In this document: positions 1-50,851 of the stretch, one piece after another
Layout of the letters: each line of letters starts with the position of its first letter
Position numbering within the stretch: position 1 is the stretch's first letter
Assembly: GCA_050506795.1 (NCBI GenBank)
Contig: JBJHCF010000012.1
Location: 47,502-98,352 of the forward strand
Length of the DNA stretch: 50,851 bases
From: Opitutia bacterium
GTDB taxonomy: Bacteria; Verrucomicrobiota; Verrucomicrobiia; Opitutales; T3Sed10-336
Reading direction: 5' to 3'
The notes under the pieces: generated by a model
What the model saw: the letters and a program-made list of their open reading frames with translations, nothing else
Database searches by the model: none
What the model was told of the DNA's origin: nothing
Program-made: the position numbers and the translations under genes

Positions 1-190
1 ATAACGCTGACGAAAAAGAACAGAAAATTGCCGAAAGACCAAGTGATTAATCCCGGCGGGCCGGGACTCTACCACTGAGCTACCGGGCAAAAGGTAGCGA
101 ATAACGCTGACGAAAAGAACAGAAAATTGCCGAAAGACCAAGTGATTAATCCCGGCGGGCCGGGACTCTACCACTGAGCTACCGGGCAAA
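1..190 (-). repeat. Tandem ~100-bp duplication; each unit holds a degenerate tRNA-like fragment on the minus strand
   Basis: 1-90 and 101-189 are near-identical (1-nt indel in an A run). The minus strand reads TGCCCGGTAGCTCAGTGGTAGAG (tRNA acceptor 5' strand plus D-arm), then TTAATCACTTGGTC. No T-arm (GTTCGA). Confidence 0.75.
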
Positions 191-272
191 CGGTATAAAA
201 GGTGAGAAAATCGGGATTGGGGCGGGGTTGTCAACTCTTCGTTGAAAAAAATTGGGGTTGGGAAACTTTTGA

Positions 273-300
273 TTGCTTTCGAAAGGCGCAGGGGTAGGAT
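273..300 (+). promoter_or_regulatory. Possible sigma70-type promoter for the rplY operon
   Basis: TTGCTT-16 nt-TAGGAT upstream of rplY; motif match only. Confidence 0.3.
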
Positions 301-365
301 TGTTTCTTTTTTACTGGTTGAGCCGGTTGGAAATCGGTTCGTTTTTTATTTCACCATAAGCGGTT

Positions 366-1010
366 ATGACACAGCAGATTCAACTCGATGTTAAAAAGCG
401 GGAAGCTTCCGGACGCGGCCCTTGCGGGCGTTTGCGGCGCGACGGTTTTATTCCCGCGGTAATTTACGGCAAGGCCGCGGAAACGCGCAGCGTGACCGTC
501 AGCCAGGCTGATTTTTCCCGGCTGATGAAGCAGGCGGCGGGCGCCGCTTCTCTGGTGCAGCTCAAGGAAGACGGCAAGCGTTCGACTTTGACCGTGATTC
601 AGGAAACCCAGGTGGATCCGATCACGGACCGGGTGTTGCACGTTGATTTTCACGAGGTCTCCTCTAAGGAGAAGATGGACACCCATGTGACCATTCACCT
701 CAATGGTGAAGCGGCCGGGGTGAAGATCGGTGGCGGAGTGCTCGAAGTGGTCCTGCACTCGATCGACATTCGCTGTCTGCCCAAGGATCTGCCCGGTTTT
801 ATCGAGGTGGACGTGACCAACCTGAATGTCGATCAGGCGATCCACGTCAAGGAACTGCCCCAGTTGAAAGGGGTGGAGTACCTGGCCGATGCCGATCAGG
901 TGGTGGTGTCCTGTATGGCATCGCGCGTTGGGACCGAACCGGCGGCCGAGGTCGCGGAGGAGGAACCCAAGGAGGAGGAGTCCAAGGAAAAGGAATCGAA
1001 GGAAGGGTGA
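366..1010 (+). CDS. rplY: 50S ribosomal protein L25/general stress protein Ctc
   Basis: RLRRDGFIPAVIYG, QVDPITDRVLHVDF, acidic C-terminal tail. Confidence 0.96.
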   Translation: MTQQIQLDVKKREASGRGPCGRLRRDGFIPAVIYGKAAETRSVTVSQADFSRLMKQAAGAASLVQLKEDGKRSTLTVIQETQVDPITDRVLHVDFHEVSSKEKMDTHVTIHLNGEAAGVKIGGGVLEVVLHSIDIRCLPKDLPGFIEVDVTNLNVDQAIHVKELPQLKGVEYLADADQVVVSCMASRVGTEPAAEVAEEEPKEEESKEKESKEG

Positions 1011-1043
1011 TGTCCTCGCTTCCGGCGTCCGATTTATTGTCTT

Positions 1044-1745
1044 ATGGCCGTTTCCGTTGTCGCTGGACTGGGGAATCCCGGGGTGGCCTACGCGGACACA
1101 CGGCACAACGCGGGGTTTTTGCTCGTGGACGCCTTGGCGAAGGATTGGGGCTGTGCGGATTGGGTGCGCGACCGCAAGGCGGGAGCGCTTTACACCAGCG
1201 GTTTCCGCAACGGAAATCGGGTTTACCTGGTCAAGCCTCAGACTTATGTCAACCGGAGCGGGTCCTCGTTGCGGACTTTTTGTTCGTTTTACCGGCTGCC
1301 GGAGGAATCGTTGGCGGTGGTCTACGACGAGATCAATCTGCCAACCGGACGGGCCAAGGTGTCGGTCGGAGGGAGCGCCGGCGGGCACAACGGGGTCACC
1401 GACATTCTGCGGTTCTTTGCCAACACCTTCGTTCGGTTTCGGGTCGGAATCGGTCCGAAGAGTCCGCCGGAAATCGATATGAAGGATTTTGTGCTCGGAC
1501 GCTGGCGGCCGGACGAGACCGCTGCGTTGCGGGAGTCGATAAACGGGTTTTTGGAGGGATTGAACCTCTTAATTGACAGTGGACCGCAAACGGCTATGAA
1601 TCGGGTCAATCAGCGACCCCCGAAGTCGGACCACGAACAACAATCAAACAAGACGCTTCAAAGGGAAGCGGAAACAACGGAAGATAATGACAGTGGACAA
1701 AAGAAAATACCTGGCTACGGCGATCCTGGATCTGCGCGGACGTGA
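1044..1745 (+). CDS. pth: Peptidyl-tRNA hydrolase
   Basis: GLGNPG..Y..TRHNAGF, KPQTYVNRSG, GGSAGGHNG; follows rplY. Confidence 0.96.
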   Translation: MAVSVVAGLGNPGVAYADTRHNAGFLLVDALAKDWGCADWVRDRKAGALYTSGFRNGNRVYLVKPQTYVNRSGSSLRTFCSFYRLPEESLAVVYDEINLPTGRAKVSVGGSAGGHNGVTDILRFFANTFVRFRVGIGPKSPPEIDMKDFVLGRWRPDETAALRESINGFLEGLNLLIDSGPQTAMNRVNQRPPKSDHEQQSNKTLQREAETTEDNDSGQKKIPGYGDPGSART

Positions 1746-1989
1746 AGAGTCGCCCGAGCAAATCGCTGAAGTTCTCAAGGGTGAAGTCGAGGCGTTGAAC
1801 GGCGAGGTCGGTGAAATCAGCCATCTGGGCCAGCAGGATTTTGCCCGCACTCCGGACCGGCGCTTCCCCGCCGGCCATTACGTGCAGATCGAGTTCACCG
1901 CGCCGGCGCTCAAGCCCGCTTCCCTCCAGGAACGGATCCGTCTGAACAAGGCGATCGATCGGGTGCTGGTGGAGCGAGTCGGCGCCTGA
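1687..1989 (+). CDS. rpsF: 30S ribosomal protein S6
   Basis: 100 aa, S6-like pattern (KYLATAILD...LGQQDFA...GHYVQIEF), immediately upstream of ssb. Confidence 0.85.
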   Translation: MTVDKRKYLATAILDLRGREESPEQIAEVLKGEVEALNGEVGEISHLGQQDFARTPDRRFPAGHYVQIEFTAPALKPASLQERIRLNKAIDRVLVERVGA

Positions 1990-2026
1990 GTCAATCAACC
2001 CCTATACTCAACCCCATTACTGTTCC

Positions 2027-2512
2027 ATGGCCAATTTTAACAAAGTGATCCTGATAGGCAATCTGACGCGCGACCCCGAGTTACGTGTCACGCCTTCCGG
2101 CACCTCCATCTGCCGATTCGGGCTGGCGGTGAATCGCACTTACACCACACAGGATGGCGAGCGGCGGGAGGAGACCACGTTTGTCGACGTGGATTCCTTC
2201 GGTAAACCGGCGGAAATCATCTCCAAATACATGGCCAAGGGACGACCCATTCTGGTGGAGGGCCGATTGCGGCTGGACCAGTGGGAAGACAAGAGCACCG
2301 GCGAAAAGCGCAGCCGCCTCGGGGTGGTCTGTGAGAATTTTCAATTCCTCGGCGGGCGTGCCGACGGCGACGCGAGTGGCCACGAAGGTGGATCTTCCCG
2401 GGCTTCCTACGAAAACACTTCGCCGCCCGCCCGCGGCAACGCGGCAAAAAAGCCGGCCGACTCCGGCTCCCAGAAGGCTGGAGATATCGAGGAGGACGAC
2501 GTACCGTTTTAA
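2027..2512 (+). CDS. ssb: Single-stranded DNA-binding protein
   Basis: NKVILIGNLTRDPELR, C-terminal DDVPF. Confidence 0.98.
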   Translation: MANFNKVILIGNLTRDPELRVTPSGTSICRFGLAVNRTYTTQDGERREETTFVDVDSFGKPAEIISKYMAKGRPILVEGRLRLDQWEDKSTGEKRSRLGVVCENFQFLGGRADGDASGHEGGSSRASYENTSPPARGNAAKKPADSGSQKAGDIEEDDVPF

Positions 2513-2551
2513 TCAACCGATCGAGCGATCGATCCCAAGCATCATCACATC

Positions 2552-3043
2552 ATGGCATACTCTGAAGTCTTATTGACCCAACAGGTGGAACACCTGGGCG
2601 CCGAAGGGGAACAGGTCCGCGTCAAGGCGGGTTACGCACGCAACTATCTGTTGCCGCGCAAAATTGCGGTCCCATTGAGCAAGGCGAACCGCAAGCAAAT
2701 TGAAGCGTTGCGCAAGGCGCGCGCGATCCGCGAGGAGCGCGAGCGTTCCGCCGCCGAAACACTTGCGGACAAGCTCCGTGCGGCCCGGCCGGCGATTGCG
2801 GTTAAGACCGGTGAGGGCGGACGGATGTTCGGCGCGGTGACCGCCGTGCACGTCCACGAGAAGCTGGTCGAGGCCGGCATCGAAATCGAACGCCGGCAGG
2901 TCCATGTGGCCGCGCCCATCAAGGAACTCGGCAAACACACCGCTTCCGTCAAGGTGCACCCGGAAATCACGGTCGATGTCGAGTTTGAGATCGTTTCCGA
3001 GAATGCCATCGTCGATACCGAATCGCCGGCGGAAGATTCCTGA
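2552..3043 (+). CDS. rplI: 50S ribosomal protein L9
   Basis: LGAEGEQVRVKAGYARNYLLP, GRMFGAVT, PIKELG. Confidence 0.97.
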   Translation: MAYSEVLLTQQVEHLGAEGEQVRVKAGYARNYLLPRKIAVPLSKANRKQIEALRKARAIREERERSAAETLADKLRAARPAIAVKTGEGGRMFGAVTAVHVHEKLVEAGIEIERRQVHVAAPIKELGKHTASVKVHPEITVDVEFEIVSENAIVDTESPAEDS

Positions 3044-3069
3044 GGTGGAGTCTTCGCGCGACCGCTCCC

Positions 3070-4509
3070 ATGTCCCCAAGGAATCAAGCCAGCTCCGCGG
3101 GCGCCGGGAGGCGGCGTAAATCCGGGGGAGGTGGCCCCAACGGGAGCCATTCGGAAAACCTCCCGGTTTCGGGACGGGTCTTCCCGCACAGCGTCGAGGC
3201 CGAAGAGGGGCTCCTCGCCTGCTGCATCATGGATGGCCCCGACATCCTCAGCCGTTGTATGGAGGCGCGGCTGACTTCGGACGCCTTTTATGTGCCCGCG
3301 CATCAGTTGCTGTTCGAAGCGCTGATGGCGCTGAACGAAAGCCGTTCCGCTGTCGATGAGATCATGCTGGCCGAGGAGCTGAAGAATCGGGGGCATTTCG
3401 AGGAAATCGGCGGTTATCCGTTCATTAACCAGATCACCAACCGGGTGGAAACCACGGCTCACGCCAACCACTTCCTGGAGATTGTGCGGGAGAAATACCT
3501 CCTGCGCCGGCTCATTCGCACCGCCACCACCACGGTGGAACGGTGCTTTGGCTTCGACGGGGGCCTGGAGAATTTCCTGGAGGAGGTGGAGCAGGACATC
3601 TTCCGCATCAGCGAGGACCGGATTTCCGACGCGTCCAAGCCGATCAAGGAGTCGGTGCGCGAGGCCTACACCCTGGTGCAGAAACTGCTGGAGCGCCGCG
3701 GCGAATTGAGCGGCATCACGTCCGGTTTTGTTGATCTGGACAAGATGACCAACGGCTTTCACGCCCAGGAGATGATTGTCGTCGCGGCCCGTCCCTCGAT
3801 GGGTAAAACCAGTCTGGCGCTGAATATGGCCGAGGCGGCGGTGTTGCCCAAGCGTGATCACCAACCGGTGCCCACGCTCATTTTCAGTCTGGAAATGAGC
3901 AGTCAGCAACTGGCCATGCGTATGATGTGCGGGCTGGCTCGCGTCAGCCTGGTCCGCCTGCGCGACGGCATCAGTTCGGCCGAGGAAAAACGGGCCCTGC
4001 TGGAGGCGGCGGATGAATTGAGCAAGGCGCCCTTGTGGATCGACGACTCCGGGCATCTGACCATTTTGGAGCTTCGCGCCAAGGCCCGCCGCCTGGCGGC
4101 CCAACGTAATCTTGGGCTGATCATCATCGATTACCTGCAGTTGATTTCGGGTTTGGACAACAGTGTGTCGCGCGAACAGCAGATCTCGGAAATCTCCCGC
4201 GGCCTGAAAGCGATGGCCAAGGAACTGAATCTGCCGGTCATCGTTTTGGGCCAGCTCAACCGCGAGTCCGAGCGCGAGCGGCGGCAGCCGCGTCTGTCCG
4301 ACCTGCGGGAATCCGGCGCCATCGAACAGGACGCGGACGTCGTGTTGTTGCTGGCGCGACCCAAGGATGCCACGGAGGAGACCTCGGTCGCCACGGACCG
4401 GGCCGACCTGATCGTGGCCAAGCAACGTAACGGTCCGGTAGGGCTCGCCAAGCTCACTTTCATCAAGGAGATTACCCGGTTTGAGAACTACACCGCCCAA
4501 CCCGATTGA
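3070..4509 (+). CDS. dnaB: Replicative DNA helicase
   Basis: PHSVEAE, AARPSMGKT, IIDYLQL, LSDLRESGAIEQDAD, KQRNGP. Confidence 0.98.
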   Translation: MSPRNQASSAGAGRRRKSGGGGPNGSHSENLPVSGRVFPHSVEAEEGLLACCIMDGPDILSRCMEARLTSDAFYVPAHQLLFEALMALNESRSAVDEIMLAEELKNRGHFEEIGGYPFINQITNRVETTAHANHFLEIVREKYLLRRLIRTATTTVERCFGFDGGLENFLEEVEQDIFRISEDRISDASKPIKESVREAYTLVQKLLERRGELSGITSGFVDLDKMTNGFHAQEMIVVAARPSMGKTSLALNMAEAAVLPKRDHQPVPTLIFSLEMSSQQLAMRMMCGLARVSLVRLRDGISSAEEKRALLEAADELSKAPLWIDDSGHLTILELRAKARRLAAQRNLGLIIIDYLQLISGLDNSVSREQQISEISRGLKAMAKELNLPVIVLGQLNRESERERRQPRLSDLRESGAIEQDADVVLLLARPKDATEETSVATDRADLIVAKQRNGPVGLAKLTFIKEITRFENYTAQPD

Positions 4510-4522
4510 CCGACCGATCCGC

Positions 4523-6901
4523 ATGCGCCGATTTTTCCTCCCGTCACTGATAGTCTTTTTGGTCCTGGCGACGGTACTGCCGGACCTCGCGGGGCAAACG
4601 CCGCCCCAGCGTCCCATCGGCTCGATCGAAATCGGTTTCATCGAGCTCGAGAATGTGAACCGGGATCTGGTGCGGGCCAACATGCGATTGCGCGAGGGGA
4701 TGGAGTACGACGAGATGGCCATCGACCGGGATATCCGCGCCCTCTACCGCACCGGCCTATTTGAATACATCGAGGTCCGGCGGGAGTTTCTCGACGACGG
4801 CTCCGTCAATTTGTTTTTCGAATTGCGCCCCAAGTACCGGGTCGAATCGATCGAATTCCGGGGTAATGAAAATATCTCCGACCGGCGGCTGATTCGCGAG
4901 GTCGGCTACGACCGGCGGCAGCGCCGTGAGGGATGGGTATCGGATGTCCTGCCCTGGACCCCGCGTCTGTCGGCCATGGAGACGCTGGACGAACGCACGG
5001 TGAGGATCGGCGCCGATGACATGCGCGATTTCTACCGGCGGCGAGGGTACACCGAAGCGACGGTGACCTACGAAATCGAACGCGACCGCGAGACCGGCAC
5101 CGGCCGCATCACTTACTTCATCGAGGAGGGCCCGCGGGTCACCATTCGCCGGGTGGAATTCGAGGGCAACGACAACGTGCGCAGCGGACTTCTTCGCCGG
5201 TCGATGGAAACCCGGCGCTGGCACATTTTCTCCTGGCTGACCGGCAAGGGGCGGTTTCGGGAGGATCAGTTCGAGGACGATATCGACACCCTGATCGACC
5301 GGTACCGGGAGCGCGGTTTTCTTGACGTGCGGATTCCCCACGACAGCATCCGGTTTGAATACCCGTACGACGACCAACTGCAGATCACCCTGGTGATCGA
5401 GGAGGGACGGCAATACGAAGTCGGCGAGATCACGTTTGTCGGCAACACCTTGTTCAGTGACGACGACTTGCGGGGTTCCCTGGTGCTGGGAACCGGCAGT
5501 GTCTTCGTGCCGTCGCGGCTCGATGAGGACGTGCAGAATTTGCGGGACCATTACGGACAGGACGGGTACCTCGACACCTTAATTCAGGCCCGCCGTATTC
5601 CCAATCTGGAGACCGGGGCCATCGACGTGGAGTACCGGATCCAGGAAGCCGGCCAGGTGTTCGTGGAATCGATTCGCATCGACGGCAACACCAAAACCCA
5701 GAGCCGGGTGATCATCCGTGAGCTGGGGCTTCGTCCGGGAGACGTGTTCAACTCGGTGCGCATGCGCACCAGTCAACGCCGGTTGGAAAACACGCGCTTT
5801 TTCGAACACGTCAATCTCTCTCCGGAAAGCACCGGAGTGGAGGGCAGGCGCAACCTTGGAGTGTCCGTGCGGGAGGCGCGCACCGGAAGCCTGACCTTTG
5901 GCGCGGGATTCAGCACCCTGGAGAACGTCATCTTTTTCGCCGAGCTCTCCCAGTCGAATTTCGACCTCTTCAATTATCGCTCGCGCTTCCAGGGCGCGGG
6001 GCAGAAATTCCGTTTCCGGCTGCAGGTCGGCTCCCGCTCCAACGAAGTGGTGCTGGCTTTCGAGGAACCCTGGCTGTTCGACCGGGAACTGGCGCTCGGT
6101 TTCCAGGTGTACCGGTCGGAAAGCGAGTATTTCAGCGCGGCCTTCGACGAGTTGCGTACCGGTTTCGAGGTTTACCTGCGCAAGCGCCTCATTGAGCTTC
6201 TGGAGGGCCGTCTCGCCTACCGCTTCGAGGTGGTCGATATCTTCAACATTTCCAGCGGGGCTTCGCAGTTCATCCGGGAGGAGCGGGGGCGCCGTTCGGT
6301 TTCGAAGGTCGGGCTCACCCTCCTGCGCGACACCCGGGACAGTTTGCTCGTTCCCACGCGGGGTAATCGGGTGGAGTTCCTGACCGAAGTGGCCGGCGGT
6401 CCTTTTGCCGGGGATACCGATTACTACAAGTTCGAATTGCGCGGGTCGCAGTTCATCCCGGTGTTCGAGCCGCAGACCCAGGTGCTGTCCTTTGTCGCCC
6501 GGACCGGGGTGATCGACAGTTTCCGGCCCAGCGACCGGGTGCCGTTCTTCGACCGTTTTTTCCTGGGCGGCCCCAACACCCTGCGCGGTTTCAACTTCCG
6601 CGAGGTCGGACCGCACACCGACGGAGACCCAATGGGCGGTGGAACCTACGGATTCTTCAGCACCGAATACAGTTTGACTCTGGTCGACCCCATTCGTTTT
6701 GCTGTGTTTTACGATGCCGGTTTTGTGAATTCGGACTTCGCCGACTTTTCGACCGGTGGTTATAATGACAACTACGGATTCGGTCTGCGTATTCTCATCA
6801 TGGGCGCCCCGTTGCGTCTCGATTACGGAATTCCGATCACCACCGACGACCACAACGATCGCGGCGGGCGTTTCAGTTTTTCCTTTGGAACCCGCTTCTG
6901 A
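4523..6901 (+). CDS. bamA: Outer membrane protein assembly factor BamA
   Basis: Signal peptide from ATG 4523, POTRA-type repeats (GN..., GNTKT..VI.REL), LRGF loop motif, C-terminal FGTRF. Confidence 0.95.
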   Translation: MRRFFLPSLIVFLVLATVLPDLAGQTPPQRPIGSIEIGFIELENVNRDLVRANMRLREGMEYDEMAIDRDIRALYRTGLFEYIEVRREFLDDGSVNLFFELRPKYRVESIEFRGNENISDRRLIREVGYDRRQRREGWVSDVLPWTPRLSAMETLDERTVRIGADDMRDFYRRRGYTEATVTYEIERDRETGTGRITYFIEEGPRVTIRRVEFEGNDNVRSGLLRRSMETRRWHIFSWLTGKGRFREDQFEDDIDTLIDRYRERGFLDVRIPHDSIRFEYPYDDQLQITLVIEEGRQYEVGEITFVGNTLFSDDDLRGSLVLGTGSVFVPSRLDEDVQNLRDHYGQDGYLDTLIQARRIPNLETGAIDVEYRIQEAGQVFVESIRIDGNTKTQSRVIIRELGLRPGDVFNSVRMRTSQRRLENTRFFEHVNLSPESTGVEGRRNLGVSVREARTGSLTFGAGFSTLENVIFFAELSQSNFDLFNYRSRFQGAGQKFRFRLQVGSRSNEVVLAFEEPWLFDRELALGFQVYRSESEYFSAAFDELRTGFEVYLRKRLIELLEGRLAYRFEVVDIFNISSGASQFIREERGRRSVSKVGLTLLRDTRDSLLVPTRGNRVEFLTEVAGGPFAGDTDYYKFELRGSQFIPVFEPQTQVLSFVARTGVIDSFRPSDRVPFFDRFFLGGPNTLRGFNFREVGPHTDGDPMGGGTYGFFSTEYSLTLVDPIRFAVFYDAGFVNSDFADFSTGGYNDNYGFGLRILIMGAPLRLDYGIPITTDDHNDRGGRFSFSFGTRF

Positions 6902-6951
6902 ATAACGAATCTTAACCTTAGTAGCAGCCAATGTTAATTCATCACCGATTA

Positions 6952-7533
6952 ATGAAAATCCACACATTCACTCTCGGCGCCATTTTGGCGGCGTTTTCGT
7001 TCGTCTCGTCGGTCCACGCCGACGTGCCGGTGCGCATCGTTACCGCCGACATGGCCTATCTTTACGAAAACTACCACAGCACGCTGGAGGCCCAGGCCCG
7101 ATTCCAGAGCTCGATCGAGCGCGCGCAGCGCCAGACCCAGGCCATGATGGAGGAAGGACAGGCCATGGTGGAAGAGTATCAGGAAATCATTGAGCGGACC
7201 AACAACCCGGCCCTGTCCGAGGAAGCCCGCATGGAGGCCCAGGATCGGGCCCGCGAGATGGTCGAGGCCATTCAGCAGAAGGAGCGCGAGTTGCAGCAGT
7301 TCCAGAACAACACCCGTCGCTCCCTGGAGCAGCGTCAGCGCAACCATCGAGAACTGATGATGGAGGAAATTCGCGAGGTGGTGATGGCTGAGGCGCGCAA
7401 TCGCAACGCCACCCTGGTGTTCGACACCTCCGGCGCCAGCGCCATCGGCATTCCTTCGGTGATCTACGCCGATCCCTCCTATGATATCACGGATGTCGTG
7501 CTGGAGGAGATCAACCGGGACGCCGGAGACTGA
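6952..7533 (+). CDS. skp: OmpH/Skp periplasmic chaperone
   Basis: Signal peptide, coiled-coil core, C-terminal [13 protein letters not shown]; lies between bamA and lpxD. Start 6952 or 6931. Confidence 0.9.
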
Positions 7534-7633
7534 TTCCGGCGGCGGGGGCGGTAAAGGCCGATTTCCGCTTTTAAAGGATTGCTTCCTGACGCTAAAAGCC
7601 CTGTCCTCGCAAGGACCGGGCTTTTACGTTTTC

Positions 7634-8692
7634 ATGGAGATTTCCTTATCAGCGGAGCAGATTATCGAAACCACGCGACCCTCGGATCAACGGGGGGAAA
7701 CCGATCGCGAAATCACTGGAATCGCCCCCCTGGGCGAAGCCCATGAGGGGGAACTTTCCTTCCTGCAGGAAAAGAAGTTTCTCCCGGACCTCGACCGGTC
7801 GCGGGCGTCCATCGTTCTGGTCCCCAGGGATTGCGCCGCCGCCCCGCGGGAAAATCAGCTCTTCCTGTATTTCGACAACCCCTCCTCCGCGCTGAGCCGA
7901 TTGTGCGCCCACCTCGAGCGCCGTCTGCGTCCGCGACCGGTTCCCGGGGTGCATCCGACCGCGGTGATCGGTGACGGCTGCCGGTTGCCGGATTCGGTCA
8001 GCGTGGGCCCGCACTGTGTGATCGAGGACGGCGTTTCCCTGGGCGAAAACACCATCCTGGAGGCCCGGGTCTTTCTCGGGCCGGGGGTGGTTCTGGGGGC
8101 CGATTGCCATTTGCGACCCGGGGTGGTGGTGATGGATGGCTGCCGCCTGGGCGACCGGGTGACCCTGCATCCGGGAGTGGTGCTGGGGGGCGACGGCTTC
8201 GGCTATGTGTCCGATGCCACCGGTCACGCCAAAATTCCCCAGGTGGGAGGGGTGCTCATTGAGGACGATGTGGAGATCGGCGCCGGCAGCACGGTGGATC
8301 GGGCTCGATTCAGCATGACCGTGATCGGAGAAGGGACCAAAATCGACAACCTGGTGCAGGTGGGGCACAACGTGCGGATCGGTCGCCATTGTATTCTCTG
8401 CGCCCAGGTGGGGATCGCTGGCAGCACGGTGTTGGGGGATTTTGTCATTCTGGGCGGACAGGTCGGGGTGGCCGGTCACCTCACGATTGGTTCGGGCGCC
8501 CGGGTCGGCGCCCAGAGCGGAATCGGACGCGATGTCGAGCCGAAGAGTTCCCTTTTCGGCAGTCCCGCGGTTTCGCTGCTGCTGCGCCAGAAAATCGTGC
8601 TGCTGCAACAGCGATTGCCGGACCTGTTCCGGCGGGTGGATCGAATTGAGGCGGATCTGGAAAAAGCTTTTGAAAAAGCGAAGGGAAGTTAA
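7634..8692 (+). CDS. lpxD: UDP-3-O-(3-hydroxyacyl)glucosamine N-acyltransferase
   Basis: Hexapeptide repeats, [20 protein letters not shown]. Start placed at ATG 7634. Confidence 0.96.
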
Positions 8693-8712
8693 CAATCCTT
8701 GATGCACGACTT

Positions 8713-9663
8713 ATGAAGATGGGGGAACTCAAGATTTTCTCGGGAAACTCGAACCGGCCGCTGGCGGAAAGCATCTGCGAATCAATCGGGGTCCCCCTGG
8801 GGGAAGCGTCGGTAACGGCCTTCCCGGACGACGAAACATTCGTCAAGATCAACGAAAACATCCGCGGTCAGGACGTTTTTATCGTGCAGTCCACCTGCCC
8901 GCCGGCGAATCACCACATTATGGAACTGCTGATCATGATCGACGCCGCCCGGCGCGCGTCGGCCCAGCGCATCACCGCCGTGCTGCCCTTTTACGGCTAC
9001 GCCCGGCAGGACCGCAAGGACCAGCCCCGCGTGCCGATCACGGCGAAGCTGGTGGCCAACATCCTGGTGGCGGCCGGGGCCAACCGGGTGCTGGCCATGG
9101 ATTTGCACGCCCAGCAGATCCAGGGCTTTTTCGACATTCCGGTGGATCACCTGTACGCTTCTCCGGTGTTTTACGATTACCTCAAGCGTTTTGAAAGCGA
9201 CAAACTGGTGGTGGTCTCGCCCGATCTGGGGGGAGTAAAGATGGCCGCCGCCTACGCCGACATGTTCGGCAGCGGACTTGGTTTTGTGGCCAAACGCCGC
9301 ACCAATTCCACCACCGTGGAGGCCATCAGCATGGTGGGGGATATCGAAGGGAAAGACGTCCTGTTGATCGACGACATGACCGAGACCGCCGGCACCCTGT
9401 TGGGGGCGGCGCGGCTGGCCCGCGAGTACGGAGCGCGCAGCGTGCGCGCCGCCGTGACCCATGCCGTCCTGAACGAAATCGCCTACCAGCGCCTGGGGGA
9501 GAAGGGCGGGCTGGATGAATTGATCACCACCAACACCGTGCCGGTCAAATCCCGGGGGCTCCCGGTCACCGTGCTCAATGTCGCTGAACTTTTGGGCCGG
9601 GCCATTGTCAGAATCAATCGTAACGAAAGTGTGACCGGTTTATTTCGAATCAAAGGGTTCTAG
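8713..9663 (+). CDS. prs: Ribose-phosphate pyrophosphokinase
   Basis: YGYARQDRK, DLHAQQIQGFFDIPVDHL, VSPDLGG, IDDMTETAGT. Confidence 0.98.
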   Translation: MKMGELKIFSGNSNRPLAESICESIGVPLGEASVTAFPDDETFVKINENIRGQDVFIVQSTCPPANHHIMELLIMIDAARRASAQRITAVLPFYGYARQDRKDQPRVPITAKLVANILVAAGANRVLAMDLHAQQIQGFFDIPVDHLYASPVFYDYLKRFESDKLVVVSPDLGGVKMAAAYADMFGSGLGFVAKRRTNSTTVEAISMVGDIEGKDVLLIDDMTETAGTLLGAARLAREYGARSVRAAVTHAVLNEIAYQRLGEKGGLDELITTNTVPVKSRGLPVTVLNVAELLGRAIVRINRNESVTGLFRIKGF

Positions 9664-9666
9664 AGT

Positions 9667-9827
9667 GAATGGCGCTCGGTTAGGCAGCTTATCGTTTGAA
9701 AATCCAAATCGGGATCGCTATCGCTATCGGGATCGAAAAGCTTGATAGCAAAGGGATTAACGGAACTTCGATTTCGATCCCGATAGCGATAGCGATCCCG
9801 AATGGAAACCTTAACCGAGTAGCATTC
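9667..9827. mobile_element. MITE with IS4-like terminal inverted repeats, 10-bp target-site duplication and an internal perfect 30-bp inverted repeat
   Basis: Left end GAATGGCGCTCGGTTAGG, right end CCTTAACCGAGTAGCATTC. GTTCTAGAGT flanks both sides (9657-9666, 9828-9837). Arms 9709-9738 and 9772-9801 are exact reverse complements. Confidence 0.8.
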
Positions 9828-9830
9828 GTT

Positions 9831-9967
9831 CTAGAGTCCTAAAACACGAAAAAGTTGTTGGAGTTGAGTCAAGTTTTGCAAATCAGGTTGAAAGAAGTAG
9901 ATCACGCCTTTAGCGTGAGTTTCGCACGCAAGATGCGTGCACTACTGCCGGTCCGAGGCTTTGCCTC
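9831..9967. repeat. Dispersed repeat containing a GTAG-type REP doublet (copy 1)
   Basis: GTAGATCACGCCTTTAGCGTGA...GCACGCAAGATGCGTGCACTAC; near-identical inverted copy at 25966-26125. Confidence 0.8.
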
Positions 9968-10044
9968 CAGTTTAACCTACTTGGAACCGATTTCTATTCC
10001 TTATGTCCGAGAGTCCGACGATTAACGAACACAGGAATGAGAAA

Positions 10045-11523
10045 ATGAAGTATCGAGTTTTCTTCGCAGTATTATTTTTTCTTTTGGGTGGTTTTTCCTT
10101 CACGGCGTACCTGGAGACCCGTGATGAGGCGATCGACGAGTCCGTTCGGTCTCCGGTGGAGATCCGGATAGACCGCGAACCGCTCGACCGGTCGGGCGCC
10201 AACGGGATGGTGACGAGTTACGCCGACGTGCTGGACACCGTGCGTCCGGCCGTGGTGACCATTGCCACCACCCAGGTGATCGAGGAGCGGATCCGCCGCA
10301 ATCCTTTCGCCGACGATCCCTTTTTCCGCCGTTTTTTCGGCATTCCCGATGAGCCGAGCCAGGGAGAGCCGCGGTACCGTCAGCGTCAGGGTTTGGGCTC
10401 CGGACTGATTGTCAGTCCGGACGGATACATCCTGACCAATAATCACGTGATCGAGGGAGCCGACCAGATCGAGGTTTCCCTGGGCGACCGCCGCCAGTTT
10501 GAGGCCAGCATCGTCGGAAGCGATCCCCGCACCGACGTGGCGGTGTTGAAAATCGATGCGGAAGACCTGCCCGCCGCGGTTTTGGCCGACAGCGACAACA
10601 TCCGGGTGGGGGACATCGTCTTTGCCCTGGGGAATCCGTTGAACATCGGGCAAACCGTCACCATGGGGATTGTTTCGGCCACCGGCCGGACCCGGATCGG
10701 ATTGTTGGGGCAGGGCGGATACGAGAATTTCATTCAAACCGATGCCGCCATCAACCAGGGCAATTCCGGGGGTCCTCTGGTGGATGCTTATGGTCGCGTG
10801 ATCGGAATCAACACCGCGATCCTCTCGGCGCGCACCGGCGGCAATATCGGCATCGGTTTCGCCATTCCGGTCAACATGGCGTCCCACGTCATGCGCAGCC
10901 TGATTGCCACCGGCTATGTTTCCCGTGGCTTTTTGGGCGTCCAACTGATGGATGTGCCCTCGGACAGGGTGTCGGAATTGGGACTGGAACGCGTTGAAGG
11001 CGCGCTGGTGGTCGAGGTGGTGCCCGGGCGGCCGGCGGCTGGAGCCGGGCTGCGGGAGAACGATGTTATCATTGAAGTCGACGGCCAGCATGTGCCCAGC
11101 CAAAGCGCCCTGCGCTTGATGATTTCCCAGACGCCTCCGGGAACCGAAGTCCAGTTGACCTACATTCGCAACGGCGAGCGCAACGAAGTCTCCGTGGTGC
11201 TGGCCGAGCTCGACCGACCCGATTCGGCTCCGGAATCGGATCACCTGGAGGAACTGCTGGAAGGCATCAAGGTGTCGGTGCTGGACGATGAAATGCGTTC
11301 CGATTTCGGCCTGCCTGCCGGTCTTCGCGGATTGATCGTGCTGGAAAGTGACAGCTCCTCCCAATATGCCAGCCACTTCCCCCTGCGAACGGTCATTACC
11401 GAGATCAATCGCCGGCCGGTGACGAGCTTGGAAGAAGCGCGGGCCAGCCTTGGGTCGGGCCGGAACACGTTCCAGGTGTATCAGGACGGAGTGTACCGGT
11501 ATTTAAGACTCACGCTTGACTGA
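10045..11523 (+). CDS. degP: DegP/DegQ (HtrA) serine endoprotease with PDZ domains
   Basis: LTNNHV, DVAVLKI, IQTDAAINQGNSGGPL, PDZ RGFLGV. Start 10045 or 10003. Confidence 0.93.
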   Translation: MKYRVFFAVLFFLLGGFSFTAYLETRDEAIDESVRSPVEIRIDREPLDRSGANGMVTSYADVLDTVRPAVVTIATTQVIEERIRRNPFADDPFFRRFFGIPDEPSQGEPRYRQRQGLGSGLIVSPDGYILTNNHVIEGADQIEVSLGDRRQFEASIVGSDPRTDVAVLKIDAEDLPAAVLADSDNIRVGDIVFALGNPLNIGQTVTMGIVSATGRTRIGLLGQGGYENFIQTDAAINQGNSGGPLVDAYGRVIGINTAILSARTGGNIGIGFAIPVNMASHVMRSLIATGYVSRGFLGVQLMDVPSDRVSELGLERVEGALVVEVVPGRPAAGAGLRENDVIIEVDGQHVPSQSALRLMISQTPPGTEVQLTYIRNGERNEVSVVLAELDRPDSAPESDHLEELLEGIKVSVLDDEMRSDFGLPAGLRGLIVLESDSSSQYASHFPLRTVITEINRRPVTSLEEARASLGSGRNTFQVYQDGVYRYLRLTLD

Positions 11524-12403
11524 CCATTCAGCGAGTTCCGCCGGGGTACCCGGCGTTTACCGCGGACGCCTGGCGCCGTCGCCCACCGGGTATTTTCATC
11601 TCGGACACCTCAGCACGTTCGACCGGGCTCGCCGGCGGGCGGAGGAAGCGGGCGGTGCATTGATCCTGAGGTGCGACGACCTGGACACCGCGCGCTGCAA
11701 GCCGGAATTCGTTAGGGCGATGTACGACGATTTGCGGTGGTTTGGATTCTCTTGGAGCGAGGGCCCCGATGTCGGCGGACCGGCGGGACCGTACGAACAA
11801 AGCCGCCGCTCCTCGCAATACCGGCAAGCCTGGGAGAGCCTGCGGGCCGGCGGGTGGGTTTATCCCTGCCGCTGCTCGCGCAAGGATATTCAGGCCAACC
11901 TGGCCGCCCCGCACGAAGGGGAGGAGGAGCCGATCTACCCCGGCACCTGCCGTCCGGAACACGCGGGAGAATCGTCTCCCCCGGATGAATCCGGAGAAAT
12001 CGCCTGGCGTTTCCGGGTGCCCGAAGGGGAACGGGTTGTTTTCCCGGACGGCCATTATGGGGAGCGTTGCTTCGAAGCGGGAAAGGATTTCGGCGATTTT
12101 GTGGTCTGGCGCCGGGACGGCTTGCCCTCCTACCACCTGGCCGCGGTGGTGGACGACGCCGCCATGGGAATCACCGAAGTGGTCCGCGGCGCCGACCTGC
12201 TCCTGTCCACCGCCCGGCAGATTCTGCTGATCCGGGCCTTAAATCTGCCGCTCCCGGCCTATTACCACTGCCCGCTGATCCGCGACGAAAACGGCCGGCG
12301 CCTGGCCAAACGCCATGCCTCACTCAGCCTCCGCGCCCTCCGCCAACAAGGCCTCACCCCGGCCCAGGTCCGCACCCTGCTGGATAATTCTCCAACAAGC
12401 TGA
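11516..12403 (+). CDS. gluQ: tRNA glutamyl-Q(34) synthetase GluQRS
   Basis: RLAPSPTGYFHLGH, Zn motif YPCRCSRK...YPGTCR, VVRGADLL, RLAKRH; lacks an anticodon-binding domain. Confidence 0.92.
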   Translation: MTDHSASSAGVPGVYRGRLAPSPTGYFHLGHLSTFDRARRRAEEAGGALILRCDDLDTARCKPEFVRAMYDDLRWFGFSWSEGPDVGGPAGPYEQSRRSSQYRQAWESLRAGGWVYPCRCSRKDIQANLAAPHEGEEEPIYPGTCRPEHAGESSPPDESGEIAWRFRVPEGERVVFPDGHYGERCFEAGKDFGDFVVWRRDGLPSYHLAAVVDDAAMGITEVVRGADLLLSTARQILLIRALNLPLPAYYHCPLIRDENGRRLAKRHASLSLRALRQQGLTPAQVRTLLDNSPTS

Positions 12404-12413
12404 AGAACCCAAT

Positions 12414-12485
12414 CGCATCGGCTATTATCCAGGGGGCCATGCTCCCGCAGGCCCGCATCGGCTATTCCCTGGAGGGCCATGCTCC
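12414..12485. repeat. Two 32-bp direct repeats (40-bp period); the second carries the CTGGAGGGC motif
   Basis: CGCATCGGCTATT..C..G.GGGCCATGCTCC at 12414 and 12454. Confidence 0.7.
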
Positions 12486-12672
12486 GCCGTTGCCGGTGCG
12501 GGCATTCCTGCCCGCTAAAATTTCGTGCATTTCGCGTAATTCCCGGTCAAGAATCCCGCAAAAGATCCTGGCACCCGCGCTCGGGTGAGTCAGAGAATCT
12601 CTTGCTTTTTCAGGTTCGATTCGCATTATAAGTTCTTTTTATTAAGCAAATAATGGAGTACAGCATCATTCT

Positions 12673-13698
12673 ATGAAAGTTTTGGTTACCGGCACTGCCG
12701 GATTTATCGGCTTCTACGTGGCCCGATTCCTAATGAATCGGGGCGATGACGTTGTCGGTCTCGATATTGTCAATGATTACTATGACGTGACGCTCAAAGA
12801 AGCCCGTCTCGCAGAGCTGGAGAAGCTGGCCGCCGGTCTCGATGCGGGTCGGTACCGTTTTCACAAAACCGACCTCGCAGACCGTGAAGCCATGGAGCGG
12901 GTTTTCGCCGAGGAGAAGCCGGAGCGGGTCATCCATCTGGCCGCCCAGGCGGGGGTGCGATATTCCCTGAGCAATCCGCGTGCCTACGTGGACAGCAACC
13001 TGGTTGGTTTTCTCAACATCCTCGAAGGGTGTCGGCAAAATGAGGTCGACCACCTGACATATGCCTCCTCCAGTTCGGTCTATGGCGCGAATACGACCAT
13101 GCCCTTCTCCGTTCGCCACAATGTCGACCATCCGGTGAGCCTCTACGCGGCGAGCAAGAAGGCCAACGAACTGATGGCGCACACCTACAGCCACCTTTAC
13201 GGGCTCCCGACCACGGGCCTGCGGTTCTTTACGGTGTACGGTCCCTGGGGACGGCCGGACATGGCTTATTTCAAGTTCACGGAAGCCATTCTCAAAGGCG
13301 AACCGATCGACGTCTACAACCACGGAAAAATGCGACGCGATTTCACCTACATCGACGACATCGCTGAAGGCGTTGTCCGCACCTCCGATCGTGTCGCCGC
13401 CGCCAATCCGGATTGGAATTCGGACGACCCGGATTCCGCCAGCAGTTTGGCTCCTTATCGAATTTACAATATCGGCAACAACAACCCGGTCGAACTCATG
13501 CGCCTGATCGAGGTCATCGAGGAGAATTTGGGCATAAAGGCGGAGAAGAACTTTCTCCCGATGCAGCCCGGCGATGTGCTGGCCACCTACGCCGACGTCG
13601 ACGATTTGATGAACGATGTCGGCTTCAAGCCTGCGACGCCGATTGAAGAAGGGGTAGGGCGGTTTGTCGAGTGGTACAAGGAGTTCTACCAGGTCTAG
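12673..13698 (+). CDS. NAD-dependent epimerase, UDP-glucuronate 4-epimerase (CapI/WbnF type)
   Basis: [44 protein letters not shown]. Confidence 0.92.
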
Positions 13699-13747
13699 GA
13701 GCATCAGCATTTTTTTCGATGACCCCCGAGCCAGGAACCTATTCTCC

Positions 13748-13811
13748 ACCACAGAGGGTCACAGATATGAATTTTTGTCCTGGAATCTGTGTTATCTACG
13801 CAATCTGTGGT
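13748..13811. repeat. Imperfect palindrome ACCACAGA...TCTGTGGT, resembling the GxxExxY-associated cassettes
   Basis: ACCACAGAGGGTCACAGAT...ATCTGTGTTATCTACGCAATCTGTGGT. Confidence 0.55.
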
Positions 13812-13825
13812 CAAAAAAACCCTGA

Positions 13826-15778
13826 ATGAGCGGAATCTGCGGAATAGTCCACTGGAACGACGAACCGGCGACCGAAAACGAGGTTCGCCCGATGCTCGAC
13901 GCCGCGCCGCATCGCGGTCCGGACGGAGTATTCTCCCGGGCTGAACGCAATGCGGCCTTCGGGTACCTTTCGCTTGAGATCACTCCAGAATCAAAAGACG
14001 AGGTTCAACCTCTCGTCCACACCCCGACCGGCGTGATGGTGGTCGCGGATCTGCGCCTCGACAATCGCGCCGACCTGATCCGCCGCATCGGCGAGGAAAC
14101 CGTCGAACGCCACCGCAGGGAGCTTTCGGCCCGAGGCCGAACCGCCGGCGAAGGCCCGCCCACCGACGCCGAGCTCGTCCTGATCGCCTATCTTCGCTGG
14201 GAGGCCGAATGCTTCGCCCACCTCCTCGGGGACTTCGCCATCGCCATCTGGGACCCGCGCTCCCGACATCTCCTCCTTGCACGCGACCCCATGGCCATGC
14301 GCGCCCTCTACTACCGCGTCGAACCCAAACGCGCTCTTTTTGCCACCGAAGTCAAACAGATCCTCGCCGTACCCGGGGTGGAGCGAAAAATCAATGATGC
14401 GGCTGTGGCCTCACACTTAAGCATCTCCCATCACACTCTTGACGTTAGCTTTTTCGAGGGCATCGAGCAGGGTCCGGCGGGAAGTTTGACTTTGATCTCC
14501 ACCGCCAAAACGGACACGCGACGTTTTTGGCAATTCAATCCGGAGATGCGAGTCAGGTATCGCGATGAACGGGACTACGCGGAGCACTTTCGCGAGCTTT
14601 TCGCCAATTCCCTGGCATCGCGCCTACGTACCGACAAGCCGGTTGGCCTTTCAATGAGCGGAGGCATGGATTCCGGCAGTATCGCTGCTACGGCTGGTTG
14701 GATGCGCGAACAGGGACGCATTCCCGTTGATCTGGAATTTCGTTGTTACTGCTGGGCTTTTTCAGAACTGGCGCAGTGCGACGAACGGACAAACAGCAGC
14801 CGGATAACCCGCCGCTACCACCTGCCGGTGATAGATATTCCCGGGGATGATGAATGGCCGTTTGTCAGGTACCCCGAAAGCGGTCCGGATCCCGACGAGC
14901 CGTTTTTCGGAGTCTACCAAAGCTTACTCGATAAAACCGCTGCCGCCGCCAGCAAGGACGGCGTCCGCGTCCTGTTCTCCGGTGATCGCGGAGATCTCCT
15001 TATGGGTGGTGGAATAACGGACCTGCCCGCGTTGTTTCTGCGCGGAGAACTCGGAGTTGTTTATCGGGAATTGCGTTACCTGGCATACCCTAGGGAGATG
15101 CCAAGTGTGGCCTACCGGAAAATCGTCAAGCCTTTGATCAAGAATGTCGGCCAGGCATTACTTTCGGATCGCCAACGGTCCGCGCTGAAACGGCTGGTTC
15201 GTGGGCAGGAAAACGCGGAATCGAGATTCAAACGCCGACGACATTTGAATGAGGATTTCATCCGGCGGCACAATACGCTGAACAACATCTATCTCCCGCC
15301 CGAAGCATTAAAAAACCAAACCACTCTCAAACGCTACGAATTCATCTTCGCCCCTGTACACATGAAAGGAATGGTTTGGTCTGACCGAACCAACAATCGA
15401 TTCGGAGTAGCCTTTGCCGATCCGTTCGGAGACCGGCTGCTCGCCGAATACATCCTTTCGATCCCACAGCGGATCGTCAATAGAGTCAGCGATCAGAAAC
15501 GGCTTCTGCGAGCCGCAATGGGGGGAATTATGCCCGCTGACGCCATAAAAGGAGCCGTGAAAGTGTCACCTTCTCCTCTGGCGATGAAAGGATTCCGAAC
15601 GGAAGCAAAAGCCTTGGTTTTGGATCTTCTCACCGAAAGCGAGGTGGTTCGACGCGGGTACGTCAATCCGGCCGGGCTGAAGGATCTCGCCGAAACCTTT
15701 TTTTCGGGACATGACGACCTGACCGACTTATGGGCGGTCCTTTCGCTGGAAACGTGGTTACGGCTGTATTGGCGATGA
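13826..15778 (+). CDS. Asparagine synthetase-like protein, putative lasso cyclase (paralogue 1)
   Basis: MSGICG (Ser in place of the catalytic Cys), HRGPDG, LARDPM, PP-loop SMSGGMDS, SGDRGD; same cluster as the lasso-type precursor. Confidence 0.85.
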   Translation: MSGICGIVHWNDEPATENEVRPMLDAAPHRGPDGVFSRAERNAAFGYLSLEITPESKDEVQPLVHTPTGVMVVADLRLDNRADLIRRIGEETVERHRRELSARGRTAGEGPPTDAELVLIAYLRWEAECFAHLLGDFAIAIWDPRSRHLLLARDPMAMRALYYRVEPKRALFATEVKQILAVPGVERKINDAAVASHLSISHHTLDVSFFEGIEQGPAGSLTLISTAKTDTRRFWQFNPEMRVRYRDERDYAEHFRELFANSLASRLRTDKPVGLSMSGGMDSGSIAATAGWMREQGRIPVDLEFRCYCWAFSELAQCDERTNSSRITRRYHLPVIDIPGDDEWPFVRYPESGPDPDEPFFGVYQSLLDKTAAAASKDGVRVLFSGDRGDLLMGGGITDLPALFLRGELGVVYRELRYLAYPREMPSVAYRKIVKPLIKNVGQALLSDRQRSALKRLVRGQENAESRFKRRRHLNEDFIRRHNTLNNIYLPPEALKNQTTLKRYEFIFAPVHMKGMVWSDRTNNRFGVAFADPFGDRLLAEYILSIPQRIVNRVSDQKRLLRAAMGGIMPADAIKGAVKVSPSPLAMKGFRTEAKALVLDLLTESEVVRRGYVNPAGLKDLAETFFSGHDDLTDLWAVLSLETWLRLYWR

Positions 15779-17685
15779 GTGGCATTTGCGGAATAGTCAA
15801 GACATCGGCCGCGGACGAGCCTTTTCCCGTTTCGGACCTTGAGGCCATGGCTGCCGCAGCTCGGCATCGTGGTCCGGATGGCATCATGCTCGAAGTACTC
15901 AACACCAGTGGCATGGGATACTTGTCGTTTGAGGTCACACCTGAATCGGTAGGTGAGGTGCAGCCCGTGATTTACAAAGCCGCCGGGATTATGGCTGTCG
16001 CTTCTCTGCGCCTCGACAATCGGGCCGAATTGATCGGAGCACTGGGACGGGAGCTTAGGGAACTCGGGAAAGCCGAGGCTCCCCCCACCGACGCCGAATT
16101 GCTCGTCGCCGCGCGTCTGAAATGGCCGGATTCGTTTGTTGAACGGTTGATGGGAGACTTTGCCATTGCCATCTGCGACCCTCGTCAACGCACCCTCCAA
16201 CTCGCCCGCGACCCGATGGGCATACGTCCGCTTTATTTTCATGTGGCGGCTCACCGACTCCTGTTCGCATCCGAGATAAAGCAGATCCTTGCGGTTCCCG
16301 GGGTCAAACGGGAGATAAACGAAAGGTCTGTCGCCGCCCAGCTGTGCGGGTTTCATCCACCGGCCGAGTTCACTTTCTTCCAGGGTATCGACCAAGTCGG
16401 GCCGGGTGAAATATTGACCCTCCTCGGAGACACAGTGACGCGCCGCCGATTCTGGGAAGTTTCGCCGGAACCCGCTCGACCGTTTAGGAGCGCTGAGAGT
16501 CTCCGCGCCGAGTTCCGGACGATCTTTCTTGACGCCGTTAAATGCCGGGTTCGCTGCGCATCGCCCATAGCGATATCACTGAGCGGTGGTCTTGATTCCG
16601 GAAGCATTGCATCTGTTTTCGGTTGGTTGCGGGAAACTGGACGACTCCCGGCGGATTCCCGACTAAACGCCTACAGTTGGGCGTTCGAAGAGCTGGTTGC
16701 CTGCGACGAACGGAAAAACAGCAGCGAAATTGCCGATCGGTATGGAATTCCCATGACCGGCATACCCGGCGATGACGCTTGGCCCTTGGCCGATCTTCAT
16801 CGCAACCGTCCGGATCTGGATGACCCTTATATTTTCTATTATCACGACTTGATCGACCGCCTGTTGGCCGCTGCGAAGCGGGACAACAGCCGAATGCTTC
16901 TGACCGGCGAGCGTGGCGATGCGGTGACCAATCAATGGGTTTACGACTACCCGGGTCTTCTGAAATCGGGGCGTTTATGCGCCCTTTACTCCGAACTATC
17001 GGCTCATGGAAAGTCAATGGAGTTATCGCTGACGCGGATGATCAGGCGCAGTCTCCTAAACCCATTGCTGGGAAATTCAGGTATTCCGAGGAGATACGCC
17101 AGGATGCGAAGGCGTCGTTCCCAGCTGCCGGCCTACGTTCGATCCGATTTTGCCTCGCGCGCCCAGGTATATGATCTTCACGAACGCCGCTATCCCGCCT
17201 CTCCTATCACCAACGAGGCGCGCCGCCTTCGATACGAACTTATCTTTTCATCGACTTCATTTCGGAGGATCTCTCTCATCGAACGCCATCAAGCAGCTCA
17301 TGGACTGGGGTTTGCAGATCCATGGAGCGACCGGAGAATCGCTGAATTCGTCGTATCGATCCCGCAGCATGAGGTACACCGGTTCCTCGATTATAAGCGG
17401 CTTACCCGGCGAGGTCTAAAAGGCATTCTGCCGGAAAGACTTCAGTCGATCACTCGCCTCGAAGCCAACGCCGACCCGGCCTCCCTGTTCGACCGAGGAA
17501 TCTACGACCGCAGCCGTGATACTGTTCGCAGTCTGATTATCGATTCTATCGCCGCCGAACACGGCTTCGTTGATAAGAATATCCTTCGAGATGACTACGA
17601 AGCCGCCCTAAGCGGAAAGCATCCACCCTATGAACTCTGGTGGTTCCTTACGCTCGAGCTTTGGCTGAGAGAACACTGGAGATGA
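15775..17685 (+). CDS. Asparagine synthetase-like protein, putative lasso cyclase (paralogue 2)
   Basis: ATG 15775 overlaps the paralogue 1 stop (ATGA). MSGICG, HRGPDG, SLSGGLDS, TGERGD. Confidence 0.85.
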   Translation: MSGICGIVKTSAADEPFPVSDLEAMAAAARHRGPDGIMLEVLNTSGMGYLSFEVTPESVGEVQPVIYKAAGIMAVASLRLDNRAELIGALGRELRELGKAEAPPTDAELLVAARLKWPDSFVERLMGDFAIAICDPRQRTLQLARDPMGIRPLYFHVAAHRLLFASEIKQILAVPGVKREINERSVAAQLCGFHPPAEFTFFQGIDQVGPGEILTLLGDTVTRRRFWEVSPEPARPFRSAESLRAEFRTIFLDAVKCRVRCASPIAISLSGGLDSGSIASVFGWLRETGRLPADSRLNAYSWAFEELVACDERKNSSEIADRYGIPMTGIPGDDAWPLADLHRNRPDLDDPYIFYYHDLIDRLLAAAKRDNSRMLLTGERGDAVTNQWVYDYPGLLKSGRLCALYSELSAHGKSMELSLTRMIRRSLLNPLLGNSGIPRRYARMRRRRSQLPAYVRSDFASRAQVYDLHERRYPASPITNEARRLRYELIFSSTSFRRISLIERHQAAHGLGFADPWSDRRIAEFVVSIPQHEVHRFLDYKRLTRRGLKGILPERLQSITRLEANADPASLFDRGIYDRSRDTVRSLIIDSIAAEHGFVDKNILRDDYEAALSGKHPPYELWWFLTLELWLREHWR

Positions 17686-17880
17686 TGGTACCAGGGAGTT
17701 GATTTAGGCGAGATAGGCAGATCGTGCTCGCACGATAATGGAAAACCTTATCTTACAATCAGGGCCACCTTATGCGGGAAAACCTTGACCAATGTGGACT
17801 TAAACTGCCAGATTTAGGTCGTGGAGATAAACTATCACCACGACCGTTATTAATATCTGAAGAAAGTTGAGGCTGATCCG

Positions 17881-18027
17881 ATGAAATCTGAAAATCTTAA
17901 ATCCAAAACTTATACTGCTCCTCTCCTCAAGAAATGGGGAACGGTGTCTGACCTGACCCTGACCGGTGGAACCAACCCTGGTGATGATGGAAAAGGCGGC
18001 AGCGTAGGTCACAGCAAAGGCCAATAA
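17881..18027 (+). CDS. Lasso-type RiPP precursor peptide (48 aa; not in the ORF track)
   Basis: Hand translation: MKSENLKSKTYTAPLLKKWGTVSDLTL-TGGTNPGDDGKGGSVGHSKGQ*. Leader motif YxxPxLxxxGxxxxxT; Asp at core positions 8 and 9. Confidence 0.88.
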   Translation: MKSENLKSKTYTAPLLKKWGTVSDLTLTGGTNPGDDGKGGSVGHSKGQ

Positions 18028-18035
18028 GCTCTAAG

Positions 18036-18061
18036 CATTGCCAGCGGGAATGCTGGTAGTG
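18036..18061 (+). terminator. Stem-loop just after the precursor gene (stabiliser/attenuator)
   Basis: CATTGCCAGC-GGGAAT-GCTGGTAGTG, 10-bp stem with two G-U pairs; no U-tract. Confidence 0.4.
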
Positions 18062-18069
18062 ATGTTACG

Positions 18070-19272
18070 GTGCAGGAGCGCATGACCAACTGCATTATTG
18101 CCCGAATAGAAAAGCGATATGGAGGGTTATGCGTTCTGGCCGGAACGCAATCATCTAACGAGGCGCTCGCGGTAATCGCGAGCGCCTTACTGCTTCAAAT
18201 GGCGAGCCGGATCAGCTCGGGCGTTAAACTGGTGATTCGGAACACTGAAACCGAGTCCGTCCTGGCCGCGTTCGGTGAATTCAATGAGACCGATATTTGC
18301 CGATTGAAGGCATTGTCGGCGCAACTCTCCCGTGTCCATCGAAGCGCGAAATACGTTGATTACCGGCAGGCGGAAAGGGACTGCGAAATCCTGGCCGGAA
18401 AACTGAAAGCGCGTTACAGCGAAAGCGAACTGGGCGGTTTCACTGTTTACCCTGTCCCCCGGGGAGGGTGTATTGTGCAAGGGATGCTGAGCTACGCGCT
18501 GGATGTTCGTATTCCGCGGGTCCGTGAAAGCGGCTCGGAATCTTCCACGATTTTGGTCGTTGATGATTGCGCGATCTCGGGCCTTCGTTTGGGAGAGGTT
18601 CTGGCCCGGTTTCCCGGACATAAGATCATCTTTGCCACCCTTTACTCCCATCCCGACCTGAGAGACGCGATATGCAGGCGGGAATCGCAAGTGATCGACT
18701 TCGTCAGCGCCAACGACCTGACGGATCTCGCCCCGGAGCTTTACGGCGACGGGTGTAAAGAATGGAAAACGAACTGGGCCGAACGGTACGGATCGACTGC
18801 TTATTGGATCGGTCAGCCGGAGTACCTCTGCTTTGCCTGGAACGAGCCCGAAAGTGCTTGCTGGAACCCATTTTCCCGAGAAATCGAACCAGGGTGGTTT
18901 CTTGTGCCGCCGGAGCGTTGTTTGAAGCACCGCTCCCGCTCCTGGTTGAATGCGGGCACGGCGCCTTCAGACCTCCAGATTATTCCGGAATTTCCGGGAC
19001 CAATCAGACCGTTGGAGAATGTGCTGTATGCGCAAATGGACGACAACTCGATTGCGATAACATCCGCTCCCAACGAGGACTGTTTTCTTTTGGAGGGTAC
19101 CGCCGCCGACATGTGGACGGCTTTGCTGACCAATGGCTCGAAGAAAGCCGCCTCGGCGGCCCTCGCCAACCTATACGATATTTCCCCCGAGCAACTTGAG
19201 GGCGACCTCGGCAGGTTTGTCGACCAACTCAAATCCCAGGCCTTGATCGCGGATGCATGTACCGCCGGCTGA
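18070..19272 (+). CDS. Phosphoribosyltransferase-like domain fused to a C-terminal PqqD/RRE domain
   Basis: VYPVPRGG and ILVVDDCAISG resemble type I PRTase motifs. C-terminal FLLEGTAADMWTAL...LANLYDISPEQLEGDLGRFVDQLKSQALI is a typical PqqD/RRE pattern. Confidence 0.75.
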   Translation: MQERMTNCIIARIEKRYGGLCVLAGTQSSNEALAVIASALLLQMASRISSGVKLVIRNTETESVLAAFGEFNETDICRLKALSAQLSRVHRSAKYVDYRQAERDCEILAGKLKARYSESELGGFTVYPVPRGGCIVQGMLSYALDVRIPRVRESGSESSTILVVDDCAISGLRLGEVLARFPGHKIIFATLYSHPDLRDAICRRESQVIDFVSANDLTDLAPELYGDGCKEWKTNWAERYGSTAYWIGQPEYLCFAWNEPESACWNPFSREIEPGWFLVPPERCLKHRSRSWLNAGTAPSDLQIIPEFPGPIRPLENVLYAQMDDNSIAITSAPNEDCFLLEGTAADMWTALLTNGSKKAASAALANLYDISPEQLEGDLGRFVDQLKSQALIADACTAG

Positions 19273-19420
19273 AGGCGCTTTGCTATCGATCCGGGAATCC
19301 GGCTTGCGCGAAATATAGCGATTCGCGTGATCGATGATTGAAACCGTGTGCTCGGCGAGAATACCCTTTTGCCGGTTGATCCAAGTCTCGTTAGATGTCC
19401 GACTTTTTGAAAGCACCTAA

Positions 19421-22400
19421 ATGTACGATTCACGTGTTCCGCGAAGTCTTTTCATCTACGGCCTGCTTGCCGTTTTTGTCCTCTCCGGCTTCGCCGGCCT
19501 GATCTACCAGTCCATCTGGTCCCATTACCTCGGCCTGTGGCTGGGCCATGCCGCGTATGCTCAGGCCCTGGTTCTGGCCACTTTCATGGGCGGAATGGGG
19601 TTGGGGGCGGCCCTGGTGGCGCGTTACACCAGCGGCTGGCGCAATCTGGTCCGGAAATACGCTATCGTGGAACTCGCGCTCGGCGTCGCCGGACTTTGCT
19701 TTCACCTGATCTTCGTCAATCTGCACCACCTGCTGCTGGAATCGATCGTTCCCGTCCTGCCGTCGGCCTCCCTGGTCAGTGGTGTAAAATGGGGGGTCGC
19801 CATAGGCCTGATCCTGCCTCAATCGATTCTGTTGGGTATGAGCTTCCCCTTGATGAGCGCGGGCATCATGCGGCGGATTCAAGGCATTGAAGGACGAGTC
19901 CTGGGAAACCTCTATTTTTCCAACAGCATCGGGGCGGCGGCGGGCGCCCTGGCCGCGACGTTTATTCTGGTGCCCGCCGTAGGACTTCCGGGAGCGATTC
20001 AAATCGCGGGCTGCCTCAACCTGCTGGTCGGCGCCGCCGCGTGGGTTTTGAGCCCGAATGAAGCCGGAAACCAGTCCCAGGCCCCACGACAGGTCTCCGA
20101 CTCGGAATCCGTCGCGCGGCCGTCAGCCAAACGATCCCTGCTTTACGTTCTGCTGGCGGGCACGGCGCTCTCCAGCGCCGCTTCCTTCATGTACGAAATC
20201 GGCTGGGTGCGCATGCTCAGCCTCGCCGTGGGAACGACGCTGCACGCTTTCGAACTGATGCTGGCCGCTTTCATTGGAGGCCTGGCTCTTGGCGGTCTCT
20301 GGATCAGAGGTCACGCCGACAAGTTCGGGCGTCCGTTGATCGCCCTCAGTTGGATACAATTATTGATGGGCCTTTGCGCGCTCGGCTCGTTGGCCCTTTA
20401 CAGCGGCGCGTTCAAATGGGTCGGCTACCTCATGGCGGCCCTCGCGGAGACCAACAGCGGTTACCATTTTTACAATGCGGGAACGGCGGTCGCCGCCATC
20501 GGCATCATGCTGCCGGCAGCCTTCTTCGCCGGAGCCACCCTGCCGCTTTTTACCACCATTCTCCTGCGCGCCGGATTCGGGGAGTCCGTGATCGGAAAGG
20601 TTTACGCCTGTAATACCTTCGGGGCGATTTTTGGGGTTTTCGCCGCCGTTCACTTCATGATCCCTCGAATGGGATTGCGCGATGCCATGATCGCCGCGGC
20701 CGGACTCGATATCGCCATCGGCCTGGTCCTGATGGGCTTGTACTCACAGGGGCGGCAACGGGCCCTGCTGGTTCCCGCGGTTGTGGGGGCGAGTCTTTTC
20801 TGCGTCGTGGCAACCGGAATGTGGGTGCAATTCGATCCGCATCGCCTCGCCTCCGGGGTTTTCCGCAGCGGACGGCCTACGCTTGGATCCTCGTATGAAA
20901 TGCTGTACTACCGTGACGGCAAGACCGCCAGTGTCGCGCTTTTTCAGTCCCAGAACGCGGTTCGCTCGATTGCGAACAACGGCAAAGTGGACGCTTCGCT
21001 TTCCTTCGACGAGGAAGCCGGACCGACATTCGATGAATCCACTATGGTCCTCGCCGGCGCCCTGCCGATGGGCCTGCACGCGGACCCCCGAAGGGTTGCG
21101 GTCATAGGCTTCGGCTCCGGTCTGACCACGCAGACCGTCCTGGCGGATCCTCGTGTGGAGAATGTGGATACGATCGAGATCGAGTCCATGATGATCGAAG
21201 CCGCGCGCGGGTTTGGTTATCGCGTGGAGCGAGCTTATGCGGATCCTCGGTCGAACATCGTCATAGATGACGCCAAGACCGTGCTATCCGGCAGCAGGGA
21301 TCGTTACGATATCATCATATCCGAACCCTCAAACCCCTGGATGGCCGGGGTGGGCAATCTCTTCGCCGACGAGTTTTACGACTTTATCGCCAAACGACTC
21401 AACCCGGGCGGCCTTTTCGTCCAATGGCTCCAGTTGTACGAAATCGACGAAGCCCTGGTCGGGTCCATTCTCTCGGCGTTTGTCCCGCATTTCGACGATC
21501 ATCGCGCCTGGCTGGCGAATTCATCGGACCTGCTGATTGTTGGGACCCGAGGCGATCCGCTCCCTGCCCTGGACATCGAACATTTGTTTCGCGACCAGCT
21601 GGGCGTGGAAATGCGGCGCGCGGGTTTGCGCGATCCTGCTCAGATCGTCTTGCGCGAGTTCGCCGACGGCGCATTGCTGCGCGCCATGGCCGCCGCATTA
21701 GGGCAACCGGCGAACTCATATTACCGCCCCGTTCTCACGCTGAACGCCCCCAGGACGCGTTTTCGCCGGTTGAGTGCCGACCGGATCAATGCGCGTTCCG
21801 GAGAGCATGTTATGGTTCTCGAGCTCCTGGGGACCGGAAAACCGCTGCCCGGTGGCGTGGCACCTCCGGAACGCCCGCACTTCCGCGGAGAATACAACAC
21901 CACCATTGCCCGAACACTTCGGGGGGTCCTTTTGGGAGATGGCGATGCCTATGCGTTGTCGAACCGCTTTGATTCGGCCTGGCGTACGGAGCTGCTGCGC
22001 CTTCAATCACAGAATTGCCGGGAATCGGAAGACGCTGGCCGGGTCCCGGTTTGGCTGGATTTGTACGGGCCGTTCGTTTTGGAAACCCTTCCCTTTATCG
22101 ATACCGAGGGCGCCTACTCCCTGTTTGTCGAGCCGGAATGGCATCGGTGTACGGACATGCCGGCACTGGTGCGGACGGCACTCGACTTTACCAGGGATCT
22201 CGCCTTGCGGGACCTGTCGGAGATCCCGGTCTCGGCAGCCCGTTTCCTGGATCGAGCCGCGGAAGATGGAATCGACTCCAACCCTCTTAATGAATTGGCT
22301 TACCTGGCGGCTCAGGCCGCCCTGATTTCCTCAGGCGATCTGACGAATGCGCGTTCATTCAGAAATGATTATCGGGATGCCGCGATATTGAAGGCACAGG

Positions 22401-22462
22401 GCCAATTCCTCCAGGATGTCCTGGGAGAGATTTTGACACCTTCCGGCGATGCTCCCCATTGA
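19421..22462 (+). CDS. Fused multi-pass membrane (MFS-like)/spermidine-synthase-like SAM-binding protein
   Basis: SGFAGLIYQ..W helices (about 13 TM), then VAVIGFGSGLT, TIEIE, DDAK, YDIIISEPSNPW. Confidence 0.85.
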   Translation: MYDSRVPRSLFIYGLLAVFVLSGFAGLIYQSIWSHYLGLWLGHAAYAQALVLATFMGGMGLGAALVARYTSGWRNLVRKYAIVELALGVAGLCFHLIFVNLHHLLLESIVPVLPSASLVSGVKWGVAIGLILPQSILLGMSFPLMSAGIMRRIQGIEGRVLGNLYFSNSIGAAAGALAATFILVPAVGLPGAIQIAGCLNLLVGAAAWVLSPNEAGNQSQAPRQVSDSESVARPSAKRSLLYVLLAGTALSSAASFMYEIGWVRMLSLAVGTTLHAFELMLAAFIGGLALGGLWIRGHADKFGRPLIALSWIQLLMGLCALGSLALYSGAFKWVGYLMAALAETNSGYHFYNAGTAVAAIGIMLPAAFFAGATLPLFTTILLRAGFGESVIGKVYACNTFGAIFGVFAAVHFMIPRMGLRDAMIAAAGLDIAIGLVLMGLYSQGRQRALLVPAVVGASLFCVVATGMWVQFDPHRLASGVFRSGRPTLGSSYEMLYYRDGKTASVALFQSQNAVRSIANNGKVDASLSFDEEAGPTFDESTMVLAGALPMGLHADPRRVAVIGFGSGLTTQTVLADPRVENVDTIEIESMMIEAARGFGYRVERAYADPRSNIVIDDAKTVLSGSRDRYDIIISEPSNPWMAGVGNLFADEFYDFIAKRLNPGGLFVQWLQLYEIDEALVGSILSAFVPHFDDHRAWLANSSDLLIVGTRGDPLPALDIEHLFRDQLGVEMRRAGLRDPAQIVLREFADGALLRAMAAALGQPANSYYRPVLTLNAPRTRFRRLSADRINARSGEHVMVLELLGTGKPLPGGVAPPERPHFRGEYNTTIARTLRGVLLGDGDAYALSNRFDSAWRTELLRLQSQNCRESEDAGRVPVWLDLYGPFVLETLPFIDTEGAYSLFVEPEWHRCTDMPALVRTALDFTRDLALRDLSEIPVSAARFLDRAAEDGIDSNPLNELAYLAAQAALISSGDLTNARSFRNDYRDAAILKAQGQFLQDVLGEILTPSGDAPH

Positions 22463-22530
22463 CGGACTTTCACCAACGCTGCCTGCCGATCCCTGGTGGA
22501 AAGCAAAGAAACTAAAACGGGCCATTGAAC

Positions 22531-23469
22531 ATGACCTATAGTCTTTTTGGATTTAACGTTCACACTGATTTCCGATTCACGATCGACCTCCCTCGCGCGA
22601 ACGGCAATCCCGACCTTACCTTTTCGTGCGTTTCCCAAAACACTCCCCGTACCCTGGATACAGGAAATCACGTGTTTTCCAGCAGGGCGACCAACCACTT
22701 CGGTGAGCCCGAGGCGATGCTTTTCAGCAATTCCGTTGCTGATGTCATGCGTTTTCCCCGGATCGCGGACTTCGTGATTCGACCTGGATCAATTGTGTGT
22801 GAGCTCCTTGACCCCGAATGTGCCTACCTGGTGCAGATCTGTCTGCTGGGGCACGTTTTCGGCTACTACCTGGAGCGTAGCGGCTATTCTTCCATTCACG
22901 GCGCTTCGGTGGCAGTCGGAGAGTCGGCGGTATTGCTGGTCGGGCACCGGAGAGCCGGCAAGAGCACGATGGCGGGATCGCTCCTCAACGGCGGCTTGCC
23001 GCTCCTGGCCGACGACATTTCGGCGCTTGAAGTACGGAATACCAGCATCCTTTGCCGCCCGGCGTATCCCCAGATCAAACTTACCCCGGGGCAGGCGTGT
23101 CTTTTCGGCCTTGATTCCGCCAACTACGCAAAGGTTCATCCCGCCTTCGAGAAACTCAACGTTCCGATGTCCGACCTCGGCGAGTTCCATCCGACGCCAC
23201 TTCCCGCCCGCTGTGTCTACCTGATCGAACGCGTGCCGGACGAATCCACACAGGTAGAGATTGTCCCTGTTCCGCCGGGTGAAGCACTAATCGAGTTATT
23301 AAGACATACCTTTATCACCGATATCATCGAAGCCACCGATCTCCAGGCACCCAGGATGAAACGCCTGGCCCAGATCGCAAAAATCCTCCCGGTGAAACGC
23401 CTGCGGTACCCGTCCGGGTACGAAAACCTCCCGTTGGTCCATGAGGCGATTCAGGCGGACACGCGGTGA
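22531..23469 (+). CDS. HPr-kinase-like P-loop protein (lasso/paeninodin-cluster type kinase)
   Basis: IHGASV, Walker A GHRRAGKST, LLADD. Confidence 0.8.
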   Translation: MTYSLFGFNVHTDFRFTIDLPRANGNPDLTFSCVSQNTPRTLDTGNHVFSSRATNHFGEPEAMLFSNSVADVMRFPRIADFVIRPGSIVCELLDPECAYLVQICLLGHVFGYYLERSGYSSIHGASVAVGESAVLLVGHRRAGKSTMAGSLLNGGLPLLADDISALEVRNTSILCRPAYPQIKLTPGQACLFGLDSANYAKVHPAFEKLNVPMSDLGEFHPTPLPARCVYLIERVPDESTQVEIVPVPPGEALIELLRHTFITDIIEATDLQAPRMKRLAQIAKILPVKRLRYPSGYENLPLVHEAIQADTR

Positions 23470-23506
23470 TTGCGGAAGACGGATTTCCCATACGCCTGCT
23501 TAAGCA

Positions 23507-23721
23507 GAATGGCACTCGGTTTAGCTGGTTCATCCTTTGAGAAACCGATCCGAGATCAAGATCGCGCTCCTGTTTCCTGGAGGGCGGCGCTCCCGCGCCG
23601 CCGCCGTAGGGCGTGACTCCGATGTCGGCCGTCGCGAAGGGAACGGGTCGCCACCTCCGTCCGCGACCTGGGTGCGCGCGCATCCTGCCCGCACCGGCAA
23701 CGGCGGAGCGTTGCCCTCCAG
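23507..23721. mobile_element. Partial copy of the IS4-like MITE with a CTGGAGGGC...GCCCTCCAG palindromic cargo
   Basis: Begins GAATGGCACTCGGTT and is colinear with 26891-27083; no right TIR seen. Confidence 0.65.
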
Positions 23722-23722
23722 G

Positions 23723-24610
23723 TCAGAATACCCGTTCACGGACCCAGATCACATCGCCCGGAAGGATCTTGAAGCGTTCGGTTCCGTCGCGCCGGGATCC
23801 CGTGATCATGGATTCCACGTCGACCGTGTAGGTTCGCTCCCGTCCGTTTTCCTCCTGACGGGTGACGGAAACCGCGTTGGAACGGGCGATCCCGGTGAAT
23901 CCGCCGGCACGTGCGACCACTTCAACAATGTCCATGTCATTGCGCTCGATGGGGAAGTCCTGGGTTCCGGGTCGTCCCACCGCTCCGAGGATGGCGACCT
24001 CGCGCGGTGCGTATTCGACTACTCGAACGGTTACGATCGGATTGCGCAGGATTCTATTTTCGACATAGAGATTTTCAATGAAGTCTTCGGCCTCCCGGAC
24101 GCTTAGTCCTGTAACCCGATGATTGCCCAGCAGCGGAATTCGAATCTGGCCCGCCCCATCGATTCGCTGAGTGATGTTGAGATCCGCTTCACCAAAGACC
24201 TGGATCTCCACCTGGTCGCGTACGGAAAGCTGGTAATTGCGGGCGTCAAAGGCCGTGCCTGGCTGGCTGGCTGCAGTGCGTTCGGTGGTGACAAACGACT
24301 GGGTTTCGCGGTCCCAGCGAATCTGGTTCAAGGAGTCCCATCGAATTTCGGGTTGCGCCGGCCTGGAGGATTGCTCCGGCGCCGGCACTTGTTCGCTGCC
24401 CGGGGCGGCCCTTTCGTCGACCACGAGTCGGCGGGTCTCCGGGTCCCACCGGATTTGATCGGTGGACTGCCAATCGATGGCCGATCTTGAATCGTCGGTT
24501 TCCGCGGCGTTCGCTCCGGAAGCGATCAGCCCGGCCAGCAGCACCGCGGCAACGGCCGGGAGGTACCTGGCGAAGTGGGGGAGTGTGGCGATATCGAATG
24601 CGGTCTTCAT
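23723..24610 (-). CDS. Polysaccharide export protein (Wza/Poly_export plus SLBB domains)
   Basis: Signal peptide, YQLSVRDQVEIQVFGEADL, RIDGAGQIRIPLLG, GAVGRPG, ARAGGFT, ILPGDVIWV. Confidence 0.88.
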   Translation of the reverse strand: MKTAFDIATLPHFARYLPAVAAVLLAGLIASGANAAETDDSRSAIDWQSTDQIRWDPETRRLVVDERAAPGSEQVPAPEQSSRPAQPEIRWDSLNQIRWDRETQSFVTTERTAASQPGTAFDARNYQLSVRDQVEIQVFGEADLNITQRIDGAGQIRIPLLGNHRVTGLSVREAEDFIENLYVENRILRNPIVTVRVVEYAPREVAILGAVGRPGTQDFPIERNDMDIVEVVARAGGFTGIARSNAVSVTRQEENGRERTYTVDVESMITGSRRDGTERFKILPGDVIWVRERVF

Positions 24611-24663
24611 AGTATTAACTTAAGGATCTTTCAGGGACATCAATCCCGGGTTCAAAGTTCGAA

Positions 24664-25905
24664 TTAAAAGGTGTACCGGGTCGAGAGCGCGACCGTATGG
24701 CGTTCGAATTTCACGTCTCGTCGTTCCGAGTCGATATGGGTGAAAGCGTAATCAAGGCCGCCTACCCAGCGGTCTGTAAAAGTATAACTTAAACCGGTTC
24801 CCGCAGTATAGGCGTGATCGCGATCTGTTTCAACTCCGGAAAACTCGGAAAGGCGGTAGCCGGAGGAAACGTAGCCGGACATTTTTGGCGTTAGGCGCTG
24901 GGTGACCCGGACGGAAACCGAGGTGCGCTCCAGCGAACGACCTTCCCCGGATAGATCCTGGTCCCGGCTCGCGTCCAGGCTTGCTGTGGTATTCGGCCGG
25001 GCCGCCCAGGTCAAGCCGGCTGACAGAACCCCGCGGACCCGTTCCCTTCCGGTTCCCCGGATGACTTGTGTCGTCTGGGCGCCGGCGGATACCGATCCGG
25101 TAACCCGGGGAGCCAGCCGACCATCGGCGCCCACGGTAACGGCGTGATAGAGCGATTCACGGGTTTCGACTCCGGCGACGCCCGAGGAAGTAGATCTCCT
25201 CAGTCGATAGCCGAGTGTAAACCCCAGGTTTTCGGAGTAGAAGTAGCGGGTCCCCAGGCTCCCCCCGATACTGTCGACTGTACGGAATCCCACCCGTTCG
25301 GTTCGGGTGTAGTCGAACGAGTTGGTCAGCCCGACACGCTCGTTCAAACGGTAAGTGTTGTTGATACTGGCCCGATAACGGTCGGTCTGCGTTCTGATAC
25401 TGAGCGTTTCGCTCAATCCCGTCGTCTGGCGATAACTCAGGGAAACACCGCCGCCGAACCTTGAGGCGGCGGCGACGGGGTAGCCCACATCGAGCTCCGC
25501 GTAGTAGTTTTCAAAATTCTCGCCGGTAAAATCCACAAAACGACCGATGATTACGCCGGTACGAACACTCAAGTCGCTCCGGCCGGCACGGCGGATATAC
25601 TGTAACTCGGGATTGAAAGCCAACAGGATGTCATCCTCGGCATCTTCGGCTCCAAAGACGTTCGAATCGTAGGTCACGGTGCCCCCCGTGTGGAGGAGCA
25701 ACTCGCCGCGTGCGAACTCGTAGAACGCACTGGCGTGCGGTGTGGTCGCGAGGGAAGAAGCCAGCGCCGCAAGGTAGACAAAGGCAAGACGAATTGCTCG
25801 TGATCCGCATCGCGGTGACGAGAGTTTCGCCGTCACCGCCGTGCCGGCCTCGAGATTCGATTCAAACATGGACTGGAGAATAGGGCATTTTCTTGTCACC
25901 GACAA
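24664..25905 (-). CDS. Outer-membrane beta-barrel protein associated with exopolysaccharide export
   Basis: Signal-like segment, YDSNVF motif, alternating beta-strands, C-terminal RYTF; adjacent to the wza-like gene. Start uncertain (ATG 25870 possible). Confidence 0.75.
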   Translation of the reverse strand: MSVTRKCPILQSMFESNLEAGTAVTAKLSSPRCGSRAIRLAFVYLAALASSLATTPHASAFYEFARGELLLHTGGTVTYDSNVFGAEDAEDDILLAFNPELQYIRRAGRSDLSVRTGVIIGRFVDFTGENFENYYAELDVGYPVAAASRFGGGVSLSYRQTTGLSETLSIRTQTDRYRASINNTYRLNERVGLTNSFDYTRTERVGFRTVDSIGGSLGTRYFYSENLGFTLGYRLRRSTSSGVAGVETRESLYHAVTVGADGRLAPRVTGSVSAGAQTTQVIRGTGRERVRGVLSAGLTWAARPNTTASLDASRDQDLSGEGRSLERTSVSVRVTQRLTPKMSGYVSSGYRLSEFSGVETDRDHAYTAGTGLSYTFTDRWVGGLDYAFTHIDSERRDVKFERHTVALSTRYTF

Positions 25906-25965
25906 TCAGGGATTACGCTAAATCCTTGTTAAGGTAATCCCGCAGATTCCCACCTATCTAGCAGC

Positions 25966-26125
25966 GAGGCGAAGCCTCAGGCCAGCAGTAGTGCACGCAT
26001 CTTGCGTGCGAAACTCACGCTGGTCTGCGACGAGCTCAGCCGAGTCGAAGCGTGATCTACTTCTTTCAACCTGATTTGCAGAAGTTGACTCAACTACAAC
26101 AACTTTTCGAGTTTTAGGACTCTAG
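25966..26125. repeat. Dispersed REP-doublet repeat (copy 2, inverted relative to 9831-9967)
   Basis: Reverse-complement match to copy 1, with an extra ~25-nt insert GGTCTGCGACGAGCTCAGCCGAGTCG in one hairpin loop. Confidence 0.8.
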
Positions 26126-26890
26126 CCCGCCCGGCCCGGCGTCACCTGGACGTCCTTCGGCGCCGGCGGAGCGGCGCCCTCCAGTCGCGAGGCTTCGCCG
26201 GGTTATGGTTTTCTGGAGGGCAAACCGGAACTTTTCCCGCACGCGCCGGATAATTCTTTATTGGTCAGCGAATTATCATTGATTTCATTTTAGAATGAAA
26301 CTAAGAAATCTCATTCAGGATGATTTGTGTTTCAGTTGGTTTAGAGGTGGGAAAGAGACCCTTAGGCGAGCGGTCAAGACGCGGAAGTGTAAGAATTACA
26401 AGCTTTTCACTAGGTTTGATCTAGTATTTCCCCTGATAGTTGTATTAAACAATCCTTGCTAGTATGTCGGTTTCGCAGACTGATTCGACCTTGTCGGAGG
26501 TTCCGCTTCGATCCCGTTGAGTTTGTCTTTTAAATATTTCGGATTTATCTCCGGTTACTTCTGGGAAAAAAGAAGTGACGGGGCGAAGCTCGTTCGGAGA
26601 ACCGAGAACAGCAAAAATTCGAAAGATCGAGTCGCCGAGGATCCCGCTTCAACGCGCCCCTTAGATCCTTGGGTCTTATGTTTTTAAACTGTTCTTGTTG
26701 AATATGAAACAAGATATTAAAATCAATCAGTGAAGGGTCTCGTGGCAGGTGTCGCCGACTTGTTCGGATTATACGTGGCAAACTTTTTCTCAAGGAGAAA
26801 CGCAGATTGTTTAGATTGAAAAAATCAAAAATTAGTGCGTTAAAATCAAACTCGATCAGCACCAGGAACAGCGGCACTGATTGCTCAACG

Positions 26891-27151
26891 GAATGGCACT
26901 CGGTTAAGCAGCTGCATCGTTTGAGAAACCTAATCGAAATCGGAAGCGCGCCTATGCTTCATGGAGGGCGGCGCTCCCGTGCCGCCGCCGTAAGGTGTGG
27001 CGCCGGTGGCGGCCGTTGCGAGGAAAACGGGTCGCCACCTTTGTCCGGGGCGATCCCGGCCATGCGGGAGCCTGGCCCTCCAGAGGAAGTGCCGATGCGA
27101 TTCGGTAAAGCATAAGTTGCTTCGATCAGCGCCCTTAACCGAGTGCCATTC
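26891..27151. mobile_element. MITE with perfect 18-bp IS4-like TIRs
   Basis: GAATGGCACTCGGTTAAG (26891-26908) and CTTAACCGAGTGCCATTC (27134-27151). Flanks TTGCTCAACG and TTGCCAAACG match 8/10 (degenerate TSD). Confidence 0.82.
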
Positions 27152-27177
27152 TTGCCAAACGGCATCAATAAAGGTCC

Positions 27178-29058
27178 ATGCTCAGTAACCTAAAAAAGAT
27201 CAACGAACTTTTGACGCGGAAGCAGCGATTGGCCGGCCTGTGCCTGCTTGGGGTGATGCTTCTGATCGGCTTGATGCAGGTGGCGTCGGTGACTTCGGTC
27301 CTGCCCTTCATGGCGGTCGTCGGGAATCCGGAGGTAATCGAGACGAATCGCTGGATTAACATGGTGTACGAGGGGTTGGGGTTCACCTCGAATTTGAGTT
27401 TTCTCATCTTCTTGGGGCTGGTGATGTTGACCTCGATTCTGTGCCTTAATGCGGTGTCGATTTTCAGTGTCTGGCTCAACGCCCGGTTCACTTGGGCGCT
27501 GAACGTCCATATTTCGAGGAGCCTCCTCGCCAAGTATTTGTCGCAGCCTTACCTTTTCTTCGTCAGCCGCAACAGTTCGGAATTCTCCCACGCTGTGCTT
27601 CAGGAGACGCAATATTTCACCAACGGCTACGTAACTCCCCTGCTGCAGGTGATCGCCAAGGGCGTCACCATCATCAGCCTGTTTACTCTCGTTTTTTTGG
27701 TGGACCCTTTGGTCGCCACGTTAGCCATTTTTGTTTTCGGCGGCCTGTATCTGGCGATTTATTCCTACTTTAGAAAAAAGCTTGGGCAAATCGGGCATCA
27801 GCGTGTTGAAGCGAACCGAAAGCGGTACAAGTCTGTGAGCGAAGCATTCGGCTCGGTGAAAGAGAATAAGATCCTCCAACGGGAAGGGCATTTTGTGCGA
27901 TCTTATGATACCCCATCCCGCTTGATGGGGAAGCTGGAAGTGACTCTGCAGTTGATTGGCAGGATTCCTCACCTTGTGCTGGAAACCCTGGCGTTTGGAG
28001 GAATGATCGCTTTGGTGTTGTATTTCCTGGTCAGTAGGGGAGGGGTCGGTGAGATTTTACCGATACTGAGTCTGTACGCCTTCGCGAGTTATCGCATCAT
28101 GCCCGCTCTCCAGACGATATTCAAAACTTTCACCCAGCTTCGTTCCTCTCAAGCTGTTTTGGATTTGATTTATCGCGATATGACCGCTCCTTTGGGCGCC
28201 GCACTCGCGATAGACCCTGAAGAGATCCCATATGACGAACTGGACAAGAAGACTGTGGTGGTGCCCGAATCTCAGCGTGATTTATTGAAACCGGAGTCGC
28301 GAATCCTGCCGTTTCAAAGCACCATAGAACTACGTGATTTGACCTTCAATTACCCCGAAGCGCCTCGTCCCGCGTTGAAAAACGTCAGCCTTTCGATACC
28401 ATTCAACCGCTCGGTTGCTTTTTGCGGTCCGACCGGATCCGGAAAAACCACCGCGGTCGATATCATTCTGGGACTGCTGGAGCCTAGTGCCGGGGCGTTA
28501 CTTGTAGACGGTGTTAGAATCACCCCCGAAAACCGGCGCCAATGGCAAAGGAATCTTGGGTATGTGCCACAGAGCATCTATCTTTCGGACAGTACGATTA
28601 CGGAGAATATCGCTTTTGGGATTCCGAGGAAAGAGATAGATCATGCCGCTGTTGAGCAAGCGGCACGAATCGCCAACATCGCGGACTTTATCGAAAGCGA
28701 ATTACCACTCGGTTATGAAACGCTTGTAGGTGAACGCGGTGTGCGCTTGAGCGGCGGTCAACGTCAAAGAATCGGCATTGCCCGCGCCCTATACCATGAT
28801 CCCTCGGTCCTGGTCCTCGACGAAGCCACCAGCGCTTTGGACGGCGCGACCGAGGAGGCGGTCATGCAAGCCGTCAAACAGGTTGCCGAAGCCAAGACCG
28901 TCATCCTGATCGCCCACCGCCTATCGACCGTCAAGGATTGCGACACAATCTTCCTCCTGGATCACGGTCGTCTGGTAATGACCGGAACCTACGAAGATCT
29001 CATGAAAAACAGCAAATCCTTCCAAAGAATGGCCCGCCAACCCACCCCCGTCGGATAA
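27178..29058 (+). CDS. ABC transporter permease/ATPase (PglK/HetA-like, glycan-associated)
   Basis: TM domain, GPTGSGKT, LSGGQRQRIGIARALY, LDEATSALD, IAHRLST. Confidence 0.92.
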   Translation: MLSNLKKINELLTRKQRLAGLCLLGVMLLIGLMQVASVTSVLPFMAVVGNPEVIETNRWINMVYEGLGFTSNLSFLIFLGLVMLTSILCLNAVSIFSVWLNARFTWALNVHISRSLLAKYLSQPYLFFVSRNSSEFSHAVLQETQYFTNGYVTPLLQVIAKGVTIISLFTLVFLVDPLVATLAIFVFGGLYLAIYSYFRKKLGQIGHQRVEANRKRYKSVSEAFGSVKENKILQREGHFVRSYDTPSRLMGKLEVTLQLIGRIPHLVLETLAFGGMIALVLYFLVSRGGVGEILPILSLYAFASYRIMPALQTIFKTFTQLRSSQAVLDLIYRDMTAPLGAALAIDPEEIPYDELDKKTVVVPESQRDLLKPESRILPFQSTIELRDLTFNYPEAPRPALKNVSLSIPFNRSVAFCGPTGSGKTTAVDIILGLLEPSAGALLVDGVRITPENRRQWQRNLGYVPQSIYLSDSTITENIAFGIPRKEIDHAAVEQAARIANIADFIESELPLGYETLVGERGVRLSGGQRQRIGIARALYHDPSVLVLDEATSALDGATEEAVMQAVKQVAEAKTVILIAHRLSTVKDCDTIFLLDHGRLVMTGTYEDLMKNSKSFQRMARQPTPVG

Positions 29059-29213
29059 ATCCACTATTCGCAATCCGCCATCAGAAATCAGTAATCCGAA
29101 ATCAGCAATCTTCCATCCGCCATTAGTCTATCCGTAATCCGCCGTCAGTCCTCCGAGTTTCGTCCTCCGCCATTCGCAATTCGCCATCAGAAATCCGTAA
29201 TCCGCAATCAAGT
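29059..29213. repeat. Degenerate heptamer array (ATCCGCC/ATTCGCC/ATCAGAA), pyrimidine orientation
   Basis: Visible 7-nt periodicity filling the whole intergenic gap. Confidence 0.85.
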
Positions 29214-29214
29214 A

Positions 29215-30519
29215 ATGAAAATCCTCGTCACCGGCGGCGCCGGCTTCATCGGCAGTAACCTGGTTCGGCATCTCGTCGGTCGAGACGACTGCGAGGTGGT
29301 CAACCTGGACAAGCTCACCTACGCGGGCAACCTCGCTTCATTGTCCGATCTGGCCGATGCCCCCAACTACACGTTCGAGCCGGTGGACATCTGCGATCTG
29401 GAAGGTGTTCGAGAGGTCTTCGCCCGCCACCAACCCGATGCGGTAATGCATCTCGCCGCGGAGAGCCATGTCGACCGCTCCATCGACGGCCCCGGAGCCT
29501 TTGTGCACACCAATATTCTCGGCACCTACAACCTCCTCCAAGCCGCACTGGAGTATTGGAGGACGATGGCGGAGGGCGGAGAAAAAATGGCGGATAGCGG
29601 AGAGCGAATGGCGAATGGGGGAGTAGGAAAGGCGGATGGTGAACCGCGGATAGCGAAGGGGGAGGAGCGGAAGTCGGAGGACAAATCCACCATTAGTCCT
29701 TCGCCATCCGCCGTTCGCCATCCTCAATCAGGAATCAGTCCTCCGCCATCCGCCATCCGCCATTCGCCATCCTTCCGCTTTCTCCATGTTTCCACCGATG
29801 AGGTTTACGGATCCCTCGATTCCGACGCGCCGGGGTTTTCGGAAACGCATCCTTACCAGCCGCATTCTCCCTACAGCGCGAGCAAGGCGGCGTCCGATCA
29901 TCTGGCTCGGAGTTGGCACGATACCTATGGACTGCCGGTAATCGTTACCAACTGCTCGAATAATTACGGACCCTATCAATTTCCGGAAAAACTCATACCC
30001 GTCGTGATCCTGAAATGTCTGCAAGGCAACCCGATTCCCGTTTACGGAAAGGGGGAGAATATTCGGGACTGGCTGTATGTTGAAGATCATGTTCGCGCGC
30101 TTACCAAAGTCCTGGAGCGCGGGACTCCCGGCGAAACCTACAATATCGGCGGCAACAACGAACTTCGGAACATCGATCTGGTGAGGATGCTCTGCGGAAT
30201 ACTTGACGAACTTGCGGAAACGGAAGATTACGGGTCGAAGATTCGGGATCTCGGATTCAAAGAAGGGGAATCGGGCAGAAAAAATGCCGGGAAATACGAG
30301 GATCTCATCACTTTCGTCAAAGACCGTCCCGGACACGACCTGCGCTACGCCATCGACGCCTCCAAGATCGAACGCGAACTCGGCTGGGTTCCCAAACAAG
30401 ACCGCGAATCGGGCTTCGTAAAAACGGTCAAATGGTACCTCGACAACAAAACCTGGTGGCAGGAAATCCTCAACGGCACCTACCGACTCGAAAGGTTGGG
30501 GGTTGAGAATGGCGGATAG
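29215..30519 (+). CDS. rfbB: dTDP-glucose 4,6-dehydratase with an in-frame repeat-derived insertion
   Basis: [43 protein letters not shown] ~69-aa low-complexity segment sits at 29566-29772. Confidence 0.95.
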
Positions 30520-30625
30520 CGAATTTCGGATGGCGGACACTAATGGCGGATGGAGAATGGCGGAGGACTAATGGCGGATGGCGGATGGCGGATGGTGAAT
30601 AGCGGAGGGTGAATGATTGGATGGT
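30505..30625. repeat. Heptamer array (GGCGGAT/GGCGAAT), purine orientation
   Basis: GAATGGCGGATAGCGAATTTCGGATGGCGGA...GGCGGATGGCGGATGGCGGATGGTGAAT. Confidence 0.85.
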
Positions 30626-30976
30626 GAATACAGGGATTTTGAAGAAATGCAGGTGTGGCAGGATGCTCAGGATCTTGCTGTTCAGGTTTATCAGGATTTT
30701 TCGAGAGTCCGGGATTTCTCGTTCACCGATCAAATCAAGCGGGCAGTCGTTTCAATCTCAAACAATATTGCTGAGGGTTCCGAGCGGACCACATCGGGGG
30801 AATTTGCACGATTTCTGGATATCGCAAAAGGGTCGAGTGGTGAAGTGCGCAGCATGTACCGCCTTGCCGAGCGCCTCGGTCTTCTTTCTGATGGTCTTTT
30901 TGAGGAACGTTGCGCCCAATGCAAATCGATATCCCGCCAACTCGGTGGCTTCGCCAAACACCTAAGAAAAAAATAA
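30617..30976 (+). CDS. Four helix bundle protein (23S rRNA-IVP/Avd-like family)
   Basis: FEEMQVWQ, DQIKRAVVSISNNIAEG.ER, FLDIAKGSSGEVRS; TTG start. Confidence 0.92.
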   Translation: MDGEYRDFEEMQVWQDAQDLAVQVYQDFSRVRDFSFTDQIKRAVVSISNNIAEGSERTTSGEFARFLDIAKGSSGEVRSMYRLAERLGLLSDGLFEERCAQCKSISRQLGGFAKHLRKK

Positions 30977-31019
30977 CTCACCTTAAGTCCCAGCTCTCGA
31001 AGACTTAGCGATCCCTCAA

Positions 31020-31110
31020 TTTGTCATAATTCCTTCGTCCTTCGCAATCCACCATTCGCCATCCACCATTTGAATTAATTAGTCCTTCGCTATCCACCAT
31101 TCGCCATTCA
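31020..31110. repeat. Heptamer array, pyrimidine orientation
   Basis: TTCGCAATCCACCATTCGCCATCCACCATT...TTCGCTATCCACCATTCGCCATTC. Confidence 0.75.
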
Positions 31111-31111
31111 T

Positions 31112-31972
31112 ATGAAAGGTATCATTCTAGCCGGCGGGTCCGGTACCCGCCTCCATCCGATCACTCTGGCCATGAGCAAACAGCTCATTCCGGTGTACGA
31201 CAAGCCGATGATCTATTATCCGCTTTCGACGCTCATGCTGGCCGGGATACGTGAGATTCTCATTATCTCCACGCCGCAGGATCTGCCGAGTTTCGAGCGG
31301 TTGCTTGGCGACGGGAGCCACCTCGGCTGTGAGTTCCACTACGCCGTCCAAGAAGTTCCCAACGGTCTGGCGCAGGCATTCGTGATCGGTAAGGAGTTTA
31401 TCGGCAAAGAGAAGGTCGCCTTGATCCTCGGCGACAATATCTTTTACGGGTCCGGATTCGGTCAGTTGCTTCGCGGACACACCGACCCCGACGGCGCCGT
31501 CATATTCGCGGCGCCCGTCCAGGACCCCGAGCGGTATGGCGTGGTGGAGTTCGATAAAAGGCGAAAAGTTCTCTCTATCGAGGAGAAACCCAAGGATCCC
31601 AAATCCAACTACGCCGTTCCAGGCCTCTACTTTTACGATAACGACGTGGTGGCCATTGCCGAATCGGTGCAACCCTCCGCGCGAGGGGAATACGAGATCA
31701 CCTCGGTCAATCAGGAATACCTTAAGCGCGAAAGACTCAGAGTCGGCCGCTTTAATCGAGGCATCGCGTGGTTGGACACCGGAACGTTCGCCTCGCTGAA
31801 CGAGGCATCAACCTTTGTGCGAGTCATCGAAGAACGGCAGGGAACCAAGATAGGGTGTATTGAAGAGGTGGCGTATTATTCGAAGATGATTGATAGGAAT
31901 CAGCTACTGGAAATGGCGAAACTTTATGAGAAAAGTGGGTACGGAGACTATCTCCTTCAAATCGCCGGATAG
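31112..31972 (+). CDS. rfbA: Glucose-1-phosphate thymidylyltransferase
   Basis: [43 protein letters not shown]. Confidence 0.97.
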
Positions 31973-32059
31973 CCGGTTCTGGCATTTTGCGCCGTCAGGA
32001 TAATGCAGTTGCTCATTTCGACCGCCTTTAATTTACAATTGTAAGATCTCGAACCTAAG

Positions 32060-34087
32060 ATGAAGAAGTTTACAATCGGAATTTGCTGTATCGGCAGTGG
32101 TGTTGGTCAGTCGGTAATCAATTCTTGCCGCCTTTCCCGCTTGCCTATCAAGACCTTGGGACTGGGAACAAACCCTATGGCATATGGTTTGTATGAATGC
32201 GATGATTACGCCTTTACCAGAAGCTTTTATGATGAAGGCTATCTTGACGAGCTACTTGACCTTTGTGCGGAACGAAATGTGGATCTGTTGATTCCCGGCC
32301 ACGACGATGAAGCGCACCTGTTTGCCAGGAACAAAGAAAGAATCGAATCTGCTGGTGTGAAAGTAATCGCGGCCGGGGCGGAACTGCTTGCCCTTTGCCG
32401 GGACAAAGAACGTATGAGTAACGAACTAAACCGCGATGCTCCCTTGTTCGTGAGAAGTTTCGGGAAGGACGCGTTCTTTGATGCCTGGGCTAGACGAGAG
32501 GTTGAGTTGCCAGTGATCGCGAAGCCAAGAGGAGGTTTTGCCTCCAGAGGAATCAAGATTATTCTTTCGGAAGACGATTTTCGGGAGATTGGGGCCGATT
32601 ATATCGTACAGGAAATTGCCGTTCCGCATGAGGACGATCCCCAACATCTCGAGTATCTCGATAAGTTGAGGAAAGGCATAAATCCCCAAATTGCGGAAAT
32701 TTCAATTCAGTTGGTAGCCCGTCAGGACGGTAGTCTTATGGGGCGAATGGCTTCATATAATAAGCTGAGTAATGGTATCCCGATTGAGATTTTGCCGTAT
32801 GATCGGGAGGAGATATGGGAGGAAATTGATAGGATCCTGCCTAAGTTAGTCCAATGTGGTCTGGCTGGGCCATTTAACCTTCAGGGAAGGTTTACCGAAA
32901 AAGGTCTGAAACTATTTGAGCTGAATGCGAGATTTACCGGAATTACCGGCCTCCGCGCGTTAATGGGATTTAACGAGGTTGAAGCCTGCCTCAGGCATTG
33001 GCTAATGAATGATGATTCATGTCAGCTTGAAATCAATTCATCTAAGGCAGGCATTAGGCAAACTGCGGATAAAGTCATTGTTATTGAACGAAATGAAAAA
33101 GTCCGTAACACCGTAGTCACTCTTAATGGAGGTGAAAACAAGCGAAAAAAGACCATACTGTTAACCGGATCAACCGGGGTGATTGGGCGGCAGCTTCTGT
33201 CAAAGCTTTTGCGGACTAGGACGCACAGGATTTGGCTGCTGAATAGGGACAAGGAAAAGTCTCTGGCTGAATTCGGTGATAATTGTGACCGACATTTTGA
33301 TTGGCAGGATTTCGAGAATGGCGAAATTTCATTTGGAAATATCGACTGCATTTGTCATCTGGCGTTTGCCCGACCAAATTGGGGAAATTTGGAGGTAACT
33401 CGTAGCCTTGAATCGACCTTTTCTCTTTTCAGCAGCGCCGTGGAATCCGGCGTCAATGAGATTATCAATGTTTCGTCTCAAAGTGTTTATGGAGATTCAA
33501 CGTTTCCGCCTTTAGATGAAGATTGTCCCGTCTGTCCGGCCACCTTCTATGGTCAGGCGAAGTACGCGGTGGAACTGTTTCTTAAGACCGCATGTACGGA
33601 TCCTTCGCTTAAATTCACGTCGATGCGATTGGCTACCGTGACAGGTTCTGATCCACGGTTACTAAATTATGAAGCAATCTATAAATTAGTATATAATGCC
33701 GCTAGATTCGGTAAGATCACGATTAGAGGTGGGGATCAGCTCATGGATCGAATATATGTCTCTGATGTGACTGATGCGTTGGTCAAAGTGATCGATTCCG
33801 ATAGTTCTAAATGGAGGACTGTCTATAATCTTGGTGCTAATAACATCCGGCCGATCAGAGAAGTGTCTAATATTATTGCCAGTGTGGTGAATGAGGCCGC
33901 GAAAAAGTCATTGGTGGATGTATCGTTCAGTGAGTCCGGCAACGAAAGATCGTATGGCCTAAACTCCGATCGATTTCATCAGGACTTTTGTTGGAAGCCG
34001 CGCTATGGATACAGAGAAATGGTGGTAGCGATTCTTTCATCAATTGAGCGGGATATGTCTGGCGTCTCTAAGCAGAAAATAAAGTGA
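32060..34087 (+). CDS. Fusion of an ATP-grasp domain and an NAD-dependent epimerase/dehydratase
   Basis: N-half: LIPGHDDE, CRDK, AKPRGGFASRG, FELNARFTG. C-half: LLTGSTGVIG, VSSQSVYG, YGQAK. Confidence 0.8.
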   Translation: MKKFTIGICCIGSGVGQSVINSCRLSRLPIKTLGLGTNPMAYGLYECDDYAFTRSFYDEGYLDELLDLCAERNVDLLIPGHDDEAHLFARNKERIESAGVKVIAAGAELLALCRDKERMSNELNRDAPLFVRSFGKDAFFDAWARREVELPVIAKPRGGFASRGIKIILSEDDFREIGADYIVQEIAVPHEDDPQHLEYLDKLRKGINPQIAEISIQLVARQDGSLMGRMASYNKLSNGIPIEILPYDREEIWEEIDRILPKLVQCGLAGPFNLQGRFTEKGLKLFELNARFTGITGLRALMGFNEVEACLRHWLMNDDSCQLEINSSKAGIRQTADKVIVIERNEKVRNTVVTLNGGENKRKKTILLTGSTGVIGRQLLSKLLRTRTHRIWLLNRDKEKSLAEFGDNCDRHFDWQDFENGEISFGNIDCICHLAFARPNWGNLEVTRSLESTFSLFSSAVESGVNEIINVSSQSVYGDSTFPPLDEDCPVCPATFYGQAKYAVELFLKTACTDPSLKFTSMRLATVTGSDPRLLNYEAIYKLVYNAARFGKITIRGGDQLMDRIYVSDVTDALVKVIDSDSSKWRTVYNLGANNIRPIREVSNIIASVVNEAAKKSLVDVSFSESGNERSYGLNSDRFHQDFCWKPRYGYREMVVAILSSIERDMSGVSKQKIK

Positions 34088-34150
34088 AATCCTTCGTTGC
34101 TGTGCGGTTCTGATTAATCGAGTATTTGCTAATTGAAAAAGTATGTTTTA

Positions 34151-35026
34151 ATGAGTAAATCACAAAAAATTAAGGAGCATGTTTTCGATGTCGCATACAA
34201 TGAAACCATTGATTTAAGAAATCAGTCGAATCACCCAAGTGCTTTCGTATATTCTGAGATATTTAAATCGGCTTTACTCGATGCGAAGGTTGGGCACGGA
34301 AGAATACAGCCCGGTTACCCATTGGGGAAGGACGGAATGGCTCCTATGCAGATTGCTGCTGAATCGGCTTTGAGAAGCAGAGAGGCAAAGATCGATAGAA
34401 TAATTGATGTTTTATCCGAACATTATAGGTTTGTGCAGCCAAAAAATGCGGCAGAATGGCTTGGGATGCCGGTTGATCACGGTCTAAGCGAATACCCTGC
34501 ATGGGCCGGTGTCTATCCATGGCGTGCTAGAACCATCGATTCGTTCAGAAGGGCTCATGAAAATGAAACAAATCGTGTAAACAAGGACTTAGGTATCTGT
34601 TGCGAAATTGATCAGGGGTGGTCGCTGTGTGGTCCAACGGATAAAGAAAAGACTATTTTGGAGTCCAATAGGGTAATGGAGCTCCTCTTGAGGATGCAGG
34701 AGGAGGGATATTGCAGGACGAATGAGCCGGATGGTGATATCAGGGCGACAGCACTTGTGAATGAGGAAGGTGAGTGGAGATGGATTGTTACGGCAGGCGG
34801 TAATCATAGGGCACAGATTGCGGCAGCGTTGGGGTACGAGGAACTCGTTATAAATGTGAATCTTGTAATTTTTAGGTCTGACGCTAAGTATTGGCCCCAT
34901 GTGACCGATGGTCTTTACACTGAAAGAGAGGCCCTTTCGGTTTTCGACAACTATTTTGAGGGGAATCCGCCACCCGTCACGGCTGAATGGTTAAGGCATA
35001 TCCCTATGATCAAAAACGGCCGTTAG
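34151..35026 (+). CDS. Hypothetical protein with a possible ParB/Srx-like motif
   Basis: Long ORF in the operon; AGGNHRAQIAAALGY. Start 34151 or 34133. Confidence 0.6.
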   Translation: MSKSQKIKEHVFDVAYNETIDLRNQSNHPSAFVYSEIFKSALLDAKVGHGRIQPGYPLGKDGMAPMQIAAESALRSREAKIDRIIDVLSEHYRFVQPKNAAEWLGMPVDHGLSEYPAWAGVYPWRARTIDSFRRAHENETNRVNKDLGICCEIDQGWSLCGPTDKEKTILESNRVMELLLRMQEEGYCRTNEPDGDIRATALVNEEGEWRWIVTAGGNHRAQIAAALGYEELVINVNLVIFRSDAKYWPHVTDGLYTEREALSVFDNYFEGNPPPVTAEWLRHIPMIKNGR

Positions 35027-35055
35027 ATTATTGTTTCGGAAGTTCTTCGTATTCT

Positions 35056-36231
35056 ATGAACGAGATTCCTGTTACCGAACCAAACCTGCCTCCGATTGAA
35101 GAGTATTTCGAGCTTCTTCGAGAAGTTTGGTCGCGAAAGTGGCTGACGAATCAGGGACCGTTGGTTCGTCAACTGGAAGAAGGGCTCCGGGAGCACCATG
35201 GTCTCGGGAGGTCGGTCCACTGTGTGGCCAATGCGGGCCTTGGTTTGCAGATAGTATTGAAGGCGCTGGGAGTAAAGGGGGAGGTGGTGACGACACCTTT
35301 CTCCTATGTGGCAACGACTTCCTGCCCGATTTGGGAAGGATGTCGGGTGCGATTTTCAGATGTTGAACCGGAGTTGCTGACAATTGATCCGGACGCTGTT
35401 GAAGCTGCGATCGGTCCGCATACCGAGGCGATCCTGGCGACCCATGTGTATGGAAATCCTTGTGATGTCGAGGCATTAAGGGTGATCGGGGATAAGTACG
35501 GGATCGCGATTATTTACGACGCCGCTCATGCCTTTGGGGTGAAGTATAAAGGTAAGAGCTTGCTGGAGTGGGGGGACGCGTCGGTTGTCAGCACCCACGC
35601 CACCAAGGTCTTCAATACGGTGGAAGGTGGGTTTGTTGTTTCTTCCGACCCCGCTGTTTCCGAGAAGATTGAGTGGCTTCGCCGGTTCGGGCATAAAGGG
35701 AAGGACGACTTTCATGGCGCCGGGATCAACGCGAAGATGAGCGAATTTCACGCGGCGATGGGGCTCTGCAACCTAAGACACATTGAAGAAGTACTCGCAC
35801 GACGGAGGGGCGTTGTGAATACCTACGATTCCGCATTTTTCGGCAGCCGAACCGTCGTGGGTTCCGGCAATGAACGGGAATGCGAAGCCCGGAGTTCCTC
35901 GGAGGTGATATCTTTTGCGTTCAGGTTACGTCCCGAAACCGATTGGAATTGCGCCTATTATCCGGTGAAGTTTAGCAATGTGGGCACACTCCTTCAGGTA
36001 ATGAACGCCCTTGAAGCACAGGAGGTGTATCCGCGGCGGTATTTTTACCCCTCTTTAAATCGGGTGCAATCTTTGGGTGGGTTTCCCGTGATGCCGGTGT
36101 CAGAGGAGGTCGCTGAAAGAATCCTCTGTTTGCCGTTGTCGGCCGAAATTTCTAACAATGATCAGAAACGAATCATAATGACTGTTCTGGAGGAGCTTCA
36201 AAAGTCTTCTGCGAAACAGGAAAGCTATTGA
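35056..36231 (+). CDS. DegT/DnrJ/EryC1/StrS PLP aminotransferase (VioA-like)
   Basis: LTNQGP, THVYGNPCD, YDAAHAFG, STHATKVFNTVEGG, GINAKMSE, RRYFYP. Confidence 0.92.
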   Translation: MNEIPVTEPNLPPIEEYFELLREVWSRKWLTNQGPLVRQLEEGLREHHGLGRSVHCVANAGLGLQIVLKALGVKGEVVTTPFSYVATTSCPIWEGCRVRFSDVEPELLTIDPDAVEAAIGPHTEAILATHVYGNPCDVEALRVIGDKYGIAIIYDAAHAFGVKYKGKSLLEWGDASVVSTHATKVFNTVEGGFVVSSDPAVSEKIEWLRRFGHKGKDDFHGAGINAKMSEFHAAMGLCNLRHIEEVLARRRGVVNTYDSAFFGSRTVVGSGNERECEARSSSEVISFAFRLRPETDWNCAYYPVKFSNVGTLLQVMNALEAQEVYPRRYFYPSLNRVQSLGGFPVMPVSEEVAERILCLPLSAEISNNDQKRIIMTVLEELQKSSAKQESY

Positions 36232-37376
36232 TGAGGCACCATCGACATAAACCGGATTTCCCGTTTTTTAAGGAGCCGGTCGAGTTCGATAAAGGCACCG
36301 AGAAGTGCTTTCTTCAATTCTGTCTCGGGGGTACGTTGTATATGCCCGGGACGCGAACGATTGTGGATAAGATCCTGAACAAGGAGTTGCAGGATTTGAC
36401 GTCCATGGTAATGTGCTTGGAGGATTCGATCCCTGAGGCTGATTTATCGCAGGCGGAAAACAACGTTCTGGAGCATCTCGACACGATTGCAGGGGCGTTG
36501 ACAGAAGATCGGATTACGATTTTCGATATTCCTCTCATCTTTGTCAGGGTTCGGACCGTGAAACAGTTTTTTGCGTTTTGTGATCGGATCGGGCCCGACC
36601 AGGCAAAAGTCTTGAGCGGGTTTGTTTTTCCTAAATTTTACAGCAATAATGCCCTGCTTTATCTGAATCAGCTCAGATCCGTTAACCAGAAGTTCGGCCT
36701 CCGATTATACGGAATGCCGATTTTTGAGGGGCGTAAAATCGCGTTTCGGGAGTCCCGATTGGAGGAGTTGAGACAGTTGAGCACCATTCTGTGGCCTTAC
36801 CGCGATTTGATATTGAATATTCGAATCGGAGCGACGGATTTTTCCTCTGCCTTCGGTGTGCGACGGGGAATCAATTCGTCGATTTATGATATCATTACCG
36901 TAAGGGACTGCCTGTCGGATATCCTGAACTTTTTTAATCGGGACGATCAGGGGTATACCGTTTCGGCGCCGGTTTGGGAGTACTTTCTAGCGACTAAAGC
37001 GGTCAATATTCAGAAGTTTTCGGATAAGGGAATCAATCGGTCATTGATGAACCGTGAGCCTATTCTGAATGATGCGGTCGACGGTTTGCTGCGGGAAGTG
37101 CTTTTGGACAAAACCAATGGTTTCGTCGGAAAGACGATCATCCATCCGTCCCATTTGAGGTACGTCAACGCGATGCAGGCCGTAACCAGGGAGGAGTACG
37201 AAGATGCGTGTCAGATTTTGGATATGAACGGCGGGGTGCAGAAGAGTTCGAATGCGAACAAAATGAACGAAAGTAACCCACACCGCAACTGGGCTAAACG
37301 ATTGGTGAAACGAGCGCAGGCTTTCGGTGTTATAGAGAATGAGGCGGCTTATTTGGATTTGATTACGGATTCGTGA
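36231..37376 (+). CDS. HpcH/HpaI aldolase/citrate lyase beta-like protein
   Basis: LGGTLYMPGTR, CLEDSI, IFVRVR, FVFPKF, RIGATD, GKTIIHPSH. Confidence 0.8.
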   Translation: MRHHRHKPDFPFFKEPVEFDKGTEKCFLQFCLGGTLYMPGTRTIVDKILNKELQDLTSMVMCLEDSIPEADLSQAENNVLEHLDTIAGALTEDRITIFDIPLIFVRVRTVKQFFAFCDRIGPDQAKVLSGFVFPKFYSNNALLYLNQLRSVNQKFGLRLYGMPIFEGRKIAFRESRLEELRQLSTILWPYRDLILNIRIGATDFSSAFGVRRGINSSIYDIITVRDCLSDILNFFNRDDQGYTVSAPVWEYFLATKAVNIQKFSDKGINRSLMNREPILNDAVDGLLREVLLDKTNGFVGKTIIHPSHLRYVNAMQAVTREEYEDACQILDMNGGVQKSSNANKMNESNPHRNWAKRLVKRAQAFGVIENEAAYLDLITDS

Positions 37377-37515
37377 TTTCGGATTCCGGATTCGTGATTT
37401 CGGATAGCGAATTGCGAATTGCGGATGGCGGAGGGCGGATTGATGATTTCGGATAGCGAATTGCGGATGGCGGAGGGCGAATGGCGGATTGCGGATGGCG
37501 AAAAGCGGATGGCTG
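37357..37515. repeat. Heptamer array, purine orientation
   Basis: GATTACGGATTCGTGATTTCGGATTCCGGATTCGTGATTTCGGATAGCGAATTGCGAATTGCGGATGGCGGA; overlaps the upstream stop codon. Confidence 0.85.
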
Positions 37516-37521
37516 TAAACG

Positions 37522-38397
37522 ATGAAGAAGACGCGTGAATTTTTAGCGGGGATTGGGTTGCCTTCGGGGGATGCTTACGATCTTCCGGATTCGACAAAAC
37601 GATTTTCGGACGGCGCCCAGTATCGGTTCGAGGTGCCGGGAATCCAGGGGCCAAAGGTGATGAAGGCGCTACTGGAGAGTGTTCGCGAGTACGGTCAGAG
37701 GATACATCGCGTGACCCAAACGAAGGGGATCATGCTGCTGGGAGATGATGAGATCTCGGAAATGGTGCGGCTTGCTGAAGTGTGGGGTGTCGAGCTGATT
37801 CTCTCGGTCGGTCCGCGGGCAACCTACGATACCAGCGCTTCGGCTCAGACTCCTGAGGGTCAACGAATGGGCTATCGCCTTAGGGGGCAGGAGCAGATCG
37901 TCCGAGCCATCGAAGACATCAAGCGGGGAATCGAATTAGGGTGCCGGTCGTGTGTGGTTTATGATGAAGGCAATCTTTGGGTCCTGGATCAGATGCGCAG
38001 GCATGGGAAGATTCCGGAGGATTGTCGATTCAAGGTCTCCGCTCATTGCGGCCACGGCAACCCATGCTCGGGCAAATTGCTTGAGAGTATCGGGGCGGAC
38101 TCTATCAATCCGGTGCGGGATATTCAATTGCAGATGCTTTCGGCCATGCGCCAGGCTATTGCCGTTCCACTCGATGTCCATACCGAGAACCCCGCCTCCA
38201 GCGGAGGATTCATTCGCCATTATGAGGTTCCGGAAATGGTGCGGGTTGCGGCGCCGATTTACTTGAAAACGGGTGGTTCGGTGGCCAAGACCCACAGTTG
38301 GGATACCAATGAAGCCGATGCGAGAGGCCGGGCGAAGCAGATCATGTTGGTTAAGCGGGTGATCGACCAATACTATCCAGATGCGATGATGTCATGA
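37522..38397 (+). CDS. U32-family-like TIM-barrel protein of unknown function
   Basis: Recognised pattern (RFSDGAQYRFEVP, YDEGNLWVL, KVSAHCGHGNP, PLDVH, APIYLK); family call is from memory. Confidence 0.55.
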   Translation: MKKTREFLAGIGLPSGDAYDLPDSTKRFSDGAQYRFEVPGIQGPKVMKALLESVREYGQRIHRVTQTKGIMLLGDDEISEMVRLAEVWGVELILSVGPRATYDTSASAQTPEGQRMGYRLRGQEQIVRAIEDIKRGIELGCRSCVVYDEGNLWVLDQMRRHGKIPEDCRFKVSAHCGHGNPCSGKLLESIGADSINPVRDIQLQMLSAMRQAIAVPLDVHTENPASSGGFIRHYEVPEMVRVAAPIYLKTGGSVAKTHSWDTNEADARGRAKQIMLVKRVIDQYYPDAMMS

Positions 38398-39557
38398 TTG
38401 ACGAGACGAAGTTTTACGAATCCCTCAAGTCAGAGGGTATTGAGTTTTTTGCCGGCGTGCCGGATTCGCATCTGAACGAGTTCTGCCTTTTTCTTTCGAA
38501 GAACGTTTCTGAAGACCACCACGTTATTGCCGCCAACGAGGGGAACGCCGTGGCGTTGGCCGCCGGTTATCACCTGGCGACCGCTGGGATTCCTCTGGTT
38601 TACATGCAGAATTCCGGATTGGGTAACGCCACGAATCCTTTACTTTCCCTGACCAACGCGGAGGTTTACGCCATTCCGATGGTCCTGCTTATCGGATGGC
38701 GAGGCGAGCCGGGATCAAACGATTGGGCGCAGCACCGGAAACAAGGCGCTCTGACGCCTCGTTTGCTGGAGGCCATGGATATTCCCTACCGGGTGTTGCG
38801 GGATGATGGGGCACAATCGTCCGATTCGGTGAAATGGGCGGTTGCCGAAGCGCGAAGCCGGAGCACACCGGTGGCGCTGTTGGCTGGAAAAAACGTTCTG
38901 GCGAAACCGAAAAAACCGCTCGGACAATCGGAAAGGACCTCGCTCGAATTGAGCCGGGAGGATGCGATCGAATCCATCTTGAACGCACTGCCGGGTGACA
39001 CGCTCTATGTGGCGACTACCGGGCGGGCGACCCGAGAACTCTTTGGATTGCGGGAAAAGCACGGAATCAGCCATGACCGGGATTTTCTGAATGTCGGGGC
39101 CATGGGACACGCCTCGCAGATCGCTACCGGCCTGGCCCTGGCGAAGAAGGAGCGTTGTGTCGCCTGTTTGGATGGTGACGGGGCGGCGATCATGCACCTT
39201 GGCGCGCTCGCGACGACAGGGGTGTTCGCGCCGTCAAACCTTTTTCATTTCGTTTTGAATAACGGCGCCCATGAATCTGTGGGCGGCGAGCCGACGGCCG
39301 GCTTTCGGATCGATCTGACGGGCATCGCTTGCAACTGTGGGTATAATACGTTGGGCCAAGCCGTAAACACCGCGGAGAGTATCGGGAACGCGATTCGGGA
39401 TTTGTTGGCAATCGATGATGGCCCGCGATTCCTCGAAATCCATATCAGGCAAGGATTACGGAAAGGGCTTCCGCCGCTTGAGGTATCTCACCTTGCTTCA
39501 AAGCAATTCTTTATGAGATCACTGAACGGGTTTGCTGAGTCACACCCGGCAATTTGA
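38394..39557 (+). CDS. aepY: Phosphonopyruvate decarboxylase (ThDP-dependent)
   Basis: FFAGVPDS, AANEGNAVALAAGYHLA, YMQNSGLGN, TTGRATRELF, GAMGHAS, DGDGA, NNGAHESVGG. Confidence 0.88.
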   Translation: MIDETKFYESLKSEGIEFFAGVPDSHLNEFCLFLSKNVSEDHHVIAANEGNAVALAAGYHLATAGIPLVYMQNSGLGNATNPLLSLTNAEVYAIPMVLLIGWRGEPGSNDWAQHRKQGALTPRLLEAMDIPYRVLRDDGAQSSDSVKWAVAEARSRSTPVALLAGKNVLAKPKKPLGQSERTSLELSREDAIESILNALPGDTLYVATTGRATRELFGLREKHGISHDRDFLNVGAMGHASQIATGLALAKKERCVACLDGDGAAIMHLGALATTGVFAPSNLFHFVLNNGAHESVGGEPTAGFRIDLTGIACNCGYNTLGQAVNTAESIGNAIRDLLAIDDGPRFLEIHIRQGLRKGLPPLEVSHLASKQFFMRSLNGFAESHPAI

Positions 39558-39572
39558 GATTATGTATTTATC

Positions 39573-40814
39573 ATGAAAGCCCCTGGAAAGAATAAACCCC
39601 TGGCCATTGTGCTCGGAGGAACAGTTCCTCATATTTCTCTTTTGGAGAATTTGAGGCGCCGCGGTTACCACACCATCCTGGTGGATTATTTCGAGAATCC
39701 CCCCGCTAAAGGTGCGGCCGACGAACACATTCAAGGAAGTATTTTCGACCGGGAATTGGTTCTGGAACTGGCGAAAAACAGAAAAGCCGAATTGGTTATT
39801 GGGACCTGTATCGACCATGCGATTATTATTGCCTGTTACGTCTCCGAAAAACTGGGGTTGCCGGCACCCTACGATTACGAGACCGCTCGGCTCGTGACCA
39901 ATAAGCGGTTGATGAAAAAAAGGATGATGGAACACGGTATTCCGACTTCGAAATATTTCCACTTGAAAGCCGTCAATGGTTTTCAGAAGGGTGATCTTGA
40001 GTTTCCAGTGATTGTCAAGCCCGTCGATAGCAACAGTTCCAAGGGCGTCCGAAAAGCTTCAGATTTTGACGAATTTAAAGTGTTTCTTGGGAAGGCGTTG
40101 GAAATCAGTGAAGACGGGGAAGCAATCGTCGAGGAGTTTAGAGAGGGTGTTGAGATTGGAATTGATGCCTTTGTCAGTAACGGTGAAGCCGAGATCATCA
40201 TGACTCGGGATAAATGGAAAATTGAAGGAGTTGAAGATCCAATTCAGCAGATTCACGGCTGTATCTGGCCCGCGAGTTTGACGCCGGAGCAGTTTAAAGA
40301 GCTCAAAAAGATCTCCACCCAAATTGCGCGTGCCTTTGAATTGGACAATACCCCGCTGATGATTCAGGCCATCATCAATGGGGATAGGATCGATATTATC
40401 GAATTCTGCGCCCGGATAGGCGGAGGCGAGAATTTCCGAATCGTTCGACTGGGGACGGGATTTGATATTATCGATGCATCGGTCGAATCGTTTCTGGGCA
40501 GGCCGGTGACCTTGGATTATTCTTCGGCAGAACAATACTACGTAACCAGCTTCATTTACGCGCAGCCAGGTTTGTTCGGATGTGTTTCCGGAATAGACGA
40601 ACTCGTCAGAGACGGGAGTGTAGAGTACTTTGAGCAATACAAAGCGAAAGGCGCCAGGATCGGTGCGGACCTCTCCAGCAACAATCGCATTGGCGTCTTT
40701 GGCCTCAAAGCCGAAACCCGGGCCGGCTTATTCGACAAAGCCAGAAAGATAGTCCAACAGATCGACATCCTCGACCTTGACGGCAACTCCATCATGCGGC
40801 GCGACATCTACTAA
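39573..40814 (+). CDS. ATP-grasp domain protein
   Basis: TNKRLMK, PVIVKPVDSNSSKGV, IVEEF..G.E, IEFCARIGG. Confidence 0.85.
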   Translation: MKAPGKNKPLAIVLGGTVPHISLLENLRRRGYHTILVDYFENPPAKGAADEHIQGSIFDRELVLELAKNRKAELVIGTCIDHAIIIACYVSEKLGLPAPYDYETARLVTNKRLMKKRMMEHGIPTSKYFHLKAVNGFQKGDLEFPVIVKPVDSNSSKGVRKASDFDEFKVFLGKALEISEDGEAIVEEFREGVEIGIDAFVSNGEAEIIMTRDKWKIEGVEDPIQQIHGCIWPASLTPEQFKELKKISTQIARAFELDNTPLMIQAIINGDRIDIIEFCARIGGGENFRIVRLGTGFDIIDASVESFLGRPVTLDYSSAEQYYVTSFIYAQPGLFGCVSGIDELVRDGSVEYFEQYKAKGARIGADLSSNNRIGVFGLKAETRAGLFDKARKIVQQIDILDLDGNSIMRRDIY

Positions 40815-40827
40815 TTCCCGCCGGACT

Positions 40828-40891
40828 TGTGGGGTTTGGAGCGTGGAGCATGGGGCGAGGGGCGTGGAGCGTGGGGCATGGGGCGAGGGGC
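40828..40891. repeat. G-rich heptamer array (CGTGGAG/CATGGGG/CGAGGGG)
   Basis: Nine consecutive 7-mers; the reverse-complement family lies at 44260-44323. Confidence 0.85.
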
Positions 40892-40924
40892 TGGCAAAAA
40901 TTTAAACTTCAAACGAATCCCCCC

Positions 40925-41248
40925 TATCAATCCCTCCACCATTAGTCCTCCACCATCCGCCATTCGCCATTCGCTATTTGTGATCCGCAATCCGAAATCA
41001 TCAATCCGCCATTCGCAATACGCTATTAGTCTTCCACCATCCGCTATTTGTAATCCGAAATCACGAATCCGGAATCCGTAATCATCAATCCGCCATCCGC
41101 CATTCGCTATCCGCAATCAATAATCCGTAATCATCAATCCGCCATTCGCCCTCCGTTCTCCGCCATTCGCACTCCGCCATCCGCTATTCGCGATTCGCTA
41201 TCCGTAATCCGAAATCAAGAATCCGCAATCCGTAATCCGCAATCCACC
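40925..41248. repeat. Long heptamer array (ATCCGCC/ATTCGCC/ATCCGTA), pyrimidine orientation
   Basis: About 320 nt of 7-nt periodicity running up to the next ATG. Confidence 0.9.
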
Positions 41249-42628
41249 ATGCCTTCCTCAATCATCGATTCCGAGTTTTTCGGCGACATGTTCGGTACCG
41301 AACCTATGCGTGCCATTTTTTCGGACCGGGGTCGAATTGAAGCCTGCCTTAAGTGCGAAGCGGCGCTGGCCCGGGCCGAAGCACGAGTTGGTTTGATTCC
41401 GTCCGAGGCGGCGGAGGGAATCGCCGCCGCAGCGAAGTTTGAAAATCTCGACCTTGCGGTCATGAAGCGCGACTACGAAGAAATCGGTTTTCCGATTCTG
41501 CCACTGGTGCGTCAGCTCGCGAAAGCTTGTGATTCAGAAAGCGCGCGCTGGGTCCATTGGGGTGCCACGACCCAGGATATCGTGGATACGGGGCTGGTGC
41601 TCCAAATGCGGGAGGGCCTGGCTCTTATCGAGCGTGAACTGGACGGTGTTATCGCTGCCGTTGCGGAACTGGCGAGGCGGCATCGAGACACCGTCATGCC
41701 CGGGCGAACGTTTCAGCAACATGCGGCGCCGATAACGTTTGGGTACAAAGCCGCGGTCTGGCTTGACGAACTGCTGCGGCATCGGGATCGCCTCCCTGAC
41801 CTACGCCGTCGCTCTCTCGTTTGCAGCTACGGCGGAGCCGTCGGTACGCTTTCCACCCTGGGGAAAGACGGTATTTCGGTGCTTCAGGCCCTGAGTTCCG
41901 AACTGGATCTCGAAGAACCTCCGATTTCCTGGCATACCGCCCGTGACGGGTGGGCGGAATTGATTTTCACCCTGGGGATGATCGGAACGACCCTGGGTAA
42001 GATTGGAAACGAAGTCTCCACCTTGATGCGTACGGAGGTCGATGAAGTGCGCGAACCCTATGTTCAGGGAAAGGGCGGCAGCAGCACTATGCCTCAAAAA
42101 CGCAACCCGACCTCATGCCCGATTCTAATCGCTATCGCCCATCGCCTGCGGGACGCCGTCGGCCCGATGTTGGAATCCATGATGCAGGAACACGAGCGCG
42201 GGGTGGCTTCCCAGCCCACTGAATGGCTGGTCATCCCGGAAGTATTCGTTCTTCTTTCGGGTTCCTTGAAACACGCGCGTTCCGTCCTCGAAGGGTTGGA
42301 GGTCGATGCGGAACGAATGCGCGCCAATCTCGATATCGGAGGCGGATTCCTGATGGCCGAGTCGGTCATGATGGGGCTCGCGCCTAAGATCGGTCGCCAA
42401 GAGGCCCATGAACTGGTCTCCAAAGTCGCCCGTGGCGGCCGCGAAGCGGGCCAAACGCTCCGCGAATCGCTTCTGGATGATGTGCAGATCATGAAACACC
42501 TGACCGAAAAAGACGTGGACCGCCTGCTGGACCCGTCAAATTACCTGGGCTGCGCGGGAGAAATGATTGATCGGGTTTTGGCGAAGGCAAGAGGAGAACC
42601 ACAGATGAACGCCGATGGACACGGATAG
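41249..42628 (+). CDS. Adenylosuccinate lyase/3-carboxy-cis,cis-muconate cycloisomerase (PcaB-like) family protein
   Basis: VHWGATTQDIVDT, GRTFQQHAAPITFG, signature GSSTMPQKRNP, LDPSNYLG. Confidence 0.88.
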   Translation: MPSSIIDSEFFGDMFGTEPMRAIFSDRGRIEACLKCEAALARAEARVGLIPSEAAEGIAAAAKFENLDLAVMKRDYEEIGFPILPLVRQLAKACDSESARWVHWGATTQDIVDTGLVLQMREGLALIERELDGVIAAVAELARRHRDTVMPGRTFQQHAAPITFGYKAAVWLDELLRHRDRLPDLRRRSLVCSYGGAVGTLSTLGKDGISVLQALSSELDLEEPPISWHTARDGWAELIFTLGMIGTTLGKIGNEVSTLMRTEVDEVREPYVQGKGGSSTMPQKRNPTSCPILIAIAHRLRDAVGPMLESMMQEHERGVASQPTEWLVIPEVFVLLSGSLKHARSVLEGLEVDAERMRANLDIGGGFLMAESVMMGLAPKIGRQEAHELVSKVARGGREAGQTLRESLLDDVQIMKHLTEKDVDRLLDPSNYLGCAGEMIDRVLAKARGEPQMNADGHG

Positions 42629-43435
42629 GGAGAGCAAAGATTAAATGCATAGAAGGCAGATCATTGGTTGTTCAATTGAATTTACCATCAGTGTGAATCT
42701 GCGTCCATCTGTGGTTCGAAAGATCGAGTACTGGCGAAGGCAAGAGGGGAACCACAGATGAACACGGATGGACACGGATAAGGGATTTGAAGCCGAGGCA
42801 CTTACCCGGGAGATCATTGGGTGTTCGATGGAGGTTCTCAATCTACTCGGTCATGGATTGCTGGAGAAGCCTTATGAGAATGCTTTGGCAGTTGAGTTTG
42901 GCTTACGTCAGATTCAATTTTCTCAACAACCACGGTATGAGGTAATATTTAAGGGCGTTAACGTCGGAGAGTATATTCCAGACCTCATTGTTGAAAATCG
43001 TATTATTGTGGATACAAAAGTGATTGACCGCATTACAGACCATGAACTGGGCCAGATGTTGAACTATCTGAAAATAACCAATCTAAAACTAGGCCTGATT
43101 GTGAACTTTAAACGAGCTCGATTGGAGTGGAAACGGGTCGTCCGTTGAAGACAAATGGAGAACCACAGATAGACACAGATGAACACGGATAAGGAATACA
43201 GAGATAAAATGCTAACAATGCAGATCATAGGGTCTTCGATAGAATCCGGCATCAGTGTCTATCCGAGTCCATCTGTGGCTCCAGGAATCGGTTACTGGAA
43301 AAACCAAAAGGTGAACCACGGATAAACACGGATGGACACGGATAGGGAGAGCAAAGATTTAAATGCATAGAAGACAGATCATCGAGTCTTCGATTGAATC
43401 CGGCATCAGTGTGTATCAGAGTTCATCTGTGGTTC
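42596..43435. repeat. Palindromic cassettes with ~31-bp inverted arms around the GxxExxY gene
   Basis: Left arms GAACCAC(A/G)GAT..ACACGGAT at 42596, 42749, 43160 and 43313. Right arms ATCAGTGT..ATCTGTGG(T/C)TC at 42687, 43251 and 43405. Confidence 0.88.
42768..43148 (+). CDS. GxxExxY protein (PD-(D/E)XK nuclease-like)
   Basis: IIGCSMEV..LLGHGLLEKPYENAL, DLIVENRIIVDTK, QMLNYL, GLIVNF. Confidence 0.92.
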   Translation: MDTDKGFEAEALTREIIGCSMEVLNLLGHGLLEKPYENALAVEFGLRQIQFSQQPRYEVIFKGVNVGEYIPDLIVENRIIVDTKVIDRITDHELGQMLNYLKITNLKLGLIVNFKRARLEWKRVVR

Positions 43436-43457
43436 CAAAATCCCCGAAATTTCCATA

Positions 43458-44516
43458 ATGAAGAATCACTGGAAACACCGTCCCGATCATTCCACCTGGG
43501 GTGACTTTGGTTCCCACGATCAACTGGGGCGTCTCAACCTAGTCGGCCCCGAGCAGGTGCGGAAAGGGGTTGCCGAGGTCAAAGAGGGAACCACCTTTTG
43601 CCTGAGCCTTCCGCTCGATCTACCCGGTGGCACGGTAATCAGCCCCGTCCGTTTTCCACCGAAACGGATGCCGGTCATCCGGCAGGGCGGACCTTATTAC
43701 AATTACGAGTGGAGAAACGCGCACGAAGGCGCCTCCGACATAGCCTCCGACGACTGCGTCACCCTGTATAACCAGTATTCCACCCAATGGGATGCTCTTT
43801 GCCACCGCGGCGCCTGCTTCGACGCCGATGGCGACGGCATTGCGGAACCCTTGTATTATAACGGATTCAAGGCCGGCGAGCATCTCGTCCGGCACGAGGA
43901 CGGAACGGTCGAGGCCAAAGCCCTCGGCATCGAGCGGATGGCGGCTCATGGCGTGCAGGGCAGGGCGGTCCTGGTCGATTTTCACTCAATCTACGGGAAT
44001 ACCCATCACGAAGTCGGCTACGACGACCTTATGCGGGCGATGGACGTCCAAAATGCGGTGATCGAACCCGGGGATATCTTCTGCTTCTGGAGCGGCCTCG
44101 ACCGCATTATTTTAGAATCCGACGGACGGCCTCCCGCCTTCATCAAACAAGCCTACGCCGTCCTCGACGGGCGCGACGAAAAGCTCCTGCAATGGATCGA
44201 AGACAGCGGCCTCGCCGCCATAGCCTCCGACACCATCGCCATCGAAGCCCTCGGCAAACCCCCATGCCCCCAGCCCCATGCCCCAAGCCCCACGCCCCAC
44301 ACCCCATGCCTCCAAGCCCCTCCCACCTTCCACCTCCTCCCCCTCCACGACCGCTGCCTCTTCCGCCTTGGAATCCACCTCGGTGAACTCTGGCACCTTG
44401 CCGACCTGGCTGAATGGCTCAGAGCACACAACCGCTCACGATTTCTCCTCACCGCCCCTCCGCTCCGATTGCCCGGCGCCGTCGGCTCCCCTGTGACCCC
44501 TGTGGCAACAGTTTAA
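43458..44516 (+). CDS. Cyclase family (kynurenine formamidase-like) metal-dependent hydrolase
   Basis: WGDFG..DQLGRLN, LSLPLD, QYSTQWDALCH, GRAVLVD, LGIHLGELW.L, PLRLPGAVGSPVTPVA. Confidence 0.85.
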   Translation: MKNHWKHRPDHSTWGDFGSHDQLGRLNLVGPEQVRKGVAEVKEGTTFCLSLPLDLPGGTVISPVRFPPKRMPVIRQGGPYYNYEWRNAHEGASDIASDDCVTLYNQYSTQWDALCHRGACFDADGDGIAEPLYYNGFKAGEHLVRHEDGTVEAKALGIERMAAHGVQGRAVLVDFHSIYGNTHHEVGYDDLMRAMDVQNAVIEPGDIFCFWSGLDRIILESDGRPPAFIKQAYAVLDGRDEKLLQWIEDSGLAAIASDTIAIEALGKPPCPQPHAPSPTPHTPCLQAPPTFHLLPLHDRCLFRLGIHLGELWHLADLAEWLRAHNRSRFLLTAPPLRLPGAVGSPVTPVATV

Positions 44517-44529
44517 TACACTAATCCAG

Positions 44530-46011
44530 ATGTCTCTTGGTCAAAAAACTTTAACCGGCATTCTTTGGAAAACGGTCCAGCAACTAAGCCATAAATGTAC
44601 GGCGATAGTTGTCACCTTGCTTTTGGCGCGCTTCCTCGTGCCGGAAGACTATGGATTGGTGGCCATGATGGCTGTTTTTCTTGCCGTGGCCGAGAGTCTG
44701 ATGAAATCGGGCTTCACCCAGGCGTTGATCCGGTTGGAAAATGCAAGACAGGTTGATTTTAATACCGCTTTCTATTCAAACATCGCTCTCGGGATTATCT
44801 CATACGCGGTTCTTTTCTTCAGTGCCCCATATATCGCGGCATTCTATGAAGAGACCCGGCTTACGGTCCTGATTCGCGTGGCCGGGCTGAATATCCTCGT
44901 TCACTCTCTACAGGTTGTCCAGGTAGCGAGCCTAAGTCGCAACCTGAATTTCAAGGCACAGTTCCAGGCCAGTCTGCCAGCCGCCTTGGTTTCAGGAGGT
45001 GTCGCGGTAGGATTGGCTTACCTCGGATTTGGGGTTTGGGCCCTTATCACACAGATGATTGTGTACTCCCTGGTGACAACCGTATTGCTGTGGAAATTTC
45101 AGGGCTGGATGCCGACGCTTGGGTTCTCCCGAGAATCTCTCAAGGGTATGTACAATTTCGGGTACAAACTCTTTCTTTCCGGACTATTGAATTCTATCTC
45201 CACCAACTTATACATAATTGTTATTGCCAAACTCTTCTCGACGACCATTGCGGGGCATTATTTTTTCGCGGATAAGCTAAAGAAAATAGTCATTCGACAA
45301 TTGGTCACGAGTATTCAAACCGTCACTTATCCGGCACTGGCCACGTTGCAAAGCGACCATCAACGGCTGAAGGACGGCTATCGAAAGGTGATTGGAACGA
45401 CGACTTTTCTTCTTTTCCCTTTGATCGTGATCCTGGCAGCAACCGCACAGCCATTATTCGAGTTGCTACTTCCGGAGAAGTGGGGTCCGGCGGCACCCTA
45501 CCTTCAGCTCATGTGTCTGGCAGGACTGTTCTACCCGCTGCATTCGATCAACTTGAATATCCTGAAAGTTAAAGGTAGGTCTGATATCTATCTTGGACTT
45601 GAGGTTTTTAAGAAAATCCTCATGATTGTGGTAATTTCAATTAGTTACCGATATGGGGTGTATGGAATGTTGTACGGTCAAATCGTAAGTACCATTCTGA
45701 GTTATGTTCCGAATGCCTACTATTCGACCAAGCTAATTGGTTATACTATCAGAGAGCAATTGGCTGACTTTTTTCCCAATCTAATGACCGCATTATCCGT
45801 TGGGATAATCATTTACTGGACGGTCAATTTTGTAGAGTGGCATCCATTTCTGGAACTAATAGCAATGACGCTATTTGGCGTCTCAATGTACATTGTAATG
45901 GCCCACCTGTTTCGGTTGAAATCCTTCAATCATGCGAAATCACTCCTAATGGGACGGATCGGGAAGATCGCAGCAGCCAGAACGAAAGAAGGAGCCCTGC
46001 AAGAGTCTTAA
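44530..46011 (+). CDS. wzx: Wzx-type polysaccharide flippase (WzxC-like)
   Basis: LARFLVPEDYGLVAM, many TM helices, KW.PA.PYLQ, LKVKGRSD. Confidence 0.9.
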   Translation: MSLGQKTLTGILWKTVQQLSHKCTAIVVTLLLARFLVPEDYGLVAMMAVFLAVAESLMKSGFTQALIRLENARQVDFNTAFYSNIALGIISYAVLFFSAPYIAAFYEETRLTVLIRVAGLNILVHSLQVVQVASLSRNLNFKAQFQASLPAALVSGGVAVGLAYLGFGVWALITQMIVYSLVTTVLLWKFQGWMPTLGFSRESLKGMYNFGYKLFLSGLLNSISTNLYIIVIAKLFSTTIAGHYFFADKLKKIVIRQLVTSIQTVTYPALATLQSDHQRLKDGYRKVIGTTTFLLFPLIVILAATAQPLFELLLPEKWGPAAPYLQLMCLAGLFYPLHSINLNILKVKGRSDIYLGLEVFKKILMIVVISISYRYGVYGMLYGQIVSTILSYVPNAYYSTKLIGYTIREQLADFFPNLMTALSVGIIIYWTVNFVEWHPFLELIAMTLFGVSMYIVMAHLFRLKSFNHAKSLLMGRIGKIAAARTKEGALQES

Positions 46012-46019
46012 CGTCAGCT

Positions 46020-47087
46020 ATGTCGAATTCAACACCAACCACAACTCCACCATCGTTGGAAAATTATCCTTACCTTCCCGAACCCGTGCGGATCACGGAT
46101 CAGGTATGGGATGATGATGTTCCTCCGCTTGTTACTATTCGCTGTAAGACCTATCGTCACGAGAAATTCATTCGCGACGCGCTCGAAGGGTTTCTGATGC
46201 AGGAGACGACCTTTAGAGTGGAAATCTGGGTTCATGATGACGCCTCGCCCGATAAGACAGCGGAGATCGTCAGGGAATATGAGGCAAAACACCCTCAATT
46301 ATTCAAGACGACCTATCAGATTGAGAACCAGTTTAAGGGTTTAACCGAGAAGTATATTGAACCGCATGAGATACGGGGAATGTTCGTCGCTTCATGTGAA
46401 GGGGATGACTACTGGTGCGATAGCAGGAAGTTGCAAAATCAATTTGAGTTCATGAAAGCACACCCCGACTGTTCAATGTGTTTTCATCCGGCCTACATGC
46501 GATACGAGGACGACTATCAATCAAACTCAAGAGGAGAGATTAGAAATAAATATCCCTTAGGAAAAAGCTTTCCGTTTGAATGGATTGTCATGCGAGGTGG
46601 GGACTTTTTTCCAACACCTTCAGTTATATATAAGAGGTTCTTATTAGAAAACCGACCAGCCTGGTATACACTTCACGATACAGGCGATTTTCCATTGGCC
46701 CTATTTGCTGCCCTAAATGGAGAGATTCGATATATAGATAAAGCGATGTGTGTTTATAGGCGACATCGAGGGAGTGTGACCCAAGCCTACAAGATGTACG
46801 AAGCAAATGATTATGAATCGTTCCAGTTGAAAAAGTATAAAAAACGCCGAAAATTTTTTTCAGAGCTCTTGGCGGATCAAGATCAAGAACGATATTCGAT
46901 TCAGTGTGCAATGCAGAAAAATCATTACAGGTTCCTTGAAAAATTGAGAATTTATAAAGACTTTGGAATGTTAACACGACATATCGAATTTGTGTCAGAC
47001 TTAAGGTGGCATCTCAGGATTAGGTTTGCCGCAAAATGTTTTCGAACATTTGGGGTTAAAGGGGTCATTCGATGCTTCCTTGGATAG
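46020..47087 (+). CDS. Glycosyltransferase family 2
   Basis: PLVTIRCKTYRHEKFI, HDDASPD, CEGDDYW. Start placed at ATG 46020. Confidence 0.9.
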   Translation: MSNSTPTTTPPSLENYPYLPEPVRITDQVWDDDVPPLVTIRCKTYRHEKFIRDALEGFLMQETTFRVEIWVHDDASPDKTAEIVREYEAKHPQLFKTTYQIENQFKGLTEKYIEPHEIRGMFVASCEGDDYWCDSRKLQNQFEFMKAHPDCSMCFHPAYMRYEDDYQSNSRGEIRNKYPLGKSFPFEWIVMRGGDFFPTPSVIYKRFLLENRPAWYTLHDTGDFPLALFAALNGEIRYIDKAMCVYRRHRGSVTQAYKMYEANDYESFQLKKYKKRRKFFSELLADQDQERYSIQCAMQKNHYRFLEKLRIYKDFGMLTRHIEFVSDLRWHLRIRFAAKCFRTFGVKGVIRCFLG

Positions 47088-47119
47088 CCTTTTTCTAAAT
47101 TTCTTTGTCCCAAGAGAAA

Positions 47120-47917
47120 ATGTTTCATCAAAATGCGACATCCTGGAGGCGGTTGAGATTAGTGTCATATTTGAAATGGATCCGATCTGACGTACGTTGG
47201 GTGTTTCGTAATTTTAGCATCTTTAGCGAAATTGGATGGCATCTTAGGTTTAAGGGGAATCAAAGCTTTTTTATGCCTGACAACTCGATTCTTCTTAGAT
47301 ATTCAAAACGCTTAGTTATAGAGGCAAATCCGAGAAAAATCCAAAAGACGGTTGCAAAGAGTGATATAAGAAACCTTGGGAGTGATTTTTTTTTTGAGGG
47401 ACACTATGAGTGGCCATACTTTCAAGATAATTTGGGTGGTATGGAGCGTGAGGAGTTATTTTACGAGATACCATTAAGAAGGTGTATTGAAGATCAAAAT
47501 GTGTTAAATGGAAAGAAGAGTGTATTTGATCTAGAGGTGGTCCAGAAGTTGATAGTAGAAATTGAAAAAGGCGTGTACCCGATTGTGAACGGAAAAGCGA
47601 TTCGGTCTGCCGAGCATCTTCAACGGTACTTACAGTTCTATTTAGACCTTGCCAAGTGCATACTTATACACGGCTACGATTCGAAGTTTGTGTTTAGGCA
47701 TATTGGTGTCATTGTGGATCAGAATGGGGAGTTAATTAAATTCACTGAAGGCAGACATCGTTTGATTATTTCACAAGCACTTAGATTAGAGAAGATCCCG
47801 GTCGAGGTTCGGGCAGTACACAAAGACTGGTTTAAGCGGTGTTGCGGGAAGTATGATGGATCAGCCTTGAATGCATTGAAACTCGGATTGGATGAAATCC
47901 GGGAAAGATACAATTAG
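47120..47917 (+). CDS. Hypothetical protein with a possible ParB/Srx-like motif
   Basis: AT-rich ORF in the operon; EGRHRLIISQAL...IPVEV. Start 47120 or 47105. Confidence 0.6.
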   Translation: MFHQNATSWRRLRLVSYLKWIRSDVRWVFRNFSIFSEIGWHLRFKGNQSFFMPDNSILLRYSKRLVIEANPRKIQKTVAKSDIRNLGSDFFFEGHYEWPYFQDNLGGMEREELFYEIPLRRCIEDQNVLNGKKSVFDLEVVQKLIVEIEKGVYPIVNGKAIRSAEHLQRYLQFYLDLAKCILIHGYDSKFVFRHIGVIVDQNGELIKFTEGRHRLIISQALRLEKIPVEVRAVHKDWFKRCCGKYDGSALNALKLGLDEIRERYN

Positions 47918-47980
47918 GTTTAAGTTTTTTCTAGCGTAGGAGTAGTTAAGGAAATCGAACAAAACAATTTTTGGATCTAA

Positions 47981-49198
47981 GTGAAAAACAGAAAGATTGC
48001 ATTATACTCATCGATAATTCCCCCAGAGCCGAGTGGTGCTGGTTTACGGGTATTACGTCATGCGAAGGCATTTTCGGAATTAGGAAAAATTGCGTTTGTT
48101 GTTACGGAGACTCAGGAGAAACCTGATGATTTTTTCAAGGACATTGAAATAGTTCATTTGGCTAGGCCGTGGAATATGAGGGGAAGGGTTGAAGTGAAAC
48201 AAAGGCGGGTTTTCGAGTTGTTTCTCGACCTGATTGATGACTTTCGCAGCTTTCTGGCTTGGTTTAACCTTTTATTGATTCGAGGAAAAGAGTTTGATAT
48301 ATTGCATTGTTTTGGCGTGGGCCGTTCCTTGCTGTTTTGCGTGTGTTTAGCACGTTTGTTTGGAAAGACAGTAATAGTGGAATATACGGTTCTGCCTGAG
48401 TATGAAACAATTTATTCTCAGAAAAAATCTTTGAATCCCGGGCGGATTCTCAAAAAATTTTTAACGAAGGTCAGTCATAGGATTGTGGCAATTTCTCCGG
48501 CCATCGAGAAGTACTGTCTGACACTGGGTATTAAGAAAGAAAAGATCGCTATGATCCCAAATGGTACAAATCCTGATCGATTCCACCCTCTGGAAAGGGA
48601 AAAACGGCTTGAAAGGAGAATTGAATTAGGTTTTTCGAAAAATCACTTTATTATTTTGAATGTCGGAGGGTTTACTCTAAGGAAGGGTATCGACACGACG
48701 CTCGAATGTTTTTTTCATCTACAAAATCATATTGAGAACCCACTACTTGTCTTGATTGGAACAAGTGATCTTGATGTTCACCGAAAAAACAGAAAGTTGA
48801 TTTTAGAGCCGCTTTTAAAAAAGGGCCTTGATCCTGGAAAAATCAAGTTCATGGGGAGGCTAAGAAATGTAGAAGAGTATATGCAGATTTCGGATGTTCT
48901 ACTCTTTCCAACAAGACGTGAAGGATTTGCGAATGTCATAATTGAGGCGATGGGGTGTGGGCTATGTGTTGTGACGAAAAAAATCAAGGGAATAACAGAT
49001 TTTATAATTAAAGACAAAATCGATGGTGTTCTTGTAGATTCAGATATCGCAACAGACTATACAAATGCGATTCTATCATTGTACGAAAACGAGGATAGAC
49101 GATTCTCTATCGAAAAGGTTGCTGTGGAATCAGTTGCTACGCGATTTACGGAAGACCGGATTAATGAAATGTATCATCGATTTTACGAATCCTTGTAA
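47981..49198 (+). CDS. Glycosyltransferase family 4
   Basis: IPNG, VGGFTLRKG, PTRREGFANVIIEAMGCG. Confidence 0.92.
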   Translation: MKNRKIALYSSIIPPEPSGAGLRVLRHAKAFSELGKIAFVVTETQEKPDDFFKDIEIVHLARPWNMRGRVEVKQRRVFELFLDLIDDFRSFLAWFNLLLIRGKEFDILHCFGVGRSLLFCVCLARLFGKTVIVEYTVLPEYETIYSQKKSLNPGRILKKFLTKVSHRIVAISPAIEKYCLTLGIKKEKIAMIPNGTNPDRFHPLEREKRLERRIELGFSKNHFIILNVGGFTLRKGIDTTLECFFHLQNHIENPLLVLIGTSDLDVHRKNRKLILEPLLKKGLDPGKIKFMGRLRNVEEYMQISDVLLFPTRREGFANVIIEAMGCGLCVVTKKIKGITDFIIKDKIDGVLVDSDIATDYTNAILSLYENEDRRFSIEKVAVESVATRFTEDRINEMYHRFYESL

Positions 49199-49376
49199 GG
49201 AGTTCGCGCTATAGAGGCATGCTGTTTTAAGACCGGCCTGGAGTGCTTATTGGAAGACCTGGGTTCATTTTTTTTGGTGTTTTTGCGCGGGTTACTTCCC
49301 ATCGAGTGCGAATTTTCAGAAAAACATCACAATACGTGAGTTGAGGTGGCTTTAACTAATGTAGTGTTTTATAAGA

Positions 49377-50657
49377 ATGCCAGAAAACATAAGAATCAAC
49401 CTTCTAATTGTCGCCCTTGCGATACCGATTGTAAATGCACTCGCAACGGTGTTCACGCCTTATTTTCCTTCCGGTGCGTTAAGTCCTGGTACGCTCCGTG
49501 CACTGGCTTTGGTTGGTTTTCTGTTTTTCTTCCTGCTAACAAGGCTGGAATGGAATTTGCCGAATAGCCTCATACTATTGTTCCTGGCTTATTACCTTGC
49601 TCTGACATTCACTCAAAGTAGTGATGCTTTTGGTGTTCTGTATTATTATTTCAGGATTTTTATATGGGCAATGTTGTTTCCAGTAGGGTATTATTTTTTT
49701 ACTACGATTGATTCCTTGCGGCAATTGTGCCTTTCCTATTTGTTTGTTTTGGTTATATTTAACATTGAGCTTGTTTTGGCGAATGTTTTTGGTTATGGCG
49801 TAATTAATTATGCCGAAGACACGGTTTCTTACGGTGCTGCTGGGGTCAATATTACTAAACAGATGGCGCTAATACTTCTGATGACGCCTCTCTTTTTTCG
49901 ATTGCTTAAAGGCAAATGGGTTGGAAACTTGCTAATTGCATCATTCTTTCTGAGCAGTGTGTTTGTTCTATTGGGATTGAAGCGATCAGCATTGGGGTCA
50001 ATTATCATCGGTTTCTTTATCTATTTGTTTTTGACACCTGAGCGTGGACGTGCAATCAGGGTTACAGTTGGTATAGGCATTTTGATACTATCGGCATCGC
50101 CTTTCTATGTCGATATGCTTATTGAAAGATATGAGGCACGGCGTGACGCTATAGCAGTTGTTACTGAGAGAAATATTGAGGACGAAGGACGGTTCGATAA
50201 AGACATATTGCCAGCGATTGAATTATGGATGGATGGGGACCTCCGGCATAAATTGTTTGGAAGTGAAATTTTTAGGCCGGAGCTTGTTGCTGCTGGGCGG
50301 ACCATGCATGTGGATTATGCAAGAAACCTCGTTGGGACCGGCTTAATAGGTCTGATTCTGTTTTTTGCAATTCACATCGGCATTGCCCTTGAGGCAATGA
50401 AGTATTTTCGAGTGTGTTCAAATCAGTTAATTGCGAGAGAAGTCTTTGCAGTTTTTTGGGCGTTGATGGCCGCCATTGTTATTATGGGCATTGCGGGTAC
50501 AATGTGGGGAATTGGCAATCGTGCGATATTGTTTCTTTTTTGGGGTGCATTGGTTGGAGTTCTGCGTGGACTTGCGCTTGAAAAAATTAGAACCGGTTCT
50601 GGTGATATGAGCTCGTTTCATGGCTCTGAACACGAATTACAGGATTTGCGACGCTAA
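49377..50657 (+). CDS. O-antigen/polysaccharide polymerase or ligase (Wzy-like)
   Basis: About 11 hydrophobic helices, LKRSALG, periplasmic loop with HVDY...GLIGL; end of the GT operon. Confidence 0.75.
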   Translation: MPENIRINLLIVALAIPIVNALATVFTPYFPSGALSPGTLRALALVGFLFFFLLTRLEWNLPNSLILLFLAYYLALTFTQSSDAFGVLYYYFRIFIWAMLFPVGYYFFTTIDSLRQLCLSYLFVLVIFNIELVLANVFGYGVINYAEDTVSYGAAGVNITKQMALILLMTPLFFRLLKGKWVGNLLIASFFLSSVFVLLGLKRSALGSIIIGFFIYLFLTPERGRAIRVTVGIGILILSASPFYVDMLIERYEARRDAIAVVTERNIEDEGRFDKDILPAIELWMDGDLRHKLFGSEIFRPELVAAGRTMHVDYARNLVGTGLIGLILFFAIHIGIALEAMKYFRVCSNQLIAREVFAVFWALMAAIVIMGIAGTMWGIGNRAILFLFWGALVGVLRGLALEKIRTGSGDMSSFHGSEHELQDLRR

Positions 50658-50775
50658 TGAAGGTTTTAAGTGAATGAATTAAACGTCCATCTATTCGTGC
50701 GAGGAGAAAATTATATCTCTCTAGACCCTCTAGTCCCAAAAAAATGTGAATAGATTGTGGATACGTAACCTTGAA

Positions 50776-50840
50776 AATGGCCTCCTGAAAGGGTTAGATT
50801 TGAATTGAAGATAAAAAACAACCCGAAACAGGAGGCCATT
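50776..50840 (+). promoter_or_regulatory. Inverted repeat covering the RBS of an ORF that starts at 50844 and is cut by the window end
   Basis: AATGGCCTCCTG (50776-50787) and CAGGAGGCCATT (50829-50840); GGAGG lies in the right arm. Confidence 0.5.
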
Positions 50841-50851
50841 AAAAATGAAGG

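Follow-up and report, generated by a model that had tools for sequence, protein, structure and literature searches.

Gene content of the locus

The window, by which the whole analysed stretch of 50,851 nucleotides from an Opitutia bacterium is meant, contains all of the six co-oriented open reading frames described in a first-pass annotation and, further downstream, an ABC exporter gene:

13826..15778, + strand: C1, probable lasso cyclase (alpha subtype) and Thr1-Asp9 macrolactam synthase (PF00733 and GATase_7)
15775..17685, + strand: C2, probable beta-subtype cyclase paralogous to C1, putative second amide-forming enzyme or obligate partner
17881..18027, + strand: precursor A, 48 aa, with a YxxP leader, Thr at -2 and a predicted 21-aa core
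18082..19272, + strand: PRT-RRE fusion, with an N-terminal domain, a type I phosphoribosyltransferase (PRTase) domain and a lasso B1-like RRE
19421..22462, + strand: fused MFS/spermidine-synthase-like protein (NF037959), a genus-level insertion
22525..23469, + strand: HPr-kinase-like peptide kinase with a His-Lys-Asp-Asp motif
27178..29058, + strand: MsbA/PglK-like ABC exporter, paralogue of the cluster ABC, candidate exporter or polysaccharide-locus gene

The two Asn-synthetase-like paralogues are 41% identical, and the best NCBIfam family for both is the lasso cyclase NF033535 (315 bits for C1 and 319 for C2, below the cut-off of 525); the surrounding genes suit a cyclase role. The small precursor with its lasso leader matched NF033521 at 19.2 bits against a cut-off of 19, the PRTase fusion carries a C-terminal PqqD domain next to a type I PRTase fold, and the HPr-kinase-like gene matched PF07475 and TIGR04352 weakly. 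The surface-polysaccharide setting was also borne out, with an epimerase upstream of the cluster and Wza-like export, rml genes and a flippase downstream. The membrane-SAM-domain fusion exists as a gene (NF037959, 79.6 bits, cut-off 40), but it does not belong to the conserved unit in which it had been placed. Of the 82 non-redundant homologous loci, one contains it, that of the same-genus genome G706, and the gene was rejected on that count as a pathway member or amine donor. A scan for promoters and terminators stayed at chance level (6 against 5.6 and 15 against 18.5, respectively).

The predicted core of precursor A is TGGTNPGDDGKGGSVGHSKGQ, 21 aa, with Thr1, Asp9, Lys11, Gly13-Ser14 and a C-terminal Gln. 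An alignment of 22 precursors, hand-picked for similarity, showed Tyr11, Pro14 and Thr26 of the leader and Asp36, Gly40 and Ser41 of the core to be invariant. In the wider family, 43 of 57 cores carry Asp at position 9 and 54 of 57 carry Asp or Glu at positions 7-9; the window core has both Asp8 and Asp9. The His, Lys, Asp and Asp of the kinase are invariant in 57 family kinases including that of the window. A C-terminal Ser is found in only 5 of the 57 cores and the window core, ending in Gln, has none, so an internal Ser/Thr or a sugar is proposed as the kinase target.

The B2 peptidase and the genes dispersed in the genome

The first-pass annotation had seen no B2 peptidase in the window, and a PF13471 scan of 42 window ORFs gave no match. 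A six-frame search of the whole genome did turn up an intact B2 on contig C4 (PF13471 E 2.8e-23; NF033537 95.8 bits, cut-off 33), the only one above cut-off in the genome. Its Cys and His motifs are intact and its dN/dS against G706 is 0.11. A third contig, C44, bears a stand-alone RRE together with an ABC transporter, and the earlier statement that the fused RRE is the only one thus stands within the window but not genome-wide. The C44 RRE has another precursor and another kinase beside it and may work for these alone.

The dispersed genes have counterparts in G714, a genome of the same family with an intact cluster in the order RRE-B2-ABC-C1-C2-A-PRT/RRE-kinase. Best matches of the G714 cluster genes in the source genome lie on C44 (ABC 66%, RRE 71%), C4 (B2 47%), C36 (nucleotidyltransferase 41%) and C12 (kinase 51%); the window ABC exporter is 41% identical to the in-cluster ABC of G714. 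In the reverse direction, the best matches outside the genus for the orphan B2 and RRE are those of G714 among the loci compared. B2 is proposed to act in trans on precursor A.

Rearrangement could have left a decaying remnant whose product is no longer made in the source organism. The spread of the genes over four contigs, the foreign gene between the PRT-RRE fusion and the kinase, the integrated island directly upstream of the C4 B2 and an IS element in the cluster of the relative G711 would fit such a history. Every frame is open, however, and dN/dS is 0.10-0.28 for B2, C1, C2, PRT-RRE and the kinase, with several dS values near saturation. The same-genus G706 likewise keeps the dispersed arrangement, and a dead cluster is thus highly improbable.

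Homologous neighbourhoods gave a mixed answer on the C-C-A-PRT/RRE-kinase set. A C-A-PRT/RRE-kinase set is co-conserved across phyla and cyclase duplication recurs, but B2 lies inside 12 of 15 well-flanked homologous loci (it was absent from L050, L066 and L118), and six of the nine other tandem-cyclase loci contain it. The double cyclase is therefore no replacement for B2. Among 12 other genomes with a PRT-RRE locus, B2 was above cut-off in nine, and none was found above cut-off in G002, G652 and G711. G711 is a 96% complete assembly with tandem cyclases, in which orthologues of the RRE, ABC and nucleotidyltransferase were also not found; the contig breaks off 557 bases before C1, and the cluster contains an IS1634 element. 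A gap, decay or genuine independence could each account for the missing B2. The same-genus G707 has a B2 orthologue without the catalytic Cys and His, and a search of that genome for the cyclase and the RRE found neither.

These data bear on the view that the cluster is B2-independent and that either host proteases or new chemistry of the six genes would remove the leader. Besides the window without B2 and the three genomes above, it has precedents in lasso peptides made without B proteins, pseudomycoidin and triculamin, as given in the available text of PMC6993621 and PMC12070363. On the other side stand the intact and conserved B2 in the genome, its decay in G707 where no cyclase was found, its presence in most tandem-cyclase loci, and the canonical leader with Thr at -2. 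The N-terminal domain of the PRT-RRE fusion has no column conserved at 90% or more in 40 sequences, which makes a protease hidden there unlikely, and this candidate was rejected. Independence from B2 is therefore a slim prospect. With B2 in the genome, in the G714 cluster and in most well-flanked homologous loci, a peptidase-free class is rejected: the cluster is a variant of lasso biosynthesis. Of the earlier proposal of an undescribed lasso-derived class, the peptidase-free part fails; different chemistry, in the form of tailoring by the PRTase and perhaps a further amide bond, is still likely.

The PRTase-RRE fusion and the two cyclases

The PRT-RRE fusion, which could also start at an in-frame GTG at 18070, consists of a poorly conserved N-terminal domain (residues ~1-88), the PRTase (~88-290) and the RRE (~305-391). 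Its structure model has a pLDDT of 94. Foldseek gave 43 matches at E <= 0.001, those listed being PRTases or PRTase-like, with XGPRT as the best (E 1.6e-5). VIA structural alignment matched HGXPRT 4z1o (Z 12.7, rmsd 2.4, 121 aligned) and also TfuB1/TbiB1. At the sequence level, phmmer found no matches to PDB sequences, a PRT-RRE profile found RREs and weak PRTases, and the fused RRE matched TbiB1 with E 5.6e-15. The fusion shares the core fold, the RGG loop and the Asp-Asp PRPP-binding loop with the type I purine PRTases XGPRT and HGXPRT; it differs in its ~16-25% identity to them, in the added N-terminal domain and C-terminal RRE, and presumably in having a peptide rather than a nucleobase as acceptor.

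Modelling of the fusion with precursor A gave a complex score of 0.74 against 0.02 for the best control, above a mark that 116 of 157 solved complexes attained, as did 2 of 215 mismatched pairs. The runs had at least 51% of their contacts in common and the partner pLDDT was at least 55; the core was left unplaced. Since solved RRE-leader complexes exist, the pass may reflect likeness to them. The model suggests that PRT-RRE docks on the leader of precursor A.

PRT-RRE is co-conserved with the precursor and the kinase: the kinase lies directly downstream in 51 of 68 loci, a precursor adjoins in 39 of 62 and a cyclase in 34 of 38. A search at E <= 1e-30 gave 422 representatives (50% identity). 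The fusion is present in the relatives G706, G711 and G714 and in two Litchfieldella loci (L014 and L015) of a cultured organism; in 300 other genomes sampled in the phylum no full-length copy was found, with one RRE-only match. RRE-Finder holds a model for RREs fused to phosphoribosyltransferases, RREFam048 'Phosphoribosyl_Transferase_RRE' (table entry in PMC12710340), and the fusion is thus already catalogued. Judged by the model name and table row, the window PRT-RRE likely belongs to this family. A PRTase-RRE fusion does not appear in the main text of either PMC12710340 or PMC7470986.

C1 and C2 are encoded in tandem: an ATGA overlap joins the stop of C1 to the start of C2 at 15775. Both keep the ATP-loop, Asp and Lys adenylation motifs, and the idea that one of them is a pseudo-enzyme was rejected on this ground. 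Matches to TIGR01536 (187 and 182 bits) fall below the cut-off of 267. AsnB uses an N-terminal Cys as nucleophile; C1 and C2 have Ser at this position in an alignment with 7ylz and were therefore rejected as glutamine-dependent amidotransferases.

A scripted count gave tandem cyclases in 12 of 82 loci, and nine were left once L014, L015 and L064 had been set aside, their second cyclase being part of a separate cluster with its own precursors. Every tandem pair combines one alpha and one beta member, with catalytic motifs in both. This split is the best of 64 orientations, with 17 separating columns against eight for the next best; a reverse-trained subtype test was weak (seven columns). C1 has 7/7 alpha-diagnostic residues, a subtype also found in the single-cyclase loci L038 and L049, and C2 has 1/7 alpha and 3/6 beta residues. 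C2 has orthologues in G706, G711 and G714, and its dN/dS against G706 is ~0.1 with dS near saturation. All ten tandem pairs, one of them found after the rule was set, go with the short Thr1/Asp9/Lys11 core type. In whole-protein trees neither all alpha nor all beta cyclases grouped, and quick IQ-TREE and FastTree runs placed the window pair with each other's relatives; a single ancient alpha/beta duplication did not emerge from these trees, which suggest repeated duplication. Formation of a second amide by C2, most simply from Lys11 to the C-terminus, has close to an even chance. An obligate C1-C2 heterodimer closing one ring is a reasonable but lesser prospect, and redundancy of the two is unlikely.

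A simpler account is an ordinary phosphorylated lasso peptide, processed in trans, in which the PRTase does no catalysis and acts as a scaffold or nucleotide sensor on the RRE, and the cyclases are redundant or form a one-ring heterodimer. PRTase folds do occur in non-catalytic regulators (PyrR, Z 10.7; PurR, Z 7.8), many PRT-RRE clusters have a single cyclase, and the pair at L117 is 70% identical, which together with the trees fits repeated duplication. Against this, the RGG, DD..G, W and E residues, including Asp161-Asp162..Gly167 of the PRPP-binding loop, are invariant in 68 homologues despite a mean column identity of 40%. Stand-alone B1 genes lie alongside PRT-RRE in many loci, so the fused RRE is not simply B1, and the constant pairing of alpha and beta members with catalytic motifs in both also speaks against redundancy. 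This account is accordingly considered rather unlikely.

Proposed pathway and related systems

The evidence probably describes a kinase-tailored lasso pathway whose genes have become scattered in this lineage, with processing in trans and with the PRT and C2 steps as proposed below. C1, C2, the precursor, PRT-RRE and the kinase would be supplied from the window, B1 and the orthologous ABC from C44, B2 from C4 and the nucleotidyltransferase from C36. PRT-RRE would bind the leader and move 5-phosphoribose from PRPP to the core, the acceptor most likely being the conserved internal Ser14 or a phosphate added to it by the kinase. The kinase would phosphorylate an internal Ser/Thr or the sugar, B1 and B2 would cleave after Leu27 in trans, and C1 would close the nine-residue Thr1-Asp9 macrolactam. 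C2 would then adenylate a second carboxylate for a second amide, most simply joining Lys11 to the C-terminus. For the unmodified core, the calculated neutral monoisotopic mass is 1911.867 in linear form, 1893.857 with one ring and 1875.846 with two. Chemically, the most likely product deduced from the gene set is a lasso peptide that is processed in trans and carries phosphate and phosphoribosyl groups, possibly with the second amide bond as well. The boldest version is speculative and doubtful as a whole: the leader-docking PRTase phosphoribosylates the peptide, kinase and nucleotidyltransferase perhaps build a nucleotide-ribose adduct, the second cyclase closes the Lys11-to-C-terminus ring at the cost of ATP, and all is run in trans from four genome sites.

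Paeninodin/pseudomycoidin-type systems (PadeK, ThcoK, PsmK; PsmN nucleotidyltransferase) share with this one the split B1/B2, an Asn-synthetase-like cyclase, a His-Lys-Asp-Asp kinase, NTP_transf_5 and ABC genes in relatives and a polysaccharide-locus setting (available text of PMC9266682 and PMC13381572). The present system differs in having no C-terminal Ser, a PRTase-RRE fusion, two cyclase subtypes, and B1, B2, ABC and nucleotidyltransferase on other contigs. A Lys-to-C-terminus second macrolactam of the kind proposed for C2 is present in lariocidin B and gelatinamin A, where it is ascribed to a clostripain-family peptidase acting as transpeptidase (passages in PMC12070363 and PMC13352647), whereas the candidate here is a second ATP-dependent cyclase paralogue. 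Triculamin-type clusters also have no local peptidase gene, but they are described as having no RRE or B2, a follower and an N-truncated cyclase (PMC12070363, in part). The window cluster does not fit this type: it has RREs and a leader, its cyclases are full-length and a B2 lies elsewhere in the genome.

A literature search with few subscription papers in its scope yielded no account of phosphoribosylated RiPPs and none of a lasso pathway with PRTase tailoring or two cyclases, and the PRTase and second-cyclase parts appear to point to a peptide modification not yet described. For genome mining, the locus is a caution that a lasso cluster 'lacking B2' may keep a conserved peptidase on another contig. 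If the PRTase acts on the peptide, phosphoribosylation would join RiPP chemistry, with a leader-guided enzyme for adding sugar phosphates to peptides. If C2 forms a second amide, lasso cyclases would have a role beyond the N-terminal ring, and a transpeptidase would not be needed to obtain doubly cyclised lasso peptides.

Cluster genes and their probable dispersed partners

The first-pass annotation had described six co-oriented open reading frames, and all six are present in the window:

13826-15778: C1, cyclase paralogue (Asn_synthase and GATase_7); best NCBIfam family NF033535 lasso cyclase, 315 bits, under the cut-off of 525
15775-17685: C2, cyclase paralogue (Asn_synthase and GATase_7); best NCBIfam family NF033535, 319 bits, under the cut-off of 525
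48-aa ORF: precursor A, reaching the lasso-leader model NF033521 (19.2 against a cut-off of 19)
396/400-aa ORF: PRTase-RRE fusion (PRT-RRE), with a PqqD domain at the C-terminus
1013-aa ORF: fused MFS/spermidine synthase (NF037959)
Last of the six ORFs: HPr-kinase-like protein

The start of C2 overlaps the stop of C1, and the two proteins are 41% identical over 661 columns. As also claimed, no leader peptidase (B2) is found among the window ORFs, and polysaccharide genes lie on both sides of the cluster. At 32060-44516 the polysaccharide locus contains two ATP-grasp proteins, of which one is an epimerase fusion, a TIM-barrel C-C lyase (PF15617), phosphonopyruvate-decarboxylase-like and adenylosuccinate-lyase-like enzymes and a PF04199 protein, a set that suggests an unusual sugar substituent. 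Small four-helix-bundle (23S_rRNA_IVP) and GxxExxY genes are located amid this locus at 30617-30976 and 42768-43148, and GC content is down to ~40% from 46 kb on.

The absence of B2 did not hold at the genome level. A PF13471 search returned one match above the cut-off, on contig C4 (E 2.8e-23), a 144-aa ORF with intact Cys and His motifs that scores 95.8 bits with NF033537 (cut-off 33). On contig C44 a stand-alone RRE has as neighbours an ABC exporter, another lasso-type leader peptide and another kinase, and contig C36 carries an NTP_transf_5 gene. Cyclase orthologues were found in 3 of 40 related genomes. One of these three, the same-family genome G714 (97% complete), has the cluster intact, consisting of RRE, B2, ABC, C1, C2, A, PRT-RRE and kinase with a convergent nucleotidyltransferase. 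The best matches of these genes in the window's genome are on C44 (ABC 66%, RRE 71%), C4 (B2 47%), C36 (nucleotidyltransferase 41%) and the window's contig C12 (kinase 51%). The same-genus genome G706 has the same dispersed layout, and its orphan B2 is 93% identical (dN/dS 0.11). In G707, also of this genus (92% complete, fragmented), neither cyclase nor RRE was found and the B2 orthologue (L122:1450-1890) is without the catalytic Cys and His; decay of this kind would be expected were B2 retained for this pathway, although only one such case was seen.

Directly upstream of the orphan B2, an island integrated at a tRNA-Ser (C4:48790-80912; loci L128 and L009), with a 28-bp direct repeat of the tRNA 3' end ~32 kb away, carries genes for heavy-metal efflux (RND transporter, P-type ATPase); it is absent from the corresponding place in G706. 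The C44 genes form a cyclase-less cassette (L010:7862-11795) of ABC exporter, stand-alone RRE, second precursor and its own HPr-like kinase, with polysaccharide export genes near. Its precursor has a near-identical lasso-type leader, no Asp/Glu at core positions 7-9 and a C-terminal Ser; the product may be a linear phosphopeptide like the LPPs of PMC13381572, with B1 (the stand-alone RRE) and B2 serving the window's precursor as well.

Homologous loci and distribution

One search gave 110 homologues of PRT-RRE; another, at E <= 1e-30, gave 422 representatives. The distribution is patchy, with 5 of 401 genomes positive in the phylum of genome G001 and no full-length PRT-RRE in 300 other genomes sampled from the window's phylum. 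We gathered 93 loci (one source being the best 80 of 152), clustered them at 90% identity, which left 82, and annotated these by local profiles. The kinase lies directly 3' of PRT-RRE in 51 of 68 loci; in 39 of 62 a precursor comes immediately before PRT-RRE, and 34 of 38 contain a cyclase. The gene for the fused MFS/spermidine synthase, proposed as a cluster member, occurs in only one of the 82 (G706) and is thus a genus-level insertion.

B2 is present in 26 of the 82 loci overall, most contigs being short. It occurs in 18 of the 26 loci that have an upstream flank of 5 kb and in 12 of the 15 flanked by 6 kb on either side; among these 15 it was not found in L050, L066 and L118. In L014 and L015 it is part of an adjoining lasso cluster. 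These loci, from cultured Litchfieldella (L014:1268-9246, L015:2117-9454), have three to four tandem lasso precursors beside the PRT-RRE cluster, and one B1/B2/NTase/ABC set is common to both clusters. In L118 (flanks ~9 kb each side), L030 and L078 no lasso gene was detected near PRT-RRE. Of 12 other genomes carrying the locus, 9 gave a B2 above the cut-off in genome-level searches; none was found in G002, G652 and G711, which counts against processing in trans. G711 (96% complete) also yielded no RRE, ABC or NTase orthologues; its cluster contig of 9.2 kb ends 557 bases upstream of C1, with IS1634 between C2 and A.

Lasso formation without B proteins has been reported for pseudomycoidin (PMC6993621) and triculamin (PMC12070363), so a missing B2 alone would not be new. 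Overall, the window probably encodes a lasso pathway with dispersed B1, B2 and exporter. The first-pass observations stood and the interpretation given with them is supported in part; the peptidase-free class, for which the B2-less window and the three B2-less genomes would speak, is very improbable given the B2 on C4 and in most well-flanked loci.

PRT-RRE, precursor core and kinase

The claimed fusion was borne out by profiles and by a three-part predicted model (pLDDT 94). Its middle part is modelled as a type I PRTase, with XGPRTs best in Foldseek (E 1.6e-5) and, in the VIA comparison with HGXPRT 4z1o, Z 12.7 and rmsd 2.4 over 121 aligned residues. The 68 homologues compared all have Arg127-Gly128-Gly129, Asp161-Asp162, Gly167, Trp242, Gly244, Trp253 and Glu255. 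The C-terminal part is nearest to lasso B1 proteins (TbiB1, E 5.6e-15). Among 40 sequences, conservation reaches 90% in no column of the N-terminal part, for which a catalytic role is therefore unlikely. The predicted complex with the precursor scored 0.74 (best control 0.02), although RRE-leader complexes are already solved and the score may reflect likeness only; among solved complexes 116 of 157 attain the mark used, and among mismatched pairs 2 of 215 do. The runs agreed in no fewer than 51% of contacts, and partner pLDDT was 55 or higher. In this model leader residues 8-26 contact the RRE and N-terminal domain, and no position is given for the core; such leader binding would mean action before leader removal.

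Cleavage after Thr(-2)-x gives a predicted 21-aa core with Thr1, Asp9, Lys11 and Gly13-Ser14. Among 57 family cores picked by pattern, Asp9 occurs in 43, Asp/Glu at 7-9 in 54, Gly-Ser in the tail in 45, a tail Ser/Thr in all 57 and a C-terminal Ser in only five. The kinase keeps His-Lys-Asp-Asp. PadeK-type kinases need a C-terminal Ser (PMC9266682). Paeninodin-type clusters are otherwise alike, but the window's core lacks their C-terminal Ser; the kinase target must therefore be the sugar or an internal residue. Of the candidate sites for both kinase and PRTase, the conserved tail Ser would be the best. Butirosin biosynthesis (BtrL) is a precedent for O-linked phosphoribosyl transfer.

A PRT-RRE subfamily (L022, L023, L025, L027, L041) has Asn1 cores with two conserved Cys, whose sequences suggest a disulfide-bridged lasso. 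On contig C8 a separate RiPP-like locus encodes a 783-aa fusion of a tubulin-tyrosine-ligase-like ATP-grasp with a PqqD/RRE domain (L011:8830-11552), just downstream of a 117-aa ORF with a long terminal Ala-Glu/Gly-Glu repeat.

The cyclase pair

Tandem cyclases occur in nine other loci (L012, L019, L059, L080, L092, L112, L113, L116, L117). Six of these nine contain B2, and the duplication is thus no substitute for the peptidase. Adenylation motifs are intact in both members of pairs, and every pair combines an alpha with a beta member. In L012 (11769-13584) the beta-type cyclase is split by a frameshift, either an assembly error or a pseudogene. With orientation set from one motif in seven pairs, 17 columns separate the members, the best of 64 orientations (next 8). 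Columns trained on the window's family gave the same sorting in 6 of 6 independent pairs; the reverse-trained test was weak, with 7 columns only. C1 is alpha (7/7 alpha residues), a type also seen in single-cyclase loci L038 and L049, and C2 is beta-like (1/7 alpha, 3/6 beta). Trees did not resolve alpha and beta as two clean clades; the duplication may therefore have happened more than once, with convergence or gene conversion.

All ten tandem pairs accompany one short core type (Thr1, Asp9, Lys11, Gly-Ser, end Ser-x-Gly-x), including the L117 precursor, located after this rule was set; these loci are kin and not independent. No pair was found in 18 better-flanked loci with other cores, including L046 (Thr1, no Lys11, long tail). 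No pair is seen in ten short-core loci, all on contigs that stop within ~5 kb to one side; in L021 and L082 the beta copy stands alone. A second isopeptide bond would be in keeping with the fixed Lys and fixed-length C-terminus. Such a bond is present in gelatinamin A and lariocidin B, where a peptidase is credited with it (PMC12070363 and PMC13352647). The second cyclase might instead amidate the C-terminus, or the two might form an obligate heterodimer.

Polysaccharide loci that house lasso clusters equipped with a kinase and an NTP transferase have already been described (PMC13381572). A model RREFam048 'Phosphoribosyl_Transferase_RRE' is named in the supplement of PMC12710340, and the main texts of PMC12710340 and PMC7470986 do not mention the fusion. 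Two lasso-covering reviews hold no phosphoribosyl/ribosyl wording, and no characterised PRTase-tailored or two-cyclase lasso pathway was found in the openly available literature. As far as that searchable literature goes, the PRTase-RRE fusion with its presumed tailoring role and the pair of alpha and beta cyclases, both real and conserved, are uncharacterised.

Follow-up and report, generated by a model that had tools for sequence, protein, structure and literature searches.

A type I phosphoribosyltransferase-fold domain fused to a lasso-B1-type RRE: a candidate accessory tailoring enzyme of kinase-type lasso peptide pathways

The gene at 18070..19272 (+ strand) of the window, by which the whole 50,851-nucleotide stretch of Opitutia bacterium DNA analyzed here is meant, encodes a three-part protein made up of a variable N-terminal domain (residues 1–90), a domain of type I phosphoribosyltransferase (PRTase) fold (residues ~91–290) and a lasso-B1-type RRE (residues ~310–396), and is best explained as serving accessory tailoring in a lasso pathway of the kinase type (paeninodin/pseudomycoidin-like). 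RiPP pathways use RRE-fused enzymes to direct a reaction to a peptide, and the reaction tentatively proposed here, with somewhat less than even confidence, is that the core peptide is phosphoribosylated with PRPP, probably in concert with a kinase. The product would be 400 aa long from GTG 18070 and 396 aa long from ATG 18082, and, because its database entry of 100% identity consists of 396 aa, the latter codon is suggested as the actual start.

Fold and conservation of the phosphoribosyltransferase-like domain

Sequence searches taken by themselves would hardly have drawn attention to the middle domain, as PF00156 matched the product at an E-value of 0.014 (15.2 bits, under the Pfam cut-off of 26.3 bits), PRTase-CE (PF24390) gave no match to it in the Pfam search, and phmmer with the whole protein against the PDB sequences returned 0 matches at E ≤ 10, the structure matches after this null result having been found by profile and fold comparisons only. 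Among the 60 diverse relatives (pairwise <70% identity) that were used for the motif tallies, PF00156 matched 22 and PRTase-CE matched 19 (both at E ≤ 0.01). One cyanobacterial relative scored above the PF00156 cut-off (27.2 bits), and PRTase-CE reached 33.6 bits (cut-off 27 bits) in one database relative. The domain is very far from the canonical PRTases, with no more than 562 matches at E ≤ 0.001 among 1.84 billion representatives, and this distance, like the score of the product under the Pfam cut-off, speaks against phosphoribosylation. The fold predicted for the protein by AF2 (pLDDT 92.4, pTM 0.88) had xanthine-guanine PRTases as its best Foldseek matches (E ~8e-6, TM(target) 0.57), and VIA-align matched model residues 94–259 to uracil PRTase 1vst (Z 11.6), with Z values of 11.6–8 to uracil, purine and orotate PRTases across residues 91–287 and with nearly all of the 44 chains at Z ≥ 8 being either PRTases or RREs. 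The PRTase similarity of this product is weak by sequence and clear by structure, and a type I PRTase-fold domain with a hood was delimited at residues ~91–290 (18340..18939, + strand) from VIA-align, Foldseek and conservation. The initial annotation had read the middle domain as a PRTase and had named a protease as the contrary outcome; the AF2 model, Foldseek and VIA-align agree on the former. A cryptic leader protease replacing B2 was ruled out, given the PRTase fold, the lack of any invariant His among the 60 relatives and the coexistence of B2 genes. A protein-atlas search with residues 1–300 returned scores of 0.82–0.86, to be taken as leads at most, which included PRTase-like and PRTase-CE clusters.

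Both motifs that had been pointed out initially, PVPRGG and VVDDCAISG, are in place (YPVPRGG at residues 127–133, VVDDCAISG at residues 163–171). The PRGG stretch (residues 130–133; 18457..18468, + strand), the counterpart of the PPi loop, is invariant in 60/60 relatives and was placed by HMMER on the ARGG of purine PRTase 1vdm and the PRGG of TT1426 1wd5, loops of the R/K-G-G type being the PPi-binding ones in type I PRTases. The stretch VVDDCAISGLR (residues 163–173; 18556..18588, + strand), which corresponds to the loop for PRPP (ribose-5-phosphate), was aligned by HMMER to the VDDV..TG loops of 1vdm, 1wd5, 2yzk and 6igs, and retains D165, D166, G171 and R173 in 60/60 relatives and C167 in 58/60. 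The initial annotation worried that ISG in place of the usual xTG might betray a diverged activity, which loses its force given that 34 of the 60 relatives have Ser as residue 170 and the other 26 have Thr, while the DD pair, the Gly and the Arg do not vary at all. The hood motif FAWNEPE (residues 255–261; 18832..18852, + strand) keeps W257 and E259 in 60/60, F255 in 59/60 and P260 in 58/60 relatives, and aligns weakly (HMMER) to the FPWEE of purine PRTase 1vdm. Mean identity amounts to 0.455 for the PRTase core and 0.516 for the hood, 0.316 for the RRE and 0.263 (mean pairwise) for the N-terminal alpha/beta domain (residues 1–90; 18070..18339, + strand), which is missing in shorter relatives (L061, L078, L071, L058 and L034 begin at about profile position 74–94). 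The PRTase core and the hood are accordingly the most constrained parts of the protein, a pattern that is not expected for a decaying scaffold.

The fusion shares with the type I PRTases (xanthine-guanine, purine, uracil and orotate ones; PF00156; PRTase-CE PF24390) the fold, the RGG loop, the DD/[ST]G loop and the F-x-W-x-E hood, but differs from them in scoring under the Pfam cut-off, in having a near-invariant Cys after the DD pair and Arg instead of Thr at the second such loop position, in its extra N-terminal domain and fused RRE, and presumably in having a peptide as its acceptor. In particular, the Asp of the purine-PRTase “DTG” is replaced by Leu in 45, Ile in 11, Phe in three and Tyr in one of the 60 relatives, which suggests a changed acceptor that would be something other than a nucleobase. 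This matters for the notion that the protein might be a small-molecule PRTase making or salvaging an unusual nucleotide or a ribosylated cosubstrate for the kinase or an NTP_transf_5 enzyme, with the RRE localizing the supply. Such a role would fit the nearest folds being nucleobase PRTases, the resemblance of the hood to that of 1vdm, the presence of NTP_transf_5 genes in 16 of the 34 loci with full flanks and a speculation by Popov et al. about a partner of the NTP-transferase making a rare substrate (PMC13381572); the substitution of the “DTG” Asp by Leu or Ile, however, and the constant fusion to an RRE (the best 150 matches are 273–487 aa long, as would be expected of fused proteins), which argues that the peptide is the substrate, render it quite improbable.

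The RRE, the lasso locus and the relation to B1 and B2

The C-terminal ~90-aa PqqD-like RRE of the initial annotation holds up well, as the winged helix at residues ~310–396 (18997..19257, + strand) matched Pfam PqqD (PF05402) on residues 337–393 (E 4.5e-9, 36.9 bits, cut-off 23.4 bits), and the family profile matched the lasso B1 proteins TbiB1 5v1u (E 1.1e-14) and TfuB1 6jx3 (E 1.1e-8). VIA-align gave Z 13.0 with an rmsd of 1.8 over 85 residues for TfuB1 and Z 12.7 for TbiB1, so that the winged-helix RRE is shared with the lasso B1 proteins at Z ~13 and rmsd 1.7–1.8; as is the case for lasso B1, the fusion gene also adjoins a leader having a B1-binding motif. Unlike both lasso B1 and the RRE-fused RiPP tailoring enzymes, the RRE is here joined to a PRTase-like domain, with a separate B1 alongside. 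With 90 homologues at E ≤ 1e-43, the fusion per se is far beyond chance, and no RRE–PRTase fusion was described in the literature searched, although figures of kinase-cluster papers beyond that search might show the gene.

The gene was said to be encoded directly after a precursor, and the 48-aa ORF at 17881..18027 (+ strand) is indeed a lasso_leader_L3 match (19.2 bits vs. the cut-off of 19), whose leader has the pattern Y-x-x-P ... W-G-x-V-x-D-L-T and whose core is likely TGGTNPGDDGKGGSVGHSKGQ, with Asp8 or Asp9 as the ring acceptor. Relatives of this precursor adjoin the same genes elsewhere (29 by phmmer, 75 by HMM), and 38 precursors lie ≤600 nt upstream of PRTase-RRE genes. Among the features expected of a kinase-type lasso pathway, a leader Thr at position −2, an Asp/Glu ring acceptor at core positions 7–9 and an Asn-synthetase-like cyclase are found here. 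The cyclase is even present as two paralogues overlapping by 49 nt, the first at 13826..15778 (+ strand; Asn_synthase E 1.5e-35; lass_lactam_cya E 8.8e-94, 315 bits, under the cut-off of 525 bits) and the second at 15730..17685 (+ strand; Asn_synthase E 1.8e-29; lass_lactam_cya E 5.6e-95). A PEP-CTERM/exosortase amidotransferase identity of these two Asn-synthetase genes was ruled out, lass_lactam_cya scoring 315–319 bits vs. 146–149 bits for eps_aminotran_1. An ABC exporter (the D gene) follows at 27178..29058 (+ strand), as judged from its ABC family matches and its membership in a neighbor cluster common to 29 loci, and members of its family are encoded in 21/34 full loci.

The window contains neither a B2 leader peptidase (Transglut_core3) nor any other RRE gene, and this, along with the RRE being most like lasso B1 proteins, could be taken to mean that PRTase-RRE is itself the B1 of the cluster, partnering B2 and the cyclases while carrying an evolutionary passenger domain. 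We consider this very unlikely, as stand-alone B1 ORFs are present in 20/34 full loci, where they usually overlap B2, as the source genome has a B1 of its own, and as the supposed passenger is the best-conserved part of the protein. Separate B2 genes are likewise present in 20/34 full loci, and, where the locus is devoid of B1/B2, B2 was found elsewhere in 5/5 genomes, with a PqqD gene beside it in 4/5. The source genome has its B2 (a single Transglut_core3 copy) and its B1 on other contigs, 47% and 67% identical, respectively, to their counterparts inside the cluster of the nearest relative. Given these separate B1 and B2 genes, PRTase-RRE is an extra RRE-guided protein of the tailoring type, which replaces neither of the two. 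With B1 present in 20/34 full loci and in the source genome, PRTase-RRE is not the sole protein of the pathway to present the leader to B2 and C. The lasso pathway parts of the source genome are spread over four contigs, the nucleotidyltransferase also lying outside of the contig of the window. The initial annotation had overlooked the B1, B2 and nucleotidyltransferase genes on other contigs, the resemblance of the context to paeninodin/pseudomycoidin clusters and how tightly the gene is coupled to one for an HPr-kinase-like protein.

The HPr-kinase-like partner and the proposed phosphoribosylation

An HPr-kinase-like peptide kinase with the Walker A motif GHRRAGKST is encoded at 22525..23469 (+ strand; Hpr_kinase_C E 2e-5, below the cut-off; HprK_rel_A E 3e-5), and 28 relatives all retain its G145, K146, D163 and D164. 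Such a gene is present in 30/34 loci with full flanks, and 45 kinase genes lie ≤400 nt from the PRTase-RRE gene, often overlapping it, the co-occurrence being one-directional, as all of the loci were collected via the PRTase-RRE search, and the neighbor genes having been called by a greedy longest-ORF rule. In the genomes with kinase-less PRTase-RRE loci, the kinase adjoins a stand-alone RRE elsewhere (5/5 such genomes), and these kinases are therefore always paired with an RRE protein. The kinases of PRTase-RRE genomes fall, in a quick tree, within a single clade that is deep and has a support of 100 (52 rows).

All of these observations would also suit a non-catalytic adaptor, in which the RRE would recruit the precursor for the HPr-kinase-like enzyme and the PRTase-like domain would do no more than dock the kinase or sense a ligand (PRPP or a nucleotide, e.g., a stringent-response signal) and so gate the phosphorylation. 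The structural matches do include regulators and ligand binders (PyrR 1w30, PurR 1o57 and the ppGpp-bound xanthine-guanine PRTase-like 5vog), and the fact that PRTase folds also act as pure ligand sensors or regulators speaks against phosphoribosylation. Both substrate loops, W257 and E259 are, however, invariant in 60/60 relatives, and the domain exceeds the RRE in conservation. Mere docking would not usually call for so much constraint, which ligand sensing could nonetheless account for; moreover, the Firmicute lasso kinases are reported to need little besides the target Ser (PMC8498205). An adaptor of this kind is, on balance, less likely than phosphoribosylation, but is its main rival.

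Returning to phosphoribosylation as the preferred reading, which the initial annotation had proposed too (+212 Da, perhaps priming glycosylation), the fold, the invariant motifs, the nature of the RRE, the genomic coupling and the accessory status are what the analysis shows, while we infer that PRPP is used, that the peptide receives the sugar, where it is attached and in which order the steps occur. The precursor made from the gene immediately upstream would be gripped at its Y-x-x-P...D-L-T leader by the C-terminal RRE (a predicted binding), and the tethered, diverged PRTase domain would bind PRPP via its PRGG and DD-C-A-[IL]-[ST]-G-x-R loops and move the 5-phosphoribose to a nucleophile of the core peptide while the latter is still linear, with the cutting and threading to be performed afterwards by the separately encoded B1, B2 and cyclase(s). 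The likeliest acceptor region would be the conserved Gly-Ser/Thr element of the tail. Against the proposal stands that G[ST], although seen in 35 of the 37 parsed adjacent cores, is a short motif that would often arise by chance in Gly/Ser-rich peptides, and that no acceptor residue is conserved in all of the cores. The sugar might be attached either to the Gly-Ser/Thr element directly or to a phosphate provided by the HPr-kinase-like enzyme, and the phosphate-borne option would parallel the hexose-on-phosphoserine of pseudomycoidin. A further point against it is that no recurrent phosphatase, as would serve for the removal of the 5-phosphate, was seen in the neighborhoods of PRTase-RRE loci.

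We know of no earlier case of a type I PRTase that phosphoribosylates a peptide. It is possible, if somewhat doubtful, that a ribosomal peptide is here modified for the first time at the expense of PRPP and under the guidance of an RRE, with ribose-5-phosphate being put on a lasso precursor, perhaps onto a phosphate placed by the kinase. If true, this would create a phosphodiester-linked sugar-phosphate handle that the NTP_transf_5 enzyme and neighboring glycosyltransferases could extend, and would define a new, phospho-glycosylated lasso class in Verrucomicrobiota, Gemmatimonadota, Acidobacteriota, cyanobacteria, Halomonadaceae and methanogen MAGs. A PRTase fold in an RRE-guided role would, furthermore, add PRPP to the cosubstrates of RiPP pathways and a sugar-phosphate to the lasso decorations, and PRTase-RRE may even explain why the NTP-transferases of kinase-type clusters are silent in heterologous hosts, as noted in PMC13381572.

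Described systems and the spread of the family

The decoration of a lasso Ser by a kinase and a nucleotidyltransferase has been described, and the kinases in question target the C-terminal Ser (PMC8498205), whereas just 1/37 parsed adjacent cores ends in Ser here. The loci of the relatives have the same gene set as the paeninodin/pseudomycoidin clusters (K, N, split B1/B2, C and D), namely B1, B2, the ABC exporter, the cyclase, the precursor, the HprK-like kinase and NTP_transf_5, and the same Y-x-x-P leader, but differ from them in the extra PRTase-RRE gene between the precursor and the kinase, and the source genome further departs from such clusters in having its parts on four contigs. Another point of comparison is the cassettes for linear polyphosphorylated peptides (LPP), in which, as reported by Popov et al. 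2026 (PMC13381572), an internal Ser is the target of an HprK-like kinase and the NTP-transferase seemingly needs an unknown partner. The RRE, the internal-Ser kinase and the NTP-transferase are shared with the PRTase-RRE loci, as is the embedding in polysaccharide loci; the LPP systems, unlike the PRTase-RRE loci, are without a cyclase and without a PRTase domain, and have a signal-peptidase-like leader peptidase. The source genome also carries an LPP cassette on another contig.

The family comprises 383 representatives (50% identity) at E ≤ 1e-30, and 160 loci encoding PRTase-RRE were found in the species-genome collection. A family this large and phylogenetically broad would mean that a whole class of products is now invisible to genome mining, the public records of the relatives being named just “PqqD family protein” or “hypothetical”. 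The carriers belong to many phyla and include some archaeal MAGs, and the cultured ones among them (Halomonas/Litchfieldella/Billgrantia, Calothrix and Westiellopsis) make the phosphoribosylation idea directly testable.

Fold and gene of the fused protein

The open reading frame at 18070–19272 (forward strand, 400 aa from its GTG start) had been proposed in the initial annotation to encode a phosphoribosyltransferase (PRTase) fused to a RiPP recognition element (RRE), and, because a 100% identical database entry has 396 aa, its true start is suggested to be the ATG at 18082. The motifs quoted there are present (YPVPRGG at aa 127–133 and VVDDCAISG at aa 163–171), as is the PqqD-like C-terminal domain: Pfam PqqD matches residues 337–393 above its cut-off (E 4.5e-9), NCBIfam returns weak lasso-PqqD matches, and the sequence profile of the family matches the lasso B1 (leader-binding) proteins TbiB1 (E 1.1e-14) and TfuB1 (E 1.1e-8). 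The Pfam PRTase match is sub-threshold (residues 156–201, E 0.014, 15.2 bits vs. a 26.3-bit cut-off). In an AF2 model built from an alignment of 45 homologues (mean pLDDT 92.4, pTM 0.88), VIA-align, run all-against-representatives, resolved two known folds: residues 310–396 resemble TfuB1 (Z 13.0, rmsd 1.8, 85 residues) and TbiB1 (Z 12.7), while residues 91–287 are best matched by the uracil PRTase 1vst (Z 11.6) and then by approximately 40 more PRTase-fold chains at Z of at least 8, among them PRPP synthetases as well as PyrR and PurR, two regulators. Foldseek against the PDB places xanthine-guanine PRTases on top (E about 8e-6, target-normalised TM 0.57) and ranks further purine and orotate PRTases after them. 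The middle domain thus does model as a PRTase, and the failure to do so that would have refuted the annotation did not occur.

No link between lasso peptides or RREs and a PRTase was found in the literature searched, though such a gene may be depicted in figures on kinase-type clusters. The protein is classed as a putative RRE-guided tailoring enzyme of a lasso cluster, with a fold and a predicted chemistry that would be new to RiPPs.

Distribution and gene company

A word-indexed search gave 90 homologues (E 1e-134 to 4e-43), called, where named at all, “PqqD family protein” or “hypothetical protein”. A profile of the PRTase part only, searched with HMMER through all 1.84 billion representatives, matched 562 proteins at E ≤ 0.001 (383 at E ≤ 1e-30), and among the matches listed (150 of the 562) the lengths, 273–487 aa, are in keeping with the fused form. 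Relatives are encoded by 160 stretches of a one-genome-per-species collection; in the best 80 of these the nearest belong to Opitutales/Opitutia MAGs (46–52% identity), the other hosts being Gemmatimonadota, Acidobacteriota, heterocystous and other cyanobacteria, Halomonadaceae isolates, Chloroflexota, Spirochaetota, Rhodothermota and Methanoregulaceae MAGs. Three contigs binned as Methanoregulaceae or Methanospirillaceae (loci L024, L035 and L063) carry complete-looking clusters (B1, B2, cyclase, precursor, fusion, kinase, ABC exporter and NTP_transf_5), with that of L024 adjoining an archaeal AglB oligosaccharyltransferase gene; either the pathway was transferred into methanogens or the binning is in error.

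In the window, two Asn-synthetase-like lasso cyclases (13826–15778 and 15730–17685, both forward; best NCBIfam match lass_lactam_cya, E 1e-94, below its cut-off) and a 48-aa precursor reaching the lasso_leader_L3 cut-off (17881–18027, forward) precede the fusion, and an HPr-kinase-like gene (22525–23469) and, further on, an ABC exporter (27178–29058) follow it. ORFs were called in the best 80 loci and the window, and queried with the window proteins and HMMs of recurrent neighbour clusters, named by Pfam. Across the 34 loci flanked by 7 kb or more on each side, a cyclase was found in 31, an HPr-kinase-like gene in 30, an ABC exporter in 21, the leader peptidase B2 (Transglut_core3) in 20, a stand-alone B1 (a PqqD protein of about 100 aa, which usually overlaps B2) also in 20, and an NTP_transf_5 nucleotidyltransferase in 16. 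With A for precursor, C for cyclase, D for exporter, K for kinase and N for nucleotidyltransferase, typical orders are B1-B2-D-C-C-A-[fusion]-K in L002 (N nearby) and B1-B2-C-A-K-D-[fusion]-N in L037, a gene set matching that of paeninodin/pseudomycoidin-type clusters, as reviewed in PMC8498205, but for one extra gene, the fusion.

In five genomes neither B1 nor B2 lies closer than 10 kb to the locus; all five have B2 elsewhere, with a PqqD gene adjoining it in four. In the window's own genome the sole Transglut_core3 gene lies on contig C4, with a metal ATPase on one side and a histidine kinase on the other (47% identity to the in-cluster B2 of L002), the stand-alone B1 on C44 (67% identity to the L002 B1) and the NTP_transf_5 gene on C36. 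Since the genome thus carries its own B2 and B1, the fusion is an additional RRE protein and substitutes for neither; it is shown to be accessory within a kinase-type lasso pathway. Were the fusion simply a B1 carrying a passenger domain, it would share the B1-type RRE, yet this reading seems improbable beside that separate B1.

Two other loci of this genome also carry PqqD-type genes. A second, cyclase-less cassette on C44 (L088, C44:17000–29000, about 3862–7795) holds an ABC exporter, a stand-alone B1, a second HPr-kinase-like gene and a 79-codon ORF with a Y-x-x-P leader, whose core ends in Ser and has no Asp/Glu at positions 7–9; it resembles the linear polyphosphorylated-peptide cassettes described in PMC13381572. 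On C8 (L090, 4830–7181, minus strand), a 783-aa ORF of unknown type contains a third PqqD-domain match (PF05402, E 1.7e-8).

In 45 cases a kinase gene is found 400 nt or less from the fusion gene, several overlapping it. Five genomes with a kinase-less locus all have a strong homologue of the kinase at another site (E 1e-54 to 1e-121), in each case adjoining a stand-alone RRE. A quick maximum-likelihood tree splits the kinases into two deep clades, one of which (52 rows, support 100) holds the window kinase and 41 of the 45 adjacent ones, while the second kinase of the genome (C44) sits on a long branch in the other; because every genome sampled has the fusion by construction, this shows clustering and not dependence. 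Such proximity would also suit a non-catalytic adaptor or ligand sensor serving the kinase, the main rival reading, which is somewhat less likely in view of the active-site conservation described below.

Conserved loops and predicted chemistry

In the PRTase part of 60 relatives (below 70% identity to one another), P130, R131, G132, G133, D165, D166, G171, R173, L191, G248, W257 and E259 are invariant, and C167 (58 of 60) and C284 (59 of 60) nearly so. The annotation's worry that ISG in place of xTG might betray divergence is dispelled, as 34 relatives have Ser and 26 have Thr at position 170, an ordinary exchange and no loss. Mean pairwise identity is 0.455 in the PRTase core and 0.516 in the hood, against 0.316 in the RRE and 0.263 in the N-terminal domain, which some members lack wholly; scanned singly at E ≤ 0.01, 22 of the 60 match PF00156 and 19 match PRTase-CE. 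The PRTase domain is thereby shown to be under strong purifying selection.

Weak profile matches to PDB sequences (E 0.04–1), on which the loop alignments rest, pair PRGG with ARGG of the purine PRTase 1vdm and PRGG of TT1426 (1wd5), DD-C-A-L-S-G with the VDDV..TG loops of 1vdm, 1wd5, 2yzk and 6igs, and the hood F-A-W-N-E with F-P-W-E-E of 1vdm. The two loops of PRTases bind the pyrophosphate and ribose-5-phosphate of PRPP, and the Asp of “DTG” is the general base of 6-oxopurine PRTases; two residues before the Gly, where those purine enzymes have this Asp, the family has Leu (45), Ile (11), Phe (3) or Tyr (1). From the conserved loops and the replaced Asp, PRPP binding looks retained and the acceptor chemistry changed.

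The reading we tentatively prefer is that the tethered PRTase-fold domain transfers 5-phosphoribose from PRPP to the lasso core. With the leader of the still linear precursor held by the RRE, the PRTase domain would act on the core, probably at or beside the Ser/Thr targeted by the partnered kinase, and the acceptor might be the kinase-placed phosphate itself, in a parallel to pseudomycoidin, where a hexose sits on phosphoserine. According to PMC13381572, HprK-like kinases act on internal Ser and add several phosphates; the NTP-transferase that accompanies them showed no activity in a heterologous host, and the authors suspected a missing partner. A small-molecule PRTase supplying a cosubstrate is quite unlikely for a protein bearing a B1-type RRE.

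Precursors and other features of the cluster

The leader Y-x-x-P-x-L-x-x-[WFYH]-G-x-[VI]-x-[DE]-[LI]-T is shared by 75 small ORFs recovered in iterated HMM searches, 38 of which end within 600 nt upstream of the fusion gene. Cores parsed by a cut two residues past the conserved leader Thr have Asp or Glu at position 7–9 in nearly all cases, that of the window being TGGTNPGDDGKGGSVGHSKGQ. A tail G-S or G-T occurs in 35 of the 37 parsed adjacent cores (aligning as K-G-G-S in the largest subgroup) and a C-terminal Ser in only one; at Halomonadaceae loci, a second precursor type adjoining B1, B2 and N has a C-terminal Ser and no G[ST] element. This element is a candidate modification site only, because so short a motif often arises by chance in Gly-rich peptides. 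If the leader Thr takes position −2, as it does in the rest of the family, residue 1 of the window core is Thr (TGG...), which would be unusual at the start of a lasso ring; relatives have Thr, Val, Ala, Gly or Ser there. Two Litchfieldella loci (L074 and L075, 1–12300) each have a pair of cyclases, a single B1-B2 pair, a single N and two precursor types that differ in their leaders. Three copies of the first type end in Ser, and the second type is a single copy adjoining the fusion and kinase, which makes these loci a natural system for studying leader discrimination between the two RREs.

The tandem cyclase paralogues of the window (13826–17685) overlap by 49 nt and share one precursor, and such a pair recurs in relatives from Opitutales and Gemmatimonadota (L001, L002, L004, L017, L028, L029 and L050), the paired subgroup having a conserved core Lys two residues past the ring Asp (D-x-K-G-G-S); the pair could form a heteromeric cyclase or close a second isopeptide ring. 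Between the fusion and the kinase, 19421–22462 encodes a 1013-aa fused, multi-pass membrane/spermidine-synthase-like protein (NF037959, 79.6 bits; Spermine_synth, E 5.6e-18), which among the 81 loci (best 80 and window) is otherwise present only in L003 and might be either another tailoring enzyme or an insertion that has nothing to do with the pathway. Around the cluster lies a polysaccharide locus (23723–25905 and 29215–30519) with genes for a Poly_export/SLBB exporter and a PEP-CTERM-associated outer-membrane barrel on the minus strand, and also with a 434-aa dTDP-glucose 4,6-dehydratase, whose family match, split in two stretches (2–113 and about 185–431), suggests an insert of about 70 aa.
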